Source of the DNA: a virus
DNA: 64,000 bases
IMG/VR virus record: IMGVR_UViG_3300013006_001433
Coordinates: 1-64,000 of that record
Direction: 5' to 3' (one strand)
Notes under the pieces: model-generated
Seen by the model: the letters and a program-made list of their open reading frames with translations, nothing else
Databases searched by the model: none
Told to the model about the DNA's origin: nothing
Shown here: piece after piece, positions 1 to 64,000 of the stretch
How positions within the stretch are numbered: position 1 is the stretch's first letter
Layout: each line of letters begins with the position of its first letter
Program-made: the position numbers and the translations under genes

Positions 1-128
1 ACAATAATTTGACTCGTACTCGCCACAGGAATCCCGCTGGGTGCGGCTGAAACTATTCTTTTTTTAGGAACATATAAATTTATTCCTTTTTTAAAGTTTC
101 CGAGTTGTTTGGTTTTCTTGACTATCAT
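1..128 (-). CDS. Hypothetical protein, runs off the window edge (MIVKKTKQLG...AAPSGIPVASTSQII)
   Basis: Hand translation: ATG at 128, open to position 1; lies just downstream of the 149..541 gene. Confidence 0.55.
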   Translation of the reverse strand, partial: MIVKKTKQLGNFKKGINLYVPKKRIVSAAPSGIPVASTSQII

Positions 129-148
129 ATAGTCAATATAAAGTTAAA

Positions 149-541
149 TTAACTTCTTTCCCAACAAATATAACTTGAATTCACTCCACTAACACTAACT
201 ATTCCTGTATAATTAAGATCACTTAAACTTCCACCATCACCACCTCCAGAAACAGTACTTGATGCTAGAACAAAATTAAATGAATTAGAAGCAGCAGAAG
301 CTCCGTATTTTACATAAAGATTGCCGCTTTGTAAATTTTGAATAAAAAGTTCTTCACGATTAGCATTTGCTTGTAATACTGTTCCATTTGTTCCGCTTTG
401 TGTAAAATTAGATATTGTCCCACCTTTTGATGTTAAATCATCTACTGTTATAGCTTCTTGGGCTTTATAAGAGTCTGTGGTTGCATCATAAACTAATGAT
501 ATGCGTTTTTCTGTAGGATCATTTAAATTAATATTAGGCAT
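149..541 (-). CDS. Hypothetical, probably virion-associated beta-rich protein
   Basis: 130 aa S/T/G/N-rich ORF; GTGTAA motif 11 nt upstream of the ATG. Confidence 0.6.
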   Translation of the reverse strand: MPNINLNDPTEKRISLVYDATTDSYKAQEAITVDDLTSKGGTISNFTQSGTNGTVLQANANREELFIQNLQSGNLYVKYGASAASNSFNFVLASSTVSGGGDGGSLSDLNYTGIVSVSGVNSSYICWERS

Positions 542-552
542 AGTACCTAATA

Positions 553-558
553 TTACAC
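553..558 (-). promoter_or_regulatory. GTGTAA putative late promoter
   Basis: Same hexamer recurs just upstream of 8 gene starts. Confidence 0.6.
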
Positions 559-575
559 ATTAAATATAAAAAATG

Positions 576-595
576 ACTAGATAAAATTATCTAGT
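576..595 (-). terminator. Inverted repeat ACTAGATAA-AA-TTATCTAGT, possible intrinsic terminator
   Basis: Perfect 9 bp arms followed on the minus strand by CATTTTTTA; stem is AT-rich and weak. Confidence 0.3.
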
Positions 596-632
596 TTCTC
601 GCCATTGTAAGCTCGCAAAAGTATTTGACTAA

Positions 633-839
633 TTAATGTACTTTATGTATCTTAACAAACTCGACTACAGTAGAGGTTCCTTGGTTAGTTTTGCTTATTA
701 CTTTATAGTTCAATTTATCTAATTGAGTTTTTAAATCTTCAAAGTATTTTTCATCAACTAAAACGAGTATACTTTTTTCTGATTCTTTATAATGAATCTT
801 ATTTGAGAACTCTTGACAAATTGCTATTTCTGCTTTCAC
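633..839 (-). CDS. Hypothetical protein
   Basis: 68 aa ORF with GTG start, 8 nt downstream of GTGTAA (848-853). Confidence 0.6.
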   Translation of the reverse strand: MKAEIAICQEFSNKIHYKESEKSILVLVDEKYFEDLKTQLDKLNYKVISKTNQGTSTVVEFVKIHKVH

Positions 840-870
840 ATAATAATTTACACTATTGGGCTATATAATA

Positions 871-1035
871 TTATTTTTCTTGTATATAGAAATTTTTATG
901 GTTTTTTGGTGAAATTTTCTGTATGTAGGTTTTCGCCTCTTTGTATCCTTCTTTTGATAGGGGAAATACTCCATGAAGAAAATTATCGTTCTTTGATAAG
1001 ATTGCGTAATATTTTTTTCTTTTGGTTTTGGGCAT
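871..1035 (-). CDS. Small basic hypothetical protein (54 aa, MPKTKRKKYYAILSK...)
   Basis: Hand translation, below the ORF-track size cutoff; starts directly after the stop of 1037..1303. Confidence 0.6.
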   Translation of the reverse strand: MPKTKRKKYYAILSKNDNFLHGVFPLSKEGYKEAKTYIQKISPKNHKNFYIQEK

Positions 1036-1036
1036 A

Positions 1037-1303
1037 TTATTTTTTCTTTTGAAGGACTCTTAATTCTTTTTCTAAATTATCCATTGTTTGCATTTCTTTG
1101 TCGCTTTTATTTAATAAATATTTTAATTCTTTCATGTACTCTTCAAATTTCTTATTATAAGATGAGCAAAATTTATCGTTATCTAGTTCATCTAGTTTAG
1201 ACAAGATATTAAAAGCTTTATTAGCAATCCACTCGCAAGTGGCAATGCAATAATTCGATCTATCTGTAAAATCTTTTACTTTATGAGCTTTTTTCTTTTT
1301 CAT
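1037..1303 (-). CDS. Hypothetical helical protein
   Basis: 88 aa ORF overlapping the upstream ORF end. Confidence 0.6.
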   Translation of the reverse strand: MKKKKAHKVKDFTDRSNYCIATCEWIANKAFNILSKLDELDNDKFCSSYNKKFEEYMKELKYLLNKSDKEMQTMDNLEKELRVLQKKK

Positions 1304-1442
1304 ATTCTTCTAGTAAGGTTCTTAATAATTTTAAATGATGTACATCCCAATTGTCGCCAGTAGCATCTTTATCTTTGCTCATATTATCTTCCCAAATATT
1401 TTTTTCAATAATTTGATCTAATAAAGTATATATCTTTTGCAT
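1281..1442 (-). CDS. Hypothetical protein (start refined to MQKIY)
   Basis: ATG at 1442 lies 6 nt below a TTGACT-N17-TATAAT promoter. Confidence 0.6.
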   Translation of the reverse strand: MQKIYTLLDQIIEKNIWEDNMSKDKDATGDNWDVHHLKLLRTLLEEYEKEKSS

Positions 1443-1448
1443 ACTAGT

Positions 1449-1477
1449 ATTATACATAAAATATTGATAAAAGTCAA
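1449..1477 (-). promoter_or_regulatory. Sigma70-type promoter TTGACT-N17-TATAAT
   Basis: Consensus hexamers with exact 17 nt spacer. Confidence 0.7.
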
Positions 1478-1513
1478 AATCTAATGTAATATACATTATA
1501 GTTCTTTAACATT

Positions 1514-1899
1514 GGGCCCGTACTGGTTTCGATTTTAAGAAAATAAATTGAAATGCAGGTGGAGGTTGAATCGAGGACTCCTTAAAAAGTTTCAATTATA
1601 TTAACTGCCAAAACAGCAAAATATAAAGGTCATGTTTCAGCAAGAGTTTCTCTTGTTGAGATGGCCGAATCTGTAGCCTAAGTTACAGCGTGATATCCAC
1701 GATACATCTACTGGAATATTGCGTTATTAGATGTTTGAGTATTATAAGTTTTTTTATTCTTATAGTATTCAATATTCAAAATAAAATAGCTAAGTATGTT
1801 TGTTCTTTATCTATACAAGGCTAAAAATAAAAAGAACTAAACTTGTAGTGTTTTAATTTAGATTTTTAAAAGACAGAGGTTCAATTCCTCTCGGGTCCA
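1514..1899 (+). ncRNA. ssrA: tmRNA; tag ORF 1607-1681 reads AKTAKYKGHVSARVSLVEMAESVA*
   Basis: 5' GGGCCCG pairs with 3' CGGGTCC-A including the G3:U70 alanine identity pair; 5' CTGGTTTCGA; T-arm GAGG-TTCAATT-CCTC; pk1 GGAG/CTCC plus TTGAA/TTCAA; resume context TTAACT-GCC; CCA not encoded. Confidence 0.93.
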
Positions 1900-1930
1900 A
1901 GCAAACGAATCCCTGTGTCCGCATTTTTAC

Positions 1931-1959
1931 TAGACAATACAATAAGATTCATGTATGAT
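1931..1959 (+). promoter_or_regulatory. Sigma70-type promoter TAGACA-N17-TATGAT
   Basis: 6 nt upstream of ATG 1966. Confidence 0.55.
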
Positions 1960-1965
1960 ACTTAT

Positions 1966-2532
1966 ATGAAGATAAAAAAGACAAAAATAATTTGCGCCGA
2001 ATGTGGTAAAGAGCACGAAATAAGACAAGGTGATTATAATAGAAAAATTAAAGCTGGCCAAGATAAATTCTATTGCAGTTTAAAATGCTCTGGAAAAGCT
2101 GATTACAAAAATAACCCAAGTAAATTAGAAAAAAATAAAGGTAATATTAGTTTACTAAAAGGTTATGAAGCTAATAGATTAGATGAATACAGTCCTTTTA
2201 AATACTCCTTAAATAAAGCTAGATCAAGAAGCAAAGAAAGAGGAGAGGAAACGGATTTAACTCTGGAATACTTAAAGGAAATTTGGGAAAAGCAAAATGG
2301 TTTATGTACATATACAAATATAGTCATGGAAATGCCAAGAAGTTCTCAAGATGAAGATATTAAAAAAAGCCCAACAAAATTAAGTCTCGACAGAGTGCAT
2401 TCTCATACTGGTTATTTCAAAGGAAATGTTGAATTCGTTTGCTACTGCGTTAATGTTATGAAAAACGACTTTAGTAAAGATCAGATGCTGGATTTTATAG
2501 AATTAATTATTAAAAATAATGTTAAAATTTGA
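1966..2532 (+). CDS. Zinc-finger plus HNH-type (homing) endonuclease
   Basis: CAECG...YCSLKC N-terminal Zn motif; QNGLCTYT...SLDRVHSHTGYFKGNVEFVCYCVN HNH-like C-terminus; start refined from the promoter. Confidence 0.7.
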   Translation: MKIKKTKIICAECGKEHEIRQGDYNRKIKAGQDKFYCSLKCSGKADYKNNPSKLEKNKGNISLLKGYEANRLDEYSPFKYSLNKARSRSKERGEETDLTLEYLKEIWEKQNGLCTYTNIVMEMPRSSQDEDIKKSPTKLSLDRVHSHTGYFKGNVEFVCYCVNVMKNDFSKDQMLDFIELIIKNNVKI

Positions 2533-3277
2533 TAAAATATTAACTGAAGATCAAGCTGAATTATACTCATTAAGAGTGCTTGATTGCAAGGATGTATTTA
2601 ATTCTTATGCAGACAATAAGTTTAGTACTTTAGGTGCAGCAAGTTACGCTAATGGTTTAGAAGAATATAATTTAATTAAAAATAAAATCAACCCAGTTAT
2701 TAAAAATAACTTTTTAGATTTGCTTAATATTGTCAAGGACTACTTAGAGTTAAGCATAAATGAACCTTGTTATTTTGATGAAAATTTAAGTTATCCAGGA
2801 TTTCATATATTTTATACAGATCATAAAGACGCTTTATTGCCATTGACCTCTTTGCATATTGATACTCCTTATGAATTACATAAAAATTATTTATTAAAAA
2901 AATATAGTGTTGTTGATTTTGATTCGCCTATTACTTTTACTTTATGTTTAAAATTGCCTAAAAGTGGTGCAGGATTATATTATTGGGATAAAGATAACTG
3001 GGACAAACAAACAGAAGAACAAAGTTACGAATTCTATTCTGATGTTTACGACAAGTATTCAACAATTTTTAAAACAAATACTCCAAGCAGAGAAGACTAT
3101 GAAAAGTTTCTGCAACCAAAAATTCTATCTTATGAAATTGGTAGTATAGTTTTATTTAAAGGAAATCTGCTTCATCAAATCGCGCCGTTTTATAATCCCA
3201 TTTATTCTGATGAATCAAGAATCACCTTGCAAGGGCATGGAATTAAATGCGATAACAAGTGGTTGCTTTATTTTTAA
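2519..3277 (+). CDS. 2OG-Fe(II) oxygenase superfamily protein
   Basis: PGFHIF, HxD (HID), distal H (LLHQIAP) and RITLQGH motifs. Confidence 0.65.
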   Translation: MLKFDKILTEDQAELYSLRVLDCKDVFNSYADNKFSTLGAASYANGLEEYNLIKNKINPVIKNNFLDLLNIVKDYLELSINEPCYFDENLSYPGFHIFYTDHKDALLPLTSLHIDTPYELHKNYLLKKYSVVDFDSPITFTLCLKLPKSGAGLYYWDKDNWDKQTEEQSYEFYSDVYDKYSTIFKTNTPSREDYEKFLQPKILSYEIGSIVLFKGNLLHQIAPFYNPIYSDESRITLQGHGIKCDNKWLLYF

Positions 3278-4266
3278 ATTTTACTTTTATCACCAGAAAA
3301 TACGACTTCAACATAATCATTAAGTGCGTGATTTAAATAAGCTTTAATAAAAGACTGCATTCCTTGTAATGTATTAAAATTATATAAACTATTATTTTGA
3401 TATACTTTATAAGTATTAATTTTCTCCAATACATCGCATTTATTAATTATAAGTTTTGTTACTCCAGAGATTTTAAGCGCATCAATTAGTTTGTTCAAAT
3501 TAAGCCAATTGACTATTCTTTTTCTTCCAGTTGTAGATCCAAATTCTTGACCTATATCAATAATCATATTCAACTCCGAATCTTCCCAAAGAGATTCTGG
3601 AAAGAGTGGGTCTACTCCACTTTTGGTATCATAAATTTTTGCTACTCCAATTATCTCTCTTATTTTTTTAGGACTAAAGCCTAAAGAACAAGCAGAGTAT
3701 GGCAGAGTCTCACTACTTGTAACATATGGATAATCTCCATAATTTAAATCCAACCAAAAGCTTTGCGCTCCTTCGCAAAGAATTTCTCCATAAAGCTCTC
3801 CATCCCAAAGATATTGTTTATCTAAATAATTTCCAGCAAGTTTCCCAGTTCGTAAAGCTTTATCTGCATAAGCTGGAGCAATTCCTTGCCCAGTAGTTCC
3901 AAGTTTAGGTTTTAAAAATTTAAGATCATACTGAATATGTTTTTCAGTAATGATATGGGCTTTAGGGCTTACTTTGATTAAAGATGTATCAAATCCCTCT
4001 TTCTTTAAGTACTCTATCTCATCAAAAAATTTATCAATATTGATAACGCAATTTGGACCAATGACGCTAAGTTTATTTTGAAAAACACCACAAGGAATGA
4101 TATGAGTTTTATACTTTTTATCATTAAGATAAACTGTGTGACCTGCATTGGGGCCACCATTCCAACGACAAACAATATCATAATTTTTAGATATTGCATT
4201 ACTTATCTTGCCTTTGCCTTCATCGCCCCAAGCTAATCCAAAGATGATGTCAACTGCTTTGATCAT
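3274..4266 (-). CDS. purA: Adenylosuccinate synthetase (short form)
   Basis: WGDEGKGK, GGPNAGHT, GTTGQGIAPAYADK, EGAQ, YPYVTSS, EFGSTTGRKR. Confidence 0.93.
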   Translation of the reverse strand: MIKAVDIIFGLAWGDEGKGKISNAISKNYDIVCRWNGGPNAGHTVYLNDKKYKTHIIPCGVFQNKLSVIGPNCVINIDKFFDEIEYLKKEGFDTSLIKVSPKAHIITEKHIQYDLKFLKPKLGTTGQGIAPAYADKALRTGKLAGNYLDKQYLWDGELYGEILCEGAQSFWLDLNYGDYPYVTSSETLPYSACSLGFSPKKIREIIGVAKIYDTKSGVDPLFPESLWEDSELNMIIDIGQEFGSTTGRKRIVNWLNLNKLIDALKISGVTKLIINKCDVLEKINTYKVYQNNSLYNFNTLQGMQSFIKAYLNHALNDYVEVVFSGDKSKI

Positions 4267-4495
4267 TTTTAGCTAATTGTTCTTGAGCTTTTTGAAGTCC
4301 ATCTAGGTAATCGGTAAGAAGTTTTTTGCAGAAATTACTGCCATCTGCTCCACAGCATTTTTTAAATTTTTTGTTATTGATTTGGCAAAAATCATTTCTC
4401 TGCATTTTGGGAGCAAGCCTTCTAACGGGTGCTCTAAAATAAGCTTGAACATATGGGGTTATACCATCTTCTTCTTTTTTAAGATCATCATTCAT
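4250..4495 (-). CDS. Small protein with a SEC-C-like metal-binding motif
   Basis: RNDFCQINNKKFKKCCG resembles RNDPCPCGSGKKYKKCCG. Confidence 0.55.
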   Translation of the reverse strand: MNDDLKKEEDGITPYVQAYFRAPVRRLAPKMQRNDFCQINNKKFKKCCGADGSNFCKKLLTDYLDGLQKAQEQLAKNDQSS

Positions 4496-5666
4496 AAATA
4501 ATTTTTCTTTTCTTTCCTTTTCTTTTTATATCCAAAGTAAGACAATGGATTCCTGCGTCCCAAAATCCTCCGTGCCTTATTTTGCATACATGACAATTAA
4601 TTCCAAACGTTTCTAGTAATTTAAAAACTTTTGGTTGTTCTGTATTATATATTATATTTGTTGGATTGACAACTAAAACATTTGATTCAAAAGCTACTTC
4701 TTGAGCGTACCCTTTCCATTCCATAAGCCAATAGTTTAACCAATCTAAAATGGACTGATCATTGTTTAAATCAAGTTTATCTTTGAATTTTTGTGTAGAT
4801 TGATAAAAAGTATAAGAATCAAAAGGTTTATATAAACCTTTAAGTTCAACGATGTATTTGTTGCGTAGACATTTTGGCACCCATTCTTTGGACGTACATA
4901 AAACCATATCATCATTAGGCATGTAAAATCCATGATCAATGTGACCCCAGCCATTCATAATTGTTTCTTCATTCCTAACGATATTCCCTGATAAATTTCT
5001 TTTCATCCATTCAAGCCCAAGCAAAGTTCCTGGCCCTAAGTTATTAGTAATAATATCTTCTCCACATTTAAAAAAATTTGCGGTATGCCATAACAAATGA
5101 TTTGAATATTTTTTATATAAATCATTCGGAGCTATATCTACGAGTTGCCAATTATCGTCAGGAGCAACTGAATTTACCAAATCAAAATATGGACTAGGCA
5201 GGTATACCTTTTCAGCTCCAGAGTTTGTAGCTAAAAAGAAATTTTTCATATTTGGAGGAGGTTGACTAATCCAATTGTAACCTTCTTCGAATAAAGATAA
5301 AAATATATCATAATATGCTAATGAATCTACATATCTATCTTGAAAAGAAGTATAGGTTTGGTATAAGGTTTTGTCATATGCAAAATATTGATCTCTTGGT
5401 ACAAGAGGAAAAGATGGGTTTCTGATTGTAAAGTCTCCACATTTTATATTTTGACTGAAATTAATAATTTTAGGTCTGTGTACTTTTACTTTAAATGTAC
5501 TTGTAATATAATTAGCTAAATTATCTAAGTCTTCTTTCGTTTCAGATAGAATTAAATTAAAAGTTTTTCTTACATCTTTCGATACTGGCCAATCAGCTGG
5601 AATTTCAATTGGACAATTTCCAACTATCACTTCTTCTAATTGATCCCAATTTGTAAAAATGCTCAT
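4488..5666 (-). CDS. Amidinotransferase (glycine/inosamine-phosphate amidinotransferase family)
   Basis: WDQLEEVIVG, PRD, GHID and C-terminal GIHCLTLD catalytic Cys motif. Confidence 0.8.
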   Translation of the reverse strand: MSIFTNWDQLEEVIVGNCPIEIPADWPVSKDVRKTFNLILSETKEDLDNLANYITSTFKVKVHRPKIINFSQNIKCGDFTIRNPSFPLVPRDQYFAYDKTLYQTYTSFQDRYVDSLAYYDIFLSLFEEGYNWISQPPPNMKNFFLATNSGAEKVYLPSPYFDLVNSVAPDDNWQLVDIAPNDLYKKYSNHLLWHTANFFKCGEDIITNNLGPGTLLGLEWMKRNLSGNIVRNEETIMNGWGHIDHGFYMPNDDMVLCTSKEWVPKCLRNKYIVELKGLYKPFDSYTFYQSTQKFKDKLDLNNDQSILDWLNYWLMEWKGYAQEVAFESNVLVVNPTNIIYNTEQPKVFKLLETFGINCHVCKIRHGGFWDAGIHCLTLDIKRKGKKRKIIYE

Positions 5667-6103
5667 TTTATTTTTAATATTTTATTTAAATAAGATTTAT
5701 CCCAAAATTCGTAGTAAGAAGTTTTAGATAAAATATCTCTAGCCTTATTCAATTCTTCTTTAGGTTGACAAAAAATCATATCATATTTATCATTATCTGT
5801 TCTAATATTATTAATATAAGTTCTTTCTGATTTACTATTGTATAGAAATATAAATTTTTTATATTTACAATTTAAATTATCGCAAATTTTTTGTAAAAAT
5901 TTAGGAGTATATTGTTTTTCTGTATCAGAAACGAATATTACTAATTCATAACCATGGGGAAAATTTATTATAATGTTATCAAGGTCTGTGCTAATTATTT
6001 TATATTTGGCTTTTTTTGCAAAAGGACAAATAGAGTGTCCACCTATGTTTTTTTGTGGCTTAGATATCTTATCAATCCAATCATTGATATTGATTTTTTG
6101 CAT
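5663..6103 (-). CDS. Hypothetical protein with CPFA motif (DUF1415-like)
   Basis: WI...ICPFAKK N-terminus. Confidence 0.45.
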   Translation of the reverse strand: MQKININDWIDKISKPQKNIGGHSICPFAKKAKYKIISTDLDNIIINFPHGYELVIFVSDTEKQYTPKFLQKICDNLNCKYKKFIFLYNSKSERTYINNIRTDNDKYDMIFCQPKEELNKARDILSKTSYYEFWDKSYLNKILKIK

Positions 6104-6313
6104 TTATAATTCTTGAGAAGGATTCCTGATATCAAAAATAGAAGCTTTAGAAGATTCGTTTTTGTCATTTTTAACAACTACATTAGTTTCATCAAAAACT
6201 TCAATTACCTCTCCATAAAAGTGGTCTAAAGTGTTATAATTTGTTATAACTGCCACTCTTTTACCAAGCATTCTCTTCAAGACATTTAGTTTTTGTGTAT
6301 TTTTTTGTTTCAT
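6104..6313 (-). CDS. Small protein, possible Sm/LSm-like fold
   Basis: LGKRVAV...FYGEV...FDETNVVV resembles the Sm1 motif; has its own promoter. Confidence 0.4.
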   Translation of the reverse strand: MKQKNTQKLNVLKRMLGKRVAVITNYNTLDHFYGEVIEVFDETNVVVKNDKNESSKASIFDIRNPSQEL

Positions 6314-6321
6314 CTTTTAGA

Positions 6322-6350
6322 ATTATATATTATATATTAGTTAATATCAA
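6322..6350 (-). promoter_or_regulatory. Sigma70-type promoter TTGATA-N17-TATAAT
   Basis: 8 nt upstream of ATG 6313. Confidence 0.6.
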
Positions 6351-7585
6351 GCTTTTTTCTTAATAAAAACTTTTTCTATTATTGATAATCCCTTGTCGCA
6401 TCCTTCTTTATCTATTGTCAAAGGCGGTAAAGCTATTAAAGAATTATTATCTCCAGAAGTGCACCACATCAATCCATTATTTATAAATTCAAAGAATAGT
6501 CTACCTACTAAATAAGTATTTGGTGTTCTGTCGACTTTATTGATTAATTCAACGGCTATCATTAATCCAATGCCCCTTACTTCTAGTGTTTCTTCTGGAT
6601 AATATTTTTTAAATAGTTTTTCTATATTCGTTCTTAAATACTCTCCCATTGTAATTGAATTTTCGCATAGCTTATCTTGTTCTATAATATCTATATTAGT
6701 TTTAGTTATACTAGTTGAGTATGGGGTCCAGGAGAAAGTAGCGGAAATATCTCCAAATTTATATTTTTTTAAATATTCTTCTTTCACAAGAACTGCTCCA
6801 ATTGCGGAATAACCAGAAGATACGCCTTTAGCAAGTATAATTGCATCTGGTTCAATTTTAAAATAATGCGAAGCAAGCATGTGCCCTATTCTTCCAAATC
6901 CAGTAATTGCTTCATCTAGGATAAGGAAAATATTTCTTTTTTTACATATTTCATAAAATTTTTTCCAATAATCTTTATGGGGTATAATAACTCCTCCGCT
7001 ACCTAAGATTGGTTCAGCTATAAATATTTTTATGTCTGGATTATTATCGAAAAATTCTTCTACTTCTTGCATGGATTCAGAATAGGAATTTGGCGGATCT
7101 AGTTTAATTGATTCATAACCTTTTCTAACGAATGGAAGTTTAAATTTTACTATTTCTCCCATTCCAAGCGTGGCTTGACTCCATCCATGATAAGATCTTT
7201 TGAATGTACCAATTTTGCCATTGGTTATATTAGAGAAAATTGATAAAGCTACTTCATTTGCATTTGCTCCACCAGTAGCTCTTAAACATTTATACTTAGA
7301 TTGTGGAAAAAAAGAAATTAACTTTTTAGCTAGTTCGTCAGCTTCTTGAGTAGGCATCCAAGGAGGGGCGTAATTTGATTTATTAATTTGCTTTATTTGA
7401 GCTTGTAGCATTTTAGGGTTCTGCCAACCAATATTGGCCACTCCATATCCTGCAGAAAAGTCAATATATTCTTTACCTTCTACGTCTATTAACGTATAAT
7501 TTTTGGCAGTTTCAAACGCTGCTGGAATTAAATAAGCAGATGCCATATTATTTTTTAATGATTTGTATAGCAATTTATTGTTCAT
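6347..7585 (-). CDS. Class III PLP-dependent aminotransferase
   Basis: DVEGKEYIDFSAG, SYHGWS, EPILGSGG, DEAITGFGRIG, AKGVSSGY (PLP Lys). Confidence 0.88.
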   Translation of the reverse strand: MNNKLLYKSLKNNMASAYLIPAAFETAKNYTLIDVEGKEYIDFSAGYGVANIGWQNPKMLQAQIKQINKSNYAPPWMPTQEADELAKKLISFFPQSKYKCLRATGGANANEVALSIFSNITNGKIGTFKRSYHGWSQATLGMGEIVKFKLPFVRKGYESIKLDPPNSYSESMQEVEEFFDNNPDIKIFIAEPILGSGGVIIPHKDYWKKFYEICKKRNIFLILDEAITGFGRIGHMLASHYFKIEPDAIILAKGVSSGYSAIGAVLVKEEYLKKYKFGDISATFSWTPYSTSITKTNIDIIEQDKLCENSITMGEYLRTNIEKLFKKYYPEETLEVRGIGLMIAVELINKVDRTPNTYLVGRLFFEFINNGLMWCTSGDNNSLIALPPLTIDKEGCDKGLSIIEKVFIKKKA

Positions 7586-7589
7586 TTGA

Positions 7590-8336
7590 TTAGCACTTTA
7601 TACTTTCGTAAATTTCGAGTTGATCTTTAAGCATTTTTTCTAACAAATCTCTTTTATAATAATTACCTCGATATGATGTTATTTGCTCCTCATTAAATGG
7701 CTTTATATAACAATCAAGTAATTCACTTAATGATTTACATGTTTTTTTAATTTCTGAAAATTTACCAATATAATTGAAGTCTTTAATGTTTTCATATCCA
7801 TAAAATAATTCTTTTATTGGTTGATATTTAATTCCATTGTAATAAAAATATATTGGAATATCATTTAATATCATATCTATATATTCTTCTAATGAATGAT
7901 ATTGATTAGCTTTAAAAACCATACTTATTCTTTCATCTAAAGATAATTTATTTATTGCGTCTAGAGATAATTTATTTGCTTCATCTAAAAATTTTTTATT
8001 TGTTGCAAAATTCCAATAAGCGAAAAGTTCGTATATTTGATCTACTGGATGATTTATTATCGTAAAATGAAGATCTTCTTGTTTTTTGTTTAAATTAGAG
8101 GTAGAAAAAACTCCATAAAGTATGCCTTCGAATCTTTCGTGTTTTAATGTGGCTGGTATCATTTTAAGTATATCATTCGAGTCTCTATAATCGTTTTCAT
8201 TACATAATAGATAAGGATAATGAAACTCTTTGATTTGTTTGTTTTCTATATCTGGATCATATAAGTCTATTCCATCTAATATAGAATCAAGTATTTTTGG
8301 ATACAATCTTCCTGCCATTGCTTGATATATTATCAT
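7590..8336 (-). CDS. Hypothetical, weakly sulfotransferase-like
   Basis: FTIINHPVDQIYELF resembles FTxxRxPxxRxxS but lacks the Arg and Ser; FNYIGKF. Confidence 0.35.
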   Translation of the reverse strand: MIIYQAMAGRLYPKILDSILDGIDLYDPDIENKQIKEFHYPYLLCNENDYRDSNDILKMIPATLKHERFEGILYGVFSTSNLNKKQEDLHFTIINHPVDQIYELFAYWNFATNKKFLDEANKLSLDAINKLSLDERISMVFKANQYHSLEEYIDMILNDIPIYFYYNGIKYQPIKELFYGYENIKDFNYIGKFSEIKKTCKSLSELLDCYIKPFNEEQITSYRGNYYKRDLLEKMLKDQLEIYESIKC

Positions 8337-8344
8337 ATGGAATA

Positions 8345-9103
8345 TTATTCTTTATCATCAAACCTTGCGACATAAGATATCATTCTAAAATGGGCTTTTC
8401 TTAAAGATTCTATTTTAGAGGTTTGATGATCCCGTTGGTGAAGGATTAATTTGTTTTCTAGTAATATTGCTCCAGAGGTTGGTATTAGTTCGTTTTGGCT
8501 TTTAAAAATTAATATATCTCCAACTTTTAAATCAGCAATAGATTGAGGATGAATTTTTTTAAAATTATTTTTTTGTAACCAGTCTTTTCTATATTCCCAT
8601 GTCCAAGATAGATTTTCGTCTGGTTTTTTTGATCTTTCTGGCTCTGGATCTGTTATGAAGATTTTTAATTCTTGAACAAGATGTCTTTCTAGAGTTGCCC
8701 AACAATCGTTTACCCCATTTTGGTAATTTAAATTAATGTATTTTTTATAATGAGAATATTTAATTGGATCAAAAAAATAAAATTTATTTTCTATAACATT
8801 ATAAAGAACATAAGGAATTTCAGTTTTTAAACTGGTATCTATATCTTCACTAGAAAAACCTCCTCCTTTTACATGAGAATGAAAGCACGCTAAAATGTCT
8901 CCTTTTTGTTCACATATTTTTTGATCCATCGGATTTATTAGAAATTTATTCCTTTTATCTAATGATATATTTTCACATTCTCGAATAAATATTTCTTTTT
9001 TAAAGATAGAAATATAAATTAATCCACAAAGTTCTTCCTTGGTGTTACTTAAGGAATACTCTTTGATTTTTTTTAATATATTTTTATTTAAAAGATTATG
9101 CAT
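8345..9103 (-). CDS. Tail assembly protein K-like (JAB/MPN plus NlpC/P60), paralog 2
   Basis: EELCG, ENIS, FHSHxxxxxxSxxD JAB motif; GVNDCW; NlpC His replaced by Ser (PTSGAILL). Confidence 0.75.
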   Translation of the reverse strand: MHNLLNKNILKKIKEYSLSNTKEELCGLIYISIFKKEIFIRECENISLDKRNKFLINPMDQKICEQKGDILACFHSHVKGGGFSSEDIDTSLKTEIPYVLYNVIENKFYFFDPIKYSHYKKYINLNYQNGVNDCWATLERHLVQELKIFITDPEPERSKKPDENLSWTWEYRKDWLQKNNFKKIHPQSIADLKVGDILIFKSQNELIPTSGAILLENKLILHQRDHQTSKIESLRKAHFRMISYVARFDDKE

Positions 9104-9857
9104 ACTTTTTATGTCTTAAAATATATGATATATATCTTGAGTGTCCTTTTCTAAAAGATTCTAAAGTAGAAATAAAATTATATCTTTGATGTAGAATTAA
9201 GTCGTTCTCTAGTAATAAAGCCCCATGAGTTGGTATATTTTCTTCAAAACCAGTAAAAACTATTATATCGTAAATTTTTAAGTCTTTAATAGTTTTTGGA
9301 TTTAAAACTTCAAATCCAACTCGATGATATTCACTTTCATATTTTTCAAGTGACCAAGCGTGTTCGTTAACAGTTTTAAGATCGTTATATGATAAGCCTA
9401 TCCTTTTTGGACTATTTTTTAAGCTTATATCTAAATCTAGTTCATTTTTATAAAAATCTACTATTAACGTTTCGCAATCTGTGACCCCTAATTCATAAGG
9501 TCTATTTATATATTTCTTGTAACATTCTTTTTCTTTTGGATCAAAAATATAAAATTTATCACTTTTAATATTATAAAGATAGTAAACAAGATTATGCTTA
9601 AAACTATTTACAATATCATGAAAAGAAAAAGATAAATTTTTAATATGGGAATGGAAACATCCTATTATATCTCCATATTGTTTTGCATATAGATAACATA
9701 ATGGATCTATAGCAAATGACTCCATTTTGCTTAAAGAGATATTTTTACTTTTTAAAAAGATTTTATTATTTTCTACCTGTACGACAAGACCGCAAGCTTC
9801 TTCTTTTTTATATTTTAATGCATGTTCCTTGGCTTGTATTAAAAAGTCATTTTCCAT
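9096..9857 (-). CDS. Tail assembly protein K-like (JAB/MPN plus NlpC/P60), paralog 1
   Basis: EEACGLVV, FHSHxxxxxFSxHD; RPYELGVTDC...PTHGALLL...ILH; start refined to MENDF, overlapping the upstream stop. Confidence 0.8.
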   Translation of the reverse strand: MENDFLIQAKEHALKYKKEEACGLVVQVENNKIFLKSKNISLSKMESFAIDPLCYLYAKQYGDIIGCFHSHIKNLSFSFHDIVNSFKHNLVYYLYNIKSDKFYIFDPKEKECYKKYINRPYELGVTDCETLIVDFYKNELDLDISLKNSPKRIGLSYNDLKTVNEHAWSLEKYESEYHRVGFEVLNPKTIKDLKIYDIIVFTGFEENIPTHGALLLENDLILHQRYNFISTLESFRKGHSRYISYILRHKKYA

Positions 9858-10956
9858 GAGCAAAACCTTCATACATGCTGTTGGGGCTATTTCTCACTGC
9901 TTGTATTGTGTCATTCCATAGTCCACCTCGCATATCTTGTAGATTTCTGAATCCTAAATAACTCATAGCACTTCTTAAGCCATTAGTAAAATCATAAACT
10001 ATGTCCTCTATAGTTTTATTTTCTACAATAGGAATAAGAGTATTATCTCCTTCAACAAAAAGATTTTTCTTTGTCCCATCGTGAAGGTCATAATCTTCGA
10101 CAACGTCTTGACTTGCCATTCCTCTATACTTAGCGAATCTTTTTCCATCTATTTCAATAATATTTTCATCATCAACTACATCAGCTAATCCAGCAAAAAT
10201 TCTTCCACAAATAACTGCGTCGCATCCACTAGCAATAGCTTTAACTAAATCCTTTGGATAACGAATACCGCCATCAGCAAGTATACTTGGTCTATGTTCT
10301 GGATTGGGTTTGTCTTGTTTGAATAGATCAACTTGCGACAACTCCCAATTCCTTACGGCTTTCCAAGCGTAATAATTTCCAGTTAAACTCGGACATCCAA
10401 TTCCAGTTTTTACTTGAGTTAAACACATCGAACCTGGTCCAATCAAGTGTCTAAACCCATCTGCTTTTAAATTCGCTAATCTATAAACACTTTCTTTAGT
10501 TAAAGTATTACCGACAATGACATCTTGAGAAAATCCAGAAGTTTTATACCATCTAAGAAAATCTTCAACATTCTTGGCCAAACCATTAGCAGTATCCAAA
10601 AAGTAAATATTTGTAAATGCGCTAGTAGCTCTAATTCTTTCTTCTGCGTCTTTTAAACCAATGGCTGTAACACAAAAATTACTTTCATCTTTAATAATTT
10701 TAGCTTTTACTCTTTGGTCGTCAATGGACATAAATCTATGTAATACTCCTGCTGCGCCAAGTTTATTAATTTTAATACAAGATTTAACTGAAGATACAGT
10801 ATCCATTGGGGAAAGAATAATTGGAATTTTAATATTACAATTCCTTGATATCTTAGTAGTTGTATCTACCTCTTTCCTAGAGGTTATATCTGAAAAATTT
10901 GGGAGTAATGAAATATCATCGTAACTTAAGGCTTCTTTGAATTCTTGTTTTTGCAT
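9847..10956 (-). CDS. guaB: IMP dehydrogenase / GMP reductase family enzyme lacking CBS domains
   Basis: ALSYDDISLLP, SPMDTV, GVLHRF, IGPGSMCLT, ADGGIR, YRGMAS, GLRSAMSY. Confidence 0.8.
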   Translation of the reverse strand: MQKQEFKEALSYDDISLLPNFSDITSRKEVDTTTKISRNCNIKIPIILSPMDTVSSVKSCIKINKLGAAGVLHRFMSIDDQRVKAKIIKDESNFCVTAIGLKDAEERIRATSAFTNIYFLDTANGLAKNVEDFLRWYKTSGFSQDVIVGNTLTKESVYRLANLKADGFRHLIGPGSMCLTQVKTGIGCPSLTGNYYAWKAVRNWELSQVDLFKQDKPNPEHRPSILADGGIRYPKDLVKAIASGCDAVICGRIFAGLADVVDDENIIEIDGKRFAKYRGMASQDVVEDYDLHDGTKKNLFVEGDNTLIPIVENKTIEDIVYDFTNGLRSAMSYLGFRNLQDMRGGLWNDTIQAVRNSPNSMYEGFAHGK

Positions 10957-10968
10957 ATATTTTAACTT

Positions 10969-10997
10969 ATTGTAATCTAAAATTACAAATAAGTCAA
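10969..10997 (-). promoter_or_regulatory. Sigma70-type promoter TTGACT-N17-TACAAT
   Basis: 12 nt upstream of the guaB ATG. Confidence 0.6.
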
Positions 10998-11005
10998 TAG
11001 ATTAA

Positions 11006-11302
11006 TTAAAAACTACAAATTAATTGATCTGGTCTATTAAAATGATATATATTAATTTTAGAAGCCGAAAAGTGTTTTTTTATTAAGTCTTTATGTTCAA
11101 TCAAACATTCTTCATTAAAGTATGATGTTACTCTAGCTGATAGCACTTCAATTTTATTTTTGTATTGGCATTTACAACCTATACTTAAATTTTGATATAA
11201 ATTTTTAATTAAAATTGTAGTTGGAGACGGAAAAGATTCATAAATAAAATCTATTATTCCCGAATATTTATCTGAACTTTTAAAATCTAATTCTTGCAGC
11301 AT
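11006..11302 (-). CDS. Hypothetical protein
   Basis: 98 aa ORF within a run of overlapping genes. Confidence 0.5.
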   Translation of the reverse strand: MLQELDFKSSDKYSGIIDFIYESFPSPTTILIKNLYQNLSIGCKCQYKNKIEVLSARVTSYFNEECLIEHKDLIKKHFSASKINIYHFNRPDQLICSF

Positions 11303-11640
11303 AAATTTTTAATATAAAAGAATAAAATTATAGATGCTGTATATACAACAAATACAAATTTAATCTGTATTAATATTACACTACAAAATATAGATGTCCA
11401 AAACCCAAAGCAAAATGGACAAGATAAAAGCTTTGTTATAAAATTCCTATTAGAATATTGAAGATAATCAACATAATGAGCTGGCATGCCTAATGTTTTT
11501 ATATATTCTTGATATCTTAAGAAAAATGTTTTAGAAAGACATTTGAAGTATTCATAAAAAGCATCCGTTAAAAACCATACTATTAATATGGTAGTATTTA
11601 ATGATATACTTAATATTAAATTAATTACCACCGACTCCAT
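11287..11640 (-). CDS. Membrane protein with CPFC motif (DUF1360-like)
   Basis: Hydrophobic segments flanking LLSCPFCFGFW; start refined to MESVV. Confidence 0.55.
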   Translation of the reverse strand: MESVVINLILSISLNTTILIVWFLTDAFYEYFKCLSKTFFLRYQEYIKTLGMPAHYVDYLQYSNRNFITKLLSCPFCFGFWTSIFCSVILIQIKFVFVVYTASIILFFYIKNLCCKN

Positions 11641-11914
11641 TGGCAACTGTTCCTGCTGGAAATGGCAATCTAATAATTGAATTAGAGTAATTCTTATAAA
11701 TATAACCACCTTGAACTGTAAAAGCTGGGAATGGTTCTCTTACGATTGAATTTTCATAGTTTCTATAGATATATTTTCCTTGCATTGTGTATGCTGGAAA
11801 TGGAGTTCTTACGATTGAACTGGAATAATTCCTATAGATATAAGTAGGCTTTTCTTGAGCTTGTAAAGTCGCGGAAAGACTAGCTAACAATATTAAGTAT
11901 ATAATTTTCTTCAT
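11621..11914 (-). CDS. Secreted protein with three 23 aa repeats
   Basis: Signal peptide MKKIIYLILLASLSATLQA; repeats YIY[RK]NYxxSI[VI]RxPFPAxT. Confidence 0.65.
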   Translation of the reverse strand: MKKIIYLILLASLSATLQAQEKPTYIYRNYSSSIVRTPFPAYTMQGKYIYRNYENSIVREPFPAFTVQGGYIYKNYSNSIIRLPFPAGTVANGVGGN

Positions 11915-12269
11915 TTGAGAATGATAATAGTTTTATATAAAAAATGCAAGTGTTTTTTGGTATATTTTTATATATTAAAGAAAAATGCTCTTGTTTCGGT
12001 TCTTTTTTATAAGAAAATACTTCAATAAAAACATTTGAATTATATAATATATTGTTAATTGGAGTACAGTCGTACTTCTTATATATGTCAGATGGAATTA
12101 TATTAAAATATATATTTGATAAATAAAATCCAGATTGTATTGCGCATAATCTACTTGGAATAATGTCATTATTATAGCATGAAAAAAATTTATAATAGTT
12201 TAAGGCAACTCTTTCTGGAGGAATTGCATTTTCATGTATTTGATTTATAGGTATGATTATATCTTTCAT
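11880..12269 (-). CDS. Hypothetical, N-terminus weakly dUTPase-like
   Basis: IHENAIPP...IIP...IQSG; dUTPase catalytic motifs absent. Confidence 0.35.
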   Translation of the reverse strand: MKDIIIPINQIHENAIPPERVALNYYKFFSCYNNDIIPSRLCAIQSGFYLSNIYFNIIPSDIYKKYDCTPINNILYNSNVFIEVFSYKKEPKQEHFSLIYKNIPKNTCIFYIKLLSFSNEENYILNIVS

Positions 12270-12679
12270 TATATTTTAATAAGATCTATTTTGTAAAAGT
12301 TAAAAATATCATATGATCCTTTGTCGTTATTATAATCTTCTATATAAAAGACTTTTTTAATTCCATATGAAGCTATATTTAAGGCACATCCCGAGCAGGG
12401 TAGTAATGTGGTAGCCATAATATAAGGCTCTTCTTCTCTTTTTATTCTAGATAAAGCGTTTATTTCTGCATGGATTATATATCTTCTTCTGAAGTCTCTG
12501 TCTAACCAAAATTTTCTATCCATATCAACTTTAGGTAATAGTCCGTTATAACCAGTTGATAATATCCTTCCTTCTTTATTCATTATACAGCATCCGACCT
12601 TTTTATGAAGGTCTTCTGATCTTTTAGCGCATTCTTTTGCTACATTTAATGCTAGTTCTGCGAATGATATTCGACTCAT
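12269..12679 (-). CDS. dCMP deaminase
   Basis: RSED...VGC, STGYNG, HAEINAL, PCSGC. Confidence 0.9.
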   Translation of the reverse strand: MSRISFAELALNVAKECAKRSEDLHKKVGCCIMNKEGRILSTGYNGLLPKVDMDRKFWLDRDFRRRYIIHAEINALSRIKREEEPYIMATTLLPCSGCALNIASYGIKKVFYIEDYNNDKGSYDIFNFYKIDLIKI

Positions 12680-12764
12680 AGTTTATAAAATAAATATGCT
12701 GAAAATATTATTAATAATATAAAAGTAATTTGCATGTTTAACATCTTATCATAAAACTAATAGC

Positions 12765-12793
12765 TTGACAAGACATTTTATTTTTATTATAAT
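12765..12793 (+). promoter_or_regulatory. Sigma70-type promoter TTGACA-N17-TATAAT (perfect consensus)
   Basis: 7 nt upstream of ATG 12801. Confidence 0.8.
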
Positions 12794-12800
12794 GATAGTT

Positions 12801-13385
12801 ATGATTATAGGTATAACTGGTGTCGCCAGATGTGGAAAAGATACATTTTACTCTATACTTAAAAAATACTTAGAGGAAAGGCAACTAAAATCTCAAAGAT
12901 TAGCCTTTGCTGATGATCTTAAAGAAGAGCTTAATGGATTTACTAAAGAAAAATTTAAAATAGATTTATTTAAATGCGATGGTGTGGATAAAGAATTAGT
13001 ACGACCTTTAATGGTGGCTTACGGAAAATGCAGAAGAAGTCAAACAGAAGGTAAGTACTGGACATCTAAATTGGACCCTAAAGTAGAAAAATTATTAAGA
13101 GAACAAATTGTTCCAATTATTACTGACGTAAGATACATTGAGTATAAAGATGACGAATACTCATGGTTAAAATCTCATAATGGCATATTAATCCATTTGT
13201 CTAGAAAATTAGATGATGGAAGTTTTGTGCCACCAGCAAACATTGAAGAAAAAGCGAATGATAATAAATTGAAAGCTGTAGCTGATTTTTCTATATGTTG
13301 GGAAACTTGTCAAGATACAAATTTCTTGTATGAACTTATGCAGAAAAACTTAAGGAATATATATGACAGACTTAGACCTAATTAA
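12801..13385 (+). CDS. Deoxynucleoside monophosphate kinase
   Basis: IIGITGVARCGKDT P-loop, LAFADDLK, ITDVRY; start refined from the promoter. Confidence 0.8.
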   Translation: MIIGITGVARCGKDTFYSILKKYLEERQLKSQRLAFADDLKEELNGFTKEKFKIDLFKCDGVDKELVRPLMVAYGKCRRSQTEGKYWTSKLDPKVEKLLREQIVPIITDVRYIEYKDDEYSWLKSHNGILIHLSRKLDDGSFVPPANIEEKANDNKLKAVADFSICWETCQDTNFLYELMQKNLRNIYDRLRPN

Positions 13386-13947
13386 AAATATAAAAAATAA
13401 CCAAGATAATGAATCTCTTAAATGCCTAATACATAGACATAGTGGAATTTTTTGTGAGATTATAAAAAGATATCAATCTTTTATAGCTCAAAAAGGCCAT
13501 GACCCAAAAGATCTTTATGAAGATAAAGATGTTATCGTATATCAATCTGCTCTTTCTTTTAATGAAGATAAGAATGTGAAATTCTCTACTTGGTTAGGGA
13601 ATCAAGCCAGATATCATTGTTTGAATTTTTTAAATAAAAATGCCAAATTCTTACCTACAGATAATGAATATCTTCAAAATATGATAGAGAATTCTCAAGA
13701 TCAAAAAGAAGACATGCAAAAAGAAAATTGCGATTATTTTCTTAATATTCTAAAATCCTTAAAAGATAAAAGAGTATATAAAATATTTAAAATGCGTTTC
13801 TACTCTCCAAAAAAGAAAAATCGTTCTTGGAATGCTATTGGTAAAAAATTAAATATAAGTACCCAAACTGTTATTAATATATATAACAAGCACATTCATT
13901 TCTTAAAAGTCAAATCATTTAAAAATAATTTTAATGATCAGATATAA
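13363..13947 (+). CDS. Phage-encoded sigma70-family sigma factor
   Basis: Region 2-like SALSFNEDKNVKFSTWL; region 4 HTH SWNAIGKKLNISTQTV. Confidence 0.75.
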   Translation: MTDLDLIKNIKNNQDNESLKCLIHRHSGIFCEIIKRYQSFIAQKGHDPKDLYEDKDVIVYQSALSFNEDKNVKFSTWLGNQARYHCLNFLNKNAKFLPTDNEYLQNMIENSQDQKEDMQKENCDYFLNILKSLKDKRVYKIFKMRFYSPKKKNRSWNAIGKKLNISTQTVINIYNKHIHFLKVKSFKNNFNDQI

Positions 13948-13951
13948 TTTC

Positions 13952-13980
13952 TTGACTTTTTATTATAATAGCAATATAAT
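13952..13980 (+). promoter_or_regulatory. Sigma70-type promoter TTGACT-N17-TATAAT
   Basis: 8 nt upstream of ATG 13989. Confidence 0.75.
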
Positions 13981-13988
13981 CATAAAAT

Positions 13989-14348
13989 ATGAATACACAA
14001 CAAAAAAATAATAGTACTAATACAGAAGCTAACCAAAAGAACAACGATTGGTCTAAAAGAGAAATCGGTGCTCTTTGGAAGAAGGATGGTCCAAGTCAAA
14101 AATATCTATCTGGATATTTGACGATTGATGAACTTGGAACAAAAACTAAAGTAAATGTAGTAGTATTTAGTAACAAAAATAAATCAAAAGATACTGCTCC
14201 TGATTTTAGAGTATATCTTTCAAAAGAAAATGCTCCAGCTCAAGCTTCTGCTAAAGCTACTATTGAAACTCCAGCTAAAGCTGTAGTCGCTCCAGTAGCC
14301 AAAGTAAAAGTTAAGCAAGTAGAGGAAGTCGAAGAAGATCTACTATAA
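13989..14348 (+). CDS. DUF736-like protein with acidic tail (possible ssDNA-binding protein)
   Basis: IGALWKK...YLSG...NKNK...APDFRV; C-terminal EEVEEDLL. Confidence 0.55.
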   Translation: MNTQQKNNSTNTEANQKNNDWSKREIGALWKKDGPSQKYLSGYLTIDELGTKTKVNVVVFSNKNKSKDTAPDFRVYLSKENAPAQASAKATIETPAKAVVAPVAKVKVKQVEEVEEDLL

Positions 14349-15433
14349 TGGATCTAGCTTGTAATTTACCTTTAAACAATTTAAGTTTCGGGCAAACATC
14401 ATTTGCTCTTATAAAAAACTTATATGAAAAGGAATTTAAAGCTAAAATATTTCCAATTGGAGGAAATGTAGATCTATCCTCTCAAAAGTTAGATCAAAAT
14501 CTTGGCGCATGGATAAAAAATTCTATTGATAGAGCTAATTTGAGTTTCTCAAGAAAAGAGAAGATATTCAAACTTTGGCATATCAATGGATCACTCGAAA
14601 GTTTTGCAGAACGTCAAGTTCTGTTTTCTTTCTATGAATTAGATTCTCCTACTGCTGTAGAGCTTAATATAGTAAAAAATAATCATAAGGTTATATTTTC
14701 TTCTAAATATACTTGTGATATATTCAAATCTCTTGGATGCGACAATATTGAGCATATTCCATTATTTTTTGATAATAATAATTTTTCCGTAAAGGATAAG
14801 AGTTATAGTTCAGATGATAGAATAGTTTTTAATCTAGTGGGCAAATTAGAGAAAAGAAAGAATCATAAAAAAGTAATACAATCTTGGCTTAAGAAGTATG
14901 GAAACGATAGAAAATATTTTTTACAATGTTCTATTTTTAATCCATTCTTAAAACAGGAAGATCAAAACGCATTGATTAATTCTATGTTGGAAGGAAATAG
15001 ATATTTTAATATTTCATTCTTAGGACATATGCAAGCCAATGAAACTTATAATGATTATTTAAATAGTGCAAATATTATTCTAGGAATGAGTGGTGGTGAA
15101 GGGTGGGGATTGCCAGAATTTCATTCTTTAGCTTTGGGTAAACATGCTGTAATATTAAATGCTCATACTTATAAAGATTGGGCTAATGATAATAACTCAG
15201 TTATGGTAGATCCATCTGAAAAAATAGAAGTATATGATAATATGTTTTTTACAAAAGGCTCTCCTTTTAATCAAGGTAATATCTTTTCGTTTAAAGAAGA
15301 AGCTTTTATTGCTGGTTGTGAACAAGCAATTAAGAGATACGAGTCTAATAAAATTAATACTGCTGGTCTAGAACTTCAAAAGAAATATACTATAGACAAT
15401 ACAGTCTCTCAAATATTAAAATTAATGGAATAA
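14348..15433 (+). CDS. Glycosyltransferase (GT-B, GT4-like)
   Basis: VGKLEKRKN, SGGEGWGLPEFHSLALGK. Confidence 0.8.
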   Translation: MDLACNLPLNNLSFGQTSFALIKNLYEKEFKAKIFPIGGNVDLSSQKLDQNLGAWIKNSIDRANLSFSRKEKIFKLWHINGSLESFAERQVLFSFYELDSPTAVELNIVKNNHKVIFSSKYTCDIFKSLGCDNIEHIPLFFDNNNFSVKDKSYSSDDRIVFNLVGKLEKRKNHKKVIQSWLKKYGNDRKYFLQCSIFNPFLKQEDQNALINSMLEGNRYFNISFLGHMQANETYNDYLNSANIILGMSGGEGWGLPEFHSLALGKHAVILNAHTYKDWANDNNSVMVDPSEKIEVYDNMFFTKGSPFNQGNIFSFKEEAFIAGCEQAIKRYESNKINTAGLELQKKYTIDNTVSQILKLME

Positions 15434-15434
15434 T

Positions 15435-15785
15435 ATGCCAGAATATTTATATCAGCATCCTACTGATGGAAGAACGATTTGCTTAATTCAAGGAATCAAT
15501 GACAAACATGAATATACTGATGTAAAAGGCGTTAAATGGAATAGGCTATTTACTAGTCCACAGATAAATTCTCAAGAAAAATTATCAGTAAATTCGAGTG
15601 ATAAAGATTTCGCTAGGGTAACTTCTTCTCAGCGAGGGAATGTTGGTGATCTTTTCGACAGAAGCAAAGAGCTTTCTGAAAAGAGACAGCAGCTCTATGG
15701 TAAAGATCCAGTTAAGAATAAATACTTTAAAGACTGGAGTAAAAAACGCAATGGAAAGAAACACCCTAAATCACATTCAGATTGA
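15435..15785 (+). CDS. FmdB-like hypothetical protein (Zn ligands lost)
   Basis: MPEYLYQHP resembles MPxYxYxC. Confidence 0.45.
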   Translation: MPEYLYQHPTDGRTICLIQGINDKHEYTDVKGVKWNRLFTSPQINSQEKLSVNSSDKDFARVTSSQRGNVGDLFDRSKELSEKRQQLYGKDPVKNKYFKDWSKKRNGKKHPKSHSD

Positions 15786-15786
15786 T

Positions 15787-16116
15787 TTATTTTTTATTTA
15801 AATGGTTTTGTATTATATCGAAATTACGATCTAATTTCGCTTCTATTCTATCAAAATAAACTTCAAAAGATTCTTTAGTAACATAAGTAGTACTTATCTT
15901 TAAAGCTAAATCGGCTATTTCTTGTTGGTGCTTTCTTCCTTCTAATTCCATTTCTTTTCTTAAAGTAATAAAATCGCTAAAGGTTTTATCATTAATTTCC
16001 TTCATAAGATTCTCTTGTTTATCAAAAAGAGAGAACACTCTAGTAAACAACCATCCTCCGAGAAAGGATAAAGCTCCTAAAATGACATTAAATAGTATTG
16101 TAATATCTAAATTCAC
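15787..16116 (-). CDS. Membrane-anchored coiled-coil protein (possibly lysis-related)
   Basis: N-terminal TM helix plus coiled coil; GTGTAA 8 nt upstream. Confidence 0.5.
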   Translation of the reverse strand: MNLDITILFNVILGALSFLGGWLFTRVFSLFDKQENLMKEINDKTFSDFITLRKEMELEGRKHQQEIADLALKISTTYVTKESFEVYFDRIEAKLDRNFDIIQNHLNKK

Positions 16117-16145
16117 ATAGATAATTACACATTAATATATAATTA

Positions 16146-17210
16146 TTAGAGTTTTAAATCGCCAAAATCTTCGTCTTCTATATCTGTTTTTCTTGCACCA
16201 ACTTTATAGCTAGAAATCTCAGTTTCTTGAGGGGCAACTTGTACTTTGCTGCTATCTAGATAACTATCATGCCATCCGCCAATAGGGTTATCTTTTTGAT
16301 TAAATATCTTCTTATAACCCAAACTTCTTAGTCTACTATCACAAAGCCATTTAGAGTAACCATCTAAAACATCAGCATTTAATCCAAGTAAACTACCATT
16401 ACTAAAGAGATACTGAGACCATTCACTTTCATTCTTTGCGGCTTGCTCATAAAAAGCATAGATTTTATCTTCACTTTTCTTGACTATACTTGTAAAACCT
16501 TCCTTGTCTTCATCTCTTAATATTTTGAGTAAATTTTGGCTTACTGCAAAATGAAGAGCTTCATCACGTTGAATGAATTTTATAATTTTAGAATTGCCTT
16601 CCATCTTACCGCGATATCCAAAATAGAAAGAACAAGCAAAAGAAACGTAAAATACAAGACCTTCCATTACGTTGATAGAAAGAATAGCATCAAAAATCTT
16701 TTGTTTAGGATCTTTCTTATCGTCATCTCCAAGAATTTTATCAAAGTTATTTCTAATTAACTCTGCGCGGCTTGTAATTTCTTTATCTTCCATAATGCTA
16801 TCAAAAAATTTAGTAGCATCTGGATATACATTATTCAAAAGATAAGAATAAGAATAACTATGAATACCTTCAAATTGAGCCCATGTATTCATGCAAATCT
16901 CAAGTTCTGGATTACTTACGTAGTCTTTAAGAGAATGAATACTTCTGGAAAGCATACTATCGCCAAGAGTTTGAAATCTTAAATTACTGTCAAAAACAAA
17001 TCTCTCTGTGTCTGTTAGATTATTATAATCACCACGATCTTTTCCTAAAGCTATTTCATGAGGCCACCAAAAATTTTCATTTTGTTTTTTAAACAATTCA
17101 AAAAATATTGGATATTTAAAACGATCATATCTTTGAAGATTTAAATCTTCACCAAGAAACAATGGTTGTTTTGTAGTATCTATATTCTTAAAATTTAATA
17201 CTGTTTTCAT
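16146..17210 (-). CDS. nrdB: Ribonucleotide reductase class Ia beta subunit
   Basis: FWWPHEI, EGIHSYSY, MEGLVFYVSF, RDEALH, APQETEISSY; start refined to MKTVL. Confidence 0.95.
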   Translation of the reverse strand: MKTVLNFKNIDTTKQPLFLGEDLNLQRYDRFKYPIFFELFKKQNENFWWPHEIALGKDRGDYNNLTDTERFVFDSNLRFQTLGDSMLSRSIHSLKDYVSNPELEICMNTWAQFEGIHSYSYSYLLNNVYPDATKFFDSIMEDKEITSRAELIRNNFDKILGDDDKKDPKQKIFDAILSINVMEGLVFYVSFACSFYFGYRGKMEGNSKIIKFIQRDEALHFAVSQNLLKILRDEDKEGFTSIVKKSEDKIYAFYEQAAKNESEWSQYLFSNGSLLGLNADVLDGYSKWLCDSRLRSLGYKKIFNQKDNPIGGWHDSYLDSSKVQVAPQETEISSYKVGARKTDIEDEDFGDLKL

Positions 17211-17214
17211 ATGC

Positions 17215-19476
17215 TTATAGCTTACACGCACCGCTAGAACAATCTCCATCTTCTTTTTGATCTAGGGATTGCTCTCTATCTCCATCGTCTGTATTATTAT
17301 AATAAAGGCTAATTAATCCAAGACTATATGCGTACATGATTTCTTTCATTACTTTAGCATCTGGTAATATATTGTTTTCATAATGACTATAGTTGTAGTA
17401 TACATTAGTTGATATAGCCATGTCAATATATTTTTGAATAACTGCATTAATTTTTAATATACCAGTATTATCTTTAAGATCATAAGCTAATTCGTAATTA
17501 TCATGATACTTACCAATCCCTGGAACCATAACTGGAAGTTTACCCATTTTGCTGGTTTTATAAGTGATAAGACTACGAATTGGTTCTACTCCATTTGTAG
17601 AGGATTGAATAACAGAACTACTTTCACAAGGCATGCATGAGGATAATGTTGAGTGTCTTAAACCATGTTCTTTAATTTGTTTTCTCAACTTTTCCCAATC
17701 AAGAGATAGTTTTCTTTTACATATTTCATCTACTTTATCTTTATAAGTATCAATTGGTAATACACCTTTAGAATATTTTGTATGATTGAATTTTTCACAT
17801 TTACCTTTTTCTTTAGCTAATTCTAGACTACTCTCTAAAAGATAGTATTGAAAATGCTCCATCCATTCATCAATAACTGATAACGATTTATCTGAGCTAT
17901 ATTTTAATTCATTTTTAGCGAGGAAAGCTGCTAGATTAGTGATTCCAATTCCAAGGCTTCTTCGTTTTTTAGCAAAATTTTCAGCAGCAACATTAAAGTA
18001 ATCTTGAAGTTCAATGATTTCATCAAGAAATCTTACGATAAGATCGCAAGTCTTTTCAAGATCTTGCCAGTTTTTTATTTCTAGCATATTTACTGCCGAA
18101 AGAATACACATTCCAATTTCCCCATTCTTGTCATTGTAATCGTTTAATGGAATAGTTGGATGGATAACTTCTGTGCAAAGATTACTCATTGTAACTTTAT
18201 CAGACCAAGCTCCATGCTCGTTAGCATGATCTACATTAAGAATATAAATGCGACCAGTTTCAACTCTTTCTTTAATTATCAAAGAGAATAATTTTCTAGC
18301 AGATACTTTCTTTTTTAGTTTTAATTTTTTAGATTCGCATTCTTTATATACTTTATCAAAGTCTCTAGTCCCCCAAGCTTCATAAAGTTCTGGAACTTCT
18401 GAATTATTGAATAATGTGACATCTTCATCTTTCAAAACTCTATCATAGAATAATTTACTCATACCAACTGTATAATCAAGCTTACGAACTCGATTGTCAT
18501 CTGTTCCAGCGTTATTCTTTAATACAACAATATCTTCAATTTCGTAATGCCACCATTGAATATTGCAAGTTGCACTGCCACCTCTTAAGCCATTTTGTTG
18601 CCAAGCTTTTACGCTACTCTCATATATTTTTAAAAATGGAATTAAACCAGTGTGTACAACTTCTCCGTTCTTAATGGGAGAACCAATCGCTCTAATTTTA
18701 CTTATATCAATACCAATTCCACATCTATTTGCTGTGGCCATACTTACAGCAGTTGCACTAGCTGTAATACTTTCTCTTGTATCGTCTACTCCAATCAAAC
18801 AGCAACTAGCATAATTTCTGCTAGAAGTTCTAACTCCAGCCATTACTGGCGTTGGAAGATTGATTTTGTGTTTACTTATAGCATCATAAAATTTTCTTAC
18901 ATAATTTAATCTTGAATCTGCTGGATATTTTGCAAAAGCATAAGACGCAATTAGTATATATGCAAATTGTGGAGTTTCATAAATTTGACCAGTGGTTCTA
19001 TTTTTAATTAAATATTTATCACAAAGCTGTTTAATTCCAGCATAAGTGAAAGTAAAATCTCTTTCATGATCAATAAATTCTCCAATTTTATTAATCTCAT
19101 CCTCAGAGTAATTCTCTAGAATAGAACCATCATATACTTTATTCTTTATTCCTTGATTTAAGAACTCTGATAGTCTCGGAGCATGCTTGCCCTTCCAAAC
19201 ATCTTTTCTTAATTGATAATTCAAAAGTCTCGCTGCGACAAATTGATAATTTGGTTTTTCAGTTGAAATCAAATTAGCAGCACTTTCAATCAATAGGTTG
19301 TGTATTTCTTTACTTGTTATACCATCATGTATGTTTATTTTCGCATTGATTTCTATATCTGTTAAACTTACCCCAGTATAACCATCAATTGCCCAGTTGA
19401 TTACTTTATTAATTTTTTCTACATCAAATTTTTCTGTTGCACCATTTCTTTTCTTTATAATAACATTCTTGCTCAT
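17215..19476 (-). CDS. nrdA: Ribonucleotide reductase class Ia alpha subunit with ATP cone
   Basis: KKRNG ATP cone, ASCCL, SNLCTEV, C-terminal CSSGACKL. Confidence 0.95.
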   Translation of the reverse strand: MSKNVIIKKRNGATEKFDVEKINKVINWAIDGYTGVSLTDIEINAKINIHDGITSKEIHNLLIESAANLISTEKPNYQFVAARLLNYQLRKDVWKGKHAPRLSEFLNQGIKNKVYDGSILENYSEDEINKIGEFIDHERDFTFTYAGIKQLCDKYLIKNRTTGQIYETPQFAYILIASYAFAKYPADSRLNYVRKFYDAISKHKINLPTPVMAGVRTSSRNYASCCLIGVDDTRESITASATAVSMATANRCGIGIDISKIRAIGSPIKNGEVVHTGLIPFLKIYESSVKAWQQNGLRGGSATCNIQWWHYEIEDIVVLKNNAGTDDNRVRKLDYTVGMSKLFYDRVLKDEDVTLFNNSEVPELYEAWGTRDFDKVYKECESKKLKLKKKVSARKLFSLIIKERVETGRIYILNVDHANEHGAWSDKVTMSNLCTEVIHPTIPLNDYNDKNGEIGMCILSAVNMLEIKNWQDLEKTCDLIVRFLDEIIELQDYFNVAAENFAKKRRSLGIGITNLAAFLAKNELKYSSDKSLSVIDEWMEHFQYYLLESSLELAKEKGKCEKFNHTKYSKGVLPIDTYKDKVDEICKRKLSLDWEKLRKQIKEHGLRHSTLSSCMPCESSSVIQSSTNGVEPIRSLITYKTSKMGKLPVMVPGIGKYHDNYELAYDLKDNTGILKINAVIQKYIDMAISTNVYYNYSHYENNILPDAKVMKEIMYAYSLGLISLYYNNTDDGDREQSLDQKEDGDCSSGACKL

Positions 19477-19609
19477 ATTTTCTTTCTAAGGTAAAGAATA
19501 GTTTACAGTGTTTTTAATTTTTATAAAAGAAAAATAACTAAACTAGTGTTAATAACTTTATATCGTACTAAACAAGTGTACTGATCTAATATCTTTTCTT
19601 AATAAATAT

Positions 19610-19895
19610 TTCCCAATGAGCTCCTTCAAAGCAGAGCTTTCCCTGTGTTTTACCACAAGTTCGCTTGAGCCGTTAGTTCAATTTCCCAATTGAGTCCATA
19701 AGCCTTTCGGCTCCCTAACACTTATCGGATGTCGGTAGGATCATCCATCGCGTGTTAGCCCTTTCACCTACACTCCCAGAATTTCTTCTGGTTTCTCAGG
19801 TCGCAAGCTCTGTTAGCGTTGCCTGACGTTAAGAACTAATCTAACTCACCATTTTAAGGAGTATGGCAAACCTTTTCGCCTTTCAGCGAGATGTC
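19610..19895 (-). ncRNA. Unassigned ~285 nt structured RNA
   Basis: GC-enriched intergenic island with four GNRA-capped hairpins and several 5-8 bp long-range pairings, directly below a sigma70 promoter; ends approximate. Confidence 0.7.
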
Positions 19896-19900
19896 GTAGT

Positions 19901-19929
19901 ATAATACATGAATCAATATATTTTGTCAA
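19901..19929 (-). promoter_or_regulatory. Sigma70-type promoter TTGACA-N17-TATTAT driving the structured RNA
   Basis: Consensus spacing; no start codon follows, unlike the other promoters in the window. Confidence 0.7.
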
Positions 19930-19945
19930 ATAAAAAAGTAAATAG

Positions 19946-19951
19946 GTGTAA
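19946..19951 (+). promoter_or_regulatory. GTGTAA putative late promoter
   Basis: 8 nt upstream of ATG 19960. Confidence 0.6.
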
Positions 19952-19959
19952 TAATATAC

Positions 19960-20223
19960 ATGCCGATACCAAATCCAAAAGACAAAGAAAAGCAAAACGA
20001 TTATATGGGTCGCTGTATGGAGTTTATGAAAGATGAAAAATATCCTCAAAAACAAAAAGTTGCTATTTGTTTGAATACTTTTCGTGGTCCACAAAAGAAA
20101 GCTAAGGGCGAAATTGAAATTGATTTCTCTGAACAAATCAAAAATCTGCATAAAAAAGAAGTAAAAATAGAAGAACCAACTCATACAGCTGTAACTGCAC
20201 CAGTAGAACAAACTAAAGCCTAA
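19960..20223 (+). CDS. Small phage protein (MPIP...RCM...YP...AIC type)
   Basis: 87 aa ORF with this motif and the late-type promoter. Confidence 0.6.
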   Translation: MPIPNPKDKEKQNDYMGRCMEFMKDEKYPQKQKVAICLNTFRGPQKKAKGEIEIDFSEQIKNLHKKEVKIEEPTHTAVTAPVEQTKA

Positions 20224-20284
20224 AATTCAGATTTATTAAATATCAAATATAAAGTATTGACTGATATTAATTTAATCAAATTAA

Positions 20285-20313
20285 TTGACATTTTTATAAT
20301 AATAGCTTACCAT
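20285..20313 (+). promoter_or_regulatory. Sigma70-type promoter TTGACA-N17-TACCAT heading the glycan cluster
   Basis: 5 nt upstream of ATG 20319. Confidence 0.65.
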
Positions 20314-20318
20314 TATCT

Positions 20319-21182
20319 ATGGTAACAAATAAAAAGATATTATGGATATCTGATTATAGCTTATCCCATTCTGCTGGAGGAGCCCAAAGAAGTAATGATA
20401 TAATTATCCAAAAAGGCAGAGAATTAGGATATTCTATATTAGAAGCAAATTATAATTTTAATTTCAATATTGAAGATTTTAATCAATATGATATATTAAT
20501 TTCATCCAATTTAGAAGCAATATACAAATTGCATTCTAATATCATAGATAAAATAGCTTCTCACAAGTATCATGTTAGACTTGAGCACGATTCAAATAGA
20601 TACTTGAAACAAGAAGATAGAGAAAAACTTTTTAGATCTTGTAAAAAGACAGTATTTTTAACTAATTTTCATCATAAGTTATTTATTAATAATTATGGAA
20701 ATATTTTTAATGATGTAAAAATCGTAGCGGATCCTATAGATACAGATTTATTCTACAATCAAAACCAAGAAAGAGAAGACAAGATTTTATACGTTGGATT
20801 TATGCATGAGCTAAAAGGCACATTATCGTTTTTTGAATTTGCTATGGACAACCCTCAATTACAATTTGTAGTTGCTGGATGGGGAACAAGAGTTTTTAAT
20901 TTTTTGGCGACCAATACTCCTAATGTACAATATCTAGGAACAGTCTCCCACGAAGAAATGCCTAAGCTTTTTAATAAATATGAAACACTTTTTTATAATC
21001 CAATTATACCAGAACCATTCTGTAGATCAGTTGCGGAAGGTGCATTGTGTGGAATAAAATTAATGTCATCTAGTTCAAATATTATAGGATGTATGCACGA
21101 ATTTCGAGAGTTAGGTAAAGAAAAATTTATTGAAAATTGCAAAAATGCTTCTAACTATTTTTGGGAATCAATTATACAGTAA
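20319..21182 (+). CDS. Glycosyltransferase (GT4-like)
   Basis: AGGAQ, PIDTDLF, YVGFMHELKG, EPFCRSVAEG. Confidence 0.8.
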   Translation: MVTNKKILWISDYSLSHSAGGAQRSNDIIIQKGRELGYSILEANYNFNFNIEDFNQYDILISSNLEAIYKLHSNIIDKIASHKYHVRLEHDSNRYLKQEDREKLFRSCKKTVFLTNFHHKLFINNYGNIFNDVKIVADPIDTDLFYNQNQEREDKILYVGFMHELKGTLSFFEFAMDNPQLQFVVAGWGTRVFNFLATNTPNVQYLGTVSHEEMPKLFNKYETLFYNPIIPEPFCRSVAEGALCGIKLMSSSSNIIGCMHEFRELGKEKFIENCKNASNYFWESIIQ

Positions 21183-22096
21183 TGACTATTATATTAGTCA
21201 TAAATAAAACTCTGTCTAGGGGAACAAATTCACATCTAGATTCTGGATATTATAATTTTTATATACCATTACTAGAATTAGGACACAAAGTATTTTTATA
21301 CGACACGATAAAAGGAAATGGAAAACCATTTCAAAATTTAGTAAAAGAAGTTAATCCAGATCTTATTATTTCTATATTGACTGGAAATAAAAACTTAACG
21401 CCATACGAGCCAATAGAAGAAATAGAATCTATAACGAAAGAAAACAAAATAAAGACATTTAATTGGTTTTGCGATGATACATGGAGATTTGATACTTTTA
21501 ATAAAAATATTTGTAAAAAATTTACAGTATGTTCAACACCAGAAGCGAATTATATAAGTAAATACAAACAAGAAGGATATAATAATATATTATTAGGTCT
21601 ATGGCATTGTAATCAAGACTTAAGAGTAGATTCAGATAAAGTATTAAATGTCACTTTTTGCGGCGGGCTGACAAATTCCAGAGCACAAAACTTTAATTAT
21701 CTATCGCAAAATAATGTAGATTTAAAATATTTTCATGGATTATCTTATGAAGACGTCTTAAAAGCTTACTCTATATCTAAAATTGGATTAAATTTAACGG
21801 TAAATGATAATGATGTAGATAAAAAACCTCAAATGAAATTAAGAATATTTGAAATTCCAGCTTCTAAAACATTTCTGTTAACCGAGTATATAGACGATCT
21901 TGAAAATTACTTTGATATTGGGAAAGAAATCGAAACTTTTAAAACTATAGAAGAAGCAAAAGAAAAAATTAATTTCTATTTAAAAAACGATTCAGCTAGA
22001 GAAAATATTGCTAATGCTGGTTATCAAAGATTTTTAAGAGATCATACTTCTAAAATTAGATTAAATAATATAATAAATCAGATAGAAACCTTATGA
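21182..22096 (+). CDS. CgeB-like glycosyltransferase
   Basis: WFCDD, SKIGLN, MKLRIFEIPA, IANAGYQRFLRDHT. Confidence 0.8.
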   Translation: MTIILVINKTLSRGTNSHLDSGYYNFYIPLLELGHKVFLYDTIKGNGKPFQNLVKEVNPDLIISILTGNKNLTPYEPIEEIESITKENKIKTFNWFCDDTWRFDTFNKNICKKFTVCSTPEANYISKYKQEGYNNILLGLWHCNQDLRVDSDKVLNVTFCGGLTNSRAQNFNYLSQNNVDLKYFHGLSYEDVLKAYSISKIGLNLTVNDNDVDKKPQMKLRIFEIPASKTFLLTEYIDDLENYFDIGKEIETFKTIEEAKEKINFYLKNDSARENIANAGYQRFLRDHTSKIRLNNIINQIETL

Positions 22097-22992
22097 GAAT
22101 TTATATACAGTTTCATCCCGCCCATGCAGGAAAATGGATTTATAATGGATACGCACACGCATGGTTGTATCATGGATTTGAAGTTAAATTTATTAAATCA
22201 TTAAATGAAATAGATCAAAATGAACCCTATCATTTGATGATAACAGATGGTATAATTTCTGAAAATAATATTCAATTTCTAGAAAAAAGCATTAAAACTA
22301 TTCTATATGTATCACCAAATTTCTATCCAAAACCATGGGGAGATCATCCAAATTGGAAATGCCCACTTAATGAAAACCTTATAGATAAAATTAATCAACT
22401 ACCAAATATAATTAAATGGAATTTTTCAGATGTAAAAAATCAATTTTTCTTTATTTGGAAAAATGTAATTACATTACCATTAGCATTTGATAATATAAAT
22501 TATTCTAATTCAATAAAAGATAAATATGAATATGACGTTTGCTATATTGGTGGTTTAGCTGATAATGGATTTAATGAAAAAATAAAAATAATGCAAGATA
22601 CATTGACTCCATTTTTAGACACAAAATTGAAATGCGCTTTTTTCGTTGCTCAGAACTTGTCTCACGAACAAGAAAATTATATATTAAATAACTCTAAAAT
22701 AGCTTTAAATATACATGACGAATACCAAAGAGTAAATCAATTAGATTGTAATGAAAGAACCTTTAAGGGGTTAGGAGCAAATGGTTTCTTAGTGAGTGAT
22801 AAAATAGAACAATTAAATAGACTTTTTCCACATGTTTTTATGTCAAACAATCCGCAAGAATTAGTTAATTTTTGTTTAGACTTTGCATCGAAAGATGCGA
22901 ATCATATAAATGAAGAAAAATTAAAAAATCAAAAAATGATTGAGTCTAGCCATACTTATATTAAAAGAGTAGAGTATTTATTAAAAATATGA
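22093..22992 (+). CDS. CgeB-like glycosyltransferase
   Basis: DVCYIGG, SKIALNIH, NERTFK, HTYIKRV. Confidence 0.75.
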   Translation: MRIYIQFHPAHAGKWIYNGYAHAWLYHGFEVKFIKSLNEIDQNEPYHLMITDGIISENNIQFLEKSIKTILYVSPNFYPKPWGDHPNWKCPLNENLIDKINQLPNIIKWNFSDVKNQFFFIWKNVITLPLAFDNINYSNSIKDKYEYDVCYIGGLADNGFNEKIKIMQDTLTPFLDTKLKCAFFVAQNLSHEQENYILNNSKIALNIHDEYQRVNQLDCNERTFKGLGANGFLVSDKIEQLNRLFPHVFMSNNPQELVNFCLDFASKDANHINEEKLKNQKMIESSHTYIKRVEYLLKI

Positions 22993-23714
22993 AAATCAAT
23001 ATTTTTATACCTAACTATAACAAAGAAAATTTTGTTCTAAAATGCCTATCTTCGTGCTTAAATCAAACGCATAAAGATTTAAAAATTATTTTTATAGACA
23101 ACGAAAGTAAAGATAATAGTTTAGATTTAGTTAAAAAATTTCGAGATGAAAATAAATATGACTTCACGATAGATAGTGCTAAAAATATTTATCCAAGATG
23201 TTGGGAAGAATGTATATACAAAGCTTTAGAATATTTCGATGGAGATTTCTTTACAATTGTTGGTTCAGATGATTGGCTTGATCCAAATTATATTGAAAAC
23301 TTTTGCAAATGGTTAGAATTTAAAAATAAAGAGATTTTAATAGCTCAATCGGCTTTACTTTGGATGAAGGATGGAGCAAGAGTTAACTTAGTCAACCATC
23401 CCTATTCTAATATTGAAGAATTAAAATTGAAGTTAACATTAGGCTGTTACGTTAATACTCCGACTGTTTTCTTTAATAAAGAACTTGTGAAAAATGGCCT
23501 TTACAGAACTTATCCAAAACTTTATAGTGGAGCAGCAGATTATGATTTATATTGTCAACTAGTAGATAAAAATATATATATAGAAAATATTGGAGAATGG
23601 ATCGGATATTGCTATAATATTAATGATACTCAAGCAACTTGGCAAATGCATGGGGATACAATTAATTATTCAAATGTTATTCGTAAAAAATGGAGAGACA
23701 AATGGAAGATCTAA
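22989..23714 (+). CDS. GT2 glycosyltransferase
   Basis: IFIPNYN, IDNESKDNS, GSDD, ADYDL. Confidence 0.85.
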   Translation: MKINIFIPNYNKENFVLKCLSSCLNQTHKDLKIIFIDNESKDNSLDLVKKFRDENKYDFTIDSAKNIYPRCWEECIYKALEYFDGDFFTIVGSDDWLDPNYIENFCKWLEFKNKEILIAQSALLWMKDGARVNLVNHPYSNIEELKLKLTLGCYVNTPTVFFNKELVKNGLYRTYPKLYSGAADYDLYCQLVDKNIYIENIGEWIGYCYNINDTQATWQMHGDTINYSNVIRKKWRDKWKI

Positions 23715-25015
23715 ATAATATTCTAAATTTGGTTAAATCTTATATAGATAATAAACCTAATACTTGGGAACCTGGAAAAGACTGGGTCCAATATGCTGGA
23801 CCATTTTTTGATTCTACGGAATATACTTCAGCAATTAGTACGCTATTAAATGGGTGGTTAGTACTTGGAGAAAAAGGCATTTCATTTGAAAATCAATTTC
23901 CTAAACTTTTAAATAAAGAATATGGAATATTAACTAATAGCGGAAGTAGTTCAAATTTAATAATGATGTCAGCAATGAAATCAAAAAGATTATATAATTT
24001 TCCAAATGGAACAAAAGTAATTACTCCAATCGCTGGATTCCCAACCACAATAAACCCTATATTTCAAGTTGGATTTACCCCAGCTTTTGTAGACATCGAC
24101 TTAGATACTCTTAATTTAAACTTAGATCAAGTAGAACAACAAGCCAAAAATGGTGCAAAAATTATTACATTCGCTCATGTATTAGGCAATCCACCAAATA
24201 TGAGAAGACTTATGGATATTATAAAAGAATATAATTTAATCCTACTAGAAGATTGTTGTGACGCTTTAGGATCAACATACGACAATAAACCTCTTGGTAG
24301 TTTTGGAGAATTCGCTAGCTGTTCATTTTATCCAGCACATCATATGACAATGGGAGAAGGTGGGTTCATAGCATGTAACACTTATAATCAAGAAGTTGTA
24401 ATTAGAAGTTTTAGAGAATGGGGAAGAGGATGCTATTGTGTTGGTAAAAAAGCTAATCTATTAAAAAATGGCACATGTAAAAATAGATTTTCTAATTGGT
24501 TGCCCTCTATACCAGATGAAATTTTTGATCATAAATATATCTATGATGAAATTGGTTATAATTTAAAACCTATAGAATTACAAGCAGCAATAGGGTTATG
24601 CCAAATGAAAAAGCTTCCAGAAATTCATACTCGTAGAAAATTAAATCATATGAGATTAGTTAAAATATTTAGTGAGTTTGAAGAATATTTTATATTACCA
24701 AAAGCTACAGACTGGGCAGATCCAAGTTGGTTTGCTTTTGCGTTAACCATTAAAGATAATGCACCATTCAAAAGGAAAGATATTGTACATTATCTTGAAG
24801 ATAACAAAATACAAACAAGACCATATTTTGCTGGTAATATTATGTTGCAACCAGCTTATGATGGACTTATGGATAAAAATGAAGTAATTAATAAATTTCC
24901 AGTATCAAGAAAAGTAACAACTGACACTTTCTTTCTTGGTACAAGTCCAGTTATAGGAGAAAAACAATTAGATTATATAGAAAATACAGTATATAATTAT
25001 TTCAAAACATTATGA
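23702..25015 (+). CDS. rfbH: NDP-4-keto-6-deoxyglucose 3-dehydratase (RfbH/DdhC E1-like)
   Basis: NSGSSSNL, EDCCDALG, SFYPAHHMTMGEGG (His instead of Lys), WGRGCYC...GTC Fe-S motif, DHKYIY. Confidence 0.85.
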   Translation: MEDLNNILNLVKSYIDNKPNTWEPGKDWVQYAGPFFDSTEYTSAISTLLNGWLVLGEKGISFENQFPKLLNKEYGILTNSGSSSNLIMMSAMKSKRLYNFPNGTKVITPIAGFPTTINPIFQVGFTPAFVDIDLDTLNLNLDQVEQQAKNGAKIITFAHVLGNPPNMRRLMDIIKEYNLILLEDCCDALGSTYDNKPLGSFGEFASCSFYPAHHMTMGEGGFIACNTYNQEVVIRSFREWGRGCYCVGKKANLLKNGTCKNRFSNWLPSIPDEIFDHKYIYDEIGYNLKPIELQAAIGLCQMKKLPEIHTRRKLNHMRLVKIFSEFEEYFILPKATDWADPSWFAFALTIKDNAPFKRKDIVHYLEDNKIQTRPYFAGNIMLQPAYDGLMDKNEVINKFPVSRKVTTDTFFLGTSPVIGEKQLDYIENTVYNYFKTL

Positions 25016-25965
25016 AAGTAGTATACATAACAGGATGCCTTGGTTTTATAGGTTCTTATATAACTAGATTATCCTTAAATAAGGGTTGGCATGTTAAAGG
25101 CGTAGATAAAATAACATACGCCGCAAACCAAGATCTTCTTAAAGAGTTTAATAAGTATCCAAATTTTTCATTTGTTCATTGTGATATAAATGATCTTAAG
25201 TTTTTGTACGATTGCGATTATATTATCAATACCGCAGCAGAAACTCATGTTGGCAACTCAATAAGCAATAGTGACGATTTTATACATTCAAATATTGATG
25301 GTGTGCATAATTTATTAGAATTAATTAGAAACTACAGACAAGAGCATACAACTGTTCCTACTTTAATACATTTTAGTACAGATGAAGTTTATGGAGATGT
25401 TGATCATGGAGCGCATACAGAGAAAGACCTATTGAAACCATCAAATCCATATTCAGCAACAAAAGCAGCCGCAGACATGTTAATCTTAGCATGGGCAAGA
25501 ACTTATAAAACAAACTATATAATTGTAAGACCAACGAACAATTATGGAATTGGTCAATATGTAGAAAAGCTTATTCCTAAAGCATGCAAGTATTTAAATT
25601 TAGGCAGAAAAATACCATTACATAATTCTGGATCACCCATTAGAAATTGGCTTCATGCAGAAGATACCGCAAATGCAATTATAAAAATTATTGAAAGTAA
25701 TGTTAAAAATGAAATATATAATATTGCAGGTGGATTTGAACAATCAAATCTTGATACAGTCAAAAAAATCTTAGAGATATATCTGAATACAAAAGATTTT
25801 AATTTAGTAGATTACATAGATCTTTCATATTCTAGACAAGGACAAGACGTTAGATATGCTCTAGACGACACCAAATTAAGAAGTTTAAATTGGAAATCGA
25901 ATAAAGTCTTTGACGAGGAAATAAAAAGCATAGTTGATTATTACAATAATAAATTTATATGGTAA
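25012..25965 (+). CDS. NDP-glucose 4,6-dehydratase (RmlB-like)
   Basis: TGCLGFIGS, DKITYA, AAETHV, STDEVYG, PYSATKAA, NNYG. Confidence 0.85.
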   Translation: MKVVYITGCLGFIGSYITRLSLNKGWHVKGVDKITYAANQDLLKEFNKYPNFSFVHCDINDLKFLYDCDYIINTAAETHVGNSISNSDDFIHSNIDGVHNLLELIRNYRQEHTTVPTLIHFSTDEVYGDVDHGAHTEKDLLKPSNPYSATKAAADMLILAWARTYKTNYIIVRPTNNYGIGQYVEKLIPKACKYLNLGRKIPLHNSGSPIRNWLHAEDTANAIIKIIESNVKNEIYNIAGGFEQSNLDTVKKILEIYLNTKDFNLVDYIDLSYSRQGQDVRYALDDTKLRSLNWKSNKVFDEEIKSIVDYYNNKFIW

Positions 25966-26585
25966 AAGAAGATTTAATAAATTTTGAAAAAGAAATAGCT
26001 GATCTATTTAATTCTGGTCAGATAAAATCTCCAGTTCATCTTTATTCTGGAAACGAAGATCTTATGATCGAAATTTTTAAAAACATTGATATTGAGAATG
26101 ATTGGGTATGTTCCGCATGGCGTAACCATTATCAAGGTTTATTAAAAGGAATACCTCAAGACATATTAAAGCAAAATATTATACAAGGTAAATCTATGGT
26201 AGCTAATTTACCACAATATAAATTTATATGCAGTTCTATAGTTGGAGGGATTCCTTCAATTGCAGCGGGTATTGCGATGTCAATTAAAGTTAAAAATAAA
26301 ACTAATAAGGTTTGGTGTTGGGTTGGCGACATGTCTTCTGAAACTGGCGCTTTTCATGAGGCTTACAAATATAGTTTAAATCATGATCTTCCAATTACAT
26401 TTATAATTGAGGATAACAAGAAATCGGTATGTTCGCCAACTCAAAGGATTTGGAACAGAGAAAAGCCATATTATTTAGATAAAGATTATACTGGAGGTCT
26501 ATTAGTTCAAAAAAATTTAATATACTACCAATATGACAATCAAAAATATCCTCATGCTGGAGCAGGGAAAAGAGTACAGTTTTAA
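25959..26585 (+). CDS. ThDP-dependent enzyme, E1 alpha-like subunit
   Basis: PVHL, WRNHY, SIVGG, GDMSSETG...EDN ThDP motif. Confidence 0.8.
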   Translation: MVKEDLINFEKEIADLFNSGQIKSPVHLYSGNEDLMIEIFKNIDIENDWVCSAWRNHYQGLLKGIPQDILKQNIIQGKSMVANLPQYKFICSSIVGGIPSIAAGIAMSIKVKNKTNKVWCWVGDMSSETGAFHEAYKYSLNHDLPITFIIEDNKKSVCSPTQRIWNREKPYYLDKDYTGGLLVQKNLIYYQYDNQKYPHAGAGKRVQF

Positions 26586-26589
26586 TTTT

Positions 26590-27126
26590 ATGAAATACTT
26601 TGAAGAACTTAAAAAAGCAATGACCATGCTATCTGAGCATCCCGATACTCTTTTTATAGGACAATCCATAGAATATGAGGGAACTGGTCTTTATGATTCG
26701 TTAACTCATATACCAGCTCATAAAAAAATAGAACTACCAGTAGCAGAATATCTTCAAGCGGGCCTAGCGAATGGAATGGCAATAGAAGGTATAATTCCAA
26801 TATCTACTTATCCAAGATGGAATTTTTTATTAATGGCAACAGATCAAATAGTAAATCATTCAGATAAATTCAAAGAAATGTCAAATGGAAAATGTCTTCC
26901 TAAATTAATAATTCGCGTTGCGGTTGGTAGCGAAAGGCCAATAGATCCACAATGTCAACATAAAGGAAATTTTTCAGAAGCATTTAGACTGATGATGAAC
27001 AATACAGAAATAATTGAATTGAAAGAACCAGAAGAAATTTTGCCAGCATATATAAAAGCATTAAATAGAAATGATGGAGTTATTACAATACTTGTAGAAT
27101 TTGCAGATTACTCAAAAGAAAAATAA
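26590..27126 (+). CDS. ThDP-dependent enzyme, E1 beta / pyrimidine-binding subunit (truncated)
   Basis: ELPVAE...GLANGMA, DQIVNH, GxQH-like PQCQH; start refined to MKYF. Confidence 0.75.
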   Translation: MKYFEELKKAMTMLSEHPDTLFIGQSIEYEGTGLYDSLTHIPAHKKIELPVAEYLQAGLANGMAIEGIIPISTYPRWNFLLMATDQIVNHSDKFKEMSNGKCLPKLIIRVAVGSERPIDPQCQHKGNFSEAFRLMMNNTEIIELKEPEEILPAYIKALNRNDGVITILVEFADYSKEK

Positions 27127-27141
27127 CTTTTACAAATTAAT

Positions 27142-27972
27142 ATGAAAATTTTTTTAACTGGAAGTAATGGTTATATAGCTAAAAATATATACGAATACTT
27201 TAAAGATCGATATGTTTTCTTTCTAGCTAACAGAGAATCAGTAGATCTTACAAACATAAATGATTTGAAAAACAAAATAACAAATTTTAAGCCAGATATA
27301 ATTATTCATACAGCAATAGAAGGAGGCAGGAGAAATGAAGCTGATACAGCAGATATGGCTTATAGGAATATATTGATTTTTGAAAATTTAATATCCTTTA
27401 AAGAGCAAGTTAAATTTATTTTTAATATTGGATCTGGAGCAGAATTTGATAGGTCTAGAAATATTTCTTACGCAAATGAAGAGGATATATTTTCTGTATT
27501 ACCAATTGATTATTATGGATTTTCTAAAAATTTAATATCAAGAAAGATAAATATTTTAAATTCAAATATAATAAATTTAAGAATATTTGGCATCTTTAAT
27601 CATAAAGAATTAGTCTCTAGATTTATAAAAACTAATATTTTGAAAATTCACGAAAACGAAGAACCAATTATACATGAAAATAAATATATGGATTATATAT
27701 ACATGGACGATTTTTTAGAAGCATTAAAATATTACTTAAATATTGAAAAACCAAAATACAAAGATATTAATATATGTTACGAAAAAAAATATAAGTTAAC
27801 AGATTTAATTAATTTAATATATATAAATTTTAATAAAAAACAAAGAATAGATCAATATATGGTAAATGGATTAAGTTATACTGGAAATGGATCTAAAATA
27901 AATTCTTTAAATTTGCCATTTAAAGGAATAGAATATGGTATGAAGGAAATGATTAAAAATATTATAAAATGA
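27142..27972 (+). CDS. NAD-dependent epimerase/reductase (extended SDR)
   Basis: TGSNGYIA, GSGAEF, YGFSK. Confidence 0.8.
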   Translation: MKIFLTGSNGYIAKNIYEYFKDRYVFFLANRESVDLTNINDLKNKITNFKPDIIIHTAIEGGRRNEADTADMAYRNILIFENLISFKEQVKFIFNIGSGAEFDRSRNISYANEEDIFSVLPIDYYGFSKNLISRKINILNSNIINLRIFGIFNHKELVSRFIKTNILKIHENEEPIIHENKYMDYIYMDDFLEALKYYLNIEKPKYKDINICYEKKYKLTDLINLIYINFNKKQRIDQYMVNGLSYTGNGSKINSLNLPFKGIEYGMKEMIKNIIK

Positions 27973-28769
27973 AAAATACAGCCTGCTTCTTCTACTCAGA
28001 CTCAGAAAAATATTCAAAATTACTAGAATGCGCAATGAACAGCTTTGAAAAATTTCATCCAGATATACCGATTATTCTATTAACAAGAAAAGACCCAAAT
28101 ATTTATCAAGCAGTAGATAAATTTCAGCAAGCATTAAATATATGTTTGTATAATAATTATGAAAAGGCAATTTTTCTTGGTGCGGATACTATAACATGCT
28201 CAAGGCTTGATGAGTTTCTAGAATCCGAAGAGGACATACTTGCCACGTTAGATTATCCTTATAGATTAGTTACAAAATATGTAGCAACTCCAGATGATCA
28301 AACACATGTCAACGCTGATGTATTATGTATTAATAATTTATCATTTATGTACAAACTTTGTGAGATAACCACGAAATGTCCAACAGAATATTGGGAACAA
28401 GGAGCACTCAATCAAATAATTTGGAATAGAATTAATAATTATTCTTGTAGAATAATAGATGCGCCGTATAATACATCAAAAATTATCTATAATACCAGAG
28501 CAAAAGGAAATATAATTGCGCAATCTGGAGAAAAGCCATGGCATAATTATACCCAGCATTGGAAAGTCTCGGATAATAAACTATACTCGCATGACAATAA
28601 ACAAATTAAAGTTTTTCATTATTGCGAAGGTCTTGGCACACTTAATAATGATAAATTTGAAGAGATAATAAATTACTGGATAGATACAGCTTTTAATAAA
28701 GAAAGCAAAGCATTTTTTGAAGAATATTGTAATTGCGGTGATTTTTTTAAAAAGCAATTCAAAATATGA
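27969..28769 (+). CDS. Glycosyltransferase (GT-A, GT8-like)
   Basis: SFEKFHPDIP, LGADT, NADV, EQGALN. Confidence 0.6.
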   Translation: MKNTACFFYSDSEKYSKLLECAMNSFEKFHPDIPIILLTRKDPNIYQAVDKFQQALNICLYNNYEKAIFLGADTITCSRLDEFLESEEDILATLDYPYRLVTKYVATPDDQTHVNADVLCINNLSFMYKLCEITTKCPTEYWEQGALNQIIWNRINNYSCRIIDAPYNTSKIIYNTRAKGNIIAQSGEKPWHNYTQHWKVSDNKLYSHDNKQIKVFHYCEGLGTLNNDKFEEIINYWIDTAFNKESKAFFEEYCNCGDFFKKQFKI

Positions 28770-29683
28770 AGATTTTAATAACTGGTGGAACAAGCATGGT
28801 CGGGAAACACCTTAAAAAGTATTTACCTAATGCAATTTATTTATCCAGCAAAGATTGCGATTTATTTGATAGCAAAAAAACTAGAGAACTTATATTAGAT
28901 ACAAAACCTAATAAAGTAGTGCATTTAGCCGCGAAAGTTGGCGGAATAATGGACAACATATCTAACCCAGTAGGATTTTTTGAAGATAATATATTTATGA
29001 ATACAAATGTTTTAAAATATTCATATGAAGCAAAAGTAGATCAATTCATTGGTATTCTCAGCACATGCATCTATCCAGATCAAGTTTCAGATAATCTCTA
29101 TCCAATGAAAGAAGATTTATTGCATTTGGGACCACCAACTCCAACTAACTTTTCTTATGGCTACGCTAAAAGATGCTTGGCCGTTCAAATTGATGCTTAT
29201 AATAAACAATTTAATACAAACTACAATTATCTAACGCCTTGCAATTTATATTCAGAGCACGATCATTTTGAAGGAAATAAAGCTCATTTCTTATCTAGCT
29301 TAATTCATAAGATTTATCAGGCTAAAATTAATAATACCAAAGAAATTAATTTAATGGGCTCTGGATCCCCTTTAAGGCAATTTATGTATGCGGATGATTT
29401 AGCCAGAGTAATACATTTATTTATTGAAAATAACATTATTGAAAATTGTAACGTATGCACAGATGAAGTTAAAACTATTAAAGAAATTGCAGAAATAGCC
29501 TTAAAAGCTTGCGATGCTTCGGATATTGATTTGGTATGGGATACTACTAAGCCAGATGGTCAATACAGAAAAGATGCATCTTCAGATAAACTATTAAACA
29601 TTTTTAAAGATTTTAAATTTACTTTTTTAGAGAATGGAATCAAAAACACATATAATCAATATGTGGAAGCTAAACGAGTCTAA
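28766..29683 (+). CDS. GDP-L-fucose/colitose synthase (Fcl/ColC-like)
   Basis: HLAAKVGGI, STCIYP, YGYAKR, PCNLY, GSPLRQF, KPDGQ. Confidence 0.88.
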   Translation: MKILITGGTSMVGKHLKKYLPNAIYLSSKDCDLFDSKKTRELILDTKPNKVVHLAAKVGGIMDNISNPVGFFEDNIFMNTNVLKYSYEAKVDQFIGILSTCIYPDQVSDNLYPMKEDLLHLGPPTPTNFSYGYAKRCLAVQIDAYNKQFNTNYNYLTPCNLYSEHDHFEGNKAHFLSSLIHKIYQAKINNTKEINLMGSGSPLRQFMYADDLARVIHLFIENNIIENCNVCTDEVKTIKEIAEIALKACDASDIDLVWDTTKPDGQYRKDASSDKLLNIFKDFKFTFLENGIKNTYNQYVEAKRV

Positions 29684-30806
29684 CTTTACTTTAAAAGATA
29701 AGTGTAAAATAGCCAAATTCTTCTTTCAAAAGAAAGATATGTGGACTATGGGCGATCAAGTTAAAACATTTGAACGCAAAATGGCGAAATTTGCTAGTTC
29801 AAAATATGCTGTATTTGTAGCGAATGGTTCAGTTGCTAATACTTTAATAGCCATGTATCTAAAAGACAAAGTATATAAACCAAATAAAAATATAATAGTA
29901 TTTCCATCTACAACGTGGGTCACATCGGTTTCGCCATTCATCAGAGAAGGTTTTACCCCAGAATTTATTGATATTAACCTAGATGATTGGTCAATTGACT
30001 TAAACAGCCTAGAAAAATTTTTAAAATCTAAAGCTGAACATGTAGCTTGCATTTTTATCACAAGCCTTCTTGGGTATACTCCAAATATTAATAAAATCAA
30101 AGAATTATCAGAAAAATACAAGGTAAAAGTAATGATGGATAATTGCGAAAATACTTTTGGCGAATTTGAAAATAAAAATGTTAGTTCTTTTTTTACTTCT
30201 ACGACTAGCACTTACTTTGGGCATCAACTGCAAAGCGTTGAAGGTGGTTTTGTTTTTACGGATTGCAAGGATGAATATGAATATTTTTTAATGGCAAGGA
30301 ATCACGGCATGTCAAGAAGCGTGCCAGATCCAAAGCCTTTTCTAAATAAAAATGTAGATTCAAGATTTGATTTTCATTTATTAGGCAATAATTTCAGAAA
30401 CACTAATATTCACGCATTTATTGGGCTTCTAGACTTTGAAAGAATATCATTTTATATAGAAGAAAGAATTAAAATATACAAATACTACGAAAGCAAATAT
30501 CAACACGCAGATTTATTACCTAAATATTTTGATGACAGACTGCATGTACCATTTTGTATACCAATTATTTGCAAAAGCAAAGAAGAAAGAGATAAGGCTT
30601 TAGAGTTTTGCAGATATAATCATATTGAAACAAGACCTATAATTTCTGGCAATTTACTAAAACAAACATGTTTTCAAAAATATGGAGATTATAAAAAATA
30701 TAAAAATAGCGAATTTTTGGATCAATACGCTTTTTACGTTGGCCTTCATAGTAAAGTAAATAAAAATATTTTAGATAAACTGCTAAAATATCTCAATAAT
30801 ATCTAA
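29661..30806 (+). CDS. GDP-4-keto-6-deoxymannose 3-dehydratase (ColD-like, DegT family)
   Basis: TMG, NGSVAN, DNCE, STYFGHQLQSVEGG with His at the PLP-Lys position, RNHG, ETRPIISGN. Confidence 0.75.
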   Translation: MWKLNESNFTLKDKCKIAKFFFQKKDMWTMGDQVKTFERKMAKFASSKYAVFVANGSVANTLIAMYLKDKVYKPNKNIIVFPSTTWVTSVSPFIREGFTPEFIDINLDDWSIDLNSLEKFLKSKAEHVACIFITSLLGYTPNINKIKELSEKYKVKVMMDNCENTFGEFENKNVSSFFTSTTSTYFGHQLQSVEGGFVFTDCKDEYEYFLMARNHGMSRSVPDPKPFLNKNVDSRFDFHLLGNNFRNTNIHAFIGLLDFERISFYIEERIKIYKYYESKYQHADLLPKYFDDRLHVPFCIPIICKSKEERDKALEFCRYNHIETRPIISGNLLKQTCFQKYGDYKKYKNSEFLDQYAFYVGLHSKVNKNILDKLLKYLNNI

Positions 30807-30807
30807 T

Positions 30808-31860
30808 ATGAAGAAAATTATTATAACTGGTGTTAGTGGTCAAGACGGTTCTTATATGGCGGAACATTGTTTAGCTTTGGGGCATAAAGTCTACGGGATA
30901 GTAAGAAGGTCATCTAATCCAAATTATAGTAATTTAATTAATGTAATTAATAATGCTAATTTTAAATTTGTTTATGCAGATTTATCTGATTTTTCATCCA
31001 TTGAAAATGCAATAAGAGAAATAGAACCAGATTATTTTATTAATTTTGCCGCTCAATCTTATGTAGGCGCAAGCTGGGTAATGCCAGAGCAAACATTTGA
31101 TATTACTGCCATGGGTGTTTTAAGATGTCTAGAAGCTATTAGAAAAAATTCTACAAAATGTAAATTCTATAGTGCTGGATCTAGCGAAGAAATGGGAAAT
31201 GTTGAATACAGCCCACAGGATCTTAAGCATCCATTGAAACCAAGATCTCCATATGGAGCAGCAAAAGCAGCTGCTAGACATATAACTAAAGTTTATAGAG
31301 AGTCTTATAATTTATATGCAATTCACTGTATTTTATATAATCATGAAAGCGAAAGACGAGGAGAAGAATTTGTAACTAGAAAAATAACAAAAGGCGTAGC
31401 AAGAATTAATTATGCCTTAAAAAATAAACTACCATTCGAACCAATTGAATTAGGAAATTTAGATTCAAAAAGAGATTGGAGCCATGCTAAAGATTTTGTT
31501 GAAGGAATATGGGAAATGCTTAATCAAGAATCTCCAAAGGAATATATTCTTTCTTCAAATGAAACTCATAGTATCAGAGAATTTGTAGAAAAATCATTTA
31601 AAAATATTGGTATTGATGGACATTGGATTTATATAAATGATGGCAGACCAGAAGACGAAGGATATTATCTAAAAGATAATAATGGCAATCATGTACTATT
31701 GGTTAAAGTTAATCCCAAATTTTATAGGCCAGCAGAAGTCGATCTATTATTAGGAGACTCTTCTTTAGCTAGACAAGAGCTAAATTGGGAGCCTAAAATT
31801 TCATTTGACAATCTAGTAAAAAGAATGGTAGAATGGGACGTTGAAAATTACAAACCATAA
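30808..31860 (+). CDS. gmd: GDP-mannose 4,6-dehydratase
   Basis: ITGVSGQDGSY, AAQSYV, PRSPYGAAK, NHESERRGEEFVTRKI, GNLDSKRDW, RPAEVDLLLGD. Confidence 0.93.
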   Translation: MKKIIITGVSGQDGSYMAEHCLALGHKVYGIVRRSSNPNYSNLINVINNANFKFVYADLSDFSSIENAIREIEPDYFINFAAQSYVGASWVMPEQTFDITAMGVLRCLEAIRKNSTKCKFYSAGSSEEMGNVEYSPQDLKHPLKPRSPYGAAKAAARHITKVYRESYNLYAIHCILYNHESERRGEEFVTRKITKGVARINYALKNKLPFEPIELGNLDSKRDWSHAKDFVEGIWEMLNQESPKEYILSSNETHSIREFVEKSFKNIGIDGHWIYINDGRPEDEGYYLKDNNGNHVLLVKVNPKFYRPAEVDLLLGDSSLARQELNWEPKISFDNLVKRMVEWDVENYKP

Positions 31861-32182
31861 GCTTTGCCAATTTATAATTAAAAAATACATTAAAGAAAAA
31901 GTTAATTGGCCAAGAGAAATTAAAATAGCTCAAAAACTTACTAAAATATATAAAAGTTATTCCTATTGGAATAATTTAAAAGATTTAAAATTACCTAGTC
32001 TAGCTTGGTTCTTAACACAAGAAGGAAAATGCTTTATGGCTACAGAAGCTATAAAAGATAAAGTAGTTATATCTAAACCTCAAAAATACAAATTAGAAGA
32101 AAATAAAATAGGTGAAGATAAAAAAGTTTGCCAAAAGCCCAAAAGCCTGTTAGAATTTATTACATATGGCAAAAAAATCTAA
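31841..32182 (+). CDS. Hypothetical protein
   Basis: 113 aa ORF; TTGACA-N18-TAGAAT with extended TG (31805-31834) lies 6 nt upstream. Confidence 0.55.
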   Translation: MKITNHKLCQFIIKKYIKEKVNWPREIKIAQKLTKIYKSYSYWNNLKDLKLPSLAWFLTQEGKCFMATEAIKDKVVISKPQKYKLEENKIGEDKKVCQKPKSLLEFITYGKKI

Positions 32183-33308
32183 AGAAGAAATTATTGAATC
32201 ATCTGGCCCCAGTGCATCAGATAGGCTATTATCGTTTTTAAAAGACAATAAAGAAGATCATTATAATTTTGAAGATGAGGTATATTATAAGGTATCTACT
32301 GGTAGTTTAAACCTGGATATCGCTACGGGTGGTGGTTTATGCCCAGGTTTGCATAGATTTATCGGAATGAATGAAGGTGGTAAAACTTCAGAAGCACTTG
32401 AAGTTACGAAGAACTTTCTTAAGTCAGTAGAAAGTTCTAGAGCCTTGCTTTTTAAAGCGGAAGGAAGATTAAGCAAAGAGATCAAAGAACGTTCTGGAAT
32501 TAAATTTGTAACTGACCCTAAAGAATGGGTCGATGGAACTTGCTTTGTATTTGAATGCAATATTTTTGAAACCGTTTCGGAATTAATGAAAGATCTTATT
32601 CAATCTAATGATGAAAATAAAAGATACATATTTATTCTTGACTCGGTTGACGGATTAATGACGAAGGGTGATTCTCAAAAAAGCATGACAGAGGCAACAA
32701 AAGTCGCAGGAGGAGCGGTTATCTCATCAATGTTAATGAAGAAAATTTCCCTTGCTCTTTCTAAGCGTGGTCATATGGCTATTTTTATCAGTCAGGTTAG
32801 ATCAGATATTAAACTAGATCCTTATGCTGCAAATAAAGATATTCGTCAAACTACAGCTACTGGTGGAAATGCATTATTACATTTCGCTAATTGGATTCTG
32901 GAATTTGAACCAAAGTTTAATAAAGATCTTATTCTTGAAAAGCCAAATGAAAAATATGACGCAGTAAAGAATAAAATTATTGGACACAATGTTAAGATCG
33001 CAATCAAAAAATCAACTAATGAATCTACAAATTCAAAAGTTCAATATCCAATTAAATATGGCCGAAAAGATGGTTCATCAGTTTGGAAAGAGTACGAAGT
33101 AATTGATCAAATTCTTTCTTGGGAATTTGCATCAGCTAAAGGAGCATGGGTAACATTCTCAGATGAAATCATTGCCGAACTAAAAGAACAAAATTTAGAA
33201 CTTAAAAAACAACACCAAGGTATAGACAATCTAAGATCTTATTTAGAAGAAAATAAACCAATTGTTGATTATTTTTATAATAAATTTATTCAAACTCTTG
33301 CGTCATGA
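32166..33308 (+). CDS. recA: RecA/UvsX-like recombinase
   Basis: STGSLNLDIATGGG, GMNEGGKT, ILDSVD, ISQVR, TGGNALLH. Confidence 0.85.
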   Translation: MAKKSKEEIIESSGPSASDRLLSFLKDNKEDHYNFEDEVYYKVSTGSLNLDIATGGGLCPGLHRFIGMNEGGKTSEALEVTKNFLKSVESSRALLFKAEGRLSKEIKERSGIKFVTDPKEWVDGTCFVFECNIFETVSELMKDLIQSNDENKRYIFILDSVDGLMTKGDSQKSMTEATKVAGGAVISSMLMKKISLALSKRGHMAIFISQVRSDIKLDPYAANKDIRQTTATGGNALLHFANWILEFEPKFNKDLILEKPNEKYDAVKNKIIGHNVKIAIKKSTNESTNSKVQYPIKYGRKDGSSVWKEYEVIDQILSWEFASAKGAWVTFSDEIIAELKEQNLELKKQHQGIDNLRSYLEENKPIVDYFYNKFIQTLAS

Positions 33309-33724
33309 GATTATTAAATGTTAACGGAACTCTCGTTAACAAAAATGTAAGTAAATATCTAGTAAATTGGAATGGAAAATGCAGAAGTAAACTGCAATTT
33401 AAATTCAAACAATTCTTTTATCCTTACTGGAAGAATCACATTGTATATGAAGAGTTTCCAGTTTATGGAAGCATGCTTAAAGTTGATTTATTAAATGCAA
33501 CAAAAAAGATAGCAGTTGAGATACAAGGCGATCAACATGAATCATTTAACAAATTCTTCCATGATAATTCTAGATTTAAATACCTTCAAAGCATTAAAAG
33601 AGATGTTAAAAAAGAAAAATGGCTTGAAATGAATGAATTTAAATTCCTTCAAGTCTACGAATCTGATTTAAAAACTTTATCACCACAATATATAGAAGAA
33701 AAGTGTGGAATTTTAATTATTTAA
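33305..33724 (+). CDS. PD-(D/E)xK endonuclease (DUF559/Vsr-like)
   Basis: EEFPV...VDLL...AVEIQGDQH...RDxxK. Confidence 0.7.
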   Translation: MRLLNVNGTLVNKNVSKYLVNWNGKCRSKLQFKFKQFFYPYWKNHIVYEEFPVYGSMLKVDLLNATKKIAVEIQGDQHESFNKFFHDNSRFKYLQSIKRDVKKEKWLEMNEFKFLQVYESDLKTLSPQYIEEKCGILII

Positions 33725-33736
33725 GTGTAAAATTAG

Positions 33737-34003
33737 TTGGTGACTAATAAGAAAAAATTTAATTTTCCAGACGCTCTTTTAAAACAAATTGACGAATGCA
33801 GTTTTGGCGGATATGTTCTTTTTAATTTCTCAAATAAAGGTGAGCCTCAAGTATTCACAAAGTTTGATAATCAAATAAATGCTATGGCACTTTTATATTA
33901 TTTAAATACTTGGAGTCAAAGCGTAGATCAACTTAACTTAGAAGCCACAACAGATTTAATTGCCAGAAAAAATGACGAAGACGACCAAGAAGACGAAGAT
34001 TAA
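33737..34003 (+). CDS. Hypothetical protein with acidic tail
   Basis: 88 aa ORF; GTGTAA at 33725-33730. Confidence 0.55.
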   Translation: MVTNKKKFNFPDALLKQIDECSFGGYVLFNFSNKGEPQVFTKFDNQINAMALLYYLNTWSQSVDQLNLEATTDLIARKNDEDDQEDED

Positions 34004-34004
34004 C

Positions 34005-34033
34005 TTGACTTTTAATTTTTAATATAGTATCAT
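34005..34033 (+). promoter_or_regulatory. Sigma70-type promoter TTGACT-N17-TATCAT
   Basis: 5-8 nt upstream of the dnaB start. Confidence 0.65.
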
Positions 34034-34041
34034 AACTGTTG

Positions 34042-35526
34042 ATGATTTATTCTATTCAAGTAGAACGACATGTATTAAGTGGCTTAATTAAATATCAAAA
34101 CCTATTTGCAGAAGTAGATATTTTCTTAAATGATACGGACTTCTTTAATGAAGTTCATTCTACTATATATTCTGTTTATAAAAGCATAGCTCATAAAGGC
34201 GAAAAAGTAGATAAAGTACTTTTAGCAGAAAAGATTAAAAATCTTGGTATATCTTTTAAAGACGATATTAACATATTTGACTACATCGAAAACTTGGCGT
34301 TCTCTCAAATCACAGAAGAAGCCACGATGAACGCTTGCAAAGAATTAATGAAATTAAGAATACGTAGAGAGATAATACAAACAGCAGATAAATTAAAATC
34401 TTTTATAACAAAAAATGGTGACGACGCAATCGATAAAATCATAGCCGAAGCAGATTCTATTTATAATAATAAAATTTCATCTTACATCTCAAAGGACGAG
34501 CCAATCAATTTATTTGAAGGAGTCGAGGATATAATTGAAGAATTAGGAAATAATCCCAAAGAAGACTCTGGTTTAATTACTGGTTATCCAGAGTTTAACA
34601 GACTTTATGGTGGTTTAAAAAATGGAAACATTTATGCAATCGTAAGTCGTCCAGGTCAAGGAAAATCTACTTGGATAAATGACATATGTTTTAATATAGC
34701 AAAGAATCCAAAGAACAAAGTAAAAACATTAATTCTAGATACAGAAATGCAGACCTTTGATATTCAATTAAGAATGGTATCCTCTATATCAGATGTACCC
34801 ATGTGGTATCTTGAAACTGGAAATTGGCGTAAAAATGAAGACATGACTAAAAAAGTTAGAGCAGCTTGGGCGCACGTTAAGAATTACGAGCATTATCATT
34901 ATCACGTTGGCAGTAAAAACATTGATCAAATCTGCTCTATGATTCGTAGATGGTATTTGTCTAAAGTAGGCAGAGGAAATCAAGCTCTGATTGCTTATGA
35001 TTACATTAAATTAACTGGAGAAAAGGTTGGGCAGAATTGGGCAGAGCATCAAGCGATTGGAGATAAGATTGATAAGCTTAAAAGAATTTCAGAAGAAATT
35101 AATTGTCCAATCGTGACAGCTATGCAACTCAATAGAACTGGAGAAAACTTTAATAGAAACGCTTCAGCAGTTGTTGATGATAGTTCAGCTATTTCATTGT
35201 CAGATAGACTACAATGGTTCGCTTCATTCGTAGCGATTTTCAGAAGAAAAACATTAGATGAATTAGCTTTGGATGGTCAACAATTTGGAACTCATAAGTT
35301 AATTCCAACTAAGACTAGATTCCAAGGTAGAGAAGCAGCTGGTCATCAAGATTTGGTTAGAAGACTAGATGCTACTGGCAAAGAAACATGGGCGCAAAAT
35401 TATTTAAATTATAATGTACAAAACTTTAAGATTGAAGAACGAGGATCTTTACATGACATCGCCACAAGACAAAGAGAACAGTACCAATTAAATGACCAAA
35501 GCGCAAATGATGGAGAATTATTATGA
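34042..35526 (+). CDS. dnaB: Replicative DNA helicase
   Basis: ERHVLSGL, ITGYPEFN, SRPGQGKS, DTEM, YDYIKL, AMQLNR. Confidence 0.9.
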   Translation: MIYSIQVERHVLSGLIKYQNLFAEVDIFLNDTDFFNEVHSTIYSVYKSIAHKGEKVDKVLLAEKIKNLGISFKDDINIFDYIENLAFSQITEEATMNACKELMKLRIRREIIQTADKLKSFITKNGDDAIDKIIAEADSIYNNKISSYISKDEPINLFEGVEDIIEELGNNPKEDSGLITGYPEFNRLYGGLKNGNIYAIVSRPGQGKSTWINDICFNIAKNPKNKVKTLILDTEMQTFDIQLRMVSSISDVPMWYLETGNWRKNEDMTKKVRAAWAHVKNYEHYHYHVGSKNIDQICSMIRRWYLSKVGRGNQALIAYDYIKLTGEKVGQNWAEHQAIGDKIDKLKRISEEINCPIVTAMQLNRTGENFNRNASAVVDDSSAISLSDRLQWFASFVAIFRRKTLDELALDGQQFGTHKLIPTKTRFQGREAAGHQDLVRRLDATGKETWAQNYLNYNVQNFKIEERGSLHDIATRQREQYQLNDQSANDGELL

Positions 35527-36182
35527 ACGTAAAATTAATATCTATAACTAAACCAGATATTGAAGGACTACAAAATGCAGAAGATTTAGTTGCTTATTGT
35601 GCCAGAGTAAGTAATCCATCCAATCAAATGAATTCAGAAAGTGCTCCAAAATTACTTGGCTTCTTGATTAAACACAAACATTGGAGTCCATTTGAAATGG
35701 TTGATATGACGGTTGAAATTAAAACCAGCAGAGCAATTGCAGCGCAAATCTTAAGACATAGATCATTTAGTTTTCAAGAATTTAGTCAAAGGTATAGTGT
35801 CGCAACAGATTTTGAAGATATTGAATTCAGACTGCAAGGAGATAAAAACCGCCAAGTAGGTGAGAACTTATTAGACCCAACAGATTTAAGATATGCCGAT
35901 TTATATACTTCCGTCCAAGAAGCGATAGAAGCTTCAACTATAGCTTACAACAAAATGATTCAAGGAGGAGTAGCAAAAGAAGTAGCCCGAATGATTCTTC
36001 CATTAACCACAGAGACAACAATGTATATGAAAGGATCTCTTAGAAGCTGGGTTCATTATATTGATTTAAGAACAGAAAAGAATACTCAAAAAGAACACAG
36101 ATTAATCGCAGATGAATGTAAAAGTATTTTTATTAAAAATTTTCCAACTATAAGTGAGGCATTACAATGGAAAGTGGAGTAA
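35523..36182 (+). CDS. thyX: Flavin-dependent thymidylate synthase
   Basis: HWSPFEM, QILRHRSFSFQEFSQRY, EVARMILP, TQKEHR. Confidence 0.95.
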   Translation: MNVKLISITKPDIEGLQNAEDLVAYCARVSNPSNQMNSESAPKLLGFLIKHKHWSPFEMVDMTVEIKTSRAIAAQILRHRSFSFQEFSQRYSVATDFEDIEFRLQGDKNRQVGENLLDPTDLRYADLYTSVQEAIEASTIAYNKMIQGGVAKEVARMILPLTTETTMYMKGSLRSWVHYIDLRTEKNTQKEHRLIADECKSIFIKNFPTISEALQWKVE

Positions 36183-37081
36183 ATATTCACGAAGTGTTAA
36201 CCAACATAGGTTATTCACTTAAAGATTGTGGAAAAGAATACAGAACAAGACCAATCTATAGAGATAGCGATAATGATTCTGTTTTGAGAATTTATAAAGA
36301 TTCTGGAAACTGGGTCGATTTCAAGGAGAACATAAGTGGGGATTTTGCTACTTTAATTAAACTCAGCTTAAAACTGGAAACTCAAGATCAAGCGAAAACA
36401 TGGCTTAAAGAAAAAAACTTTGTTGGAAGTACCGTTCTCAAAGACGAAAAACCAAAGATTAAATCTACAAAAACTTTTGATAAAGATTTACTTTTAAAAT
36501 TAAAAAAAGATCACTCTTATTGGACAAACAGAGGAGTCTCTCAAGAAACTCTAAAGTTGTTTTTGGGTGGAGTAGCGGATAATGGCAAGATGAAAAATAG
36601 ATATGTATTTCCAATTCTTAATAGTAAAAAAGATATTGTAGGATTTTCTGGAAGAGATTTGAACTCTCAAAGCAAAATCAAATGGAAGCATTTGGGAGAA
36701 AAAATCAATTGGTGCTATCCTTTGTTTTTAAACATTGATGATATTCAAAACTCCAAAGAAGTATTCTTAATAGAAAGCATTGGAGATTGTTTATCTTTGT
36801 GGGACGCTGGAATTAAAAATACAATAGTTACTTTCGGATTAGAAGTTAGCGTATCAATTTTGAATGTTTTACTAAAAGTAGATCCTACTAAAATTTATAT
36901 ATCATTCAATAATGATCAAGAAAAAAATAGAGCAGGTAATGTTGCAGCAGAAAAAGCTTATAATAAATTATTAAGATATTTTGATTCGAGACAATTAGAG
37001 ATTAGATTACCATCCAAGAAAGATTTTGGCGAAATGAACGCCGAAGAAATACTACAATGGCAGAAGAAACCAAAAATTTAA
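36167..37081 (+). CDS. DnaG-like primase (TOPRIM), atypical motifs
   Basis: NRYVFPI...VGFSGR, LIESIGD, ISFNND...AG, KDFGEM. Confidence 0.8.
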   Translation: MESGVNIHEVLTNIGYSLKDCGKEYRTRPIYRDSDNDSVLRIYKDSGNWVDFKENISGDFATLIKLSLKLETQDQAKTWLKEKNFVGSTVLKDEKPKIKSTKTFDKDLLLKLKKDHSYWTNRGVSQETLKLFLGGVADNGKMKNRYVFPILNSKKDIVGFSGRDLNSQSKIKWKHLGEKINWCYPLFLNIDDIQNSKEVFLIESIGDCLSLWDAGIKNTIVTFGLEVSVSILNVLLKVDPTKIYISFNNDQEKNRAGNVAAEKAYNKLLRYFDSRQLEIRLPSKKDFGEMNAEEILQWQKKPKI

Positions 37082-38019
37082 AAGTTCTTTCAGCTTCTAG
37101 AATTAAAACCCTTGAAACTTGTTCTTGGGTTTATTGGAATAACTATCATACTAAAGTCCCGCAATCTCAAAATGATGGAGCTTTAAGAGGAACAATTTGT
37201 CATACAGTTTTTGAATTACTTTTAAATAAAAGACACCTTGAGAACTATAATAGAATAATTAAAAAGAATGCTATTAATGGAGATAAAGGTGTCGATACTC
37301 TAGTTAAAAAATTAGCCAAAAAAGTTAAATTAGATGATAGTAATTATAAACTATTAAATGATATGATTTTAGTAGGTTTAAAACATGATTTCTTTGGTCA
37401 ACACGGAGATATAGTTAAACCAGAATACCCATTTGATATAGAAAGCCAAGAGCCTAAATATCGTATTCGAGGCTTTATAGACAAACCCGTTAAAACCAAA
37501 AAAGAAATGCATATAATCGACTATAAGAGCTCCAAATACAAGTTTAGGGGTGATGACCTTGAAGCTAATATTCAAGCCATGATGTATAGTCTAGCAAGTA
37601 AGAAATTATGGCCCAAATTAAAGCCTATTGTAAAGTTCTTATTTCTTAGGTTTCCAAAGCAACCTATTCAAGAGTTGACTTTTACAGACGAACAAATTAC
37701 TGGTTTTGAACATTATTTAGAGCATATTAATGATTACGTTGATAAATTTGATGAAAATTCTGCTAAAGCAAATTTTGCAATAGATAGTGAAAAGAATAAA
37801 TGGATGTGCAAAATAGGTGGATGGAAATGTCCATATAAAGATCCTTATGAATATTATATCAAATTAAATGATAAAGGCGAAATAGTTGAGACAAGTTTAG
37901 AGAATGATTTTAAAGATATTAAAGGATTTAAAGTAGAAACTAGAAAATATGAAGGTTGTCCTAAATGGCCACAAAGCCAAGTCACTAAAAGTAGCGATGA
38001 TTTTGCTGATTTAAATTAG
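37057..38019 (+). CDS. RecB/Cas4-like PD-(D/E)xK exonuclease
   Basis: LSASRIKT..TC, RGTICH, RGFID, IIDYKS, QAMMY, C-terminal Cys cluster. Confidence 0.8.
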   Translation: MAEETKNLKVLSASRIKTLETCSWVYWNNYHTKVPQSQNDGALRGTICHTVFELLLNKRHLENYNRIIKKNAINGDKGVDTLVKKLAKKVKLDDSNYKLLNDMILVGLKHDFFGQHGDIVKPEYPFDIESQEPKYRIRGFIDKPVKTKKEMHIIDYKSSKYKFRGDDLEANIQAMMYSLASKKLWPKLKPIVKFLFLRFPKQPIQELTFTDEQITGFEHYLEHINDYVDKFDENSAKANFAIDSEKNKWMCKIGGWKCPYKDPYEYYIKLNDKGEIVETSLENDFKDIKGFKVETRKYEGCPKWPQSQVTKSSDDFADLN

Positions 38020-38022
38020 CTA

Positions 38023-38051
38023 TTGACACTAGAATATATATTAATTATAAT
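38023..38051 (+). promoter_or_regulatory. Sigma70-type promoter TTGACA-N17-TATAAT (perfect consensus)
   Basis: 6 nt upstream of ATG 38058. Confidence 0.8.
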
Positions 38052-38057
38052 ATCCAA

Positions 38058-38816
38058 ATGGAAGTACTACCATTATTTAAGTCTCATTTTAGTATTGGAA
38101 GATCTATCCTTACTCTTGAAGACGAAGAGAAAGAGGACAATCAGCCAGACTCTATTATAGATATTGCTAAAGATAATAATTTAAAAGAAATTAATCTCGT
38201 TGAAGATAATATGACTTCGTTTCTGCAAGCTTATACCAATACCAAGAAATATAATATCAACTTAAGATATGGATTAAGGATTTCTATAAACGATGATATG
38301 ACTGAAAGATCAGAGGAGTCTCGTCAAAAAACTTCTAAAGTAGTTATATTTTTTAAAAACGAACAAGGCTATAAAGATTTAATTAAAATATTTTCAACTG
38401 CTGCGAAAGATGGTTTTTATTATGAACCAAGAATAGATTTCAAAACTTTAAAATTATTATGGAGCGATAAGAACTTAATATTATGTATTCCATTTTATGA
38501 TTCTTTTATTTTTAATAACACATTAAGAGGAACAGTTTGTGTGCCAGATTTAGAATTTACCAAACCAATATTATTCATTGAAAATAATAGTCTTCCATTT
38601 GATCATATCATTAAGGATAAAGTTTTAGCTTATGCCAAAGCTAATAAACTAGAAACTCTAAATACTAAAAGTATCTACTATAAAAACGGCAAGGATTTTA
38701 AAGCATATTTAACCTTCAGATGTATTAATAATCGAACCACTTTAAATAAACCAGAATTATCACATATGACCAGTAATCGATTTTCTTTTGAAAGCTTATC
38801 CACTAAAAATAAATGA
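38058..38816 (+). CDS. Stand-alone PHP domain of DNA polymerase III alpha
   Basis: KSHFSIGRSI, KNEQGYKDLIKI, FYYEPRID match the DnaE N-terminus. Confidence 0.75.
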   Translation: MEVLPLFKSHFSIGRSILTLEDEEKEDNQPDSIIDIAKDNNLKEINLVEDNMTSFLQAYTNTKKYNINLRYGLRISINDDMTERSEESRQKTSKVVIFFKNEQGYKDLIKIFSTAAKDGFYYEPRIDFKTLKLLWSDKNLILCIPFYDSFIFNNTLRGTVCVPDLEFTKPILFIENNSLPFDHIIKDKVLAYAKANKLETLNTKSIYYKNGKDFKAYLTFRCINNRTTLNKPELSHMTSNRFSFESLSTKNK

Positions 38817-39331
38817 AAACTATAGAAAAAATTGTTAATGAGTATGGAAATAAAGTTCGTCAAAGAACAGACAATGAAGACAGAACTCTTGCCTATAGGA
38901 ATATGCTTTATAATGAAAGTGGACTATACGCAATAGATCAAGACTTGATTTGCGTAACATTTGAAAATAAAATACCAGAAGCTAGAGCAGTATTAGAATT
39001 AACCAGAATTGATGATTATACACGCGTGCCTCCGCCAAAATATTTTGAATCAATATTAACAAGATATTCTAAAAGAGATCAACAAAAATATATGAGCGTT
39101 TGGTTTGCTAATATGTTAAAAGCTCCAGTTTATATTGTTGCTTTCGCAGAAAATCTCAACGCATTTCATATGTATAATCTTACGGAAGATAATGGAAATT
39201 GGTTCAAGCAAAATAAGTTAGAGCATTTAGAATGGCATTATAATATCAGAGATATGAAAGTGCCATATCATATATACGAAAAATATGATCAGAATATCTC
39301 AACTGATGATCCATTTGCAGATTTAGGATAA
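38813..39331 (+). CDS. Hypothetical protein (possibly nuclease-like fold)
   Basis: AIDQDLI...AVLELT acidic motif. Confidence 0.4.
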   Translation: MKTIEKIVNEYGNKVRQRTDNEDRTLAYRNMLYNESGLYAIDQDLICVTFENKIPEARAVLELTRIDDYTRVPPPKYFESILTRYSKRDQQKYMSVWFANMLKAPVYIVAFAENLNAFHMYNLTEDNGNWFKQNKLEHLEWHYNIRDMKVPYHIYEKYDQNISTDDPFADLG

Positions 39332-39332
39332 T

Positions 39333-39971
39333 ATGGACGAACATTTATTAAGATACGACAAGAGTAAGACCTTTGTTTTTATTGACTTAGAAACATTTAA
39401 TCTTTGTTTGAATTTCTGTCACAACTTACCTTGGCAAATTGGAATGATAAAAGCAAAAGGTGATTATAAAACCGATAGTAAGAATTTTTATATTAAATGG
39501 AATACTGATTTAAAAATTAGCGATGATGCAGCGAGAATCACAAGATACGATCATAAGAAAGTTCAAAAAGAAGGACTCGATATTAAAGAAGCATTTCCTA
39601 CAATTAAAGATTGGTTAGATCATGCAGATTATATTGTTGGACATAATATTCTTGGTTTCGATATTTTCCTAATTAAAGAACTATATGAATCTATGGGTTG
39701 TCATTGGGATCATTTAATGAACAAAATAATTGATACTAATTGTATAGCCAGAGGAATAAAGTATGGAACTCCATATAAACCTAATACTGATTTATTAGAA
39801 TATCAATATAAAACGTATCATACAAAACGAAAAGATATAAAAAGCAGCTTGACATTCCTTGGTAAAGAGAATAGTATAGATCATGAGTATGATAAATTGC
39901 ATGATGCAATTAACGATCTTGATCTTAACTTAAAAGTTTGGAATAAGCTAAAGTGGCAAATTGAGTTATAA
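39333..39971 (+). CDS. DEDDh 3'-5' exonuclease (DnaQ/epsilon-like)
   Basis: FIDLET, VGHNILGFD, IIDT, LHDAINDL. Confidence 0.85.
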   Translation: MDEHLLRYDKSKTFVFIDLETFNLCLNFCHNLPWQIGMIKAKGDYKTDSKNFYIKWNTDLKISDDAARITRYDHKKVQKEGLDIKEAFPTIKDWLDHADYIVGHNILGFDIFLIKELYESMGCHWDHLMNKIIDTNCIARGIKYGTPYKPNTDLLEYQYKTYHTKRKDIKSSLTFLGKENSIDHEYDKLHDAINDLDLNLKVWNKLKWQIEL

Positions 39972-39972
39972 T

Positions 39973-40191
39973 ATGGGATCTTTAGATGATGTATATGACT
40001 TGACGCAAAAACTAGAAGATAGTAATATAGAATATCTTCTAATAACTGTTCAAAAAGGTAAAAAGCAAGGAAAAGCAGATGTATTTTTTCACTTAAAAGA
40101 TAAGTCTTCCATGAGAATCTTAGCTACTGGATTAGCGGCTTTTGATAAACAAATAGATAAAATACAAAGAGAGGAAGAAGATGACGAATAA
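39973..40191 (+). CDS. Hypothetical protein
   Basis: Short ORF between the exonuclease and the DnaE core. Confidence 0.5.
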   Translation: MGSLDDVYDLTQKLEDSNIEYLLITVQKGKKQGKADVFFHLKDKSSMRILATGLAAFDKQIDKIQREEEDDE

Positions 40192-42742
40192 AGATTTTAA
40201 TAGTTTATTTGATCAAGTGGATCTACCTCTTTATGGAGTAAGACTTCCAGAATTTAAAATAGATAATGAATATAAGCATGACTTAGAAGTAAGTGAAGAT
40301 GTATCAAATTATGAATTCCTGAGAGCATTAGCTTTAAAAGGATTTAAAAAATTAAATCTTAAGAAAGATTCTGATTTATATAAAAAATATATTGAAAGAG
40401 CAAAGTACGAATTAGAAACTCTTAAAGAATTAGAGTTTATTGATTATATTATTTTGGTTTGGAGTGTTATTGATTATTGCAATAAGAACAACATTCCAGT
40501 TGGATTAGGTAGAGGTTCAGCAGCTGGTTCTCTTATACTATATCTAATTGGAGTTACTCAAATTGATCCAGTTAAATATGATCTTTATTTTGAAAGATTT
40601 ATATCTAAGATTAGAGCCAAAAAGCAAGTTGTTGATGGAGTGACCTATTTAGATGGTAGTTTAATGTGTGACGTAGATTTGGATATTTGTTATTATAATA
40701 GGCATAAAGTTCTACAATACCTAGAAGAACAATTCAAAGGTAAGACTAGTAAAATTTTGACATTAAATACATTAAGTGGAAAACTCTTAATTAAGGAGTG
40801 CGGAAAAATCGTTGGAGAAAAATCAGAACAAGAGATGACAGAAGTATCATCCATGATTCCAAAGATTTTCGGACAAGTTAAAGATATTACAACAGCTTTT
40901 GACGAAGTTCCTAAATTTAAAGAATGGTGCGAATCTAATAAAGATATTTATGCCGTTGCTCTTAAACTAAGAAACTTAATCAAAAATAAGGGCGTTCATC
41001 CATCTGGAGTTTTGTTATCTTATAATGATTTAGAAAAATCTTGTCCAACTGAATTATCTGGAGACAAAGAAGCGGTATCAAGTTTTGATATGAGTTGGGT
41101 TTCATTATTTAATATTAAACTTGATATTCTAGGCTTAAGAAGCGTTTCTGTAGTAGATGATGTTTGTAAAAGTATTGGTAAAAAAATAACCGATATTGAC
41201 TTGAATGATGAGTCTATTTATAGAAATCTACAAGACCTAAGAAATCCTCATGGCCTATTTCAAATTGAAGCAGAAACTAATTTTAAAGTTTGTCAAAAAG
41301 TTAAGCCTAAGAACCTAGAAGAATTAAGTGGAGTTTTAGCTTTAGCTAGACCTGGAGCTTTGCAATTTGCTGATAAATATGCTGCTCATACTAATTTTCA
41401 ACAATCTGAAAGCATCCATCCATTCTTCGATGACATATTAAAAGATACTGGTGGAGTAGCTTTGTATCAAGAGCAATTAATGAAGATGGCTCATAAAATT
41501 GGCTTCACCTTAGATGAAGCAGAAATTTTAAGAAGAATTGTAGGTAAAAAGAAAACCGAAGAAATTAAAGCTTGGAAAAAGAAGATCGAAGATAAGATTA
41601 AAGAAAATAAACTTCCAAAAGAAGTAGGGGAAATCTTATGGAAAATCTTGGAGGATTCAGCAAACTATTCATTTAATAAATCACATTCAATCGCTTATGC
41701 AGCTTTAGCCGCGATTACTATTTATTTAAAGTTCAACTATCCTCAACAATTCTTTTTATCTCTACTAAAGATGACTAGAAATGAACCAGATCCAATTGGT
41801 GAAATATCTAAAATTCAAAAAGAAATGGGTCACTTCGATATTAAATTATTAAAACCTCATATCATTAAATCTCAGATGGATTTTTCAATAGAAGGTTCTG
41901 ATATTAGATTTGGATTATTATCAATTAAAGGTATTTCAGATAAGTCAATTGAGAAGTTAAATGGATTTAGAAACAAGTACTCTAATAAGTTTGAAATTTT
42001 TCAAGCAGCAGAAGAAGCAGATCTTAACATCGGAGTATTATGTTCGTTGATTCAAGCTGGAGCTTTAACTGGATTTAAACAATCTAGAAGTAAAATAGTA
42101 TTAGAAGCTCAACTTTGGAATATATTAACATCAAAAGAAAAGAAATATGCAATTTCATTTGCCGAACAATTTGATTATGATCTTATTAGAATCATTAAAC
42201 ATTTAAATACATTTACTGATGAAAAGAATAAAGTTATAATTAAGAGCTCTAGATTAGATACAATTAAAACTAAATACGAACCCTACCTTAAAATATACAA
42301 TCAAAATAGCAAGAGCGAAAGTTTTGCTAATTGGTATTATGAAAAAAGACTTTTGGGCTATACTTACGAAAGAACATTAAAAGATATCTTTAACGAAAAG
42401 AGAGAAGATTTATTATTTATTGATGAAATTATGGATTTGCCAGTAAATCAAAAAGTAGCATTAGTTGGAGAAGTTACTGATGTACATTCTGGTATATCAA
42501 AGAACGAGAAGAAAACCAAATATCTAAGACTTAAAGTTTCAGATGAATCTGGCGATATTACTGTATTATTATTTAATGATAAGATAGAAAATTGCAAAAC
42601 TTTGAATGGAAATAAGAATCCAGAGGAAAAGAATATTGTAATAGTCAAAGGTATTAAAAAAGAAGACTGTGTATTTGCTGACTTAGTAGCTGTTCAAGAT
42701 CATCAAATATATATGAAATTAAGCGAAATTAAAAAGATTTGA
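40181..42742 (+). CDS. dnaE: DNA polymerase III alpha catalytic core (lacks PHP)
   Basis: GLGRGSAAGSL, FERF, DVDLD, HPSGV, KLDILGL, YQEQLM, YSFNKSH, C-terminal OB fold. Confidence 0.92.
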   Translation: MTNKDFNSLFDQVDLPLYGVRLPEFKIDNEYKHDLEVSEDVSNYEFLRALALKGFKKLNLKKDSDLYKKYIERAKYELETLKELEFIDYIILVWSVIDYCNKNNIPVGLGRGSAAGSLILYLIGVTQIDPVKYDLYFERFISKIRAKKQVVDGVTYLDGSLMCDVDLDICYYNRHKVLQYLEEQFKGKTSKILTLNTLSGKLLIKECGKIVGEKSEQEMTEVSSMIPKIFGQVKDITTAFDEVPKFKEWCESNKDIYAVALKLRNLIKNKGVHPSGVLLSYNDLEKSCPTELSGDKEAVSSFDMSWVSLFNIKLDILGLRSVSVVDDVCKSIGKKITDIDLNDESIYRNLQDLRNPHGLFQIEAETNFKVCQKVKPKNLEELSGVLALARPGALQFADKYAAHTNFQQSESIHPFFDDILKDTGGVALYQEQLMKMAHKIGFTLDEAEILRRIVGKKKTEEIKAWKKKIEDKIKENKLPKEVGEILWKILEDSANYSFNKSHSIAYAALAAITIYLKFNYPQQFFLSLLKMTRNEPDPIGEISKIQKEMGHFDIKLLKPHIIKSQMDFSIEGSDIRFGLLSIKGISDKSIEKLNGFRNKYSNKFEIFQAAEEADLNIGVLCSLIQAGALTGFKQSRSKIVLEAQLWNILTSKEKKYAISFAEQFDYDLIRIIKHLNTFTDEKNKVIIKSSRLDTIKTKYEPYLKIYNQNSKSESFANWYYEKRLLGYTYERTLKDIFNEKREDLLFIDEIMDLPVNQKVALVGEVTDVHSGISKNEKKTKYLRLKVSDESGDITVLLFNDKIENCKTLNGNKNPEEKNIVIVKGIKKEDCVFADLVAVQDHQIYMKLSEIKKI

Positions 42743-42767
42743 CATTTTATTAAACATAATATATCAT
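42739..42767 (+). promoter_or_regulatory. Sigma70-type promoter TTGACA-N17-TATCAT
   Basis: 6 nt upstream of ATG 42774. Confidence 0.7.
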
Positions 42768-42773
42768 CACTAT

Positions 42774-43325
42774 ATGATATCATTCTACAAACCTAATAGT
42801 AAAAATACTGGAACCGCTTGCAGTTTCACAGTAAATTCAAAAGACGCTTCTATTTGGAGCTCATTAATTAAACAATCTTCTTGGAATGAAGCTAAGAAAA
42901 TTGGCTCATTTTCTGAAAATCAAAATAATCCAAACAAAAGTGTTAAGATCAAGTTTTCTTTAACAGAAGCTGCTGGTCTTCTAGACGCTCTTGAAAGAAA
43001 TACCGAATTTTCTGCATATCACACATCAGAAAAACAATCTACACAAATTAAATTATCTCCATATATTAGAGAAGATAAACAAGTTGGATTCTCTTACATG
43101 GTATCTAAAACAGATAAACAAAATAGTGAAAATAAACAATCATATTTAATTGGTTTTTATTTCAATGAGGCTCGCTTGCTAAAGCAATTTTTATCTTATG
43201 CATTAGATTCCGTTTTTGAATGTCAAAGAATAGAAACAATTAAAAAACTTAAAAACTCTAAAAAAGAAGATAACGACGAAAATCAAAACGATGCCAAAAC
43301 TGATAATGATGGCGAACTTTGGTAA
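42774..43325 (+). CDS. Hypothetical protein with acidic C-terminus (possible ssDNA-binding protein)
   Basis: 183 aa, ends DNDGELW; follows the replication genes. Confidence 0.5.
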   Translation: MISFYKPNSKNTGTACSFTVNSKDASIWSSLIKQSSWNEAKKIGSFSENQNNPNKSVKIKFSLTEAAGLLDALERNTEFSAYHTSEKQSTQIKLSPYIREDKQVGFSYMVSKTDKQNSENKQSYLIGFYFNEARLLKQFLSYALDSVFECQRIETIKKLKNSKKEDNDENQNDAKTDNDGELW

Positions 43326-45247
43326 TGTCTAGAAAAAAGAAATTTTTATATCATTCTGATTTTGCTTTAGCCAAAACAGGTTTCGGTAGAGTTTCTAAAT
43401 CTCTATTAACTTATCTGTATAAAACTGGTAAATATGATATCGTACATTATTGCTGTGGCATGCAAGAAGGAAATCCAGATCTATTAAAGACTCCTTGGAA
43501 ATCTTTAGGCACTCTTCCAAATTCTCCAGCAGAAATAGAACAATTAAATAAAGACCCAAACCAAGCTAGAATGGCGAGCTATGGTTCATATTATATAGAT
43601 AAAGTAATAGAACAAGAAAAACCAGATGTTTATATTGCTGCTCAAGATATTTGGGGCGTAGATTACAGCATATCTAAGCCTTGGTTCAAAAAGATTAAAT
43701 CTGCAATTTGGACTACGCTAGATTCTTTACCTATTCTACCTACCGCTGTAGCTTGCGCTCCAAAATTAAAACATTATTGGATTTGGAGCGATTTTGCAAC
43801 AAAGGCTCTACATGAAATTGGACATAATCATATAGAGACAATGCATGGCCCGATTGATGTCAACAATTTTTATAAATTATCAGAAGATGAAAGAAAAAAT
43901 TTAAGAATTAAAAATAATATTTCTCCAAATGCTTTTATTGTTGGATTTGTTTTTAGAAATCAACTTAGGAAAAGTATACCAAATTTATTAGAAGGCTATG
44001 CTCTGTGGAAAGCTAGAAATCCAGAAGTAAAGAACACGTATTTATTATTGCATACTCATTGGTCAGAGGGTTGGAATATATATAAACTAGCAGATGAATA
44101 TGGAGTGCCGAAGAACGAAATTTTAACAACTTATGTATGTAAGGTTTGTGGTAATTATGAAGTTAAAAATTTTACGGGACAAGAATTGGATTGTAAATTT
44201 TGTGGCGCACAAAAAGCACAGATTACAACTAATGTTGGTCTTGGAATCTCAGAATCTCAACTTAATGAAATTTATAATTTAATGGATGTATATTGTCATC
44301 CATTTACAAGTGGAGGACAAGAAATACCCATTCAAGAAGCAAAACTTACAGAATTAATTACTTTGGTTACAAATTATAGTTGTGGTGAAGAGATGTGTTA
44401 TGAAGAAGCGAATTCTCTAGCTTTAGATTGGTCTGAATATAGAGAGCATGGAACTGAATTTAGAAAAGCTTCTACTATGCCTAGCTCAATTGCAAAACAA
44501 CTTCAAAAAGTTTGGAAAATGCCTATTCAAAAAAGAATAGAAATGGGTAAAGCTGCGAGAGAATGGACTATGAATCATTACTCTTCTGAGGTTATTGGCA
44601 AAAAATTTGAAGATTTTATTGATTCTGCAGAGTATATAGATTATAAAAATTTCTCAATTCAAGCAGAAGACCAAGATCCACTTTTCAATGTTCCTAAAAT
44701 AGATAATGATTCTGAATGGTTAAAATGTTTATATGCTAATATCTTAAAAAGACCAGATGTAGACGAAAACGACGATGGCCATAAATACTGGATGCAAGAA
44801 TTAGGAAAAGGCAAAAAACGAGAAGAGATTGAAAACTATTTTAGACAAGTAGCTTGGCAAGAGAATCAAAAAAATAAAAAAGTCAATTTTGAAGATCTTT
44901 TAGACAAAAATGATAAAGGCAAAAGAATATTATACGTTATTCCACAAGAAGAATCAGACGTATTCTTAAGTACTAGTCTATTTCCTTCTATTAAAAATCT
45001 TTATCCAAACCATAATTTATATGTTGCCACAAAAAATGAATTTTTCGAAATATTAGATGGCAATCCTAATGTTCATAAAGTAATACCTTTTGTTCCACAA
45101 ATGGAAAATCAAATTTGGTGTGAAGGCAATAAAGATCACGAAGGTTATTTCGATATAGCATTTTTGCCCTACGTTGGAACACAAAAAATATTAAACTATT
45201 TACATAATGCTAAAGATAAAATTGAATTTGATATTAAGAACTTTTAA
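43325..45247 (+). CDS. GT4-like glycosyltransferase with Zn-ribbon insertion and extra C-terminal domain
   Basis: KTGFGRV, RNQLRKS, CKVC...CKFC, YNLMDVY, SGGQEIPIQEA. Confidence 0.75.
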   Translation: MSRKKKFLYHSDFALAKTGFGRVSKSLLTYLYKTGKYDIVHYCCGMQEGNPDLLKTPWKSLGTLPNSPAEIEQLNKDPNQARMASYGSYYIDKVIEQEKPDVYIAAQDIWGVDYSISKPWFKKIKSAIWTTLDSLPILPTAVACAPKLKHYWIWSDFATKALHEIGHNHIETMHGPIDVNNFYKLSEDERKNLRIKNNISPNAFIVGFVFRNQLRKSIPNLLEGYALWKARNPEVKNTYLLLHTHWSEGWNIYKLADEYGVPKNEILTTYVCKVCGNYEVKNFTGQELDCKFCGAQKAQITTNVGLGISESQLNEIYNLMDVYCHPFTSGGQEIPIQEAKLTELITLVTNYSCGEEMCYEEANSLALDWSEYREHGTEFRKASTMPSSIAKQLQKVWKMPIQKRIEMGKAAREWTMNHYSSEVIGKKFEDFIDSAEYIDYKNFSIQAEDQDPLFNVPKIDNDSEWLKCLYANILKRPDVDENDDGHKYWMQELGKGKKREEIENYFRQVAWQENQKNKKVNFEDLLDKNDKGKRILYVIPQEESDVFLSTSLFPSIKNLYPNHNLYVATKNEFFEILDGNPNVHKVIPFVPQMENQIWCEGNKDHEGYFDIAFLPYVGTQKILNYLHNAKDKIEFDIKNF

Positions 45248-45255
45248 TATAAATT

Positions 45256-46410
45256 ATGCATACTTTAGAATCATTTGCAACATCTTGTGGAGTTAAAATC
45301 AATAGACCATATATTTATGAAAAATATTATCCATTAAATTTTGATAAATACATTATATTAGATACAAACGATAACAAAGCCCCAGCTAAAAATTACGATT
45401 ACTGGCAAGAAGTAGTTAATCTTATTCTTCCAGAATTAAATAAAGCTAATATTAAAATACTACAAACTTGTGCACAAAATGATCTAAAATTACTAAATGC
45501 TTATACAGTTATTGGCGAGACATATAATCAAAAAGCATATTTAATTAAAAATGCTCAATTATACGCAGGTTCTAATAACTTTGGTATTCAACTAGCCTCT
45601 TATTTAAATAAGAAAACTGTAGCATTATATGGTAATATCTATGCTGCTCAAAATAAGCCTTATTGGAGTAAAGATCAGGACATTGTTCTTATTGAAGGAT
45701 TTGAAAAAGGTAAGCCATCTTACGCTGCTCAAGAACAACCCAAATTAATTAACGAAATTAAACCAGATAAAATTGCAGAAGCTATTCTCAATAAATTAGA
45801 TATCAAGCCTAATGTAAAATATAAATTTACAAACATTGGATTAAATTTTAATACTAAAACTATAGAGATGTTGCCAACAATGATAGTTAACACTCAGGCA
45901 TTTAATGTTCCTCATATTATAGTTAGAATGGATTTACATTTTAGTGAAATTGTATTGGAAACAGAATTAGCGCAAAATAAATGTATTATCGTAACAGAAA
46001 AAAGTATATCAGAAGAGATAATCAAAAAGTATAGAGCAAACATTGTTCAAATCATCTATAAAATAGACAAAGACAATAATCCAAACTTTATTAAATTATT
46101 AAAAAGTTTGAATATCCAATATGGGCTAATGTCCGATTTAGAGCAAGAAGAGATTGATAAAATTAAAATAAATTATATGGATTTAGGTTTAATTATAAAA
46201 GCTCAAACCAAGACTAAAAAAGATTTTAATGTTAAAGGTAAATACTATAAAAGTAATCATTTCATATTAAGTGATAATAAGTTATACATGAGCGAAGCTG
46301 CTGTGGAAAAAGATTTACCTATTAAAGATTTCAATGAAAATGTGCAAGAGATAATTGATACAGATACATTTTGGAAATATGCACAAAATTATGCTTTTTT
46401 AGTTGACTAG
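45256..46410 (+). CDS. GT9-like glycosyltransferase
   Basis: KNYDYWQEVV, AYLIKNA, KTVALYG, INEIKPDKI. Confidence 0.55.
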   Translation: MHTLESFATSCGVKINRPYIYEKYYPLNFDKYIILDTNDNKAPAKNYDYWQEVVNLILPELNKANIKILQTCAQNDLKLLNAYTVIGETYNQKAYLIKNAQLYAGSNNFGIQLASYLNKKTVALYGNIYAAQNKPYWSKDQDIVLIEGFEKGKPSYAAQEQPKLINEIKPDKIAEAILNKLDIKPNVKYKFTNIGLNFNTKTIEMLPTMIVNTQAFNVPHIIVRMDLHFSEIVLETELAQNKCIIVTEKSISEEIIKKYRANIVQIIYKIDKDNNPNFIKLLKSLNIQYGLMSDLEQEEIDKIKINYMDLGLIIKAQTKTKKDFNVKGKYYKSNHFILSDNKLYMSEAAVEKDLPIKDFNENVQEIIDTDTFWKYAQNYAFLVD

Positions 46411-46431
46411 TTTATATAAATAGACTATCAT
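46403..46431 (+). promoter_or_regulatory. Sigma70-type promoter TTGACT-N17-TATCAT
   Basis: 7 nt upstream of ATG 46439. Confidence 0.7.
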
Positions 46432-46438
46432 ACTATTA

Positions 46439-47248
46439 ATGAGTCCAAAAATCAAACAACAAGATCAAACTACCACCATCGGAAGTTCCGCTCTTTTCGA
46501 TACAAATATTGTTCCAGAATTGGTTAGCGAACCAATATTAGAGGTAGTTCCACCAAAACTTATTACTAGAAATAAGTATGGTTTAATTGAAGATAAAAAT
46601 ATCAATTATGTATATAATGATGACGCAACGATTAATTGGCGTAAAATGGTTAAACAAGAATATCTAGTACCAAATAGACAGAAAACTCAAGAAACAGATG
46701 TTTCTAAACTAGAAGATAAGAATTTGCTTATTCTTTTGGGTGGTATCAAAGAACTCGCTCAAATTAGAGGGTTTACTAGTGTCGAATATAAAGTAGTTGC
46801 AGCTAGTGAAAATTACTTTGCTACATCTTGTAAAATTACATGGATTCCTAATTATGAAACAAGTGGTAGAGTTATCGAGTTTGAAGCTCTTGCTGATGCC
46901 ACTTTAAATAATACAAAGAGTTTTGCTAGATTCTTTTTGGCAGCGATTGCAGAGAATAGAGCGTTTGTAAGATGTGTGCGTAATTTTCTAAAGATTAATA
47001 TTGTGTCCCAAGAAGAACTTGGAGATGCTAAACTTTTAGAAGAAGCGGTTTCATCAAATGAAAATCCAACTTCTCCTCAAGTACTACTTGAAAAAGTTAT
47101 GAAAGATAAAAGTATATCATTTGAATATCTAAAAGAAAAACTTGTAAAAGAAAAGTTCGAAGGAGCAGAAAGTTTAAGCTGCGTTCAAGATATTCAAAAG
47201 TCTAAAATTTTTGAGCTGATTGATAGAATTAAAAAAATTAAGAAATAA
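46439..47248 (+). CDS. Possible Rad52-like ssDNA annealing protein
   Basis: GGIKELA...ADAT...AIAENRAFVRCVRNFL resembles the AExRAxxRAxR motif. Confidence 0.45.
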   Translation: MSPKIKQQDQTTTIGSSALFDTNIVPELVSEPILEVVPPKLITRNKYGLIEDKNINYVYNDDATINWRKMVKQEYLVPNRQKTQETDVSKLEDKNLLILLGGIKELAQIRGFTSVEYKVVAASENYFATSCKITWIPNYETSGRVIEFEALADATLNNTKSFARFFLAAIAENRAFVRCVRNFLKINIVSQEELGDAKLLEEAVSSNENPTSPQVLLEKVMKDKSISFEYLKEKLVKEKFEGAESLSCVQDIQKSKIFELIDRIKKIKK

Positions 47249-47249
47249 T

Positions 47250-48107
47250 TTATAATCCAGAAAGTGCAGATATCAGAGTATTCACTCTAGCTTTCAACAA
47301 AGTCATATCCAAGTATTCTCCTATAGAATAAAAAGCTATTCTTGCTGGTACACATTCGCTAAGGCTATTATTTAGATTGGCCCGACCAAAAACTAAATAA
47401 TTTGTTGTTGCATCTGGAGTTACACTTGCTACACTAGAAAATGTATAGCTTGATGATGCTGGAGAAGTAGTAAGTGGATAATACAGAGTATGTTGAGAAG
47501 TGCTATTTTTTGTAACACCATAGATACCTGCTACATGAGAAGAAGTTCCATAAGGAGTGAAAATTTGGCTTTGAGTGGTTCTAGCGCCCGCACCCATTCC
47601 CAATGCTCCAGAAGTAGCTTTAAAGAAAGCAATATGGGAAAGAGAAGTTGTTGGTGATCTTGCCCCAATAAGATAATAATAAGTAGCATTTAGCGGAATA
47701 GTATTACTATGATGATATACTGATAAATGAAAATTATTTTGAGGATCTGCATTATGGGCTCTATTACTATTTAAATACTTAGTAGTACCATCACTTAAAA
47801 GACCAGTGCTTCTACTATAATCAGAAGATGTAAAAAAAAAGCTAGTTGGGGCAGTTCCTTTTAAGGGTACAAGAGCGCCATTTAAAGTTCTTGCGCCAGC
47901 AAGTATACAACAACTTTTTATAGCATCCCATATTCCATCGCTTTTGCATCCATCTATAAAATTATTAATAGCTGTTTTTACTGAAGACTCTAATGATTGA
48001 CCATCAGCAGCCTCAACAGCAGCAATATATGTTGATGCTTCTGTTACAACAGAAATAGAATCTGAACGGCTTATAATTCCAAAAGAAACTGATGGTAATA
48101 TTATCAT
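47250..48107 (-). CDS. Tail-associated hypothetical protein
   Basis: Overlaps the gpJ stop; YIAAVEAADGQSLE...GARTLNGALVPL. Confidence 0.55.
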   Translation of the reverse strand: MIILPSVSFGIISRSDSISVVTEASTYIAAVEAADGQSLESSVKTAINNFIDGCKSDGIWDAIKSCCILAGARTLNGALVPLKGTAPTSFFFTSSDYSRSTGLLSDGTTKYLNSNRAHNADPQNNFHLSVYHHSNTIPLNATYYYLIGARSPTTSLSHIAFFKATSGALGMGAGARTTQSQIFTPYGTSSHVAGIYGVTKNSTSQHTLYYPLTTSPASSSYTFSSVASVTPDATTNYLVFGRANLNNSLSECVPARIAFYSIGEYLDMTLLKARVNTLISALSGL

Positions 48108-51100
48108 GCAGCTGTATTTCCGTACATTAAATATCCATTATTTCCTGTATGGAGTAGTGAAATTCCAGCGTATTGTCCTGCTGTTTTGTATTGATTATTG
48201 TAACTATTAATTAATACTCCCACTCCAGAACCAGTAATTTGAATTTGTCCTGCTCCAATTTGAATTATTGTAGTGTTAAATCCTGTAATATTTCCACTTA
48301 CTATTGTACCTGTAATTAATATAGCCGAATTTGCGAATATCATTCTTGCATTTTGTGTTCCAGTAATATTAAAATTAGCAGAAACATTTAAAAGGTCTGG
48401 CACAGCATTTATTATTTTTCCATTTTTAAAATCTATTCCAGAAGCAAATACGCCACTTCCACTAACATTTAAATTTCCACTTATTGTTAGATTTCCACTT
48501 ATTCCTTGATCTCCAGTTATGTAAACTACAGAATTATTAAGTGCATTTGTTTGACTTTGTAATGAATTTCCTGTAGATATTAAATCACTAGCTAAAGCAA
48601 TTCCACTATTATTCAAAGTTAAATTTCCAGAAGGCATGAAGTTTATATTATTACCAGTTATCACTACATCTCTTAAAATTCCAAGATTAGTTTGTTGAGC
48701 TCCAATGATTAAATTATTATTATTATTCCAACCAAAAACACCATATTCTCCAGTATTCGTACCAGTTTTATTGAACACTCTTAAGTTTTGTGGATTAGTA
48801 CCACTAATAATATTTATTCCAGTTGTGAAGCTTTTTACTCCACCTATGTTTTGATTACCAGTAGTAAAGACCGTTCTTCCACTTAAATTTGTTACTGCTG
48901 ATTGTAAAGCAAATCCTGTTAGTATTAAATCTCCACTGACTTGATCTATTCCACTTTGCAAATAACCACTCATCGCTAGAATTTCTGAAGTATTGAAAAC
49001 ATTACTTAATGTGCCAGTTGCTGAAATTGGTCCATTAGTAGCCCAACTTAATGCTAAAATTTGATTTGTTAATTTTCTATTGAATCTTACTCTATCTAAA
49101 GACACTTGATTTCCTGGATTTGGAAATCTAAAAAATGGATCTTGATCTAAAAATGTATAATCTCTGTCATATCCAGTAAATGTTAACCATTCATTAATTA
49201 ATGTATCGTAAGGCTTTATGTTAACGTAACCACTTTTAATAGGATTTCCATTATTAGAAAAAGATGAATTAGTTGAAAATACATCATCTGTTCCCATGTA
49301 CATTTCTCTAACTTGAACTCCACTACTATATAATTCTGCTACCCAACTTTTAGTTTCGTCTGATAAAGCTTGATTTATGATTGAAGTGATATTCGCTTCT
49401 TGAAGCATGCTTTCTTTTGTTTCACTATAAAATACAAAACCGCCCTTAATATCAGGGTATAAAGCTTTTAGTCCTGGAGTAGATAAATTAAAATTATTAT
49501 CTGCAGTAATACCTACATTAATACTATAATCACCACCTACAGGAGGTTTAAGATCAAAAGATACATTATCATTTTGAAAATATCCCACTAAATAACCATC
49601 TGCATTTGTAAATCTATTAGAAGCTGGAGTTGATTGAGATGTCCATTTTCCTGCTGCGCCTGTTCGAGAATCTATAGCTATATAAAAACTGTTAATTGGT
49701 AAAGTAGCAAAAAAATTCAATCCACTATTGTTTGTATTATTTGGATATAGCGAATAACTTATATTCGCCCCATTGTTTTCAGCAAATCCAGTAAATGTAG
49801 ATGTATATATATTATTTTCAGAAAAAGTGCCAGTTATATAATCAATTCTAAATTCAAGATCTTTTGCTTTCCAAGTTTTTAATAAAGGATATAAATTATT
49901 AATTCTCCAAGCTAAATTTATTCCATAATCTCTAAACTTATTTGCAGTAAGTAAATTTGAATTTACACCACTTAAGCTATCAAGGGTTGTTGAATATTCA
50001 AAATTACTTAATGTAATAAAATTTGTAGCATCATTTAAATTTGCATTTAAAAAAGTTATAGGATTAGGGGATCCAGCAAGATAACCATTTGAAATATATC
50101 CATAACTATTTAATCCATAAGCTCTAAAATAATAATCTCCATTCACCGCATCTAGTCCAAAAGAAGAAGATGGATTTGTAACTACTATTGAGCCAATTTG
50201 AAAATCGTTTTTTGGAGCTTGTATTGAGTTTCCTTGATTGTTATAAAAAACAGTAGTAAGATCACCAGCATTAAAATCACTACCAGTCTTAGCAAAAATT
50301 TTCCAATAGGTCGTTTCTCTTGCTCCTGGTCCACTAGTTGGTTGAGTTTGAGCTCCAATTACTCCACTTATTCTTAATTGATTTGTATACGAAGTTAAGT
50401 TAAAAGAAGAGGGTGTTCCTGCATCAAGAATTGTTGTGCTTCCAGGATCTACTACTGGAGCTTCTGAAAGAGAAATTCCAGATTCAATTGATGAATATTT
50501 AGAAGGATTGTATTCAATTGCATTAATATTAAACTTATGAGATTCATTTTCTGTTATACTTATTACTTTAAATAATTCAGTTTCTGGAGTTAGATAAAAA
50601 TTACCTGCACTACCAGTTTGTTCAATAGTCCAAACGGTTCCAGTTGTTAAAGCGTAGTTAGTTGTGTCGAATAATTTATTACAAGTAAGTCTTGTTATTG
50701 CTCTGTCTGGAGTAGGGTTATATCCAGAAATTCCACTTATATTGTTTATAGAAAATAAGCCAGTTTGTATTTCGGATCTTTGATATCCAGTAAGAAAATC
50801 ATTAAAAGTTGTTCCAGTAGTTTTATGCGTAGGAGTTAAAATATTAAATTTATATTGCGGAGCAGAAACACCATTTAAATAACCAGTTAAATCTGAATAT
50901 GATTGATCTAGAATAAATTCGTGAGAAGATGGTGTGGTTTTAATTCCTAAAATTCTTCCACCTAATCGATCTACTGTTCTATTACTATCCTGAATTTTCA
51001 CTATATCTCCAGGATTTAAATATAAAGCATCATATCCTACTGTAAAATTAACTGTTTCTGTTTCATATTGCTCACTAGCTAACGCCCATTTTCCAATTCT

Positions 51101-53185
51101 ATAAGCTTGACCGCGACTCGTACATCCAAAAGCAGTAATTTCAATTTTTCTAACTCCATATTTTCTTAAACCTTCTGGATCTTCTGCGTATTCTATAGTT
51201 GGTTTTGCGAAATTAGACATATCATTCCATCTAACTACTGCAACAGTATTTCTTACTTTTCTACTGCTACTTGAATAAATAAATTCTCCATTTTCTACAC
51301 TACTATTAGTAAATAAAGTCGATGCCTCTTTTGGCATATCTGCTGTAGCGTATATTAATCCATTAGCATAATAAGATAACCCTCTAAAAATACTTGCAAA
51401 ATCATTTATCAAAGTAAATGCATCAGAGAAGTCGTTAATAACTGTATTACATGTAAATCTTGGTTCTAGTCCTCCAATACTATATCCATCTGAAACAAGA
51501 GTGTCGCAGTATCTCGCAATTTGATAAAGATTCCATTTGTCAACATCATAATTTTTAATATACTTTCCTAATCCATATCTACTATTCGTGAGTAAGTCGT
51601 AATAACACCAAGCTGGATTATCTGTCCAATATAAACCTACAGGTAAGGACTGATGAGAAACATCAGAAAATTGACCATCCCAATCTCCATTGTATGTTTT
51701 TCTAATTGGATCGTAATTACTTGGTATTTTTACTTTTAATAATCTAACATCATAAGCCCTTGGTGGAACTTGACTAAAGTATTCAGTAGTAAATAAACTT
51801 TTAAACATTGCAACTTTTGGATATATAAATTTTTCTGCAAAAATTTCAGTAATAGTTGCTACACTAGCAACATCTCTTAAATTTATAACTTTAGATTCTG
51901 CAGATGTTCTAGTAATCTCTACTCTCCAACCGAGAAAGGAAGATTCTTCTGTATTTATATTATAAAAAGAAGAAACATCAAAATCAAATCTATGTAAAAA
52001 TCCACTCGTTACTTTACCAGAACTAGAATCATCTCTATTTATAACTAAATTTTCAGAAAATCCAGATGAACTATTGTAACTTAATTTTTTAATTTTAAAA
52101 TTATAAGTGATTGTTCTATCTCGAATATCACCAATTGTTGTGGATTGTTTATAGCCTCCAGGATAATCAGCTCGATCTAAATTAGGATCATTTTGTTGGT
52201 CATATAAAGAGTCAATTTTAATTGCTACAATAATTTTATTTACATTTTTTGATCTTAAATCAATTACTTTCTTAAAATCCGATCCATATCTTAAAGGTTC
52301 ATTAATATTTAATGTTCGTGAAGCATAAGGTAAGGAATCATAGGTATTTGTAGGCGTTAAACTACCCAAATTACTTTGCAAAAAATTGGCAGTTGTTTGA
52401 GTTCCATAATCTGCTCTAAAATTAATAGATGTATAATTAAAATTTCCTGCATCATCAATTAATGGAACTTGCTTCCAATAAACTGATCTTAATTGTGGAT
52501 TGCTTCCAGCGTAAGAAGCAAAATTCGCGGTTGTCCATCCTACATTTCCAAGCGTACCATTATAACTATAACTACCAGACACTAAACCTTCGATTGGTCC
52601 TTCGCAAACTAAATCTGAAACTTCTGTTTCTGTTCTTGAAAGTTTTTTTGCTCCCTCTACAACAACACCTTCTTCAGCTTCTACTGGAGTGTGAGGTGGA
52701 GGCGGAGGCGGAGGAGGCGGTGGTGGTGGAGGTGATCTTCCTCCTTTGTTATGCACAAATATATCTTCTGCAATATAAGTATTATATTTTTCTACAGTAA
52801 AATTATAAACAGTAGAATCATTATTGATAATTTCTATATGATCTATTTTTATTCTTTCACCAAATCTATCTACAATCAAATCATCTGTAGTAAAATTTGC
52901 AATTTCAATAAATTCATTATTTTGATTTAAAAAAGGATGGTTTGGAGTAGTTCGAATTTTTTTATCTTTAAAAAATACATCAATAACTTTTTCATTATTA
53001 TGTATGAAAACATTTTCAACTGTACTAATTTTTATAGATAAATCTTTATCAAAACAAAATACTGAATCTCCAATTTTAATATCTTCAATATTTTTATATC
53101 CAAAAGGTGTATATATTTTTGTTCCAGCGACAAAACATCCTGCGCCTTTAATTAATTCATTAGGTAAAATATATTTTTTACTCAT
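48104..53185 (-). CDS. Tail tip / central fibre protein (lambda gpJ-like) with N-terminal Hint domain and fibre-like C-terminus
   Basis: HTPVEA, EGPIEGLV, VKIPSNYDP, WTDNPAWCYYDLLTNSRYGLG, EPRFTCN, AFGCTSRGQAYRIGKW, PGDIVKIQD. Confidence 0.9.
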   Translation of the reverse strand: MSKKYILPNELIKGAGCFVAGTKIYTPFGYKNIEDIKIGDSVFCFDKDLSIKISTVENVFIHNNEKVIDVFFKDKKIRTTPNHPFLNQNNEFIEIANFTTDDLIVDRFGERIKIDHIEIINNDSTVYNFTVEKYNTYIAEDIFVHNKGGRSPPPPPPPPPPPPPHTPVEAEEGVVVEGAKKLSRTETEVSDLVCEGPIEGLVSGSYSYNGTLGNVGWTTANFASYAGSNPQLRSVYWKQVPLIDDAGNFNYTSINFRADYGTQTTANFLQSNLGSLTPTNTYDSLPYASRTLNINEPLRYGSDFKKVIDLRSKNVNKIIVAIKIDSLYDQQNDPNLDRADYPGGYKQSTTIGDIRDRTITYNFKIKKLSYNSSSGFSENLVINRDDSSSGKVTSGFLHRFDFDVSSFYNINTEESSFLGWRVEITRTSAESKVINLRDVASVATITEIFAEKFIYPKVAMFKSLFTTEYFSQVPPRAYDVRLLKVKIPSNYDPIRKTYNGDWDGQFSDVSHQSLPVGLYWTDNPAWCYYDLLTNSRYGLGKYIKNYDVDKWNLYQIARYCDTLVSDGYSIGGLEPRFTCNTVINDFSDAFTLINDFASIFRGLSYYANGLIYATADMPKEASTLFTNSSVENGEFIYSSSSRKVRNTVAVVRWNDMSNFAKPTIEYAEDPEGLRKYGVRKIEITAFGCTSRGQAYRIGKWALASEQYETETVNFTVGYDALYLNPGDIVKIQDSNRTVDRLGGRILGIKTTPSSHEFILDQSYSDLTGYLNGVSAPQYKFNILTPTHKTTGTTFNDFLTGYQRSEIQTGLFSINNISGISGYNPTPDRAITRLTCNKLFDTTNYALTTGTVWTIEQTGSAGNFYLTPETELFKVISITENESHKFNINAIEYNPSKYSSIESGISLSEAPVVDPGSTTILDAGTPSSFNLTSYTNQLRISGVIGAQTQPTSGPGARETTYWKIFAKTGSDFNAGDLTTVFYNNQGNSIQAPKNDFQIGSIVVTNPSSSFGLDAVNGDYYFRAYGLNSYGYISNGYLAGSPNPITFLNANLNDATNFITLSNFEYSTTLDSLSGVNSNLLTANKFRDYGINLAWRINNLYPLLKTWKAKDLEFRIDYITGTFSENNIYTSTFTGFAENNGANISYSLYPNNTNNSGLNFFATLPINSFYIAIDSRTGAAGKWTSQSTPASNRFTNADGYLVGYFQNDNVSFDLKPPVGGDYSINVGITADNNFNLSTPGLKALYPDIKGGFVFYSETKESMLQEANITSIINQALSDETKSWVAELYSSGVQVREMYMGTDDVFSTNSSFSNNGNPIKSGYVNIKPYDTLINEWLTFTGYDRDYTFLDQDPFFRFPNPGNQVSLDRVRFNRKLTNQILALSWATNGPISATGTLSNVFNTSEILAMSGYLQSGIDQVSGDLILTGFALQSAVTNLSGRTVFTTGNQNIGGVKSFTTGINIISGTNPQNLRVFNKTGTNTGEYGVFGWNNNNNLIIGAQQTNLGILRDVVITGNNINFMPSGNLTLNNSGIALASDLISTGNSLQSQTNALNNSVVYITGDQGISGNLTISGNLNVSGSGVFASGIDFKNGKIINAVPDLLNVSANFNITGTQNARMIFANSAILITGTIVSGNITGFNTTIIQIGAGQIQITGSGVGVLINSYNNQYKTAGQYAGISLLHTGNNGYLMYGNTAA
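52694..52732 (-). repeat. Poly-proline tract (13 Pro)
   Basis: Mixed CCT/CCA/CCG codons just after the Hint domain. Confidence 0.95.
52748..53137 (-). other. Hint / bacterial intein-like domain (130 aa) inside gpJ
   Basis: CFVAGTKI block A, TTPNHPF block B, VYNFTVE...TYIAEDIFVHN blocks F/G; +1 residue is Lys. Confidence 0.88.
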
Positions 53186-53188
53186 ATA

Positions 53189-53881
53189 TTATGTTGTACG
53201 TTGATCTGAAGATGATGGAACATAATTATTATTATAAGAGGCAGATATAGTTTTTGATCCAATTAATAATCTTCCGTATCCTATTGGAATTGGTCCACCC
53301 TCTCCAGCTGTATTAGATGGTCCATCAAAAAGATAAGATTTTCCACCACCACCTTTTGGGCTGGCTACGTCTGGTGCAGAAAATTCTGGAGCAAGATAAG
53401 GAGGCGGAGAAGATAATAAAGAAGCAAATCCTGCTGCTGCAAGACCAATACCTCCTATAATTAAACCTATTCCCAGAGGAGCAGCGGCACCAGTAGCAAT
53501 TAAAACGACTCCTACAACTATCAGAGCAATACCAAATATTGCTCCGAAAAGACCTCCACCACCTCCAGCGCCTTCAATTATGGGTATTATATCTATGCTT
53601 TTTAATTCATCATCTTCAAATTTAGTCATTAAATTTGAATTAAAGACCCTATCAAAATCGTCTCTAATTTCTTCTTCATTCTTAAAACATTTAAAATCTC
53701 TTTTATTAACTAGAACTCTATATTTTATATTTTCTTTATCTAATTCTTTTAAATTTTTATAAAAAATTTGAGTATTTGCTTCAATAGCTCTTATTGCTTC
53801 TGAAACACTATTAACACTAAGTGACCAATTATTTTTTTTAATTTTTTCTCCAATTATACCATGTAGTTGTATGTTTACCAT
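53189..53881 (-). CDS. Tail assembly protein I (ubiquitin-like N-domain)
   Basis: IQLHG...SVSEAIRAI...IDIIPIIEGAGG, TM-like Gly-rich segment, SYLFDGPSNT..EGGPIPIGYGRLLIGS. Confidence 0.88.
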   Translation of the reverse strand: MVNIQLHGIIGEKIKKNNWSLSVNSVSEAIRAIEANTQIFYKNLKELDKENIKYRVLVNKRDFKCFKNEEEIRDDFDRVFNSNLMTKFEDDELKSIDIIPIIEGAGGGGGLFGAIFGIALIVVGVVLIATGAAAPLGIGLIIGGIGLAAAGFASLLSSPPPYLAPEFSAPDVASPKGGGGKSYLFDGPSNTAGEGGPIPIGYGRLLIGSKTISASYNNNYVPSSSDQRTT

Positions 53882-53898
53882 ATAATATATTCCATTTA

Positions 53899-55014
53899 TT
53901 ATACTGATTTTACTGTAGATGGGAATCCTCCAAATGGAATTCCATCTGCATGTGAACTGGTATATCTTTTTCTACATCCGCTTAATCTTTTTGTACATAG
54001 ATCTTGATACCAGTAATTTTTATCTGTTGGTGGATAAATTGCACTGTTTAGACTATTTATTTTTGCAACAAAATAATATTTGCACCCATTGATATTTATA
54101 AAACAAAATTGCCCTTTATTGTATACTCCAGGACTAGCAGAATTCCATTCTTGTGGAGATCCAGGAGTAATAGCTACTCCTAATAATGTACTAATTATTT
54201 CATCTTTATCCGTAGCAACTGGGTATCCATTAGCTGGATTTTGAGAATTATAAACGTTATTTCCGTATTCACAACCACTTCCTCTATATTCAAAACTACA
54301 AGATTCAGAATATATAGTTCTTAATGGTAATTTAATATTTTCTAAATCTAAAGCTGAACTCATTTCGTATTCAATAAGATTTTTAGATTCTCTTAATTTT
54401 CTGTCTATATAAAAAATATCTGAAGGTAATTCCGCTAAAGAATCTGGATCAATCGCAAGATTATCATCATTTATAATTCCTCCATTGCTTTTAAAATTAA
54501 TTGCGTCTAAATATCTCAAAAATGTTCTTCGCCTCGTTACTTTTAAACCGATAATATCTCCCACAGATTTAATTGCATTTTTTATTGTTCTAAAGAAATA
54601 GTCATATTGACTAATATTATTTTGATTTGAAAAAGTTATTTTAGGTTTTGGTAAAGTTCCTTTAGTTGCGGTTTCGTATCCTTCTACCATAATTGGGAAT
54701 GGCAAGTATCTTTTTCCTTTCCAAATTAGTTGACCAACTAATTGACCATTTAATAAACTTGAACTATAAGATTCTAAATTAATATCTAAATTATGAAATC
54801 TCAATATCCCATTGTCATCTAAATTTACTAAACCTAAATATGGATTTGGTATAGAAGCAGCGTAACTTAAATTATATAAATTTAAATCATTTTTTGCTTG
54901 AGCGATTTCTCTTAGATCCAATTCATAAAAATTAATTAAATTTGTAGGATTTAATTTTGATCTTTCTGTAAAGATTTTTTTAGTTCCAGCTTGTTGGTTT
55001 ACATTTATACTCAT
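53899..55014 (-). CDS. Minor tail protein L
   Basis: PFPIMVEGYE, LPKPKITFSN, VTRRRTFLRYLDA, CSFEYRGSGC...DLCTKRLSGC, PFGGFP. Confidence 0.9.
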   Translation of the reverse strand: MSINVNQQAGTKKIFTERSKLNPTNLINFYELDLREIAQAKNDLNLYNLSYAASIPNPYLGLVNLDDNGILRFHNLDINLESYSSSLLNGQLVGQLIWKGKRYLPFPIMVEGYETATKGTLPKPKITFSNQNNISQYDYFFRTIKNAIKSVGDIIGLKVTRRRTFLRYLDAINFKSNGGIINDDNLAIDPDSLAELPSDIFYIDRKLRESKNLIEYEMSSALDLENIKLPLRTIYSESCSFEYRGSGCEYGNNVYNSQNPANGYPVATDKDEIISTLLGVAITPGSPQEWNSASPGVYNKGQFCFININGCKYYFVAKINSLNSAIYPPTDKNYWYQDLCTKRLSGCRKRYTSSHADGIPFGGFPSTVKSV

Positions 55015-55015
55015 A

Positions 55016-55585
55016 TTATATATTTGAAGTCTCTACAAAAGTAACAGATATATTATAATTATTAAAAAATACATATCTTATAGACCAATCTTCACAAATA
55101 AATCTTTTTGGAAAATTTTGCGAAGTACTGTCAAAATTATATGGAAATGGTGCATCAAAGAAAAAATGTTGAGCCCCTCTTCTTTTACTTACAAAATGAG
55201 TTATTGCTCTTGTTTCTTGTTTATCTCTACCTTCAAATGTTAAGTTTAATTTTAGTAAAGTATTATTAATACCGTCTTCGGTTCTTTGTTCATAACCATC
55301 ACCAAATTTTACAAGATTCATTGCTGGTTTAGATTGAATTTCTGAAGCATAATTTGATACCCAAATGAATTCTGGAGCTGAAACTCCAGCAGCAAAAGCG
55401 CTACTATAAGACCTATATCCTCCCCAATATGAATTAGCGGCCGAAGTAGGGGTATTACCAATATTATTATTAACTAGACTATAATAATATTGTCCATTTG
55501 ATGATGGGTGATATACAATATCATTCTTACTGTAAGTAGTAGAATTACCATAAACGCTTACGTCATATATCGAAGATTCTGCCAT
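55016..55585 (-). CDS. Minor tail protein M (distal tail) with N-terminal extension
   Basis: VKFGDGYEQRTEDGINN, FICEDW, ISVTFVE. Confidence 0.85.
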   Translation of the reverse strand: MAESSIYDVSVYGNSTTYSKNDIVYHPSSNGQYYYSLVNNNIGNTPTSAANSYWGGYRSYSSAFAAGVSAPEFIWVSNYASEIQSKPAMNLVKFGDGYEQRTEDGINNTLLKLNLTFEGRDKQETRAITHFVSKRRGAQHFFFDAPFPYNFDSTSQNFPKRFICEDWSIRYVFFNNYNISVTFVETSNI

Positions 55586-55606
55586 TTCCTTATACCTTTC
55601 CTATTG

Positions 55607-55629
55607 ATTACACTTATTAATAGTGTAAT
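55607..55629. promoter_or_regulatory. Back-to-back GTGTAA late-type promoters (near palindrome)
   Basis: ATTACAC-TTATTAATA-GTGTAAT between divergent tail genes. Confidence 0.65.
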
Positions 55630-55637
55630 TATAGCTA

Positions 55638-56690
55638 ATGTTAGCTAGAATTTCCAAACAAAATCAACATTTATATATCAATAATACTGGCATTGTTGGA
55701 ATCCAGAATTTTAATGCAAATTACGCCAGCCCAATAGAAATAGTTAAATCTCTTGGCATGGAGTCAGTAACATATCATAATAATAGTAATGTAACAGCCG
55801 AAATTACTATAAATAAACTACTTATAGACAATGATCCATTTATTAATTTTATTGATTATGATAATACGTTTTCTGGTCATGTTGATTATAAAAGTAGATA
55901 TTTTGCATTTAATTCTGGTGTTTTAACTAATTATAGACTTGGATGTTCGATTGGGGAAATTCCCCAATTAAGCGTCACAATTAATACATTGGGAGAATTT
56001 GGTAGTGGAGTCGCTAAACCAAACACGACATCTCTTCAACAACCAGAAATTGATATAACAGACTATTCGAATATAGAGATTGATTTGGATGATTTTCAAT
56101 TTAATAGACTTCAATCTTTTAATTTAAATATAACTTCAAATAAAAATATTATATATGCGATAGGCAATTCATATCCAGTTGATATTAAAATCATCCCTCC
56201 AATTATCGTTGAATTGGAATTTGGAATCAAACCAGACGATTATAATTTGAAAAACATAAGAGATTTATTATGTAAATATAAAGTAGACTCTTTTAGTATT
56301 AGATTTAATAAATTCAAAGATCCTTCTCAAGAATTATTTAGATTCACATTTAATGAAGCTTTATTCATGGGAGAAACTTTTGGTGGATCTGCGGATAGTT
56401 CTTCGGATGTTATTATAAGGTATCATGCATTTTTATATGATCAGAGAAATATAACTTTATCTACTCCGTTAAATATTGGTGATACTGATGATCTTAATCC
56501 ATCTCCAGAGTCAGAAATAACTACCTCTTCAGCTTTAGCAATTGGTGATACGAATGACCTCAATCCATCCCCAGAGTCAGAAATAACAACTTCTTCAAAT
56601 TTACCAATTGGAGATGCTAATCTTTATGTACCTTTGCCAGAAGATTCAATCACAACATCTAATATAATTCCTTCTGACGCAAAAGATTAA
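55638..56690 (+). CDS. Putative tail structural protein (tube-like duplicated domain) with C-terminal repeats
   Basis: Shares motifs with 57531..58373 and 58374..59186; late-type promoter. Confidence 0.55.
   Translation: MLARISKQNQHLYINNTGIVGIQNFNANYASPIEIVKSLGMESVTYHNNSNVTAEITINKLLIDNDPFINFIDYDNTFSGHVDYKSRYFAFNSGVLTNYRLGCSIGEIPQLSVTINTLGEFGSGVAKPNTTSLQQPEIDITDYSNIEIDLDDFQFNRLQSFNLNITSNKNIIYAIGNSYPVDIKIIPPIIVELEFGIKPDDYNLKNIRDLLCKYKVDSFSIRFNKFKDPSQELFRFTFNEALFMGETFGGSADSSSDVIIRYHAFLYDQRNITLSTPLNIGDTDDLNPSPESEITTSSALAIGDTNDLNPSPESEITTSSNLPIGDANLYVPLPEDSITTSNIIPSDAKD
56451..56660 (+). repeat. Three ~66 bp (22 aa) tandem repeats
   Basis: ITxSxxLxIGDTxDLNPSPESE twice plus a degenerate third copy. 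Confidence 0.85.
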
Positions 56691-57523
56691 TTTTTTATTA
56701 ATTTATTTAATTTATTTTCTAATTCACCAAATTTTAAATCTATACTAGTTAATAAATTTTTATAAAATTTATTTAAAAATGGATCAAATTCTAAATCTAA
56801 ATAATAAACTTTAAGATTTGGCAAATAGTTAGTAATTATTAAAATCTCTTTATCTTTTTTAAATCTAGACTCAAGATCCTGCTCAACTGTTAGAATAATT
56901 TTTTGAGTGAAAATATTTCCATCTAAAATATGATCTTGTAAATTATTATTGAATTCAATAATTGAATAATTTTTAAAATTAAATATATTTTTGATTATGT
57001 TTGATTGCACTTTGATTTCTGAAATTTTAGAATAAATATGATCGATTAAGATTCTAGCTCCATGATTATTTATAAAATATGATCCCTTCTCTGGTGGTGA
57101 AGTATATTTTCCATTATTTATTATTGAAAATTTTATTTTAGAATCCTTGACCTCAACTACCCTTAAAATAGTTTTCTCATTCCAGCAAAAAATACCTTTT
57201 TCTGGATAAAATTCTTGCCCATCAAATACTTCACCTTCAATATTTAATATTTCACTATATTCTTTGAATTCGTATTCGTTATATCTTAGATCAATTTGAT
57301 CATTTATTGATAAATCATTAGAAGGTTCAAATATATATATCCTATTTTTTTCTTCTAATTTTTTAAAAGGTTTTTCTATAAAATATCTTTCAACTTCTTT
57401 TATATTAAAAATAGAGTGATCATCTTTGAATATAACAGATGAGTTTTTTGATATAGTACTATTAGATAAATTAGCGTTAACTAATATTTTATTATTATAA
57501 ATAGAAGCGATTAAGTTATCCAT
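56687..57523 (-). CDS. Hypothetical protein
   Basis: 278 aa ORF in the tail module. Confidence 0.55.
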   Translation of the reverse strand: MDNLIASIYNNKILVNANLSNSTISKNSSVIFKDDHSIFNIKEVERYFIEKPFKKLEEKNRIYIFEPSNDLSINDQIDLRYNEYEFKEYSEILNIEGEVFDGQEFYPEKGIFCWNEKTILRVVEVKDSKIKFSIINNGKYTSPPEKGSYFINNHGARILIDHIYSKISEIKVQSNIIKNIFNFKNYSIIEFNNNLQDHILDGNIFTQKIILTVEQDLESRFKKDKEILIITNYLPNLKVYYLDLEFDPFLNKFYKNLLTSIDLKFGELENKLNKLIKN

Positions 57524-57530
57524 TTAACTA

Positions 57531-58373
57531 TTATATATAATATTTTAGTGATATTCTAGTATTTATAACGTTATCAGATTTTAAATCAAAATCTTTATTT
57601 ACTAAATAACCACTATTTAAGCTTATATTGCTTGATAAATTTGTATTATTTAAATTTTTAAGAGATATTAGTCCAGAATAATTAGTATTAGAATCCATCA
57701 TAATATAATCAGAATAATTAAATAAAGTATTTAAATTTATCTCTTCTTTATTATACAATACCCTATAAGGGTATGATTCGTTCATTCTATAAACAGCATT
57801 AATATCTGCTTTATAATCAAAATTGAAATTCAATACTTCGCCAGATAAAGTATCTAATATTAGGTTATTATTTTCCCATAATTTAAATGAAAAATCTTCT
57901 GCGGCACTAGTATTTCTTCCAGTAATGCCATACTGATCTAATTGCCAAGATGGATTATTATTTTGTAAATTAGTTATTAAATTTGGATTAAATCCAGATC
58001 CAGTACTATAAAATACAAATTCTAAATTATTTCTAACTATACTATTTGGCACAACCTCAAAAGAATACGATCTTAAATATCCACTTTCAAATACGCCACT
58101 TCCAAAGCATAACGTGTAAAAATATTTTTGTCCACTTGGAGAGACTATATTATTTAAAAATATATTTTCTTTTGGTATTTCCGCTAAATAACTTAAAGCT
58201 ATTGTGGTGGTTAGACCTTGAGATGCAATACTTCTGAATGGTCTTTTGTCTCCAATTTTAAATGAAAAATCTAAATTTGGATTTATTGTTAATTTTATAT
58301 TTTGGGCATTGAATTGATAGCCCGAATTATTTCCAGTTACAACAATTGGTAAATCTTTAAATGAATAAAACAT
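57531..58373 (-). CDS. Putative tail structural protein (paralog family)
   Basis: FESGYLRSYSFEVVPNSIV; FNFDYKADINAVYRMNESYP. Confidence 0.55.
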   Translation of the reverse strand: MFYSFKDLPIVVTGNNSGYQFNAQNIKLTINPNLDFSFKIGDKRPFRSIASQGLTTTIALSYLAEIPKENIFLNNIVSPSGQKYFYTLCFGSGVFESGYLRSYSFEVVPNSIVRNNLEFVFYSTGSGFNPNLITNLQNNNPSWQLDQYGITGRNTSAAEDFSFKLWENNNLILDTLSGEVLNFNFDYKADINAVYRMNESYPYRVLYNKEEINLNTLFNYSDYIMMDSNTNYSGLISLKNLNNTNLSSNISLNSGYLVNKDFDLKSDNVINTRISLKYYI

Positions 58374-59186
58374 TTAATAAAATTTAGTAAATCTTCTTCT
58401 AGTTGTTGTTACTCCATCTACAGCGCTACTTCCTTCTATAGCAACATTTTGTGCGCCACTAATTTCTACAGAGTAGGTTGTTCCTGGACAACAAATAGCT
58501 TCTAATGAGAAATTAACATTTCTAGATTCTCCAGTATATAATATTCTTCTATACAAAGATTCATTCATTTCAAATTCTTCTGATGCACCATTGAATTTCA
58601 CAGTCTTGGGCCTTCTGTAATTCAATACTTTAATTGGTAAATAAGATGGTTTAAAATTATAACTTATACCAAAAATATCGTCATATGATTCAATTTGATT
58701 TTGGTAATTATTTGGAGTCAAACTCATACTTGTTCTTGATCCGTGCAGAAAATTTGCATTTAAATTTTGTCCATCAATGTAAGAACCAACTTGACCACTA
58801 GGAGGATTAAAAGTAAAAAATGAAGCTTGTGCGCTTACGATTGTGTTCGGAGCCACACTAAAAGAAAAGCCATCTAGAAAGCAACCTGTATATCTTAACC
58901 CTCCAACATCAACATCACAGTTTGGAGCAACGTCTGTTAAATTACTTTTCATATTAGTAATTAACGCCTTAATTGGATCATCATTTTGAATATTATATTG
59001 AAGCGAAACGTTATGAATGACAACATCATTTGTTACTTGGTTATAATAAGCTTGTCTTTTTCCTATACTTTTTACAGGTGTTACGCTAGATGTACTAGAA
59101 AAAGTCACATTTGTTGCTGCTAGAGACCCCGTAACATTATTAAAAATGAACCTAAGTGGGGTGTATTTAAAAGAATATATGTTCAT
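58374..59186 (-). CDS. Putative tail structural protein (paralog family)
   Basis: YTGCFLDGFSFSVAPNTIV; ISYNFKPSYLPIKVLN; GTGTAA 9 nt upstream. Confidence 0.55.
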   Translation of the reverse strand: MNIYSFKYTPLRFIFNNVTGSLAATNVTFSSTSSVTPVKSIGKRQAYYNQVTNDVVIHNVSLQYNIQNDDPIKALITNMKSNLTDVAPNCDVDVGGLRYTGCFLDGFSFSVAPNTIVSAQASFFTFNPPSGQVGSYIDGQNLNANFLHGSRTSMSLTPNNYQNQIESYDDIFGISYNFKPSYLPIKVLNYRRPKTVKFNGASEEFEMNESLYRRILYTGESRNVNFSLEAICCPGTTYSVEISGAQNVAIEGSSAVDGVTTTRRRFTKFY

Positions 59187-59203
59187 ATGACTATATTACA
59201 CCA

Positions 59204-62200
59204 TTAAAATGGATTTACTCCAGAATTGGCCACCCCAAAGGTCCATTTATTCTGGTCAGCTCGAATATTAGTTGAATCTGTGGTAATTTGTATTCTAACA
59301 CCAGTAACATTATTTGCTAGGGATAAATCTTGAGTTAAAATACTAGTTGTTGATAAAGTATCTATTAGACTTGAAGTTCCACCTCCTCTGACCAAAGCTG
59401 TCATAACTAATCTATCTGGTTCTGTACTATTAGGTTTAAATTTGACTCTAATTTTTCTTGTATAAGTTACTGGCACAATCCAATCAGTTGTCCAAGGCGC
59501 ACTTCCACCAGCAGTAATATTGTCTGTAGAAGTCGTATACTCTACATAAAGATTAGTTAATAAATCATTTGGTCTTGCTATTACACTATAACTCCAAAAT
59601 CCACAAGTAGCTTCGTATGAAGCAATTTCTGCTTTTATAGTATCATAAGACTCAGTTTTATAAAAACAGTAAATTCCAACTCCAGGAGCTTGTATTACTG
59701 AATTATCAAAAGCATCATTGGTTATTTCTCCACAAATAGTTGTATCATAAATTATAGCATTGGTGTCTGCTCGTCTAAAGATAATTCTATTTGGTACAGA
59801 AAATGTTCGAAAATTTATTAAAATCCATCCAGGATCAGATCCAACATAAGTTGTTCTGTAAGGATATTGAGTAGATGGATAAAGCCCTTCTACTTCTGGA
59901 AGCCAGGTATCAGATGCCGCAAAATTAGCCCTATTCCTTCCGTAAATTGGACAGGGATTAAATTCTCTATATACTCCTATATCTTGAGTAAGATTAAAAT
60001 CTGCTAAATCTTTTGCCCCTGTTAATGTGCTTCCATATCCATATCCATATCCAGTATATGGATTATATTGATAATTACAATTACAATCTTCTTTATAAGC
60101 GTTATGAACATATTTTGAATCAGTTAATTCAAAACTTGATAATTTTCCAGCTACATTAATAACGCCATCGATATCAGTATTAAATACATAAAATCTTATA
60201 GGAGTATTTTTAGGTACAATTCCATCCCATGGAGTATTTTTAAAATTGATAAAAGAATTGTAGTTACTATATATGTCGTAAAATGTCATATCCATTCTTG
60301 GGTTTATTTCTTTTAAAGAGCTGCTACTATTTAATATAAATTGCCCAGAAGATAAAGTTCCACTTGTTCTTGGTAATGGCACTATATTCCAATAAAAATC
60401 TCCGTGTTCTCTTCCTTGTCCAACTTTTTGTAAACTATAATCATCATAAGCAATTGGCCCTACTGTCACTCCTGCATTAATAGGAGGATATACATCATGC
60501 ATTCTTTGAGATATTGGATTACCTTGTGTATCAGCTAATACTTGAGAAACCGTTCCAACTGCTGGTCCATTTGTTGCTAAAATTCCAACTCCATTTGGAC
60601 CATTCATTAGGGAGACTGCTGTCCCAGTATAAGCTATAAATTCTATTGGAACAGAAGTAGCCCAAGTTGATCCTGTTGAAACGCAAATACCCAAAGATTC
60701 GGAATTTATGAAAGTTGCAGCTCCAGTTGTAATACCACTAGAATATATTTTATATCCATTTGCTAATGTAGTTCCAGAAAATCTATTTAATGTTGCAAAT
60801 TGTGCTCCACCCCATGGATTGTTAAAGCTGGTCCACACAGTTCCATTCTGACGATAGGCTGTTATATATGTAAGGGCTGGAGAAGTAGTGAAATCTGGAG
60901 TTGCAAGAAATTCTATGTATTCATTATCTGTACCAAAATCATCATAAGATATTTCGTTTAGCCATATAGATTTTGTTTTTGGAGAAGTGGCTGTTCCAAA
61001 ATATCCACTAAATGCATTTATGTTTCCTGGAGAACTTATTGCTGTTTTATATACAGGATCCATTCTTAAAGAAGTATAAAGTGTAAGTCGTGGTCCGATT
61101 CCACTATACGCTACAGTATAAGGCGAGTACCATATTACAGTTTGATTAGCTTCCGTGCCGCTTGTTATTACAAAAATTTGATTTGGATTATTTACCGAAA
61201 TTCCTTGTGGAGCAATTAATCTATAATCAAATGGTGCAGGACCAAAATAAAAACTTTCTATAGCAAAATTTGAATCTGTTTTATTAAGTTCAGAAAAATT
61301 TACATCAATTCCGCAATATGCACAGTAGTCTATTTTCATTGAATCGTAATTATATATATAATTTGGAATATATTGTTGTTCTTTTCCCCAAAGTTGTTCG
61401 TATCCGTATTTTCGTTCGTAACCATATTTTTGTTCGTATCCATATTTTTGTTCGTAACCATATTTTTGTTCGTAACCATATTTTTGTTCGTAACCATATT
61501 TTTGTTCGTAACCATATTTTTGTTCGTAACCATATATTCTTTCTGGCAAACTATCTTCTAAACATTTTTTATAAATTCCACTGGCATTTGCGTTATTCAA
61601 TAAATTAACTTTTAAAGATTGTATTCCTAACGCATCTTCACTATATCTATAAACTGCGCTTCCAGTTACATAACAATCTTCCAAATAAAAATCATATAAA
61701 AATCTACCATTTTGTCCTGTCCAAAATTCTCCAGTTACAAGATAATAACATGAATCACAAGAGTCTTGGGATATATTACTAAGCGCTTGTGCATATGTAC
61801 TAACAAAACTATCTCCGCTAGCATACCCACTTCTTAAAGTAGAAGTAATAGAATTTGAAGGGCAAAGTCCACTGAAAGTCACAGTATAGTCACAATTTGC
61901 GCAAGAAATGGCATTCTGTGCTGCAGTTTGTAATTCTAAAGATTCAGCTTCTGCATCACAAACAGCTTTCACTTGATCTACAAAACTATCTCCTGAACCC
62001 GTAACAAATCCAGTAAAATAACAATTTGTATCATATTTAGAATTAGGAGTATACAATAATTTAGTATTCGCTCTTCCAGTTAAAAGATCAATAGGTAATA
62101 CTCCATAATTAGATATAGTTAAATTAATTCCATTAGATATGTCTACTCCTTGATTTGAAGTGGGATTTCCTCCGCTTATTTTAAAAAAATAAGTTGTGTT

Positions 62201-62737
62201 ACCGCTAAGTTCAAAAGATTTTTTTGTATTTGAATTTATTGTTGTATCTATAATATTAGTATTGATAGTTAATCCTAATGTTAATTTAAGTTCATTATTA
62301 ATACTATTTGCGCCAGTATAAGCAATTGTTAATGGTATTTTATTATTAATACATGAAGAAAAAATAGGTGATAAAGTATCTAATTTTCCAGTAATGAAAA
62401 TTCCAGTTCTTCCTCCAGAACTAGGAGCAGATATTTCAAAAAAGTTTTTTCCTGTGTAAAATGTATGATTTAAAAAATTATTAGGAGATGTAGTGGCATT
62501 TGAATAGGTAAAAAAATTATGACTACCATATTTTAAATTATTATGAACTACTAAAGAGTTTGAATAACTTCCGAATAAATTATATGTTCCAGTTAAATTT
62601 GTTGGTACAGATTTTCCACTTATTAAATAACCAGTCAATATTGGAAAATTATTATAAACATCTTCTGCGCAATCATATCCATATGTTTTAATTGCTTCTC
62701 CAGTATGAAAATTTATTGGCATTGATACTAAGCTCAT
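59204..62737 (-). CDS. Large virion/tail-associated protein with Cys-rich segments, YGYEQK repeats and a lamin-tail-like domain
   Basis: IWLNEISYD...NEYIEF resembles LTD; directly follows the tape measure gene. Confidence 0.6.
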   Translation of the reverse strand: MSLVSMPINFHTGEAIKTYGYDCAEDVYNNFPILTGYLISGKSVPTNLTGTYNLFGSYSNSLVVHNNLKYGSHNFFTYSNATTSPNNFLNHTFYTGKNFFEISAPSSGGRTGIFITGKLDTLSPIFSSCINNKIPLTIAYTGANSINNELKLTLGLTINTNIIDTTINSNTKKSFELSGNTTYFFKISGGNPTSNQGVDISNGINLTISNYGVLPIDLLTGRANTKLLYTPNSKYDTNCYFTGFVTGSGDSFVDQVKAVCDAEAESLELQTAAQNAISCANCDYTVTFSGLCPSNSITSTLRSGYASGDSFVSTYAQALSNISQDSCDSCYYLVTGEFWTGQNGRFLYDFYLEDCYVTGSAVYRYSEDALGIQSLKVNLLNNANASGIYKKCLEDSLPERIYGYEQKYGYEQKYGYEQKYGYEQKYGYEQKYGYEQKYGYERKYGYEQLWGKEQQYIPNYIYNYDSMKIDYCAYCGIDVNFSELNKTDSNFAIESFYFGPAPFDYRLIAPQGISVNNPNQIFVITSGTEANQTVIWYSPYTVAYSGIGPRLTLYTSLRMDPVYKTAISSPGNINAFSGYFGTATSPKTKSIWLNEISYDDFGTDNEYIEFLATPDFTTSPALTYITAYRQNGTVWTSFNNPWGGAQFATLNRFSGTTLANGYKIYSSGITTGAATFINSESLGICVSTGSTWATSVPIEFIAYTGTAVSLMNGPNGVGILATNGPAVGTVSQVLADTQGNPISQRMHDVYPPINAGVTVGPIAYDDYSLQKVGQGREHGDFYWNIVPLPRTSGTLSSGQFILNSSSSLKEINPRMDMTFYDIYSNYNSFINFKNTPWDGIVPKNTPIRFYVFNTDIDGVINVAGKLSSFELTDSKYVHNAYKEDCNCNYQYNPYTGYGYGYGSTLTGAKDLADFNLTQDIGVYREFNPCPIYGRNRANFAASDTWLPEVEGLYPSTQYPYRTTYVGSDPGWILINFRTFSVPNRIIFRRADTNAIIYDTTICGEITNDAFDNSVIQAPGVGIYCFYKTESYDTIKAEIASYEATCGFWSYSVIARPNDLLTNLYVEYTTSTDNITAGGSAPWTTDWIVPVTYTRKIRVKFKPNSTEPDRLVMTALVRGGGTSSLIDTLSTTSILTQDLSLANNVTGVRIQITTDSTNIRADQNKWTFGVANSGVNPF
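61394..61534 (-). repeat. 18 bp tandem repeat, 8 units, encoding YGYEQK
   Basis: TATGGTTACGAACAAAAA units; last two units are YGYERK and YGYEQL. Confidence 0.95.
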
Positions 62738-62739
62738 AA

Positions 62740-64000
62740 TTAACTACCTTTTGCTAGTAATCCTCCTGGCCTTTTTTGTTCGATAATTGTTTTAATGGTA
62801 TTTTCTTTAATCATTTCAGTCAAAGCTTTCATCTTTTGTCCAGATGTTTTGTTTGTATCATCGTTATTATTTTCATCATTATTATTAGAATTACTAGATT
62901 TAGTTTCGGAAGTATTTCCATCACTTTCAATATTAATAGATATATTAATATTATTTACCATTCCTTCATTTGAGGTATTTTTACTTAAGGTGTCATTTAG
63001 ACTACTTAATGTTTGAGCAAGATCAGATGATTGCGTTTGATTGTTGATACTAGTGTTATTATTAATAGTTGAATCTGATACCATTTGTTCAATAATATTT
63101 GGATTTTTGGATTCATTAATTGGCCCAACTTGACCACCATTCGCAAATTTACCAACATTTCCTCGATTTAGTTTATCAAAGAAATTTGATCCATATTTTT
63201 GTACTGCATCTTTACTAACTACGTATTCTCCGTTCATTAATAAAGCTGGAACATCATCTTGCGCCATTCCACCTTCTGCGAATTTAAATCTATTACTATA
63301 TTGTAATCCAGAAGAAGAAGAACCTTCTCTTCTAGTATTTGAGTATGAAGTTCCTCCTCCTAACATACTCGCTAGCATTGGTGCACCTACTGCCCCTGCT
63401 CCAAGTAAACCGAACGTAGCTAATTGACTCATCATTGGGCTCATTCCAAAAAGTCCTCCTGCTCCAGCTGCTGCGGTTGAAGAAGTAACAGCTGTACCAG
63501 CCGAACCTATACCAAAACTTGCACCAAAACCAGTTGATCCTCCAATACTTCCTCCAATTCCTCCTGCTCCCCCTGCTCCTCCAGCAGCGGCTCCCCCAAA
63601 TCCTCCAAATGCACCCATTAATAATGATCCTCCGATTGCCATACCAGCATTCAAGAAAGCAGCTTGCATGCTTTGTTTTTGTTTTCTATTATAAGCATCT
63701 AATTGTTGCTGATAAACATATTCTGCTTGTGCTTTTGTATAAATATTTTGATTTAAAGAATCATTTAAATAACTTTGGTAATCATAATAAGTTTGCTCAG
63801 TTTGCATTCTTTCTAAATTTGCTCTATTTGTTTCATCTGTTAAAGCATAATTACTTAATCTTGGATCTACTTTTGCTTCGCCTTTCATTTGAGCCATATA
63901 AGCTTGTAAAGCAGATATACCTTGGCCAATATCTTTTGTATTTAATCCAGAAGTATTTTCAAAACCACTCACTACATATTTATTTTCTAATTCTTGTTGA
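62740..64000 (-). CDS. Tape measure protein, C-terminal part (frame is open to the window edge)
   Basis: FAEGG...DDVPALLMNGEYVVSKDAV...FANGG, C-terminal IEQKRPGGLL; no in-frame stop between 63972 and 64000. Confidence 0.8.
   Translation of the reverse strand, partial: QQELENKYVVSGFENTSGLNTKDIGQGISALQAYMAQMKGEAKVDPRLSNYALTDETNRANLERMQTEQTYYDYQSYLNDSLNQNIYTKAQAEYVYQQQLDAYNRKQKQSMQAAFLNAGMAIGGSLLMGAFGGFGGAAAGGAGGAGGIGGSIGGSTGFGASFGIGSAGTAVTSSTAAAGAGGLFGMSPMMSQLATFGLLGAGAVGAPMLASMLGGGTSYSNTRREGSSSSGLQYSNRFKFAEGGMAQDDVPALLMNGEYVVSKDAVQKYGSNFFDKLNRGNVGKFANGGQVGPINESKNPNIIEQMVSDSTINNNTSINNQTQSSDLAQTLSSLNDTLSKNTSNEGMVNNINISINIESDGNTSETKSSNSNNNDENNNDDTNKTSGQKMKALTEMIKENTIKTIIEQKRPGGLLAKGS

Follow-up and report, generated by a model that had tools for sequence, protein, structure and literature searches.

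How is a lambda-type tail tip completed when its gene block holds no K between L and I, and what do two gpK homologues encoded about 44 kb away do instead? The order M-L-K-I-J is among the most conserved gene orders in siphophages. In lambda, this order is accompanied by a ubiquitin-like (Ubl) domain in gpI, which the JAB domain of K was predicted to cleave (Iyer 2006, PMC1779556). Cleavage of the Ubl off gpI by lambda gpK has since been attributed to work of the Davidson group, known from a conference summary only (PMC12908700). Lambda gpK is non-structural: it is required for assembly of the tip, yet absent from virions (PMC10721106). The Bil defence system, for its part, attaches a Ubl to the central tail fibre (bioRxiv 10.1101/2023.09.04.556158). 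An earlier note on this DNA had built on the lambda order, the gpI Ubl and Bil conjugation, and its account of all three agrees with these sources (PMC1779556; bioRxiv 10.1101/2023.09.04.556158).

The window, by which we mean the whole stretch of DNA analysed, comprises 64,000 nt and corresponds to positions 1–64,000 of IMGVR_UViG_3300013006_001433. The full record is 78 kb long, with a CheckV completeness of 51%, or about half a genome. It belongs to a group of uncultured, AT-rich lake phages whose genome size is estimated at 150–160 kb.

The tail block and its empty K slot

The tail genes of the window lie on the minus strand in the order M-L-I-J. They encode a gpM-type minor tail protein of the distal tail (55016–55585; Pfam Phage_min_tail, E 4e-19; phrog_14), a gpL-type tail-tip hub protein (53899–55014; Pfam Phage_tail_L, E 1e-33; phrog_18, E 4e-43), a gpI-type tail assembly protein (53189–53881; phrog_32, E 9e-35) and a gpJ-type central tail fibre (48104–53185; Pfam Phage-tail_3, PT-HINT and FNIII-A_GpJ). 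By the ORF coordinates, L and I are separated by a gap of 17 bp (53882–53898, minus strand), which holds no K. Lambda has a single K in this position, whereas here two paralogues, K1 and K2, lie about 44 kb from L in a metabolic operon. The absence of K from the tail block and the distance of about 44 kb had both been claimed in the earlier note, and both hold. The arrangement is not peculiar to this record, as all 30 related tail loci likewise have the order M-L-I-J, and in each of them L abuts or overlaps I.

The proteins with which gpK co-occurs in lambda, namely gpL, gpM, gpJ and a gpI with a Ubl domain and a glycine tail, are likewise encoded here. The Ubl-type N-terminal domain of gpI ends in ...DIIPIIEGAGGGGG and is followed by a hydrophobic C-terminal part; its tail motif, DI[IV]P..EG.GG, including the conserved glycine, is maintained throughout the clade. 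The gpJ-type protein starts with an N-terminal leader (...ELIKGAG), followed by a Hint domain (residues 17–146), a proline run and the conserved HTPVEA start of J. A leader ending in ...[RK]GAGGG is conserved in the J proteins of the clade, with or without the Hint domain. Conservation of both the gpI tail motif and the gpJ leader extends over 30 tail loci.

The K locus and the tail locus were found together on three contigs (G000, G001 and G007), each of which combines a K-less M-L-I-J block with K1-K2. The earlier note had also raised the matter of a further K elsewhere in the genome. No third K was found in the 78-kb record, nor in the roughly 110 kb of the estimated 150–160-kb genome covered by the three two-locus contigs and neighbouring contigs; the record amounts to about half a genome, and a third copy may still lie in the remaining 40–50 kb of this genome type. 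Among cultured phages, two K places occur in only about 7 of 1534 records.

Two gpK homologues behind a guaB-like gene

K1 (9096–9872, minus strand; 258 aa) and K2 (8345–9103, minus strand; 252 aa) overlap by 8 nt, and each encodes a JAB domain followed by an NlpC/P60 domain. The probable start of K1 is the ATG at 9857 (MENDF...), which is the start common to most orthologues. Both proteins show full-length matches to the gpK family, phrog_30 (E 6e-35 for K1 and 2e-22 for K2), so that the tandem duplication of gpK behind guaB described in the earlier note is borne out. They also share the two-domain JAB/MPN+ and NlpC/P60 architecture of that family (about 200–270 aa), as seen in lambda gpK itself ('C40 family peptidase' NP_040598). 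Pfam models give weaker signals, with a weak match to Prok-JAB for K1 and K2 and a weak match to NLPC_P60 for K2. By tblastn, K1 aligns with annotated lambda-type K proteins in 1534 phage records, at about 25% identity over 89–100% of its length. The identity between K1 and K2 is 41%.

AlphaFold2 yields confident two-domain models for both proteins (mean pLDDT of 93.8 for K1 and 96.5 for K2), in which Foldseek recognizes a JAMM deubiquitinase fold and an NlpC/P60 fold. The best match of the JAMM domain is PfJAMM1 bound to the Ubl SAMP2, and MPN enzymes of the Rpn11-Rpn8 type are also among the fold matches. A sequence search of the PDB with the family profile returned no solved relative. The N-terminal fold and the metal motif are thus shared with JAMM/MPN+ isopeptidases such as PfJAMM1-SAMP2, Rpn11-Rpn8, AMSH, CBASS Cap3 and the Bil DUB, enzymes that cleave after a C-terminal tail of the Gly-Gly type. 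This likeness is at the level of fold only (14–20% identity), and K1 and K2 are additionally fused to NlpC/P60.

Alignment with lambda K places the JAB centre of K1 at E25, H74-S75-H76, S83 and D86, with all residues intact. The JAMM motif Glu...H-x-H...Ser-x-x-Asp (E25, H74, H76, S83 and D86) is present in K1, K2 and all 24 orthologues; its residues are those of lambda gpK, although the spacing from HSH to Ser is one residue shorter than in lambda. In the NlpC/P60 domain, K1 retains the Cys-His-His triad of lambda gpK (C133, H216 and H228), and every catalytic residue is kept in 12 of 12 K1 orthologues. K2, in contrast, lacks the NlpC histidine. The site reads PTHGA in K1 and PTSGA in K2, while the NlpC cysteine is present in both, so that the Cys-His-(His/polar) triad typical of the family is complete in K1 and incomplete in K2. 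Among the K2 orthologues, 12 of 12 have an intact JAB centre and the NlpC cysteine, and Ser, Tyr or Phe stands in place of the histidine. This histidine is found in 144 of 151 alignment rows (family representatives together with K1 and K2), and among the best 149 family representatives its loss is confined to the K2 lineage. A scan of viral contigs gave no match to P0022, which is the closest relative with the histidine that is not itself a K1 or K2 orthologue.

Purifying selection acts on both domains in K1 as well as in K2, with dN/dS values of 0.05–0.5 per domain and of 0.05–0.4 for the NlpC half of K2. Since the histidine of the Cys-His pair is lost, the NlpC/P60 domain of K2 is probably non-catalytic, conserved as a folded domain. 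The alignments confirm what the earlier note had read from the motifs, namely a JAB E/HSH/S/D motif retained in both paralogues and a serine replacing the NlpC histidine in the second. Its further proposal that the paralogues have specialised stands as far as functional divergence is concerned, given the loss of the histidine in 12 of 12 K2 proteins that keep JAB, the NlpC cysteine and the fold; the two particular specialisations that it offered, on two substrates or against a host defence, are less well favoured, as discussed below.

Other K-family and MPN proteins place this pattern in context. NlpC/P60 pseudo-enzymes, and the TAPK variants with an NlpC/P60 domain alone that were noted by Iyer et al. 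2006 (PMC1779556), likewise indicate that the activities of the K family are separable or can be lost. In K2, however, the opposite half is disabled, as JAB is kept and the NlpC histidine is gone from a domain that remains under purifying selection. The pair also differs from active/inactive MPN+/MPN- pairs such as Rpn11-Rpn8, in which one partner has lost its JAMM motif; K1, K2 and all their orthologues keep it, and the degenerate site lies in the NlpC domain. K1, with two centres, and K2, with JAB only, could thus represent a natural separation-of-function pair, and their comparison could reveal the role of NlpC/P60 in gpK. The invariant NlpC cysteine of K2 fits poorly with a simply dead domain.

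The first gene of the operon is guaB-like (9847–10956, minus strand) and belongs to the IMPDH/GMP-reductase family (Pfam IMPDH, E 8e-62); the NCBIfam models for IMPDH and for GMP reductase match it, all under their cut-offs. At its 3' end it runs into the start of K1. Wherever a locus extends far enough, a guaB-like gene lies directly upstream of K1; all 13 related K loci have the order guaB-K1-K2, and in each of them the reading frames overlap. Packed closely behind K2 is a gene for a 248-aa protein without a Pfam or PHROG match (x248; 7590–8336, minus strand), which occupies this place also in loci L008, L009, L011 and L014 and is absent from it in L010, L012, L015, L017 and L020. A class III aminotransferase gene (6347–7585, minus strand; Pfam Aminotran_3, E 4e-72) comes next in the packed minus-strand run, and a purA-like gene is located at 3274–4266. 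Identification of the latter as PurZ, which would imply a Z-genome, was rejected; the PurZ model scores 101 bits, below its cut-off of 300, and is outscored by the PurA models.

Together with a dCMP deaminase gene, these neighbours form a metabolic operon around the K pair. The conserved position within it raises the possibility that the pair has left tail duty and acts in a purine or aminotransferase pathway, with a small carrier protein or an amide as a conceivable substrate; there are bacterial pathways in which JAB proteins process sulfur-carrier Ubls (PMC1779556). We regard such a co-option as highly improbable. The slot between the guaB-like and purA-like genes holds variable cargo, and the genes beside K1-K2 come and go. 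No gene for a Ubl carrier or an E1 enzyme lies nearby, and gpI is the only Ubl partner seen in the genome. Moreover, relatives with the same metabolic genes and a canonical tail K, or no tail K at all, do not carry K1-K2.

A promoter scan identified a sigma-70-type promoter-like element, TTGACT-17-TACAAT (10969–10997, minus strand), that ends 12 nt before the start codon of the guaB-like gene. Of 10 related loci, 7 share both hexamers at this position, with diverged spacers between them, and the element is absent from L008, L009 and L012. Across this AT-rich stretch, promoter-like matches are overall at chance level (69 found against 63.4 expected), and many other operons are preceded by the same promoter type. 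Of the sigma70-driven operon described in the earlier note, the conserved hexamers thus stand, while the chance-level background and the commonness of this promoter type weaken the claim. The element was also considered as a mark of early timing, a use rejected because the type is common to many operons; a -35/-10-like pair lies upstream of the M operon as well.

Distribution and divergence among relatives

The distribution of K genes among relatives is complementary. Four mosaic relatives (G011, G017, G018 and G022) carry a guaB gene 95–96% identical to that of the window and have a single K beside L, with none elsewhere in the contig; in G011, the full M-L-K-I-J order and a guaB locus without K were both read directly. 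Three further relatives, G010 (100% complete), G012 and G013, have no L, I or K, and represent relatives without a lambda-type tail tip. This cross-genome pattern, drawn from sequence comparison, favours a role of K1 and K2 in tail assembly, and the homology, architecture and residues described above support the view that they are genuine homologues of gpK that have been moved out of the tail block.

The explanation that we consider most probable, although well short of certain, is that K1 and K2 are the gpK of this phage and act in trans on a tail tip encoded about 44 kb away. The K function would have left the L-I slot in the ancestor of the clade and would now reside in the cargo slot between the guaB-like and purA-like genes, as a tandem, translationally coupled pair co-transcribed with guaB. 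K1, with both centres intact, most likely performs the job of lambda gpK. When gpI is in place within the tip complex, the JAB domain of K1 would release the N-terminal Ubl part of gpI by cutting behind the conserved glycine tail ...IIEGAGG. K2 would be a JAB-only specialist, with a working JAB centre and an NlpC/P60 domain kept as a folded module. We infer all three of these elements from the comparisons presented here: that gpI is cleaved, that K1 and K2 act in trans, and that they divide the labour between them. If correct, this would mean that K is able to act from a distant and differently organised operon. It would also constrain mosaicism, in that a K-less tail module would work only alongside the guaB-linked K cassette, which would tie the two loci functionally though they are 44 kb apart.

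The route by which the present arrangement arose is less readily traced. The canonical K of G011 was considered as a sister of K1+K2 and rejected, as it forms a long branch among general gpK representatives in trees. With other sequences nearer to K1+K2 than this one, the phage may either have moved its own K or replaced it by a foreign one, two histories that the trees do not distinguish. Locus L056 was likewise discarded as outgroup of the tail genes, because it is a provirus whose L is only 32% identical and serves merely as a generic canonical example.

Rates of divergence provide a further perspective. Between G000 and G001, K1 is 62% and K2 49% identical, and the tail-tip proteins 52–59%, compared with 97% for RNR and 86% for guaB. 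The likeness in divergence between the K and tail genes is weak evidence, because x248 and the aminotransferase are as divergent as K1/K2 (31% and 55% identity). The alleles of K1 and K2 recombine independently, with a correlation of r = 0.42 between their pairwise identities. In L014, for example, K1 is near that of L015, and K2 is 90% identical to that of L011. Judged from these sequences, such independent assortment does not fit a tightly co-adapted pair.

These features bear on a counter-defence reading, in which one or both paralogues, most plausibly K2, would strip host-conjugated Ubls of the Bil type from the tail fibre, beside assembly or instead of it, under a host-type promoter independent of the tail genes. 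The target of Bil is the gpJ-type central tail fibre, and Hör et al. speculated that the DUB domains of tail-assembly proteins counter Bil (bioRxiv 10.1101/2023.09.04.556158); an anti-Bil role is therefore not a new idea, having already been proposed for gpK in general. In its favour, the K operon, away from the tail block, is headed by a conserved sigma-70-type promoter of its own, and both K genes change more rapidly than the metabolic genes beside them (omega 0.1–0.5 against 0.04–0.09 for guaB). Recombination reshuffles K alleles and even single domains, a pattern that genes in conflict would show, and the fold resembles Cap3 and other isopeptidases. However, Cap3 itself is a fold-level match only, at rank 20 of the Foldseek results (E 1.4e-3), and no PADLOC defence-system model matches K1 or K2 at E <= 0.1, so that by sequence neither belongs to the defence JAB families of the Cap3 or Bil DUB type. 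The operon is not marked as early, given how common its promoter type is, and the finding that relatives with a canonical K lack K1-K2, and that those with a different type of tail lack any K, fits the replacement of an assembly function better. On balance, a counter-defence role appears unlikely, if still credible.

A narrower version would assign assembly to K1 and make K2 a dedicated JAB isopeptidase, released from the tail block and equipped with a binding-only NlpC module, that counters Bil-type conjugation of a Ubl to gpJ. We hold this to be distinctly doubtful; if true, it would be the first natural split of an assembly gpK from an anti-defence gpK. In either case, K1 and K2 offer a concrete candidate for asking whether the deubiquitinase-like enzymes of tail assembly also counter Bil-type defence.

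An independent two-K lineage and the glycine-rich sites

The favoured assignment of K1 and K2 to tail assembly can be compared with a second phage that carries two K genes. In the related contig G039 (IMGVR_UViG_3300044527_000635), both copies lie in the tail block, in the order M-L-Ka-Kb-I-J. As with K1-K2, they are tandem, overlapping gpK paralogues that accompany a lambda-type tip with glycine-tail motifs in gpJ (leader ...YIKGFGGGGGG) and gpI (tail ...IIKGAGGGG). Unlike K1-K2, they occupy the canonical L-I slot and keep all catalytic residues. In the tree, Ka and Kb are placed outside the K1+K2 clade and do not form a sister pair, which indicates an independent origin, and the presence of two K genes within a tail block ties K duplication to tail assembly.

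The duplication might be understood as a split between two substrates, one JAB domain cutting the gpI tail (IIEGAGG) and the other the gpJ leader (...K[IV][IL][RK]GAGGG), or as the formation of a K1-K2 heterodimer, an arrangement common among MPN proteins. Conservation of both glycine-rich sites across the 30 tail loci is consistent with this reading, as are the overlapping frames, which suggest coupled and equimolar synthesis, the presence of a gpJ leader and a gpI tail of similar kind in the two-K phage G039, and the Rpn11-Rpn8-type MPN enzymes among the fold matches. A similar gpJ leader, however, also occurs in L007 (...TIHGAGGGGGG), which has a single K, so one K may serve both sites; as the motif is present both in this single-K locus and in the independent G039, it does not explain the duplication. 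Several members of the clade have a Hint domain placed precisely at the GAG site, and this domain may release the leader on its own. A heterodimer is further disfavoured by the intact JAB centres of both proteins, which differ in this respect from active/inactive MPN pairs, and the independent assortment of K1 and K2 alleles speaks against either form. We therefore view a two-substrate split or heterodimer as rather unlikely. It would refine the assembly role proposed for K1 and K2 without contradicting it.

Two K paralogs and a K-less tail tip

The record whose first 64,000 bases are the window (78,158 bases in IMG/VR; GC ~29%; CheckV completeness 51%) encodes two homologues of lambda gpK, in tandem on the minus strand. 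K1 (9096-9872, minus strand, 258 aa), for which an ATG at 9857 (MENDF...) is the start common to most orthologues, and K2 (8345-9103, minus strand, 252 aa) are 41% identical and match the lambda-type K family phrog_30 at E values of 6e-35 and 2e-22, respectively. Pfam yields a weak Prok-JAB match in both and a weak NLPC_P60 match in K2. In 1534 phage records, proteins bearing the annotation tail assembly protein K, gpK homologue or C40 peptidase align with K1 at ~25% identity over 89-100% of its length.

AlphaFold2 models of the two proteins, built with 108-115 homologues as input, are of high confidence (pLDDT 93.8 and 96.5). In Foldseek searches, the N-terminal domain of each model adopts the JAMM deubiquitinase fold, with Pyrococcus JAMM1 bound to the ubiquitin-like (Ubl) protein SAMP2 as the top match, followed by AMSH, BRCC36, CSN5, Rpn11 and Cap3. 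An NlpC/P60 fold (Spr/MepS, Acd24020, SagA) makes up the C-terminal domain. When aligned with the K proteins of lambda and of a Pseudomonas phage, both paralogs show the JAMM residues Glu25, His74-Ser75-His76, Ser83 and Asp86 (K1 numbering), along with Cys133 and His228 of the NlpC/P60 site. At position 216, the catalytic NlpC His of K1 (PTHGA) is replaced by Ser in K2 (PTSGA). The earlier note's description of two tandem paralogs behind guaB, with intact JAB motifs and this one substitution, is thereby confirmed.

Its account of a tail block in the order M-L-I-J without K holds as well. M (55016-55585), L (53899-55014, minus strand), I (53189-53881) and J (48104-53185) were assigned by Pfam and PHROGs, the gap between L and I is 17 bp, and no K match other than K1 and K2 occurs in the 78-kb record. 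The window's gpL is 371 aa long, compared with ~232 aa in lambda; the N-terminus is longer by ~90 residues, the cysteine motifs at the C-terminus are retained, and in relatives the protein reaches 457-774 aa.

Distribution of K across relatives

Orthologues of K1 and K2 come from five IMG/VR loci and eight further metagenome loci, the metagenome scan having given 12, of which four coincide with contigs of the viral set. The order guaB-like gene, K1, K2 is found in every orthologue-bearing locus, with K1 overlapping the 3' end of guaB and K2 overlapping K1 by 4-14 nt. All 30 related tail loci read M-L-I-J, with L (53-99% identical) and I abutting or overlapping. The window's record and two related contigs, G001 (86.9 kb; guaB 86% identical to the window's) and G007 (57.3 kb; 88%), carry both the K1-K2 locus behind guaB and the K-less tail locus, ~44 kb apart, and contain no further K. 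With contig G006, which extends ~25 kb past the end of the window's record, no third K was found in ~110 kb of a ~150-160-kb genome, the contigs being assumed collinear. The displaced, duplicated K is thus a character of the clade and not an accident of one contig; our literature search found no paper on a displaced K or on a duplicated one.

Walking outward from contig ends reached large mosaic relatives with other arrangements. G011 (133.6 kb) has a guaB 96% identical to the window's, with the next backbone gene immediately downstream and no K between; its single K lies in a canonical M-L-K-I-J block beside the same divergent x350 neighbour. Its tail proteins are only 34-37% identical, and backbone genes such as this guaB recombine freely. 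G017, G018 and G022 (guaB 95%) have L and one K adjoining it, with none elsewhere on the contig. G036 (172 kb, complete; guaB match 31%) and G034 (no guaB match) likewise have one K adjoining L. G010 (171.9 kb, 100% complete), G012 and G013 (guaB 74-83%) have no L, no I and no K; downstream of guaB in G010 and G012 stand a small ORF, a w4250 homologue and a purA-like gene. Between the guaB-like and w4250/purA-like genes (window 4488-8336; related loci L008-L023, L186-L189) lies variable cargo, comprising K1-K2, a 248-aa ORF, an aminotransferase and the 4488-6313 genes, each present in some relatives and missing or elsewhere in others. K1-K2 therefore sits at a site of changing cargo within a backbone common to these phages.

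The purA-like gene itself (3274-4266, minus strand) encodes a short adenylosuccinate-synthetase-like protein of 330 aa whose PHROG family is named PurZ-type. A PurZ identity and a Z-genome are not supported, since the score with the NCBIfam PurZ model (101 bits) falls short of its cut-off (300) and is exceeded by the scores of PurA models.

In the genomes compared, K1-K2 is present exactly where a lambda-type tail tip has no K of its own, a pattern drawn from small numbers, with the three positive contigs counting as a single evolutionary event. This is the distribution expected if an assembly function had been replaced, and it provides the strongest functional argument of the analysis. gpK is needed for assembly and absent from virions (PMC10721106, PMC12617516), and we consider it fairly probable that the pair K1-K2 constitutes the gpK of this phage and works in trans. 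An added metabolic gene would not predict this distribution, nor would an added anti-defence gene. The latter role has a rationale in that Bil modifies the central tail fibre with a Ubl and Hör et al. speculate that deubiquitinase domains of tail assembly proteins oppose it (bioRxiv 10.1101/2023.09.04.556158); neither K1 nor K2 matched any PADLOC model, and we regard counter-defence as unlikely. If K1 and K2 act as gpK, they and the tail block would form a functionally linked module divided over 44 kb in a mosaic genome.

Duplication of K is not confined to this clade. G039 (IMGVR_UViG_3300044527_000635; GC 33%), a more distant relative, has the order M-L-Ka-Kb-I-J, with two intact tandem Ks of independent origin inside a canonical tail block (L191 = G039:C1, 3251-4749); K duplication therefore recurs, tied to the tail. 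In the cultured-phage collection, 1541 K places fall in 1534 records, so that two places per record are rare. In the tree, K1 and K2 group with a few unplaced metagenomic proteins in a single clade inside the gpK family, with strong support; K2 is a derived subclade, and the duplication is therefore older than the sampled diversity. K1 and K2 alleles have been shuffled independently, their pairwise identities correlating at r = 0.42; locus L014 combines a K1 74% identical to that of L015 with a K2 90% identical to that of L011. The two domains of K1 can also differ in history: between the K1 genes of L014 (846-1625) and L015 (3343-4113), dN is 0.29 in the JAB half and 0.06 in the NlpC half, a contrast indicative of a recombination breakpoint where the domains meet.

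Catalytic residues and candidate substrates

Every catalytic residue is retained in all 12 K1 orthologues. The K2 orthologues keep the JAMM motif and, despite the His-less site, the NlpC Cys (12/12), with Ser, Tyr or Phe in place of the His in each. Searched with a profile, 1.84 billion representative proteins yielded 2577 members of the gpK family; in an alignment of the best 149 of these with K1 and K2, the NlpC His is present in 144 of 151 rows and, two truncated proteins aside, is absent only among K2-lineage proteins, two of which have also lost the third triad residue. The NlpC half of K2 is not decaying, since its pairwise identity among orthologues (51%) is close to that of the NlpC half of K1 (54%) and its dN/dS is 0.05-0.38. 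Omega in K1 and K2, JAB and NlpC domains alike, spans 0.05-0.7 and is usually 0.1-0.25, compared with 0.04-0.09 for guaB. In the proposed division of labour, K1 would act as the complete enzyme and K2 would be specialised for JAB catalysis, its NlpC module being conserved but probably non-catalytic. The two would represent a natural separation-of-function pair, the known K family appearing here in a displaced, duplicated and half-disabled form.

The JAB domain of gpK-type proteins (TAPK) was predicted to release the Ubl of gpI-type proteins (TAPI), with variant architectures noted (Iyer et al. 2006, PMC1779556), and the Davidson group is reported to have shown that gpK cleaves the gpI Ubl as an assembly checkpoint (2025 conference summary, PMC12908700). 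Throughout the clade, DI[IV]P..EG.GG closes the Ubl domain of gpI. This tail is echoed by a gpJ leader in all clade members (L026-L055; window 53137-53185), ...KK[IF]YPK[IV][IL][RK]GAGGG, which resembles the ubiquitin tail. At the gpJ glycine site, relatives have either no Hint domain or, in several clade members, an inserted one of two types. The window has one: its gpJ N-terminus (52694-53185, residues 1-164) comprises a 16-aa leader (…ELIKGAG) and a Hint domain (CFVAGT…FVHN) with Lys at +1, followed by a 13-proline run and the conserved HTPVEA start of J.

These motifs are compatible with the two-substrate idea of the earlier note, in which the paralogs divide gpI and gpJ between them. However, comparable leaders occur outside the clade, in L007, a phage with one K, and in G039 with its two Ks of independent origin, and the single-K G011 has a different gpJ N-terminus; the association of leader and two Ks is therefore not diagnostic. 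As a refinement of the gpK reading, such a split, or a heterodimer, seems unlikely.

Candidate promoters and control of the two loci

The guaB-like gene is preceded, at a distance of 12 nt, by a TTGACT-17-TACAAT element. Both hexamers recur at the same site in 7 of 10 loci with divergent spacers; the other three lack the element because guaB there directly follows another gene. This conservation amid changed spacers supports a real host-type promoter before guaB, as the proposal of a sigma70-driven K operon would have it. Promoter-like matches overall are at chance level in number, and the same promoter type precedes many operons of the phage genome, so no temporal class can be assigned to the K operon. 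Taken as a whole, the earlier interpretation of the displaced, duplicated K is supported in part.

Strong promoter-like TTGAC[AT]-17/18-TAnnnT sequences end 6-9 nt before start codons at 13952-13980, 20285-20313, 31805-31834, 34005-34033, 38023-38051, 42739-42767 and 46403-46431. If these are promoters, many operons would have leaderless or near-leaderless mRNAs.

The 52-bp region between M and a divergent plus-strand gene (55638-56690) contains a perfect palindrome, TTACAC-N9-GTGTAA (55608-55628), kept in ~17 related loci and occurring once in the window, where chance would give 0.03. For the tail-tip operon it may serve as an operator or form a 5'-UTR hairpin. As this upstream region and its palindrome belong to the M operon, the tail tip and K1-K2 are at least controlled through different sequences. 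Elsewhere in the window, the phage may encode a sigma factor of its own: a 194-aa protein (13363-13947, plus strand) matches Sigma70_r2 weakly, at E 2e-5 and just above the gathering cut-off of Pfam.

What the first reader, a model, noticed from the sequence alone, without database searches (positions are those of the whole stretch)
19610..19929. Unassigned ~285 nt multi-pseudoknot RNA with its own promoter, upstream of nrdAB
Seen on the minus strand: four GNRA hairpins, TCGCT-GAAA-GGCGA (19876-89), CCAGAA-GAAA-TTCTGG (19776-91), AGCC-GAAA-GGCT (19701-12) and TCAATT-GGGA-AATTGA (19678-93), plus stem CTTGTG/CACAGG (19642-59). Long-range helices are CTCCTT/AAGGAG (19856-61 with 19621-26), TTAGTTC/GAACTAA and CTAACAC/GTGTTAG. 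Two loop-mediated pseudoknots are CAGAGCTT (19805-12) with AAGCTCTG (19632-39) and CCTAC with GTAGG. The island is GC-rich against the background and starts at the only sigma70 promoter here with no start codon. Fragments recall RNase P (GGAAAGCTCTG/AACAGAGCTT as a P4-like helix, GGTGAAAGGG, GGTAAA), but in permuted order and without the bulged U. Inference: a new large ncRNA or ribozyme class, or a complex nrdAB leader.
Basis: partly seen in the sequence, partly recalled or inferred. Interest (0 to 1): 0.88.

Follow-up and report, generated by a model that had tools for sequence, protein, structure and literature searches.

The report
Stand-alone knotted twin-box phage RNA
This is a real gene for a roughly 290-base, doubly knotted RNA with its own promoter. 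Nearly every member of a group of uncultured, AT-rich lake phages carries it, it matches no catalogued RNA family, it is not a control element of the neighbouring nrdAB genes, and two 17-20-base boxes in it always mutate together, which points to a mechanism that has not been tested.

Summary
The RNA is real. The sigma70 promoter, the GC island, nine nested helices and both pseudoknots are conserved across five divergent types. On 48 sequences 96.8% of cells pair, and 43 of 50 pairs change on both sides. The RNase P resemblance has no support, with no Rfam hit at E<=10. It is not an nrdAB leader. In most relatives the gene lies on the opposite strand downstream of nrdB, divergent from a phage tmRNA gene. 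In one relative it lies 9.5 kb from nrdA. In another a glycosyltransferase gene separates it from nrdA. There is one copy per genome, in about 90 IMG/VR contigs, and none was found in bacterial genomes. The striking feature is two boxes, GGA-YUYA-10mer, 65-75 nt apart. They stay identical to each other while the sequence drifts (23 of 23 distinct rows, eight 10-mer versions), and no complement exists elsewhere in six phage genomes. My best guess, at about 0.3, is an origin-associated transcript in which box 1 captures the template DNA of box 2, as in ColE1 RNA II. The gene sits at the GC-skew minimum and is followed by one of the most AT-rich stretches of the genome. This scan found the same family on three other genomes; I reached the same core conclusions independently.

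The parts
19901..19929 (-). Sigma70-type promoter: TTGACA, 17 nt, TATTAT. The predicted start is near 19894-19897, at the conserved 5' ACAU.
   Evidence: 11 of 12 match. A TTGACA/TAnnnT promoter is kept at the same distance in all five types.
19608..19897 (-). The RNA gene itself, about 290 nt, from the predicted start to the end of box 2. The true 3' end is unknown.
   Evidence: Covariance model R1 matches 19595-19900 at 328.8 bits. Conservation stops about 2 nt after box 2.
19876..19889 (-). H1, the 5'-terminal hairpin UCGCU-GAAA-GGCGA. In most relatives the loop is CCAAUUA-like.
   Evidence: Compensatory changes are visible across types. MAFFT misaligned this hairpin, so it is not part of the counted structure.
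19848..19867 (-). H2 hairpin GCCAU/AUGGU with an A-rich loop.
   Evidence: All 5 pairs change on both sides and 100% of cells pair (helix 1).
19833..19847 (-). P3 5' strand (GAGUU...UUAGUUC). It pairs with 19667-19679 and closes the core domain.
   Evidence: 12 of 12 pairs change on both sides and 98-99% of cells pair (helices 2 and 3).
19796..19826 (-). P4 hairpin: UCAGG/CCUGA, a conserved CAA/A internal loop, and CGC/GCG. Its loop carries the 5' strand of PK1, CAGAGCUU (19805-19812).
19776..19791 (-). P5 hairpin CCAGAA-GAAA-UUCUGG. It is much longer in types B, D and E.
   Evidence: helix 6: 5 of 6 pairs change on both sides.
19767..19771 (-). PK2 5' strand, GUAGG. It pairs with CCUAC at 19735-19739 in the P7 loop.
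   Evidence: Five covarying versions.
19715..19758 (-). P6 (CUAACAC/GUGUUAG) enclosing P7 (UGGAUG/CAUCCG). The P7 loop holds the 3' strand of PK2.
   Evidence: helices 7 and 9.
19701..19712 (-). P8 hairpin AGCC-GAAA-GGCU.
   Evidence: The loop is GCAA in type C. Types B, D and E have a long hairpin with compensatory changes here.
19681..19697 (-). Twin box 1 (R1), GGA-CUCA-A-UUGGGAAAU. It is unpaired and lies in the junction between P8 and the 3' strand of P3.
19667..19679 (-). P3 3' strand (GAACUAA...GGCUC).
19642..19659 (-). P9, a variable hairpin CUUGUG/CACAGG, followed by the conserved GGRAAA.
   Evidence: helix 11.
19632..19639 (-). PK1 3' strand, AAGCUCUG.
   Evidence: 14 distinct fully complementary versions among 48 sequences.
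19608..19624 (-). Twin box 2 (R2), GGA-G-CUCA-UUGGGAAAU, at the 3' end of the conserved RNA.
19477..19607 (-). AT-rich spacer (18% GC in the 100 nt after box 2) between the RNA and the nrdA ATG. It holds conserved operator-like motifs and a TG-extended -10-like TGTAAACT, which belong to nrdA and not to the RNA.
   Evidence: lowest 2.5% of 100-nt windows. The motifs are also present upstream of nrdA in phages whose RNA lies elsewhere.

Best explanation
Identity (about 0.95). This is a stand-alone, single-copy gene for a compact RNA of about 290-330 nt. Host-type RNA polymerase transcribes it from its own sigma70 promoter. The fold has two 5' hairpins and a core closed by the long-range helix P3. 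The core contains P4, P5, P6/P7 and P8. The RNA ends in a 3' tail that holds P9. Two pseudoknots lock the fold: the P4 loop pairs with the 3' tail, and junction J5/6 pairs with the P7 loop.

Mechanism (inferred, about 0.3). The RNA is the transcript of the phage's replication-origin region. It acts through its two identical purine-rich boxes. Box 1 is held single-stranded on the folded body. It has the same sequence as box 2, so it can pair with the template DNA strand of box 2 just behind the transcribing polymerase. This would tether the folded RNA to the DNA and hold open the very AT-rich stretch that follows. The result would be a persistent R-loop that opens the origin and/or supplies a primer, as in ColE1 RNA II or the T4 oriF/oriG transcripts. 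This need would explain why the two boxes must remain identical to each other although no third complementary sequence exists.
For: Shown for identity.
- Structure and both pseudoknots are supported by covariation.
- The promoter is conserved.
- There is one copy per genome.
- The position relative to nrdAB is variable.
- There is no Rfam match.

Shown for the boxes.
- The 10-mer is identical in 23 of 23 distinct rows, with 6 variable columns and 8 versions.
- The RGA part is identical in 22 of 23 rows.
- In six phage genomes of 78-136 kb, the only sequence complementary to a box is the DNA strand opposite the boxes themselves.
- Both boxes are unpaired in the consensus fold.

Circumstantial for an origin.
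- The interior minimum of cumulative G-C skew falls within 1 kb of the gene in four of six genomes (G0, G1, G4, G7) that differ in local gene order, and within 4-5 kb in the other two.
- The gene sits at a divergent gene junction in five of six genomes.
- The 100 nt after box 2 have 11-18% GC, the lowest 0.2-2.5% of all windows, in five of six genomes.
- No terminator follows the RNA in the window.
- The boxes are purine-rich. From general knowledge, a purine-rich RNA on a pyrimidine-rich DNA strand forms the most stable class of hybrid.
- The ColE1 RNA II mechanism is described in PMC5043065. That an upstream G-rich RNA II segment pairs with downstream C-rich template DNA (Masukata and Tomizawa 1990) is from my own memory and was not checked here.
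Against: - The skew minimum and the divergent junction both follow transcription direction, so they do not identify an origin on their own, and the six genomes are related to each other.
- In type E (G8), and in the common arrangement of types D and E, the RNA points into the convergent nrdAB genes.
- In L063 the gene is not at a divergent junction.
- AT-rich spacers are usual between genes in these genomes.
- A simple R-loop primer would not need a fold this elaborate and this conserved.
- The middle YUYA block is shifted by one base between the boxes in all five types. A box 1 hybrid on box 2 DNA would therefore carry two bulges, where perfect identity would be expected.
- No RNase HI family hit was found in five phage records, so the host enzyme would be needed.
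- There is no transcript evidence.
Confidence: 0.3

Rival explanations
1. The RNA is a scaffold or decoy. The twin boxes are two equivalent binding sites for one partner, and the knotted body presents them at a fixed geometry. The partner could be a dimeric or two-site phage or host RNA-binding protein, or a host RNA carrying the complementary sequence. The boxes drift together because both must fit the same partner, as the nutL and nutR sites of lambdoid phages track their own N proteins.
For: The boxes are bipartite: a GGA part, a 4-nt middle and a 10-13-nt part. The distance from GGA to the 10-mer is fixed, but the middle block is shifted by one base. That fits recognition at two subsites better than a perfect duplex does. 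Both boxes are single-stranded in the consensus fold. The gene lies beside the phage tmRNA gene in 43 of 61 type B/D/E contigs, as expected for a stable, abundantly expressed RNA. The GGA plus A-rich sequence resembles a ribosome-binding region or a CsrA-type site; this is my own observation and was not tested.
Against: No complementary RNA target exists in six phage genomes. No protein gene is consistently adjacent: the 87-aa ORF next to it in the window has a detectable homologue in only a minority of the RNA-bearing loci and lies at varying distances from the RNA. Single-base changes that appear in both boxes of close relatives (L061, L070, L114) would need three-way co-evolution with a protein. 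A host target cannot be examined because the host is unknown.
Confidence: 0.3
2. The RNA is a template for a polymerase that jumps between the boxes. The roughly 70-nt unit between the identical boxes is copied repeatedly: a nascent strand ending in the complement of one box re-anneals at the other. This would resemble telomerase templates or the rolling-circle reverse transcription of DRT2 defence RNAs.
For: Identity of two direct repeats without any third complementary sequence is what template jumping requires. The pseudoknotted body resembles the scaffolds of such RNAs; that resemblance is from general knowledge.
Against: No reverse transcriptase family hit was found in the window's own record or in four further records that are 77-87% complete. 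The repeat period varies from 65 to 75 nt and is not a multiple of 3. The one-base shift of the middle block has not been homogenised, which argues against physical copying of one box from the other.
Confidence: 0.08
3. The RNA is a ribozyme or processing RNA. One version is self-cleavage or ligation at the two boxes, releasing a roughly 70-nt piece. The other is an RNase P-like activity on the neighbouring pre-tmRNA.
For: The RNA has a compact double-pseudoknot core with invariant junction nucleotides. It is adjacent to tmRNA in most of the clade. The GGRAAAG-helix motif follows a variable hairpin, which recalls P3-J3/4-P4 of RNase P. In G005 the H1 loop is complementary over 10 nt to the leader/mature junction of pre-tmRNA.
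Against: RF00010 and RF00011 give no hit, even at E<=10. The order of the strands is incompatible with RNase P or with any circular permutation of it. The complementarity between H1 and pre-tmRNA falls to 4-6 bp in other genomes and is absent in the window, where the loop is GAAA. No internal guide complementary to the boxes exists. No known self-cleaving motif was hit.
Confidence: 0.1
4. The RNA is a cis-acting leader or riboswitch of nrdAB, for example one that senses a nucleotide or cobalamin.
For: In the window and in types A and B, the RNA lies 130 nt upstream of nrdA on the same strand with no terminator between them.
Against: In 28 of 61 type B/D/E contigs it is convergent with nrdAB. 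In G001 it lies 9.5 kb away. In L063 a glycosyltransferase gene follows it. The nrdA gene keeps its own operator-like motifs and a -10-like element even where the RNA lies elsewhere. No riboswitch family was hit. No expression platform could be identified.
Confidence: 0.03

Closest known systems
ColE1 RNA II (plasmid replication primer) and the R-loop transcripts of T4 oriF/oriG
   Same: Like these, it is a non-coding transcript made by host-type RNA polymerase from its own promoter, it is folded, and no terminator was found in the window. Its proposed action on its own template DNA would explain why two sense-identical purine-rich segments are needed. It lies at a skew minimum and is followed by a very AT-rich stretch (PMC5043065).
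   Different: There is no sequence or structural homology. RNA II is about 550 nt, lacks this double-pseudoknot core and is controlled by the antisense RNA I, and no antisense promoter was seen here. Origin function is not shown, and the boxes carry a one-base register shift.
Ornate phage-associated RNAs of unknown function (ROOL, GOLLD, raiA, OLE)
   Same: Like these, it is a large, highly conserved non-coding RNA rich in pseudoknots, encoded by phages, located near tRNA or tmRNA genes, and of unknown function.
   Different: None of these Rfam families matches any of the five types, even at E<=1 to 10. It is smaller, at about 290-330 nt. As far as I know, co-varying identical boxes have not been described for them.
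Bacterial RNase P RNA (types A and B)
   Same: A GGRAAAG-plus-helix motif follows a variable hairpin, and this helix is formed by long-range pairing. The GGUGNAAGG motif recalls J11/12 of RNase P.
   Different: There is no covariance-model match. The 3'-type strand of the P4-like helix sits in a hairpin loop near the 5' end, an order that no circular permutation of RNase P gives. There is no bulged U. No P1-P2-P3, P15 or specificity-domain architecture is present.
Paired protein-binding RNA sites that co-evolve with a phage protein (lambdoid nutL/nutR boxB with N)
   Same: In both cases two copies of one RNA motif stay alike within a phage but differ between related phages.
   Different: The nut sites are hairpins in two separate operons. 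Here the boxes are single-stranded, 65-75 nt apart within one folded RNA, and no partner protein is known.
DRT2-type and telomerase-type template RNAs
   Same: In both cases short direct repeats bound a template unit inside a structured RNA.
   Different: No reverse transcriptase was found in five phage records. The unit length is variable.

Membership tests
Bacterial RNase P RNA (RF00010, RF00011) | A match to the family covariance model at or near the gathering score. | tested here: not met
   There was no hit at gathering score in the window. No hit appeared at E<=10 in 19400-20100. The whole 78-kb record gave none.
Bacterial RNase P RNA (RF00010, RF00011) | The P4 helix is formed by a 5' strand that follows P3 and a 3' strand near the 3' end, and it carries a bulged U. 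| tested here: not met
   The order of the strands is reversed: the ACAGAGCUU-type strand lies in the P4 hairpin loop at 19805-19812, and the GGAAAGCUCUG-type strand lies near the 3' end at 19632-19642. The helix is a continuous 8 bp with no bulge.
Bacterial RNase P RNA (RF00010, RF00011) | Pre-tRNA or pre-tmRNA 5' cleavage activity. | not testable with these tools
   This needs an in vitro assay.
Riboswitch or leader of nrd genes (cobalamin RF00174, 2'-dG and others) | A fixed position in the 5' UTR of the regulated gene, with an expression platform. | tested here: not met
   The gene is found convergent with nrdAB, 9.5 kb from nrdA, or in front of a glycosyltransferase gene. No terminator or RBS-sequestering helix is present.
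Riboswitch or leader of nrd genes (cobalamin RF00174, 2'-dG and others) | A match to a known aptamer model. | tested here: not met
Group I intron (RF00028) | It interrupts a gene, and it matches the intron model. | tested here: not met
   NrdA is complete from its ATP-cone N-terminus at 19476. No Rfam hit was found.
ROOL, GOLLD, raiA, OLE, HEARO and other catalogued large RNAs (Rfam 15) | A match to the family covariance model. | tested here: not met
   Only tmRNA is found, in the window and in loci of types B-E.
Primer or R-loop origin transcript (ColE1 RNA II type). I claim a likeness of function, not family membership. | It lies at the replication origin. | tested here: inconclusive
   The gene lies within 1 kb of the cumulative-skew minimum in 4 of 6 genomes and within 5 kb in 6 of 6. 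It is at a divergent junction in 5 of 6. Both observations are confounded with transcription direction.
Primer or R-loop origin transcript (ColE1 RNA II type). I claim a likeness of function, not family membership. | It forms a persistent RNA-DNA hybrid that is processed to a primer. | not testable with these tools
   This needs in vitro transcription and replication assays or R-loop mapping. No phage RNase HI was found.

The most novel reading that the evidence does not exclude
This is a new class of structured RNA whose function depends on two segments being identical to each other, not complementary. The folded RNA would use one copy to seize the DNA template of the other copy. It would thereby act as a self-targeting R-loop clamp that fires a phage replication origin, or an equally unprecedented mechanism that requires sequence identity.
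Probability: 0.3. Interest if true: 0.9.

Novelty: categorically new. Interest (0 to 1): 0.8.

Why it matters
Large, strongly conserved RNAs without an assigned function are rare. In the past such RNAs have turned out to be ribozymes, riboswitches or parts of unexpected machinery.

This RNA has one of the cleanest covariation records one could ask for: 43 of 50 nested pairs plus two pseudoknots, across five divergent types. It is nearly universal in an abundant group of lake phages.

It also carries a signature I cannot place in any described RNA class. Two boxes are under selection to be the same as each other. Selection for identity instead of complementarity narrows the possible mechanisms: capture of self DNA, template jumping, or a shared partner. 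Each of these can be tested with simple compensatory mutants.

If the origin reading is right, it would be a new way for a large phage to open its origin. It would also give a marker for origins in uncultured phage genomes.

Tried and rejected
1. Known families. Rfam was run at gathering score on the whole window. It was also run at E<=10 on the locus and at E<=1 on loci of types B-E. Only tmRNA was found.

2. Cultured phages. blastn against 50,697 phage records found nothing. The closest cultured NrdA proteins are those of Pelagibacter myophages, at 52% identity. HTVC008M has no large spacer near nrdA and no model hit.

3. Bacterial genomes. A pattern scan of genome contigs gave 54 hits, and none was confirmed by nhmmer.

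4. Transcript evidence. Only assembled contigs of two lake metatranscriptomes could be laid on the window. They cover the 87-aa ORF (19976-20213) and a piece of nrdA. None covers the RNA. This is no evidence either way.

5. A third, complementary segment for the boxes. RNAduplex of box 2 against each RNA and its flanks found no site that is conserved in position.
- The H1 loop CCCAAUU is complementary to AAUUGGG in type A only, and it does not follow the U>C change in L061.
- The H2 loop fits only in the L028 group.
- The U-rich UUUUCUUUU upstream of nrdA is complementary to AAAAGAAAA, but it lies outside any shared transcript in types D and E and could occur by chance in AT-rich DNA.
- Phage tRNAs and tmRNA offer no conserved complement.

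6. The 10-nt complementarity between H1 and the pre-tmRNA leader in G005 is not conserved.

7. Iterons. Only two box copies exist per genome.

8. Reverse transcriptase and RNase HI genes were not found.

9. A partner protein encoded next to the gene. tblastn detects a homologue of the 87-aa ORF in only a minority of the RNA-bearing loci, and where it is found its distance from the RNA varies.

10. Literature. No paper prints the conserved sequences. The IMG/VR catalogue of about 8,500 candidate RNAs (PMC10690425) lists motifs of 29-151 nt. Its supplements are not held here, so I cannot exclude that a fragment of this RNA is among them.

11. The genome search missed the copy in G005 that cmsearch then found. 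Its negative results are therefore weak. G002, a 157-kb record with NrdA at 78% identity, had no hit when it was fully scanned with cmsearch.

12. The single metagenome-contig scan was not used.

Full report
**What is there.** The window comes from a 78-kb IMG/VR virus record that is about half complete and has about 29% GC. On the minus strand at 19929-19901 lies a near-consensus sigma70 promoter, TTGACA, 17 nt, TATTAT. An island of 44-47% GC follows it. This island folds better than all 100 shuffles (z = -3.4). The nrdA gene starts at 19476 with an intact ATP-cone N-terminus, so the element is not an intron of nrdA. Rfam 15 finds only a phage tmRNA at 1514-1900 in the whole window. It finds nothing at the locus even at E<=10, and the RNase P models find nothing in the whole record.

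**Relatives and structure.**
- NrdA retrieved 80 related IMG/VR loci, and blastn found the RNA in 19 of them.
- The alignment of 17 distinct type-A sequences shows the promoter hexamers conserved. It has indels of one or two bases among close relatives, so the region is not coding, and it has many compensatory changes.
- On this alignment, a structure of ten nested helices plus two pseudoknots pairs in 98.8% of cells. 22 pairs change on both sides, against 11.5 +/- 2 in shuffles (0 of 500 shuffles reach this), and sliding the partners gives only 1-2 such pairs.
- A covariance model built from the alignment found 26 further, much more divergent members, scoring 44-67 bits with E from 1e-11 to 1e-18. 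I group these as types B, C, D and E.
- Over all 48 sequences, 96.8% of cells pair and 43 of 50 pairs change on both sides. The covariation score is 0.646, against 0.232 for shuffles and at most 0.106 for slid partners. That alignment was fitted to the model, which inflates the figures somewhat.
- The pseudoknots were checked separately and without the model. The P4 loop and the 3' tail form 14 different fully complementary 6-10-bp versions. The J5/6 strand and the P7 loop covary through five versions.
- Its UCAAUU-GGGA-AAUUGA hairpin and its CUCCUU/AAGGAG helix do no better than shuffled columns.

**It is not an nrdAB leader.**
- In types D and E the gene lies downstream of nrdB on the opposite strand.
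- In G001 it lies 9.5 kb upstream of nrdA.
- In L063 a 371-aa glycosyltransferase-like ORF starts 35 nt after the RNA and precedes nrdA.
- An exact-pattern scan for the type B/D/E twin boxes found 61 IMG/VR contigs. In 43 of them a tmRNA gene lies just upstream and divergent, about 270 nt away, with a roughly 68-aa ORF in between in the one locus I read (L219). In 28 of them nrdA is downstream and convergent.
- With about 30 type-A contigs and one type C, the family is present in about 90 contigs.
- Every genome in which the RNA was found has a single copy.
- It was not detected in a more distant 157-kb relative, in Pelagibacter phage HTVC008M or in bacterial genomes.
- The motifs between the RNA and nrdA in the window are also present upstream of nrdA in phages whose RNA lies elsewhere. 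These are a GUACACU... palindrome-like box, a GTTAnTAAC-type palindrome, a T-rich tract and a TG-extended -10-like TGTAAACT. They therefore belong to nrdA.

**The twin boxes.** Box 1 (19681-19697) lies in the junction before the 3' strand of P3. Box 2 (19608-19624) ends the conserved RNA. Conservation stops within two bases after box 2.
- The boxes are 65-75 nt apart.
- Among 23 distinct (box 1, box 2) rows, the 10-mer is identical in all 23. Six of its ten columns vary, and eight versions exist, from AUUGGGAAGU to AAAGAAAAGU and AGGGAAAAAG.
- The GGA part varies together too (GGA, AGA and GAA occur in both boxes; 22 of 23 rows).
- The four bases in between are never identical, because a conserved YUYA block is shifted by one base. 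Box 1 reads GGA-CUCA-A-X and box 2 reads GGA-N-CUCA-X, in all five types.
- Selection therefore keeps the boxes alike base by base. Copying one box from the other would have erased the shift.
- No complementary segment that is conserved in position exists in the RNA or its flanks.
- In six phage genomes no other copy or complement of a box exists, apart from the DNA strand opposite the boxes.

**What it might do.** Identity without a complementary third sequence leaves few mechanisms.

(a) One box pairs with the template DNA of the other. This is how an upstream segment of ColE1 RNA II is said to capture downstream template DNA to make the persistent hybrid that primes replication. The general mechanism is in PMC5043065. 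The detail about the upstream segment is from my memory.
- In favour: the interior minimum of cumulative G-C skew lies within 1 kb of the gene in four of six genomes with different gene orders, and within 5 kb in all six.
- In favour: the gene is at a divergent junction in five of six.
- In favour: the 100 nt after box 2 are among the most AT-rich 0.2-2.5% of windows in five of six.
- In favour: the boxes are purine-rich. The type B/D/E box begins with the same AAAAGAAAAG as the HIV-1 polypurine tract as I remember it; this is a lead and not a test.
- Against: skew follows transcription direction, the genomes are relatives, the one-base shift would put bulges in the hybrid, the elaborate fold is not explained, and no phage RNase HI was found.

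(b) Both boxes bind one partner, either a two-site protein or a host RNA. The fixed spacing with a shifted middle fits this well, but no partner can be named.

(c) Template jumping by a polymerase. No reverse transcriptase is encoded in five records, and the unit length varies.

(d) A ribozyme, possibly acting on the neighbouring tmRNA precursor. Nothing supports this beyond the adjacency and a non-conserved 10-nt complementarity in one genome.

I put (a) and (b) at about 0.3 each.

**Expression.** Only assembled contigs of two lake metatranscriptomes could be laid on the window. They cover the neighbouring 87-aa ORF and part of nrdA but not the RNA. This says nothing either way.

**Earlier reports of this scan.** After I had reached the conclusions on stand-alone status and the twin boxes, a look-up showed that the same family had been reported on three other genomes. 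Those reports gave the same core reading and named ColE1 RNA II, telomerase-like templates and ornate phage RNAs as the closest known things. This report adds the following:
- the five-type model alignment with the pseudoknot covariation;
- the bipartite anatomy of the boxes and their register shift;
- the tmRNA adjacency as the commonest arrangement;
- the skew-minimum and AT-tract measurements in six genomes;
- the negative searches for reverse transcriptase, RNase HI and box complements.

**Verdict.** This is a genuine, apparently uncatalogued RNA class of high interest. The function is open, and the candidate mechanisms are specific and testable.

Noticed in passing
window 1514-1900 (+); G001 94725-95112; L219 1661-2049; L027 7876-8259: The phage encodes its own one-piece tmRNA, scoring 106 bits against Rfam, with an unusual 24-residue tag, AKTAKYKGHVSARVSLVEMAESVA. 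In 43 of 61 type B/D/E contigs it is the divergent neighbour of the twin-box RNA, about 270 nt away. In the window it lies 18 kb away.
   Followed up: partly
window 19477-19600 (-): Conserved motifs lie between the RNA and the nrdA ATG. They are GUACACUUGUUUAGUAC and AACACUAGUUUAGUUA about 31 nt apart (NrdR-box-like), a GTTATTAAC palindrome, a T-rich tract TTTTTCTTTT, and a TG-extended -10-like TGTAAACT about 35 nt before the ATG. Similar motifs stand upstream of nrdA in phages whose RNA lies elsewhere, so nrdAB probably has its own regulated promoter.
   Followed up: partly
window 19960-20223 (+): A lysine-rich 87-aa ORF (MPIPNPKDKEKQ...) diverges from the RNA promoter. Contigs of two lake metatranscriptomes cover it, one of them at 100% identity over 19976-20213. 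Homologues occur in only some related loci and at varying distances from the RNA.
   Followed up: partly
window ~19900-20000, and the whole window: Cumulative GC skew has its interior minimum at about 20 kb and its maximum at about 46-48 kb. The same coincidence of the skew minimum with the RNA gene is seen in G001, G004 and G007.
   Followed up: yes
G001 111378-111465 (+); G004 28171-28260 (-): ARAGORN calls a long-arm tRNA-Ser with the unusual anticodon ACU in two related phage genomes, next to tRNA-Asn(GUU) in G001. Most twin boxes end in AGU and some end in AAU. This is probably a coincidence.
   Followed up: no
L219 1350-1359 and 1654-1663: In G005 the H1 loop of the RNA (CCCAAUUAGA) is perfectly complementary over 10 nt to the leader/mature junction of the neighbouring pre-tmRNA (UCUAAUU|GGG). 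Only 4-6 bp remain in other genomes, and none in the window.
   Followed up: yes
L063 1790-2905: A 371-aa ORF that looks like a family-25 glycosyltransferase (my own reading of the sequence, not run against Pfam) is inserted between the RNA and nrdA. It starts 35 nt after box 2. A second ORF that also looks like a glycosyltransferase precedes the RNA on the same strand.
   Followed up: partly
L219 1424-1630 (+): A roughly 68-aa cysteine-containing ORF (MEIIKNKARWSVYSKKC...) sits between the RNA promoter and the tmRNA promoter in type D phages. The same MEIIK/MELIK start is seen in type E.
   Followed up: no
G005 (record of L062): the genome search with the RNA model reported no match in this record. 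cmsearch on the fetched stretch then found a 62.7-bit copy. Negative results from the first-look filter are therefore unreliable for this divergent family.
   Followed up: yes

Follow-up and report, generated by a model that had tools for sequence, protein, structure and literature searches.

The question raised by this locus is what a Hint domain is doing at the very start of the central tail fibre protein of a phage, and whether it serves the tail or only itself. In the window, which is the whole stretch of 64,000 nucleotides of viral DNA analysed here, translation gives one open frame of 1693 residues at 48104-53185 (-), encoding a protein of the lambda gpJ type. Its N-terminus consists, in order, of a 16-residue leader ending in GAG, a domain running from Cys17 to His145-Asn146, and then Lys147-Gly-Gly, a run of 13 prolines and HTPVEA (Table 1); the C-terminal junction of the domain reads F-V-H-N followed by K. 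The initial annotation had recognized here, from the letters of the DNA, a BIL-type Hint domain with Lys at the +1 position, and this is confirmed by the translation, the PT-HINT profile, the match with 2LWY and the fold comparisons. It had also remarked on the absence of an endonuclease and of a Cys, Ser or Thr at +1, which is in agreement with the present analysis, as the domain is only 130 residues long, and therefore has no space for an endonuclease, and is followed by Lys147.

Table 1. Coordinates of the gpJ N-terminal features and of other tail genes in the window
Feature	Position	Strand	Evidence
N-extein, gpJ leader (residues 1-16), ends I-K-G-A-G	53138-53185	-	Translation; same leader in Hint-less P0018 and P0020
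Hint domain, 130 aa (residues 17-146), predicted type-A BIL / PT-HINT kind	52748-53137	-	Profile, PDB, fold and motif-model matches
Hint block A, predicted nucleophile Cys17			
Hint block B, Thr80-x-x-His83	52937-52948	-	
Hint block G, His145-Asn146	52748-52753	-	
Lys147, the +1 residue	52745-52747	-	In all 15 Hint-clade members, not in Hint-less alleles
Gly-Gly-Arg-Ser and 13-Pro linker, native to gpJ	52694-52744	-	Pro-rich linker also in Hint-less P0018 and P0020
HTPVEA motif, gpJ residues 165-170	52676-52693	-	HTP.E opens the gpJ body profile
gpJ body, lambda-gpJ-like central tail fibre / tip attachment protein	48104-52693	-	Pfam Phage-tail_3, E 2.7e-16; PHROG 31 'central tail fiber J', E 7e-131
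gpI-like tail assembly/plug protein, without a Hint in this phage	53189-53881	-	PHROG 32, E 8.5e-35; translation
IEGAG, gpI residues 102-106	53564-53578	-	Translation
gpL-like minor tail protein, 371 aa	53899-55014	-	Pfam Phage_tail_L, E 1.2e-33
gpM-like distal tail protein	55016-55585	-	Pfam Phage_min_tail, E 4e-19
Two tandem gpK-like genes (JAB + NlpC/P60)	8345-9103 and 9096-9872	-	44 kb from the tail-tip genes

The domain matches positions 3-136 of the 137 positions of the Pfam PT-HINT profile (PF07591) with 40.6 bits (E 3.7e-10), where the cut-off is 27.7, and it scores above the cut-offs of both the N-terminal and the C-terminal intein motif models of NCBIfam. PT-HINT stands for the pretoxin Hint found in polymorphic toxins of the RHS/WapA, MafB and CdiA types; once gpJ proteins are set aside, the closest relatives over the full length are the PT-HINT domains of Paenibacillus RHS toxins, with 35-40% identity. 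The gpJ Hint lies above the cut-off of this family, but its C-extein is a structural tail protein, the gpJ body (Phage-tail_3, PHROG 31), and not a toxin domain. The best PDB match in a phmmer search is the domain of C. thermocellum (PDB entry 2LWY), found over its full length with E 3.3e-13, whereas the best intein is far weaker (E 4.3e-4). The AlphaFold2 model, calculated with an alignment of 40 sequences, has a pLDDT above 90 across residues 20-146, and is matched by Foldseek to BILs and inteins with probability 1.00, the top matches being the two solved BILs, BIL2 of Tetrahymena BUBL1 (6Y75/6TMM) and then 2LWY. The latter is a type-A BIL according to Amitai 2003 and Dassa 2004, as cited in PMC4031507. 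As the His-Asn end is without a nucleophile at its C-flank, and as the domain is closer to 2LWY than to inteins, residues 17-146 are, on sequence and predicted fold, a Hint domain of the type-A BIL class rather than a canonical intein. The alignments also show that its predicted catalytic residues are intact and under purifying selection: among 40 gpJ Hints that reach down to 31% identity, no variation is seen at C17, H83, H145 and N146 and hardly any at G16 and T80, and omega is 0.21-0.42 in five pairwise comparisons.

The gpJ Hint shares with the type-A BILs the Hint fold of about 130 residues with Cys1, T-x-x-H and the terminal His-Asn, the lack of both a +1 Cys/Ser/Thr and an endonuclease, and the location in a variable, low-complexity part of the host protein. 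The usual hosts of type-A BILs are bacterial proteins that are not conserved and often secreted, in which the domain occupies variable regions. The gpJ Hint differs from them in that its host is a phage central tail fibre and not a bacterial secreted or surface protein, in its distance of only 16 residues from the N-terminus, in the Lys at +1 that travels with the insert, and in its population behaviour, which is intein-like, with precise presence or absence and movement from allele to allele. With class 1 mini-inteins such as gp41-1, NrdJ-1 and those of DnaB, it has in common the fold, the four catalytic motifs, the exact in-frame presence or absence, the horizontal spread and the purifying selection on the splicing residues, but it has no +1 nucleophile, and it sits in a glycine linker and not at a conserved functional site.

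A Hint is present in 11 of 80 related viral loci and missing from the other 69, and throughout the 80 loci such domains are confined to gpI and gpJ. The survey of gpJ homologs that had been proposed as a check finds, among those compared, both states at the same site. The proteins of the Hint-less alleles P0018 and P0020 read IKGAG-G/R, then GGGS, ten prolines and HTP.E at this place, such that the normal gpJ start expected on removal of the Hint exists, uninterrupted, in natural alleles. At the DNA level, the junction of the Hint-bearing alleles is GGA GCA GGA, then TGT...CAT AAT, then AAA GGA GGA, and that of the Hint-less alleles is GGA GCA GGA, then GGA GGC GGA. The insertion site is a Gly/Pro low-complexity linker, variable within a conserved phage structural protein, at which presence and absence alternate precisely. 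Lys147 counts as part of the insert of 131 codons (C...HN and K), because it occurs in 15 of 15 members of the Hint clade and not in the Hint-less alleles. The travelling of this lysine with the element is explained by no selfish-passenger model.

On the gpJ tree, at least five gains or losses of the Hint are needed, and Hint-less sisters are found beside Hint-bearing alleles (P0025 beside P0010, P0023 beside P0017, and P0018 within the group of the window itself). Hints that are 82-85% identical to the copy of the window occur in proteins whose gpJ bodies share only 60-63% identity with it, and the corresponding dS values are 0.32-0.39 for the Hint and 0.78-0.96 for the body, a contrast that is semi-quantitative, since a dS of about 0.8-0.95 nears saturation in this genome of 29% GC. 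In AU tests, the Hint data reject the clades of the gpJ body (p 2e-60 and 6e-49), and tandem duplicates of the Hint are seen in P0021, P0105 and P0107. These comparisons show a patchy element that moves horizontally between gpJ alleles. In the tree of the Hints themselves, there are two well-supported gpJ-specific clades and a gpI-specific clade, and the PT-HINTs of RHS proteins form a clade of their own; with the Hints clustering by site, no sign of a recent move from gpI to gpJ or back is seen. In gpJ, the family is old and diverse, with its two clades and dozens of clusters at 50% identity, a pattern that a useful, domesticated function would fit as well. No second Hint was found anywhere in the 78-kb record, and a tblastn search found no gpJ relative with this Hint among GenBank phages, matching instead, at about 30% identity, inteins carried by the genes of thymidylate synthase, NTPase and others. 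A gene at 55638-56690 (+) was considered as a nearby homing endonuclease and discarded, having no Pfam, PHROG or NCBIfam match and no nuclease motif. This gene is the sole oddly oriented one in the tail block, and the C-terminal end of its product consists of three serine/threonine-rich repeats.

Type-A BILs, with a C-terminal His-Asn and without a +1 nucleophile, mostly cleave (PMC4031507). They can also splice, by attack of the freed amine after the cyclisation of Asn, but cleavage products dominate (PMC4031507). The initial annotation stated that BIL domains mainly cleave and that canonical splicing needs a +1 nucleophile; the lack of this nucleophile does not, however, exclude splicing by aminolysis (PMC4031507). 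From homology and residue conservation, we infer both the occurrence of this chemistry in gpJ and the choice of its products. Cys17 would attack the carbonyl of Gly16 in an N-S acyl shift assisted by Thr80 and His83, leaving Gly16 as the residue that holds the thioester; cyclisation of Asn146 would then cut the Asn146-Lys147 bond and the Hint would leave gpJ. In the subsequent step, either the freed amine of Lys147 would attack the thioester and rejoin leader and body (aminolytic splicing), or the thioester would be hydrolysed, after which gpJ would begin at Lys147. Self-removal of the Hint after translation is the most likely outcome of this scheme.

The +1 residue was tallied over about 60 tail-tip Hints, comprising 47 N-terminal gpJ, nine gpI and six mid-gpJ copies, and the Cys, Ser or Thr of a canonical class 1 intein was found at +1 in none of them. 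The residue is Gly in 29, Lys in 17 and Ala in one of the N-terminal gpJ Hints, Gly in eight and Lys in one of the gpI Hints, and R, I, M or G in the mid-gpJ Hints; the -1 residue is Gly in 44 of the 47 N-terminal gpJ copies. In related non-tail Hints, Lys is the commonest +1 residue (195 of 313). The invariance of Cys1 and the conservation of block B, with an N-extein of only 8-30 residues, hint that the thioester may be used productively, in splicing or in transfer. The view that the domain just cuts itself off may therefore be incomplete, because a discarded leader poorly explains the conservation of Cys1 and block B.

The product of the neighbouring gene gpI is laid out as a ubiquitin-like domain ending in I-I-P-I-I-E-G-A-G-G-G-G-G, hydrophobic helices and a C-terminal part, and the resemblance between IKGAG of gpJ and IEGAG of gpI, noted earlier, is real: an h-h-x-G-A-G motif is common to the end of the gpJ leader and the end of the gpI ubiquitin-like domain. 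The likeness gains weight because related phages carry the same Hint family exactly after the gpI motif (L010, L012, L020, L044, L046, L050, L053, L055 and P0124). At another gpJ junction, some phages have a Hint of this family where others have a direct fusion (L046 and L050); at this other site, L055 has two separate genes, with a stop and an ATG exactly at the position of the Hint, and P0121 retains Met at +1. The two-gene junction of L055 would suggest cleavage only, but this argument is weakened by the direct fusion in L046 and L050. The two JAB genes to which the initial annotation had pointed exist, and both are gpK-like. The gene order M-L-I-J without gpK is common to the clade, in Hint-bearing (L086 and L005) and Hint-less (L007 and L008) members; the possibility that the Hint compensates for a missing gpK is rejected, as L007 and L008 are also without K. 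In phages with a gpI Hint, gpK is retained in place. Elsewhere, the identification of a 330-aa PurA-like gene product as PurZ was dismissed, the score being 101 bits against a cut-off of 300 with the PurA models scoring higher.

Taken together, the gpJ Hint is a type-A BIL that behaves as a mobile in-frame insert, would excise itself by cleavage or aminolytic splicing, and is probably carried as a passenger of the linker. The insert would be tolerated because the linker is flexible and chain connectivity matters little there; it would persist and spread by recombination between related gpJ alleles, as a tolerated passenger and not as a required part of tail assembly. Nothing in the comparisons points to a role of the domain beyond its predicted excision. 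It could nevertheless have become a domesticated maturation device, whose timed self-cleavage would control gpJ folding, trimerisation or tail-tip initiator entry, for example by keeping the N-terminus unavailable until cleavage, comparable with the C-terminal S74 chaperone domains of tail spikes. The S74 autopeptidase likewise removes itself from a tail fibre protein of phages (PMC7824862), but it has an unrelated fold and Ser/Lys chemistry, and it is C-terminal and required for trimer folding, whereas the gpJ Hint is N-terminal and dispensable in sister alleles. A maturation device would be in agreement with the long-term purifying selection on the catalytic residues, with the two deep gpJ-specific clades and the gpI-specific one, which suggest long-term residence at these sites, and with the confinement of the Hints to gpI and gpJ. 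The lambda hub, moreover, is made of the N-terminal part of gpJ, gpI and gpL, with gpI plugging the lumen, and termini in it are structurally sensitive (PMC10721106, PMC11101478). It is, however, rather unlikely, given that very close relatives, even sister alleles, work without the Hint, as do most of the loci compared, and that movement between alleles and tandem duplicates resemble an element more than a tuned switch; the patchiness, the mobility and the repeated gains or losses leave the built-in maturation switch that had been envisaged without support. Another proposal, an inert relic that does not process and stays on the gpJ of the virion as an N-terminal decoration, is very improbable, as all catalytic positions are invariant with omega well below 1, the gpJ N-terminus would lie, by homology with lambda, in a crowded hub, and the Hint-less alleles indicate that the mature form of gpJ needs no Hint.

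It is also conceivable, although quite doubtful, that neither water nor the new alpha-amine of Lys147 but a different amine resolves the Gly16 thioester. It could be the epsilon-amine of Lys147, with a branched isopeptide as the product, or that of a lysine in a different tail protein. The outcome would be the E1-free ligation of the initial annotation, a ubiquitin-like conjugation that also needs no ATP, as for BIL2 of Tetrahymena BUBL, which joins a lysine by an isopeptide bond and conjugates the ubiquitin-like domain upstream of it with no need for ATP (PMC8616854). Among the fold matches of the gpJ Hint, BIL2 comes first, and the BUBL layout, with a BIL right after the C-terminal Gly of a ubiquitin-like domain, is that of gpI in the related phages, where a Hint of this family comes after the glycines that end this domain. 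Acyl transfer would account for the invariance of Cys1 despite leaders that are very short, for the Lys at +1 that is linked to the presence of the Hint, and for the shared h-h-x-G-A-G end. In gpJ, however, no ubiquitin-like domain lies directly upstream, the N-extein being a 16-mer with no more than a likeness to the final strand and the tail of the gpI domain; the sequence identity with BIL2 is about 21%. Furthermore, the +1 residue is mostly Gly and not Lys in gpJ and gpI Hints, the Hint is dispensable and patchy, no evidence bears on any candidate acceptor, and Gly-rich flanks are equally favoured by simple aminolytic splicing. A role in counter-defence, in which the Hint and the two gpK-like JAB genes would shield gpJ from bacterial Bil-type ubiquitin-like conjugation, is scarcely credible. 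Such a role has been speculated for DUB domains of phage tails (bioRxiv 10.1101/2023.09.04.556158), but the version of that preprint consulted does not state the conjugation site on the fibre, no link connects the Hint with Bil, and Hint-less relatives have the identical gpK arrangement. The anti-Ubl-defence role proposed earlier thus finds no backing here, and neither does the circuit with gpI and the two JAB proteases, as M-L-I-J without gpK is also the order in Hint-less relatives.

Studies of type-A BILs have so far dealt with a few bacterial surface proteins and a single locus in ciliates. In the literature searchable here, no published description was found of an intein, Hint or BIL in a tail fibre, tail tip or gpI/gpJ protein, and the tail-tip gpJ of many uncultured phages, together with gpI in relatives, appears to be a new context for BILs. 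In this context, the Hint behaves as an endonuclease-free mobile intein, never with a +1 nucleophile, and bears on how a Hint can spread without a homing endonuclease. The tail-tip Hints are also a natural test set for the fate of the BIL thioester, be it hydrolysis, aminolytic splicing or transfer. For annotation and engineering, such tail-fibre genes would encode a precursor, with a mature N-terminus that differs from that of the ORF. Should the thioester serve in ligation, phage assembly would gain a step of ubiquitin-like conjugation that needs no E1, and should this also apply to the gpI arrangement of ubiquitin-like domain, Gly run and Hint, the domain would be attached without E1 or ATP, as a phage counterpart of BUBL in ciliates. 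Under the passenger reading, the gpJ Hint would be a clean example of a selfish element at the protein level, using linkers where chain connectivity is irrelevant.

The N-terminus of the gpJ-like protein consists of a 16-residue leader, which ends with I-K-G-A-G and is followed by Cys17, the first residue of the Hint domain. After 130 residues this domain ends with F-V-H-N146, and K147-G-G-R-S, thirteen prolines and H-T-P-V-E-A follow; translation and coordinates agree to the single residue with the layout given in the initial annotation. The Pfam model PT-HINT matches the domain over nearly its full profile (40.6 bits, cut-off 27.7), the Pfam model Intein_splicing scores under its cut-off, and the NCBIfam models of the intein N-terminal and C-terminal motifs both score above theirs. 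Among all PDB sequences, the top match, at full length, is the bacterial intein-like (BIL) domain of C. thermocellum (2LWY, E 3.3e-13), and true inteins reach a best E of only 4e-4. In the AlphaFold2 model, calculated with a 40-sequence alignment, residues 20-146 have pLDDT > 90, and Foldseek ranks two solved BILs, Tetrahymena BUBL1 BIL2 (6Y75/6TMM) and 2LWY, above the mini-inteins. Throughout the same alignment, in which identity falls to 31%, C17, H83, H145 and N146 never vary, and G16, T80, G148 and G149 hardly do. Type-A BILs have a C-terminal His-Asn and lack a +1 nucleophile; their products arise mostly by cleavage, and splicing is also possible, through attack on the N-terminal thioester by the amine that Asn cyclisation releases (PMC4031507). 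By its sequence, the gpJ Hint fits this definition, and it does not pass the +1 test that defines a canonical intein, the residue being Lys147 and not a nucleophile. The proposed BIL-type Hint with Lys at +1 is thus borne out by PT-HINT, 2LWY, the Foldseek ranks and the junction itself.

The window covers the first 64 kb of a 78 kb virus record (IMG/VR; G+C about 29%), the completeness of which is estimated at about half; its features are listed in the table together with those of related IMG/VR loci (L numbers). The thirteen consecutive prolines that separate the Hint from HTPVEA (52694-52732, minus strand) are probably a rigid spacer, and EF-P may be required for their translation. Members of this gpJ clade keep a run of 8-13 prolines whether or not they have the Hint, and the sister clade has P-P-P-C-Y-P-S-P-P-P-D-P in its place. 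The 350-aa ORF on the opposite strand of the tail block matches no family of Pfam, PHROGs or NCBIfam; a repeat of about 22 residues occurs three times at its C-terminus (…I-G-D-T-x-D-L-N-P-S-P-E-S-E-I-T-T-S-S).

Coordinates of the features in the window and in related loci
Sequence	Feature	Position	Strand	Remark
Window	Adenylosuccinate-synthetase-like protein, short (330 aa)	3274-4266	minus	nearer PurA models
Window	Class-III aminotransferase	6347-7585	minus	
Window	gpK-like paralogue (tandem)	8345-9103	minus	JAB + NlpC/P60
Window	gpK-like paralogue (tandem)	9096-9872	minus	JAB + NlpC/P60
Window	GMP reductase/IMPDH-like protein	9847-10956	minus	
Window	gpJ-like, 1693 aa	48104-53185	minus	profile matches; frame uninterrupted
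Window	gpI-like	53189-53881	minus	profile matches
Window	gpL-like	53899-55014	minus	profile matches
Window	gpM-like	55016-55585	minus	profile matches
Window	350-aa ORF	55638-56690	plus	open frame
L010	Long gpI with Hint	9650-10957		
L012	Long gpI with Hint	9641-10945		
L044	Long gpI with Hint	9641-10957		
L046	Long gpI with Hint	9638-10960		
L050	Long gpI with Hint	5333-6655		
L053	Long gpI with Hint	9641-10960		
L055	Long gpI with Hint	9638-10966		
L020	Long gpI with Hint	3734-4849		
L010	Long gpJ	10950-16877		Hint-joined
L053	Long gpJ	10964-16330		Hint-joined
L046	Long gpJ	10893-15950		direct fusion at Hint position
L050	Long gpJ	6612-11720		direct fusion at Hint position
L055	Two genes	10971-13016 and 13019-15934		stop and ATG exactly at Hint position

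The survey of gpJ homologues suggested initially, with residues 1-330 as the query against 5.8 billion proteins, recovers both the presence and the absence of the Hint at this site. The Hint-bearing relatives (P0005-P0017 and P0019) are 51-97% identical over the query; the Hint-less ones are P0018, P0020 and P0022-P0029, and P0018 is 88% identical to the window's protein across a 760-aa segment of the body, the part downstream of the linker. In the Hint-less proteins the leader-G-A-G is joined directly to the G/R-rich linker, followed by the proline run and H-T-P, in agreement with the claim that removing the Hint restores a usual gpJ start. At the DNA level, the alleles differ by 131 codons, inserted precisely and in frame between GGA GCA GGA and GGA GGA and made up of the Hint and one AAA codon, and therefore the Lys at +1 is part of the insert and not of gpJ. 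In a wider census (exhaustive HMMER on 1.84 billion cluster representatives, then our own Hint and gpJ-body profiles), a complete Hint is found in about 50 gpJ proteins, about 40 of these Hints being preceded by a leader of 8-43 residues ending in a glycine run. The +1 residue is G (29), K (17) or A (1) in N-terminal gpJ Hints, G (8) or K (1) in gpI Hints, and R, I, M or G in mid-gpJ Hints; it is Cys, Ser or Thr in none of the Hints examined at these three sites. Among the 80 best related IMG/VR loci, 11 have a Hint of any kind, in gpI or gpJ only.

When the window is compared codon by codon with five loci that have the Hint, omega for the Hint is 0.21-0.42, from which it follows that the Hint is maintained as a working protein. 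Its synonymous divergence is 0.39 (versus L086) and 0.32 (versus L085), compared with 0.78-0.96 for the gpJ body, a contrast limited by the near saturation that dS near 0.9 represents in an AT-rich genome. At the protein level, P0009-P0013 share 82-85% identity with the window's gpJ in the Hint and 60-63% in the body; P0016 has the opposite pattern (body 67%, Hint 54%). On the gpJ-body tree at least five gains or losses are needed to explain Hint presence, well-supported sisters differ in Hint state (P0010/P0025 and P0017/P0023), and the Hint-less P0018 falls within the window's own group. AU tests with the Hint alignment reject the body clades P0009 + P0016 (p 2e-60) and P0010-P0015 + P0017 + P0019 (p 6e-49), both strongly supported and both picked after the Hint and body trees had been inspected. 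Taken together, the divergence contrast, the gains and losses, the AU tests and the low prevalence argue that the Hint is, by its population signature, a mobile, intein-like element recombining among alleles of one site; the pattern is not that of a fixed tail component.

The same Hint family also occurs at other tail-tip junctions. In L010, L012, L044, L046, L050, L053, L055, L020/L021 and the protein P0124, gpI has 371-442 aa, versus the usual ~230, and the Hint lies exactly between the tail of the ubiquitin-like domain and the hydrophobic helices, dividing the gpI profile match cleanly in two (…P-[IV]-[LIV]-E-G-A-G-Gn/C…H-N/G-G-G-G-K-G-G). This layout is the same as in the ciliate BUBL Ubl-BIL units. 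Most of these phages have a second Hint inside a long gpJ (L010, L012 and L053; proteins P0031-P0036 and P0121), between an N-terminal part of 230-1090 aa and the body. The long gpJ proteins with this second site start MAKKCKDCDPNKYIEG, and in P0121 a Met is retained at +1. In a Hint tree of 112 rows, the K-type and G-type N-terminal gpJ Hints, the gpI Hints and the mid-gpJ Hints form site-specific clades, all well supported, and therefore the sites would have been colonised long ago, with exchange mostly within one site; the deep branching is without resolution, RHS-toxin and MG2-protein Hints being interspersed among the tail clades. A large related family (P0096-P0104 and others) has 3-5 tandem Hints connected via K-G(-G) linkers, followed by a Tim44-like domain, with junctions of the form G/C…H-N/K-G-G/C.

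The likeness between IKGAG of gpJ and IEGAG of gpI that had been pointed out is confirmed by the translations, and similar motifs are found across relatives. The leader of the window's gpJ ends with …I-L-P-N-E-L-I-K-G-A-G, residues 98-110 of its gpI read …I-I-P-I-I-E-G-A-G-G-G-G-G, the gpI tail consensus is [IV]-D-[IV]-[IV]-P-x-[IVL]-x-G-[AS]-G, and h-h-x-G-x-G(G)n closes gpJ leaders, Hint-bearing and many Hint-less alike. In distant gpJ proteins (P0188, P0238, P0240, P0234, P0184, P0154, P0186, P0216 and P0218) the motif is present on both Hint flanks (…I-I-G-S-G-G-G/Hint/G-G-H-R-E-R-F-P-x-h-h-x-G-x-G-G-G-G-K-G-G), as if the target had been duplicated or a cassette had come with its own leader. 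According to a prediction by Iyer et al. (PMC1779556), gpK uses its JAB domain to cleave gpI where the ubiquitin-like domain has its last glycine. The common motif could be a common protease site. It could also simply be the N-flank preferred by the Hint, because 178 of the 313 non-tail Hints related to it have Gly at -1; Lys is at +1 in 195 of this set, which is the top of one search and not a random sample.

The proposed circuit of the Hint with the JAB proteases is unsupported by gene content, because the gpK arrangement is the same in Hint-bearing and Hint-less relatives: the M-L-I-J order without K, which the window's tail block also has, is common to L086 and L005, with the Hint, and to L007 and L008, without it. 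In the phages with a gpI Hint, gpK (JAB + NlpC/P60) is kept between L and I, directly upstream of gpI. The two gpK-like ORFs of the window, each with the JAB motif H-S-H…S-x-x-D and an NlpC/P60 part, lie 44 kb from gpJ amid genes of nucleotide and amino-group metabolism, adjoining the GMP-reductase/IMPDH-like gene. In this region the 330-aa protein scores far under the PurZ model cut-off, and PurZ was rejected for it in favour of the closer PurA models.

By homology, an N-S acyl shift at Gly16-Cys17 would generate a thioester, cyclisation of Asn146 would cut the chain ahead of Lys147, and the thioester would then either undergo hydrolysis or react with the newly freed amine. Either outcome should yield a functional gpJ, because gpJ works in the joined form in Hint-less alleles, and lambda-type proteins have no leader at all. 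It is probable, as judged from these comparisons, that the gpJ Hint is a type-A BIL that excises itself and is carried along as a mobile passenger. A domesticated maturation role, in keeping with a Hint under constraint and at variance with its mobility, is unlikely. Productive acyl transfer is rather less likely still, even though Cys1 and block B are invariant down to leaders of 8 residues, the Lys travels with the insert and also predominates at +1 in the related tandem-Hint proteins, and BIL2 of Tetrahymena BUBL joins an upstream ubiquitin-like domain to a lysine through an isopeptide bond without ATP (PMC8616854). The slight remainder is left to an inert relic, with which the omega values disagree, or to counter-defence.

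No description of this architecture, a Hint on tail-tip gpJ or gpI, was found in the full-text literature searched, the coverage of which leaves out most subscription journals. New here are the codon- and tree-based evidence for Hint movement between gpJ alleles, the precise limits of the 131-codon insert with the Lys in it, the occurrence of the junction inside long gpJ as Hint, direct fusion or two genes, and the finding that the Hint does not depend on the gpK arrangement. The Hint sites have in common a flexible glycine linker between hub modules. In lambda, gpL, gpI and gpJ's N-terminal region together correspond to a single T5 hub protein, gpI is ordered in the tip only from residue ~101 or 135 onward, and gpK is absent from the virion (PMC10721106, PMC11101478). 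Evidently, chain connectivity at the hub joints varies in nature, and therefore a Hint without need for clean splicing would be tolerated there.
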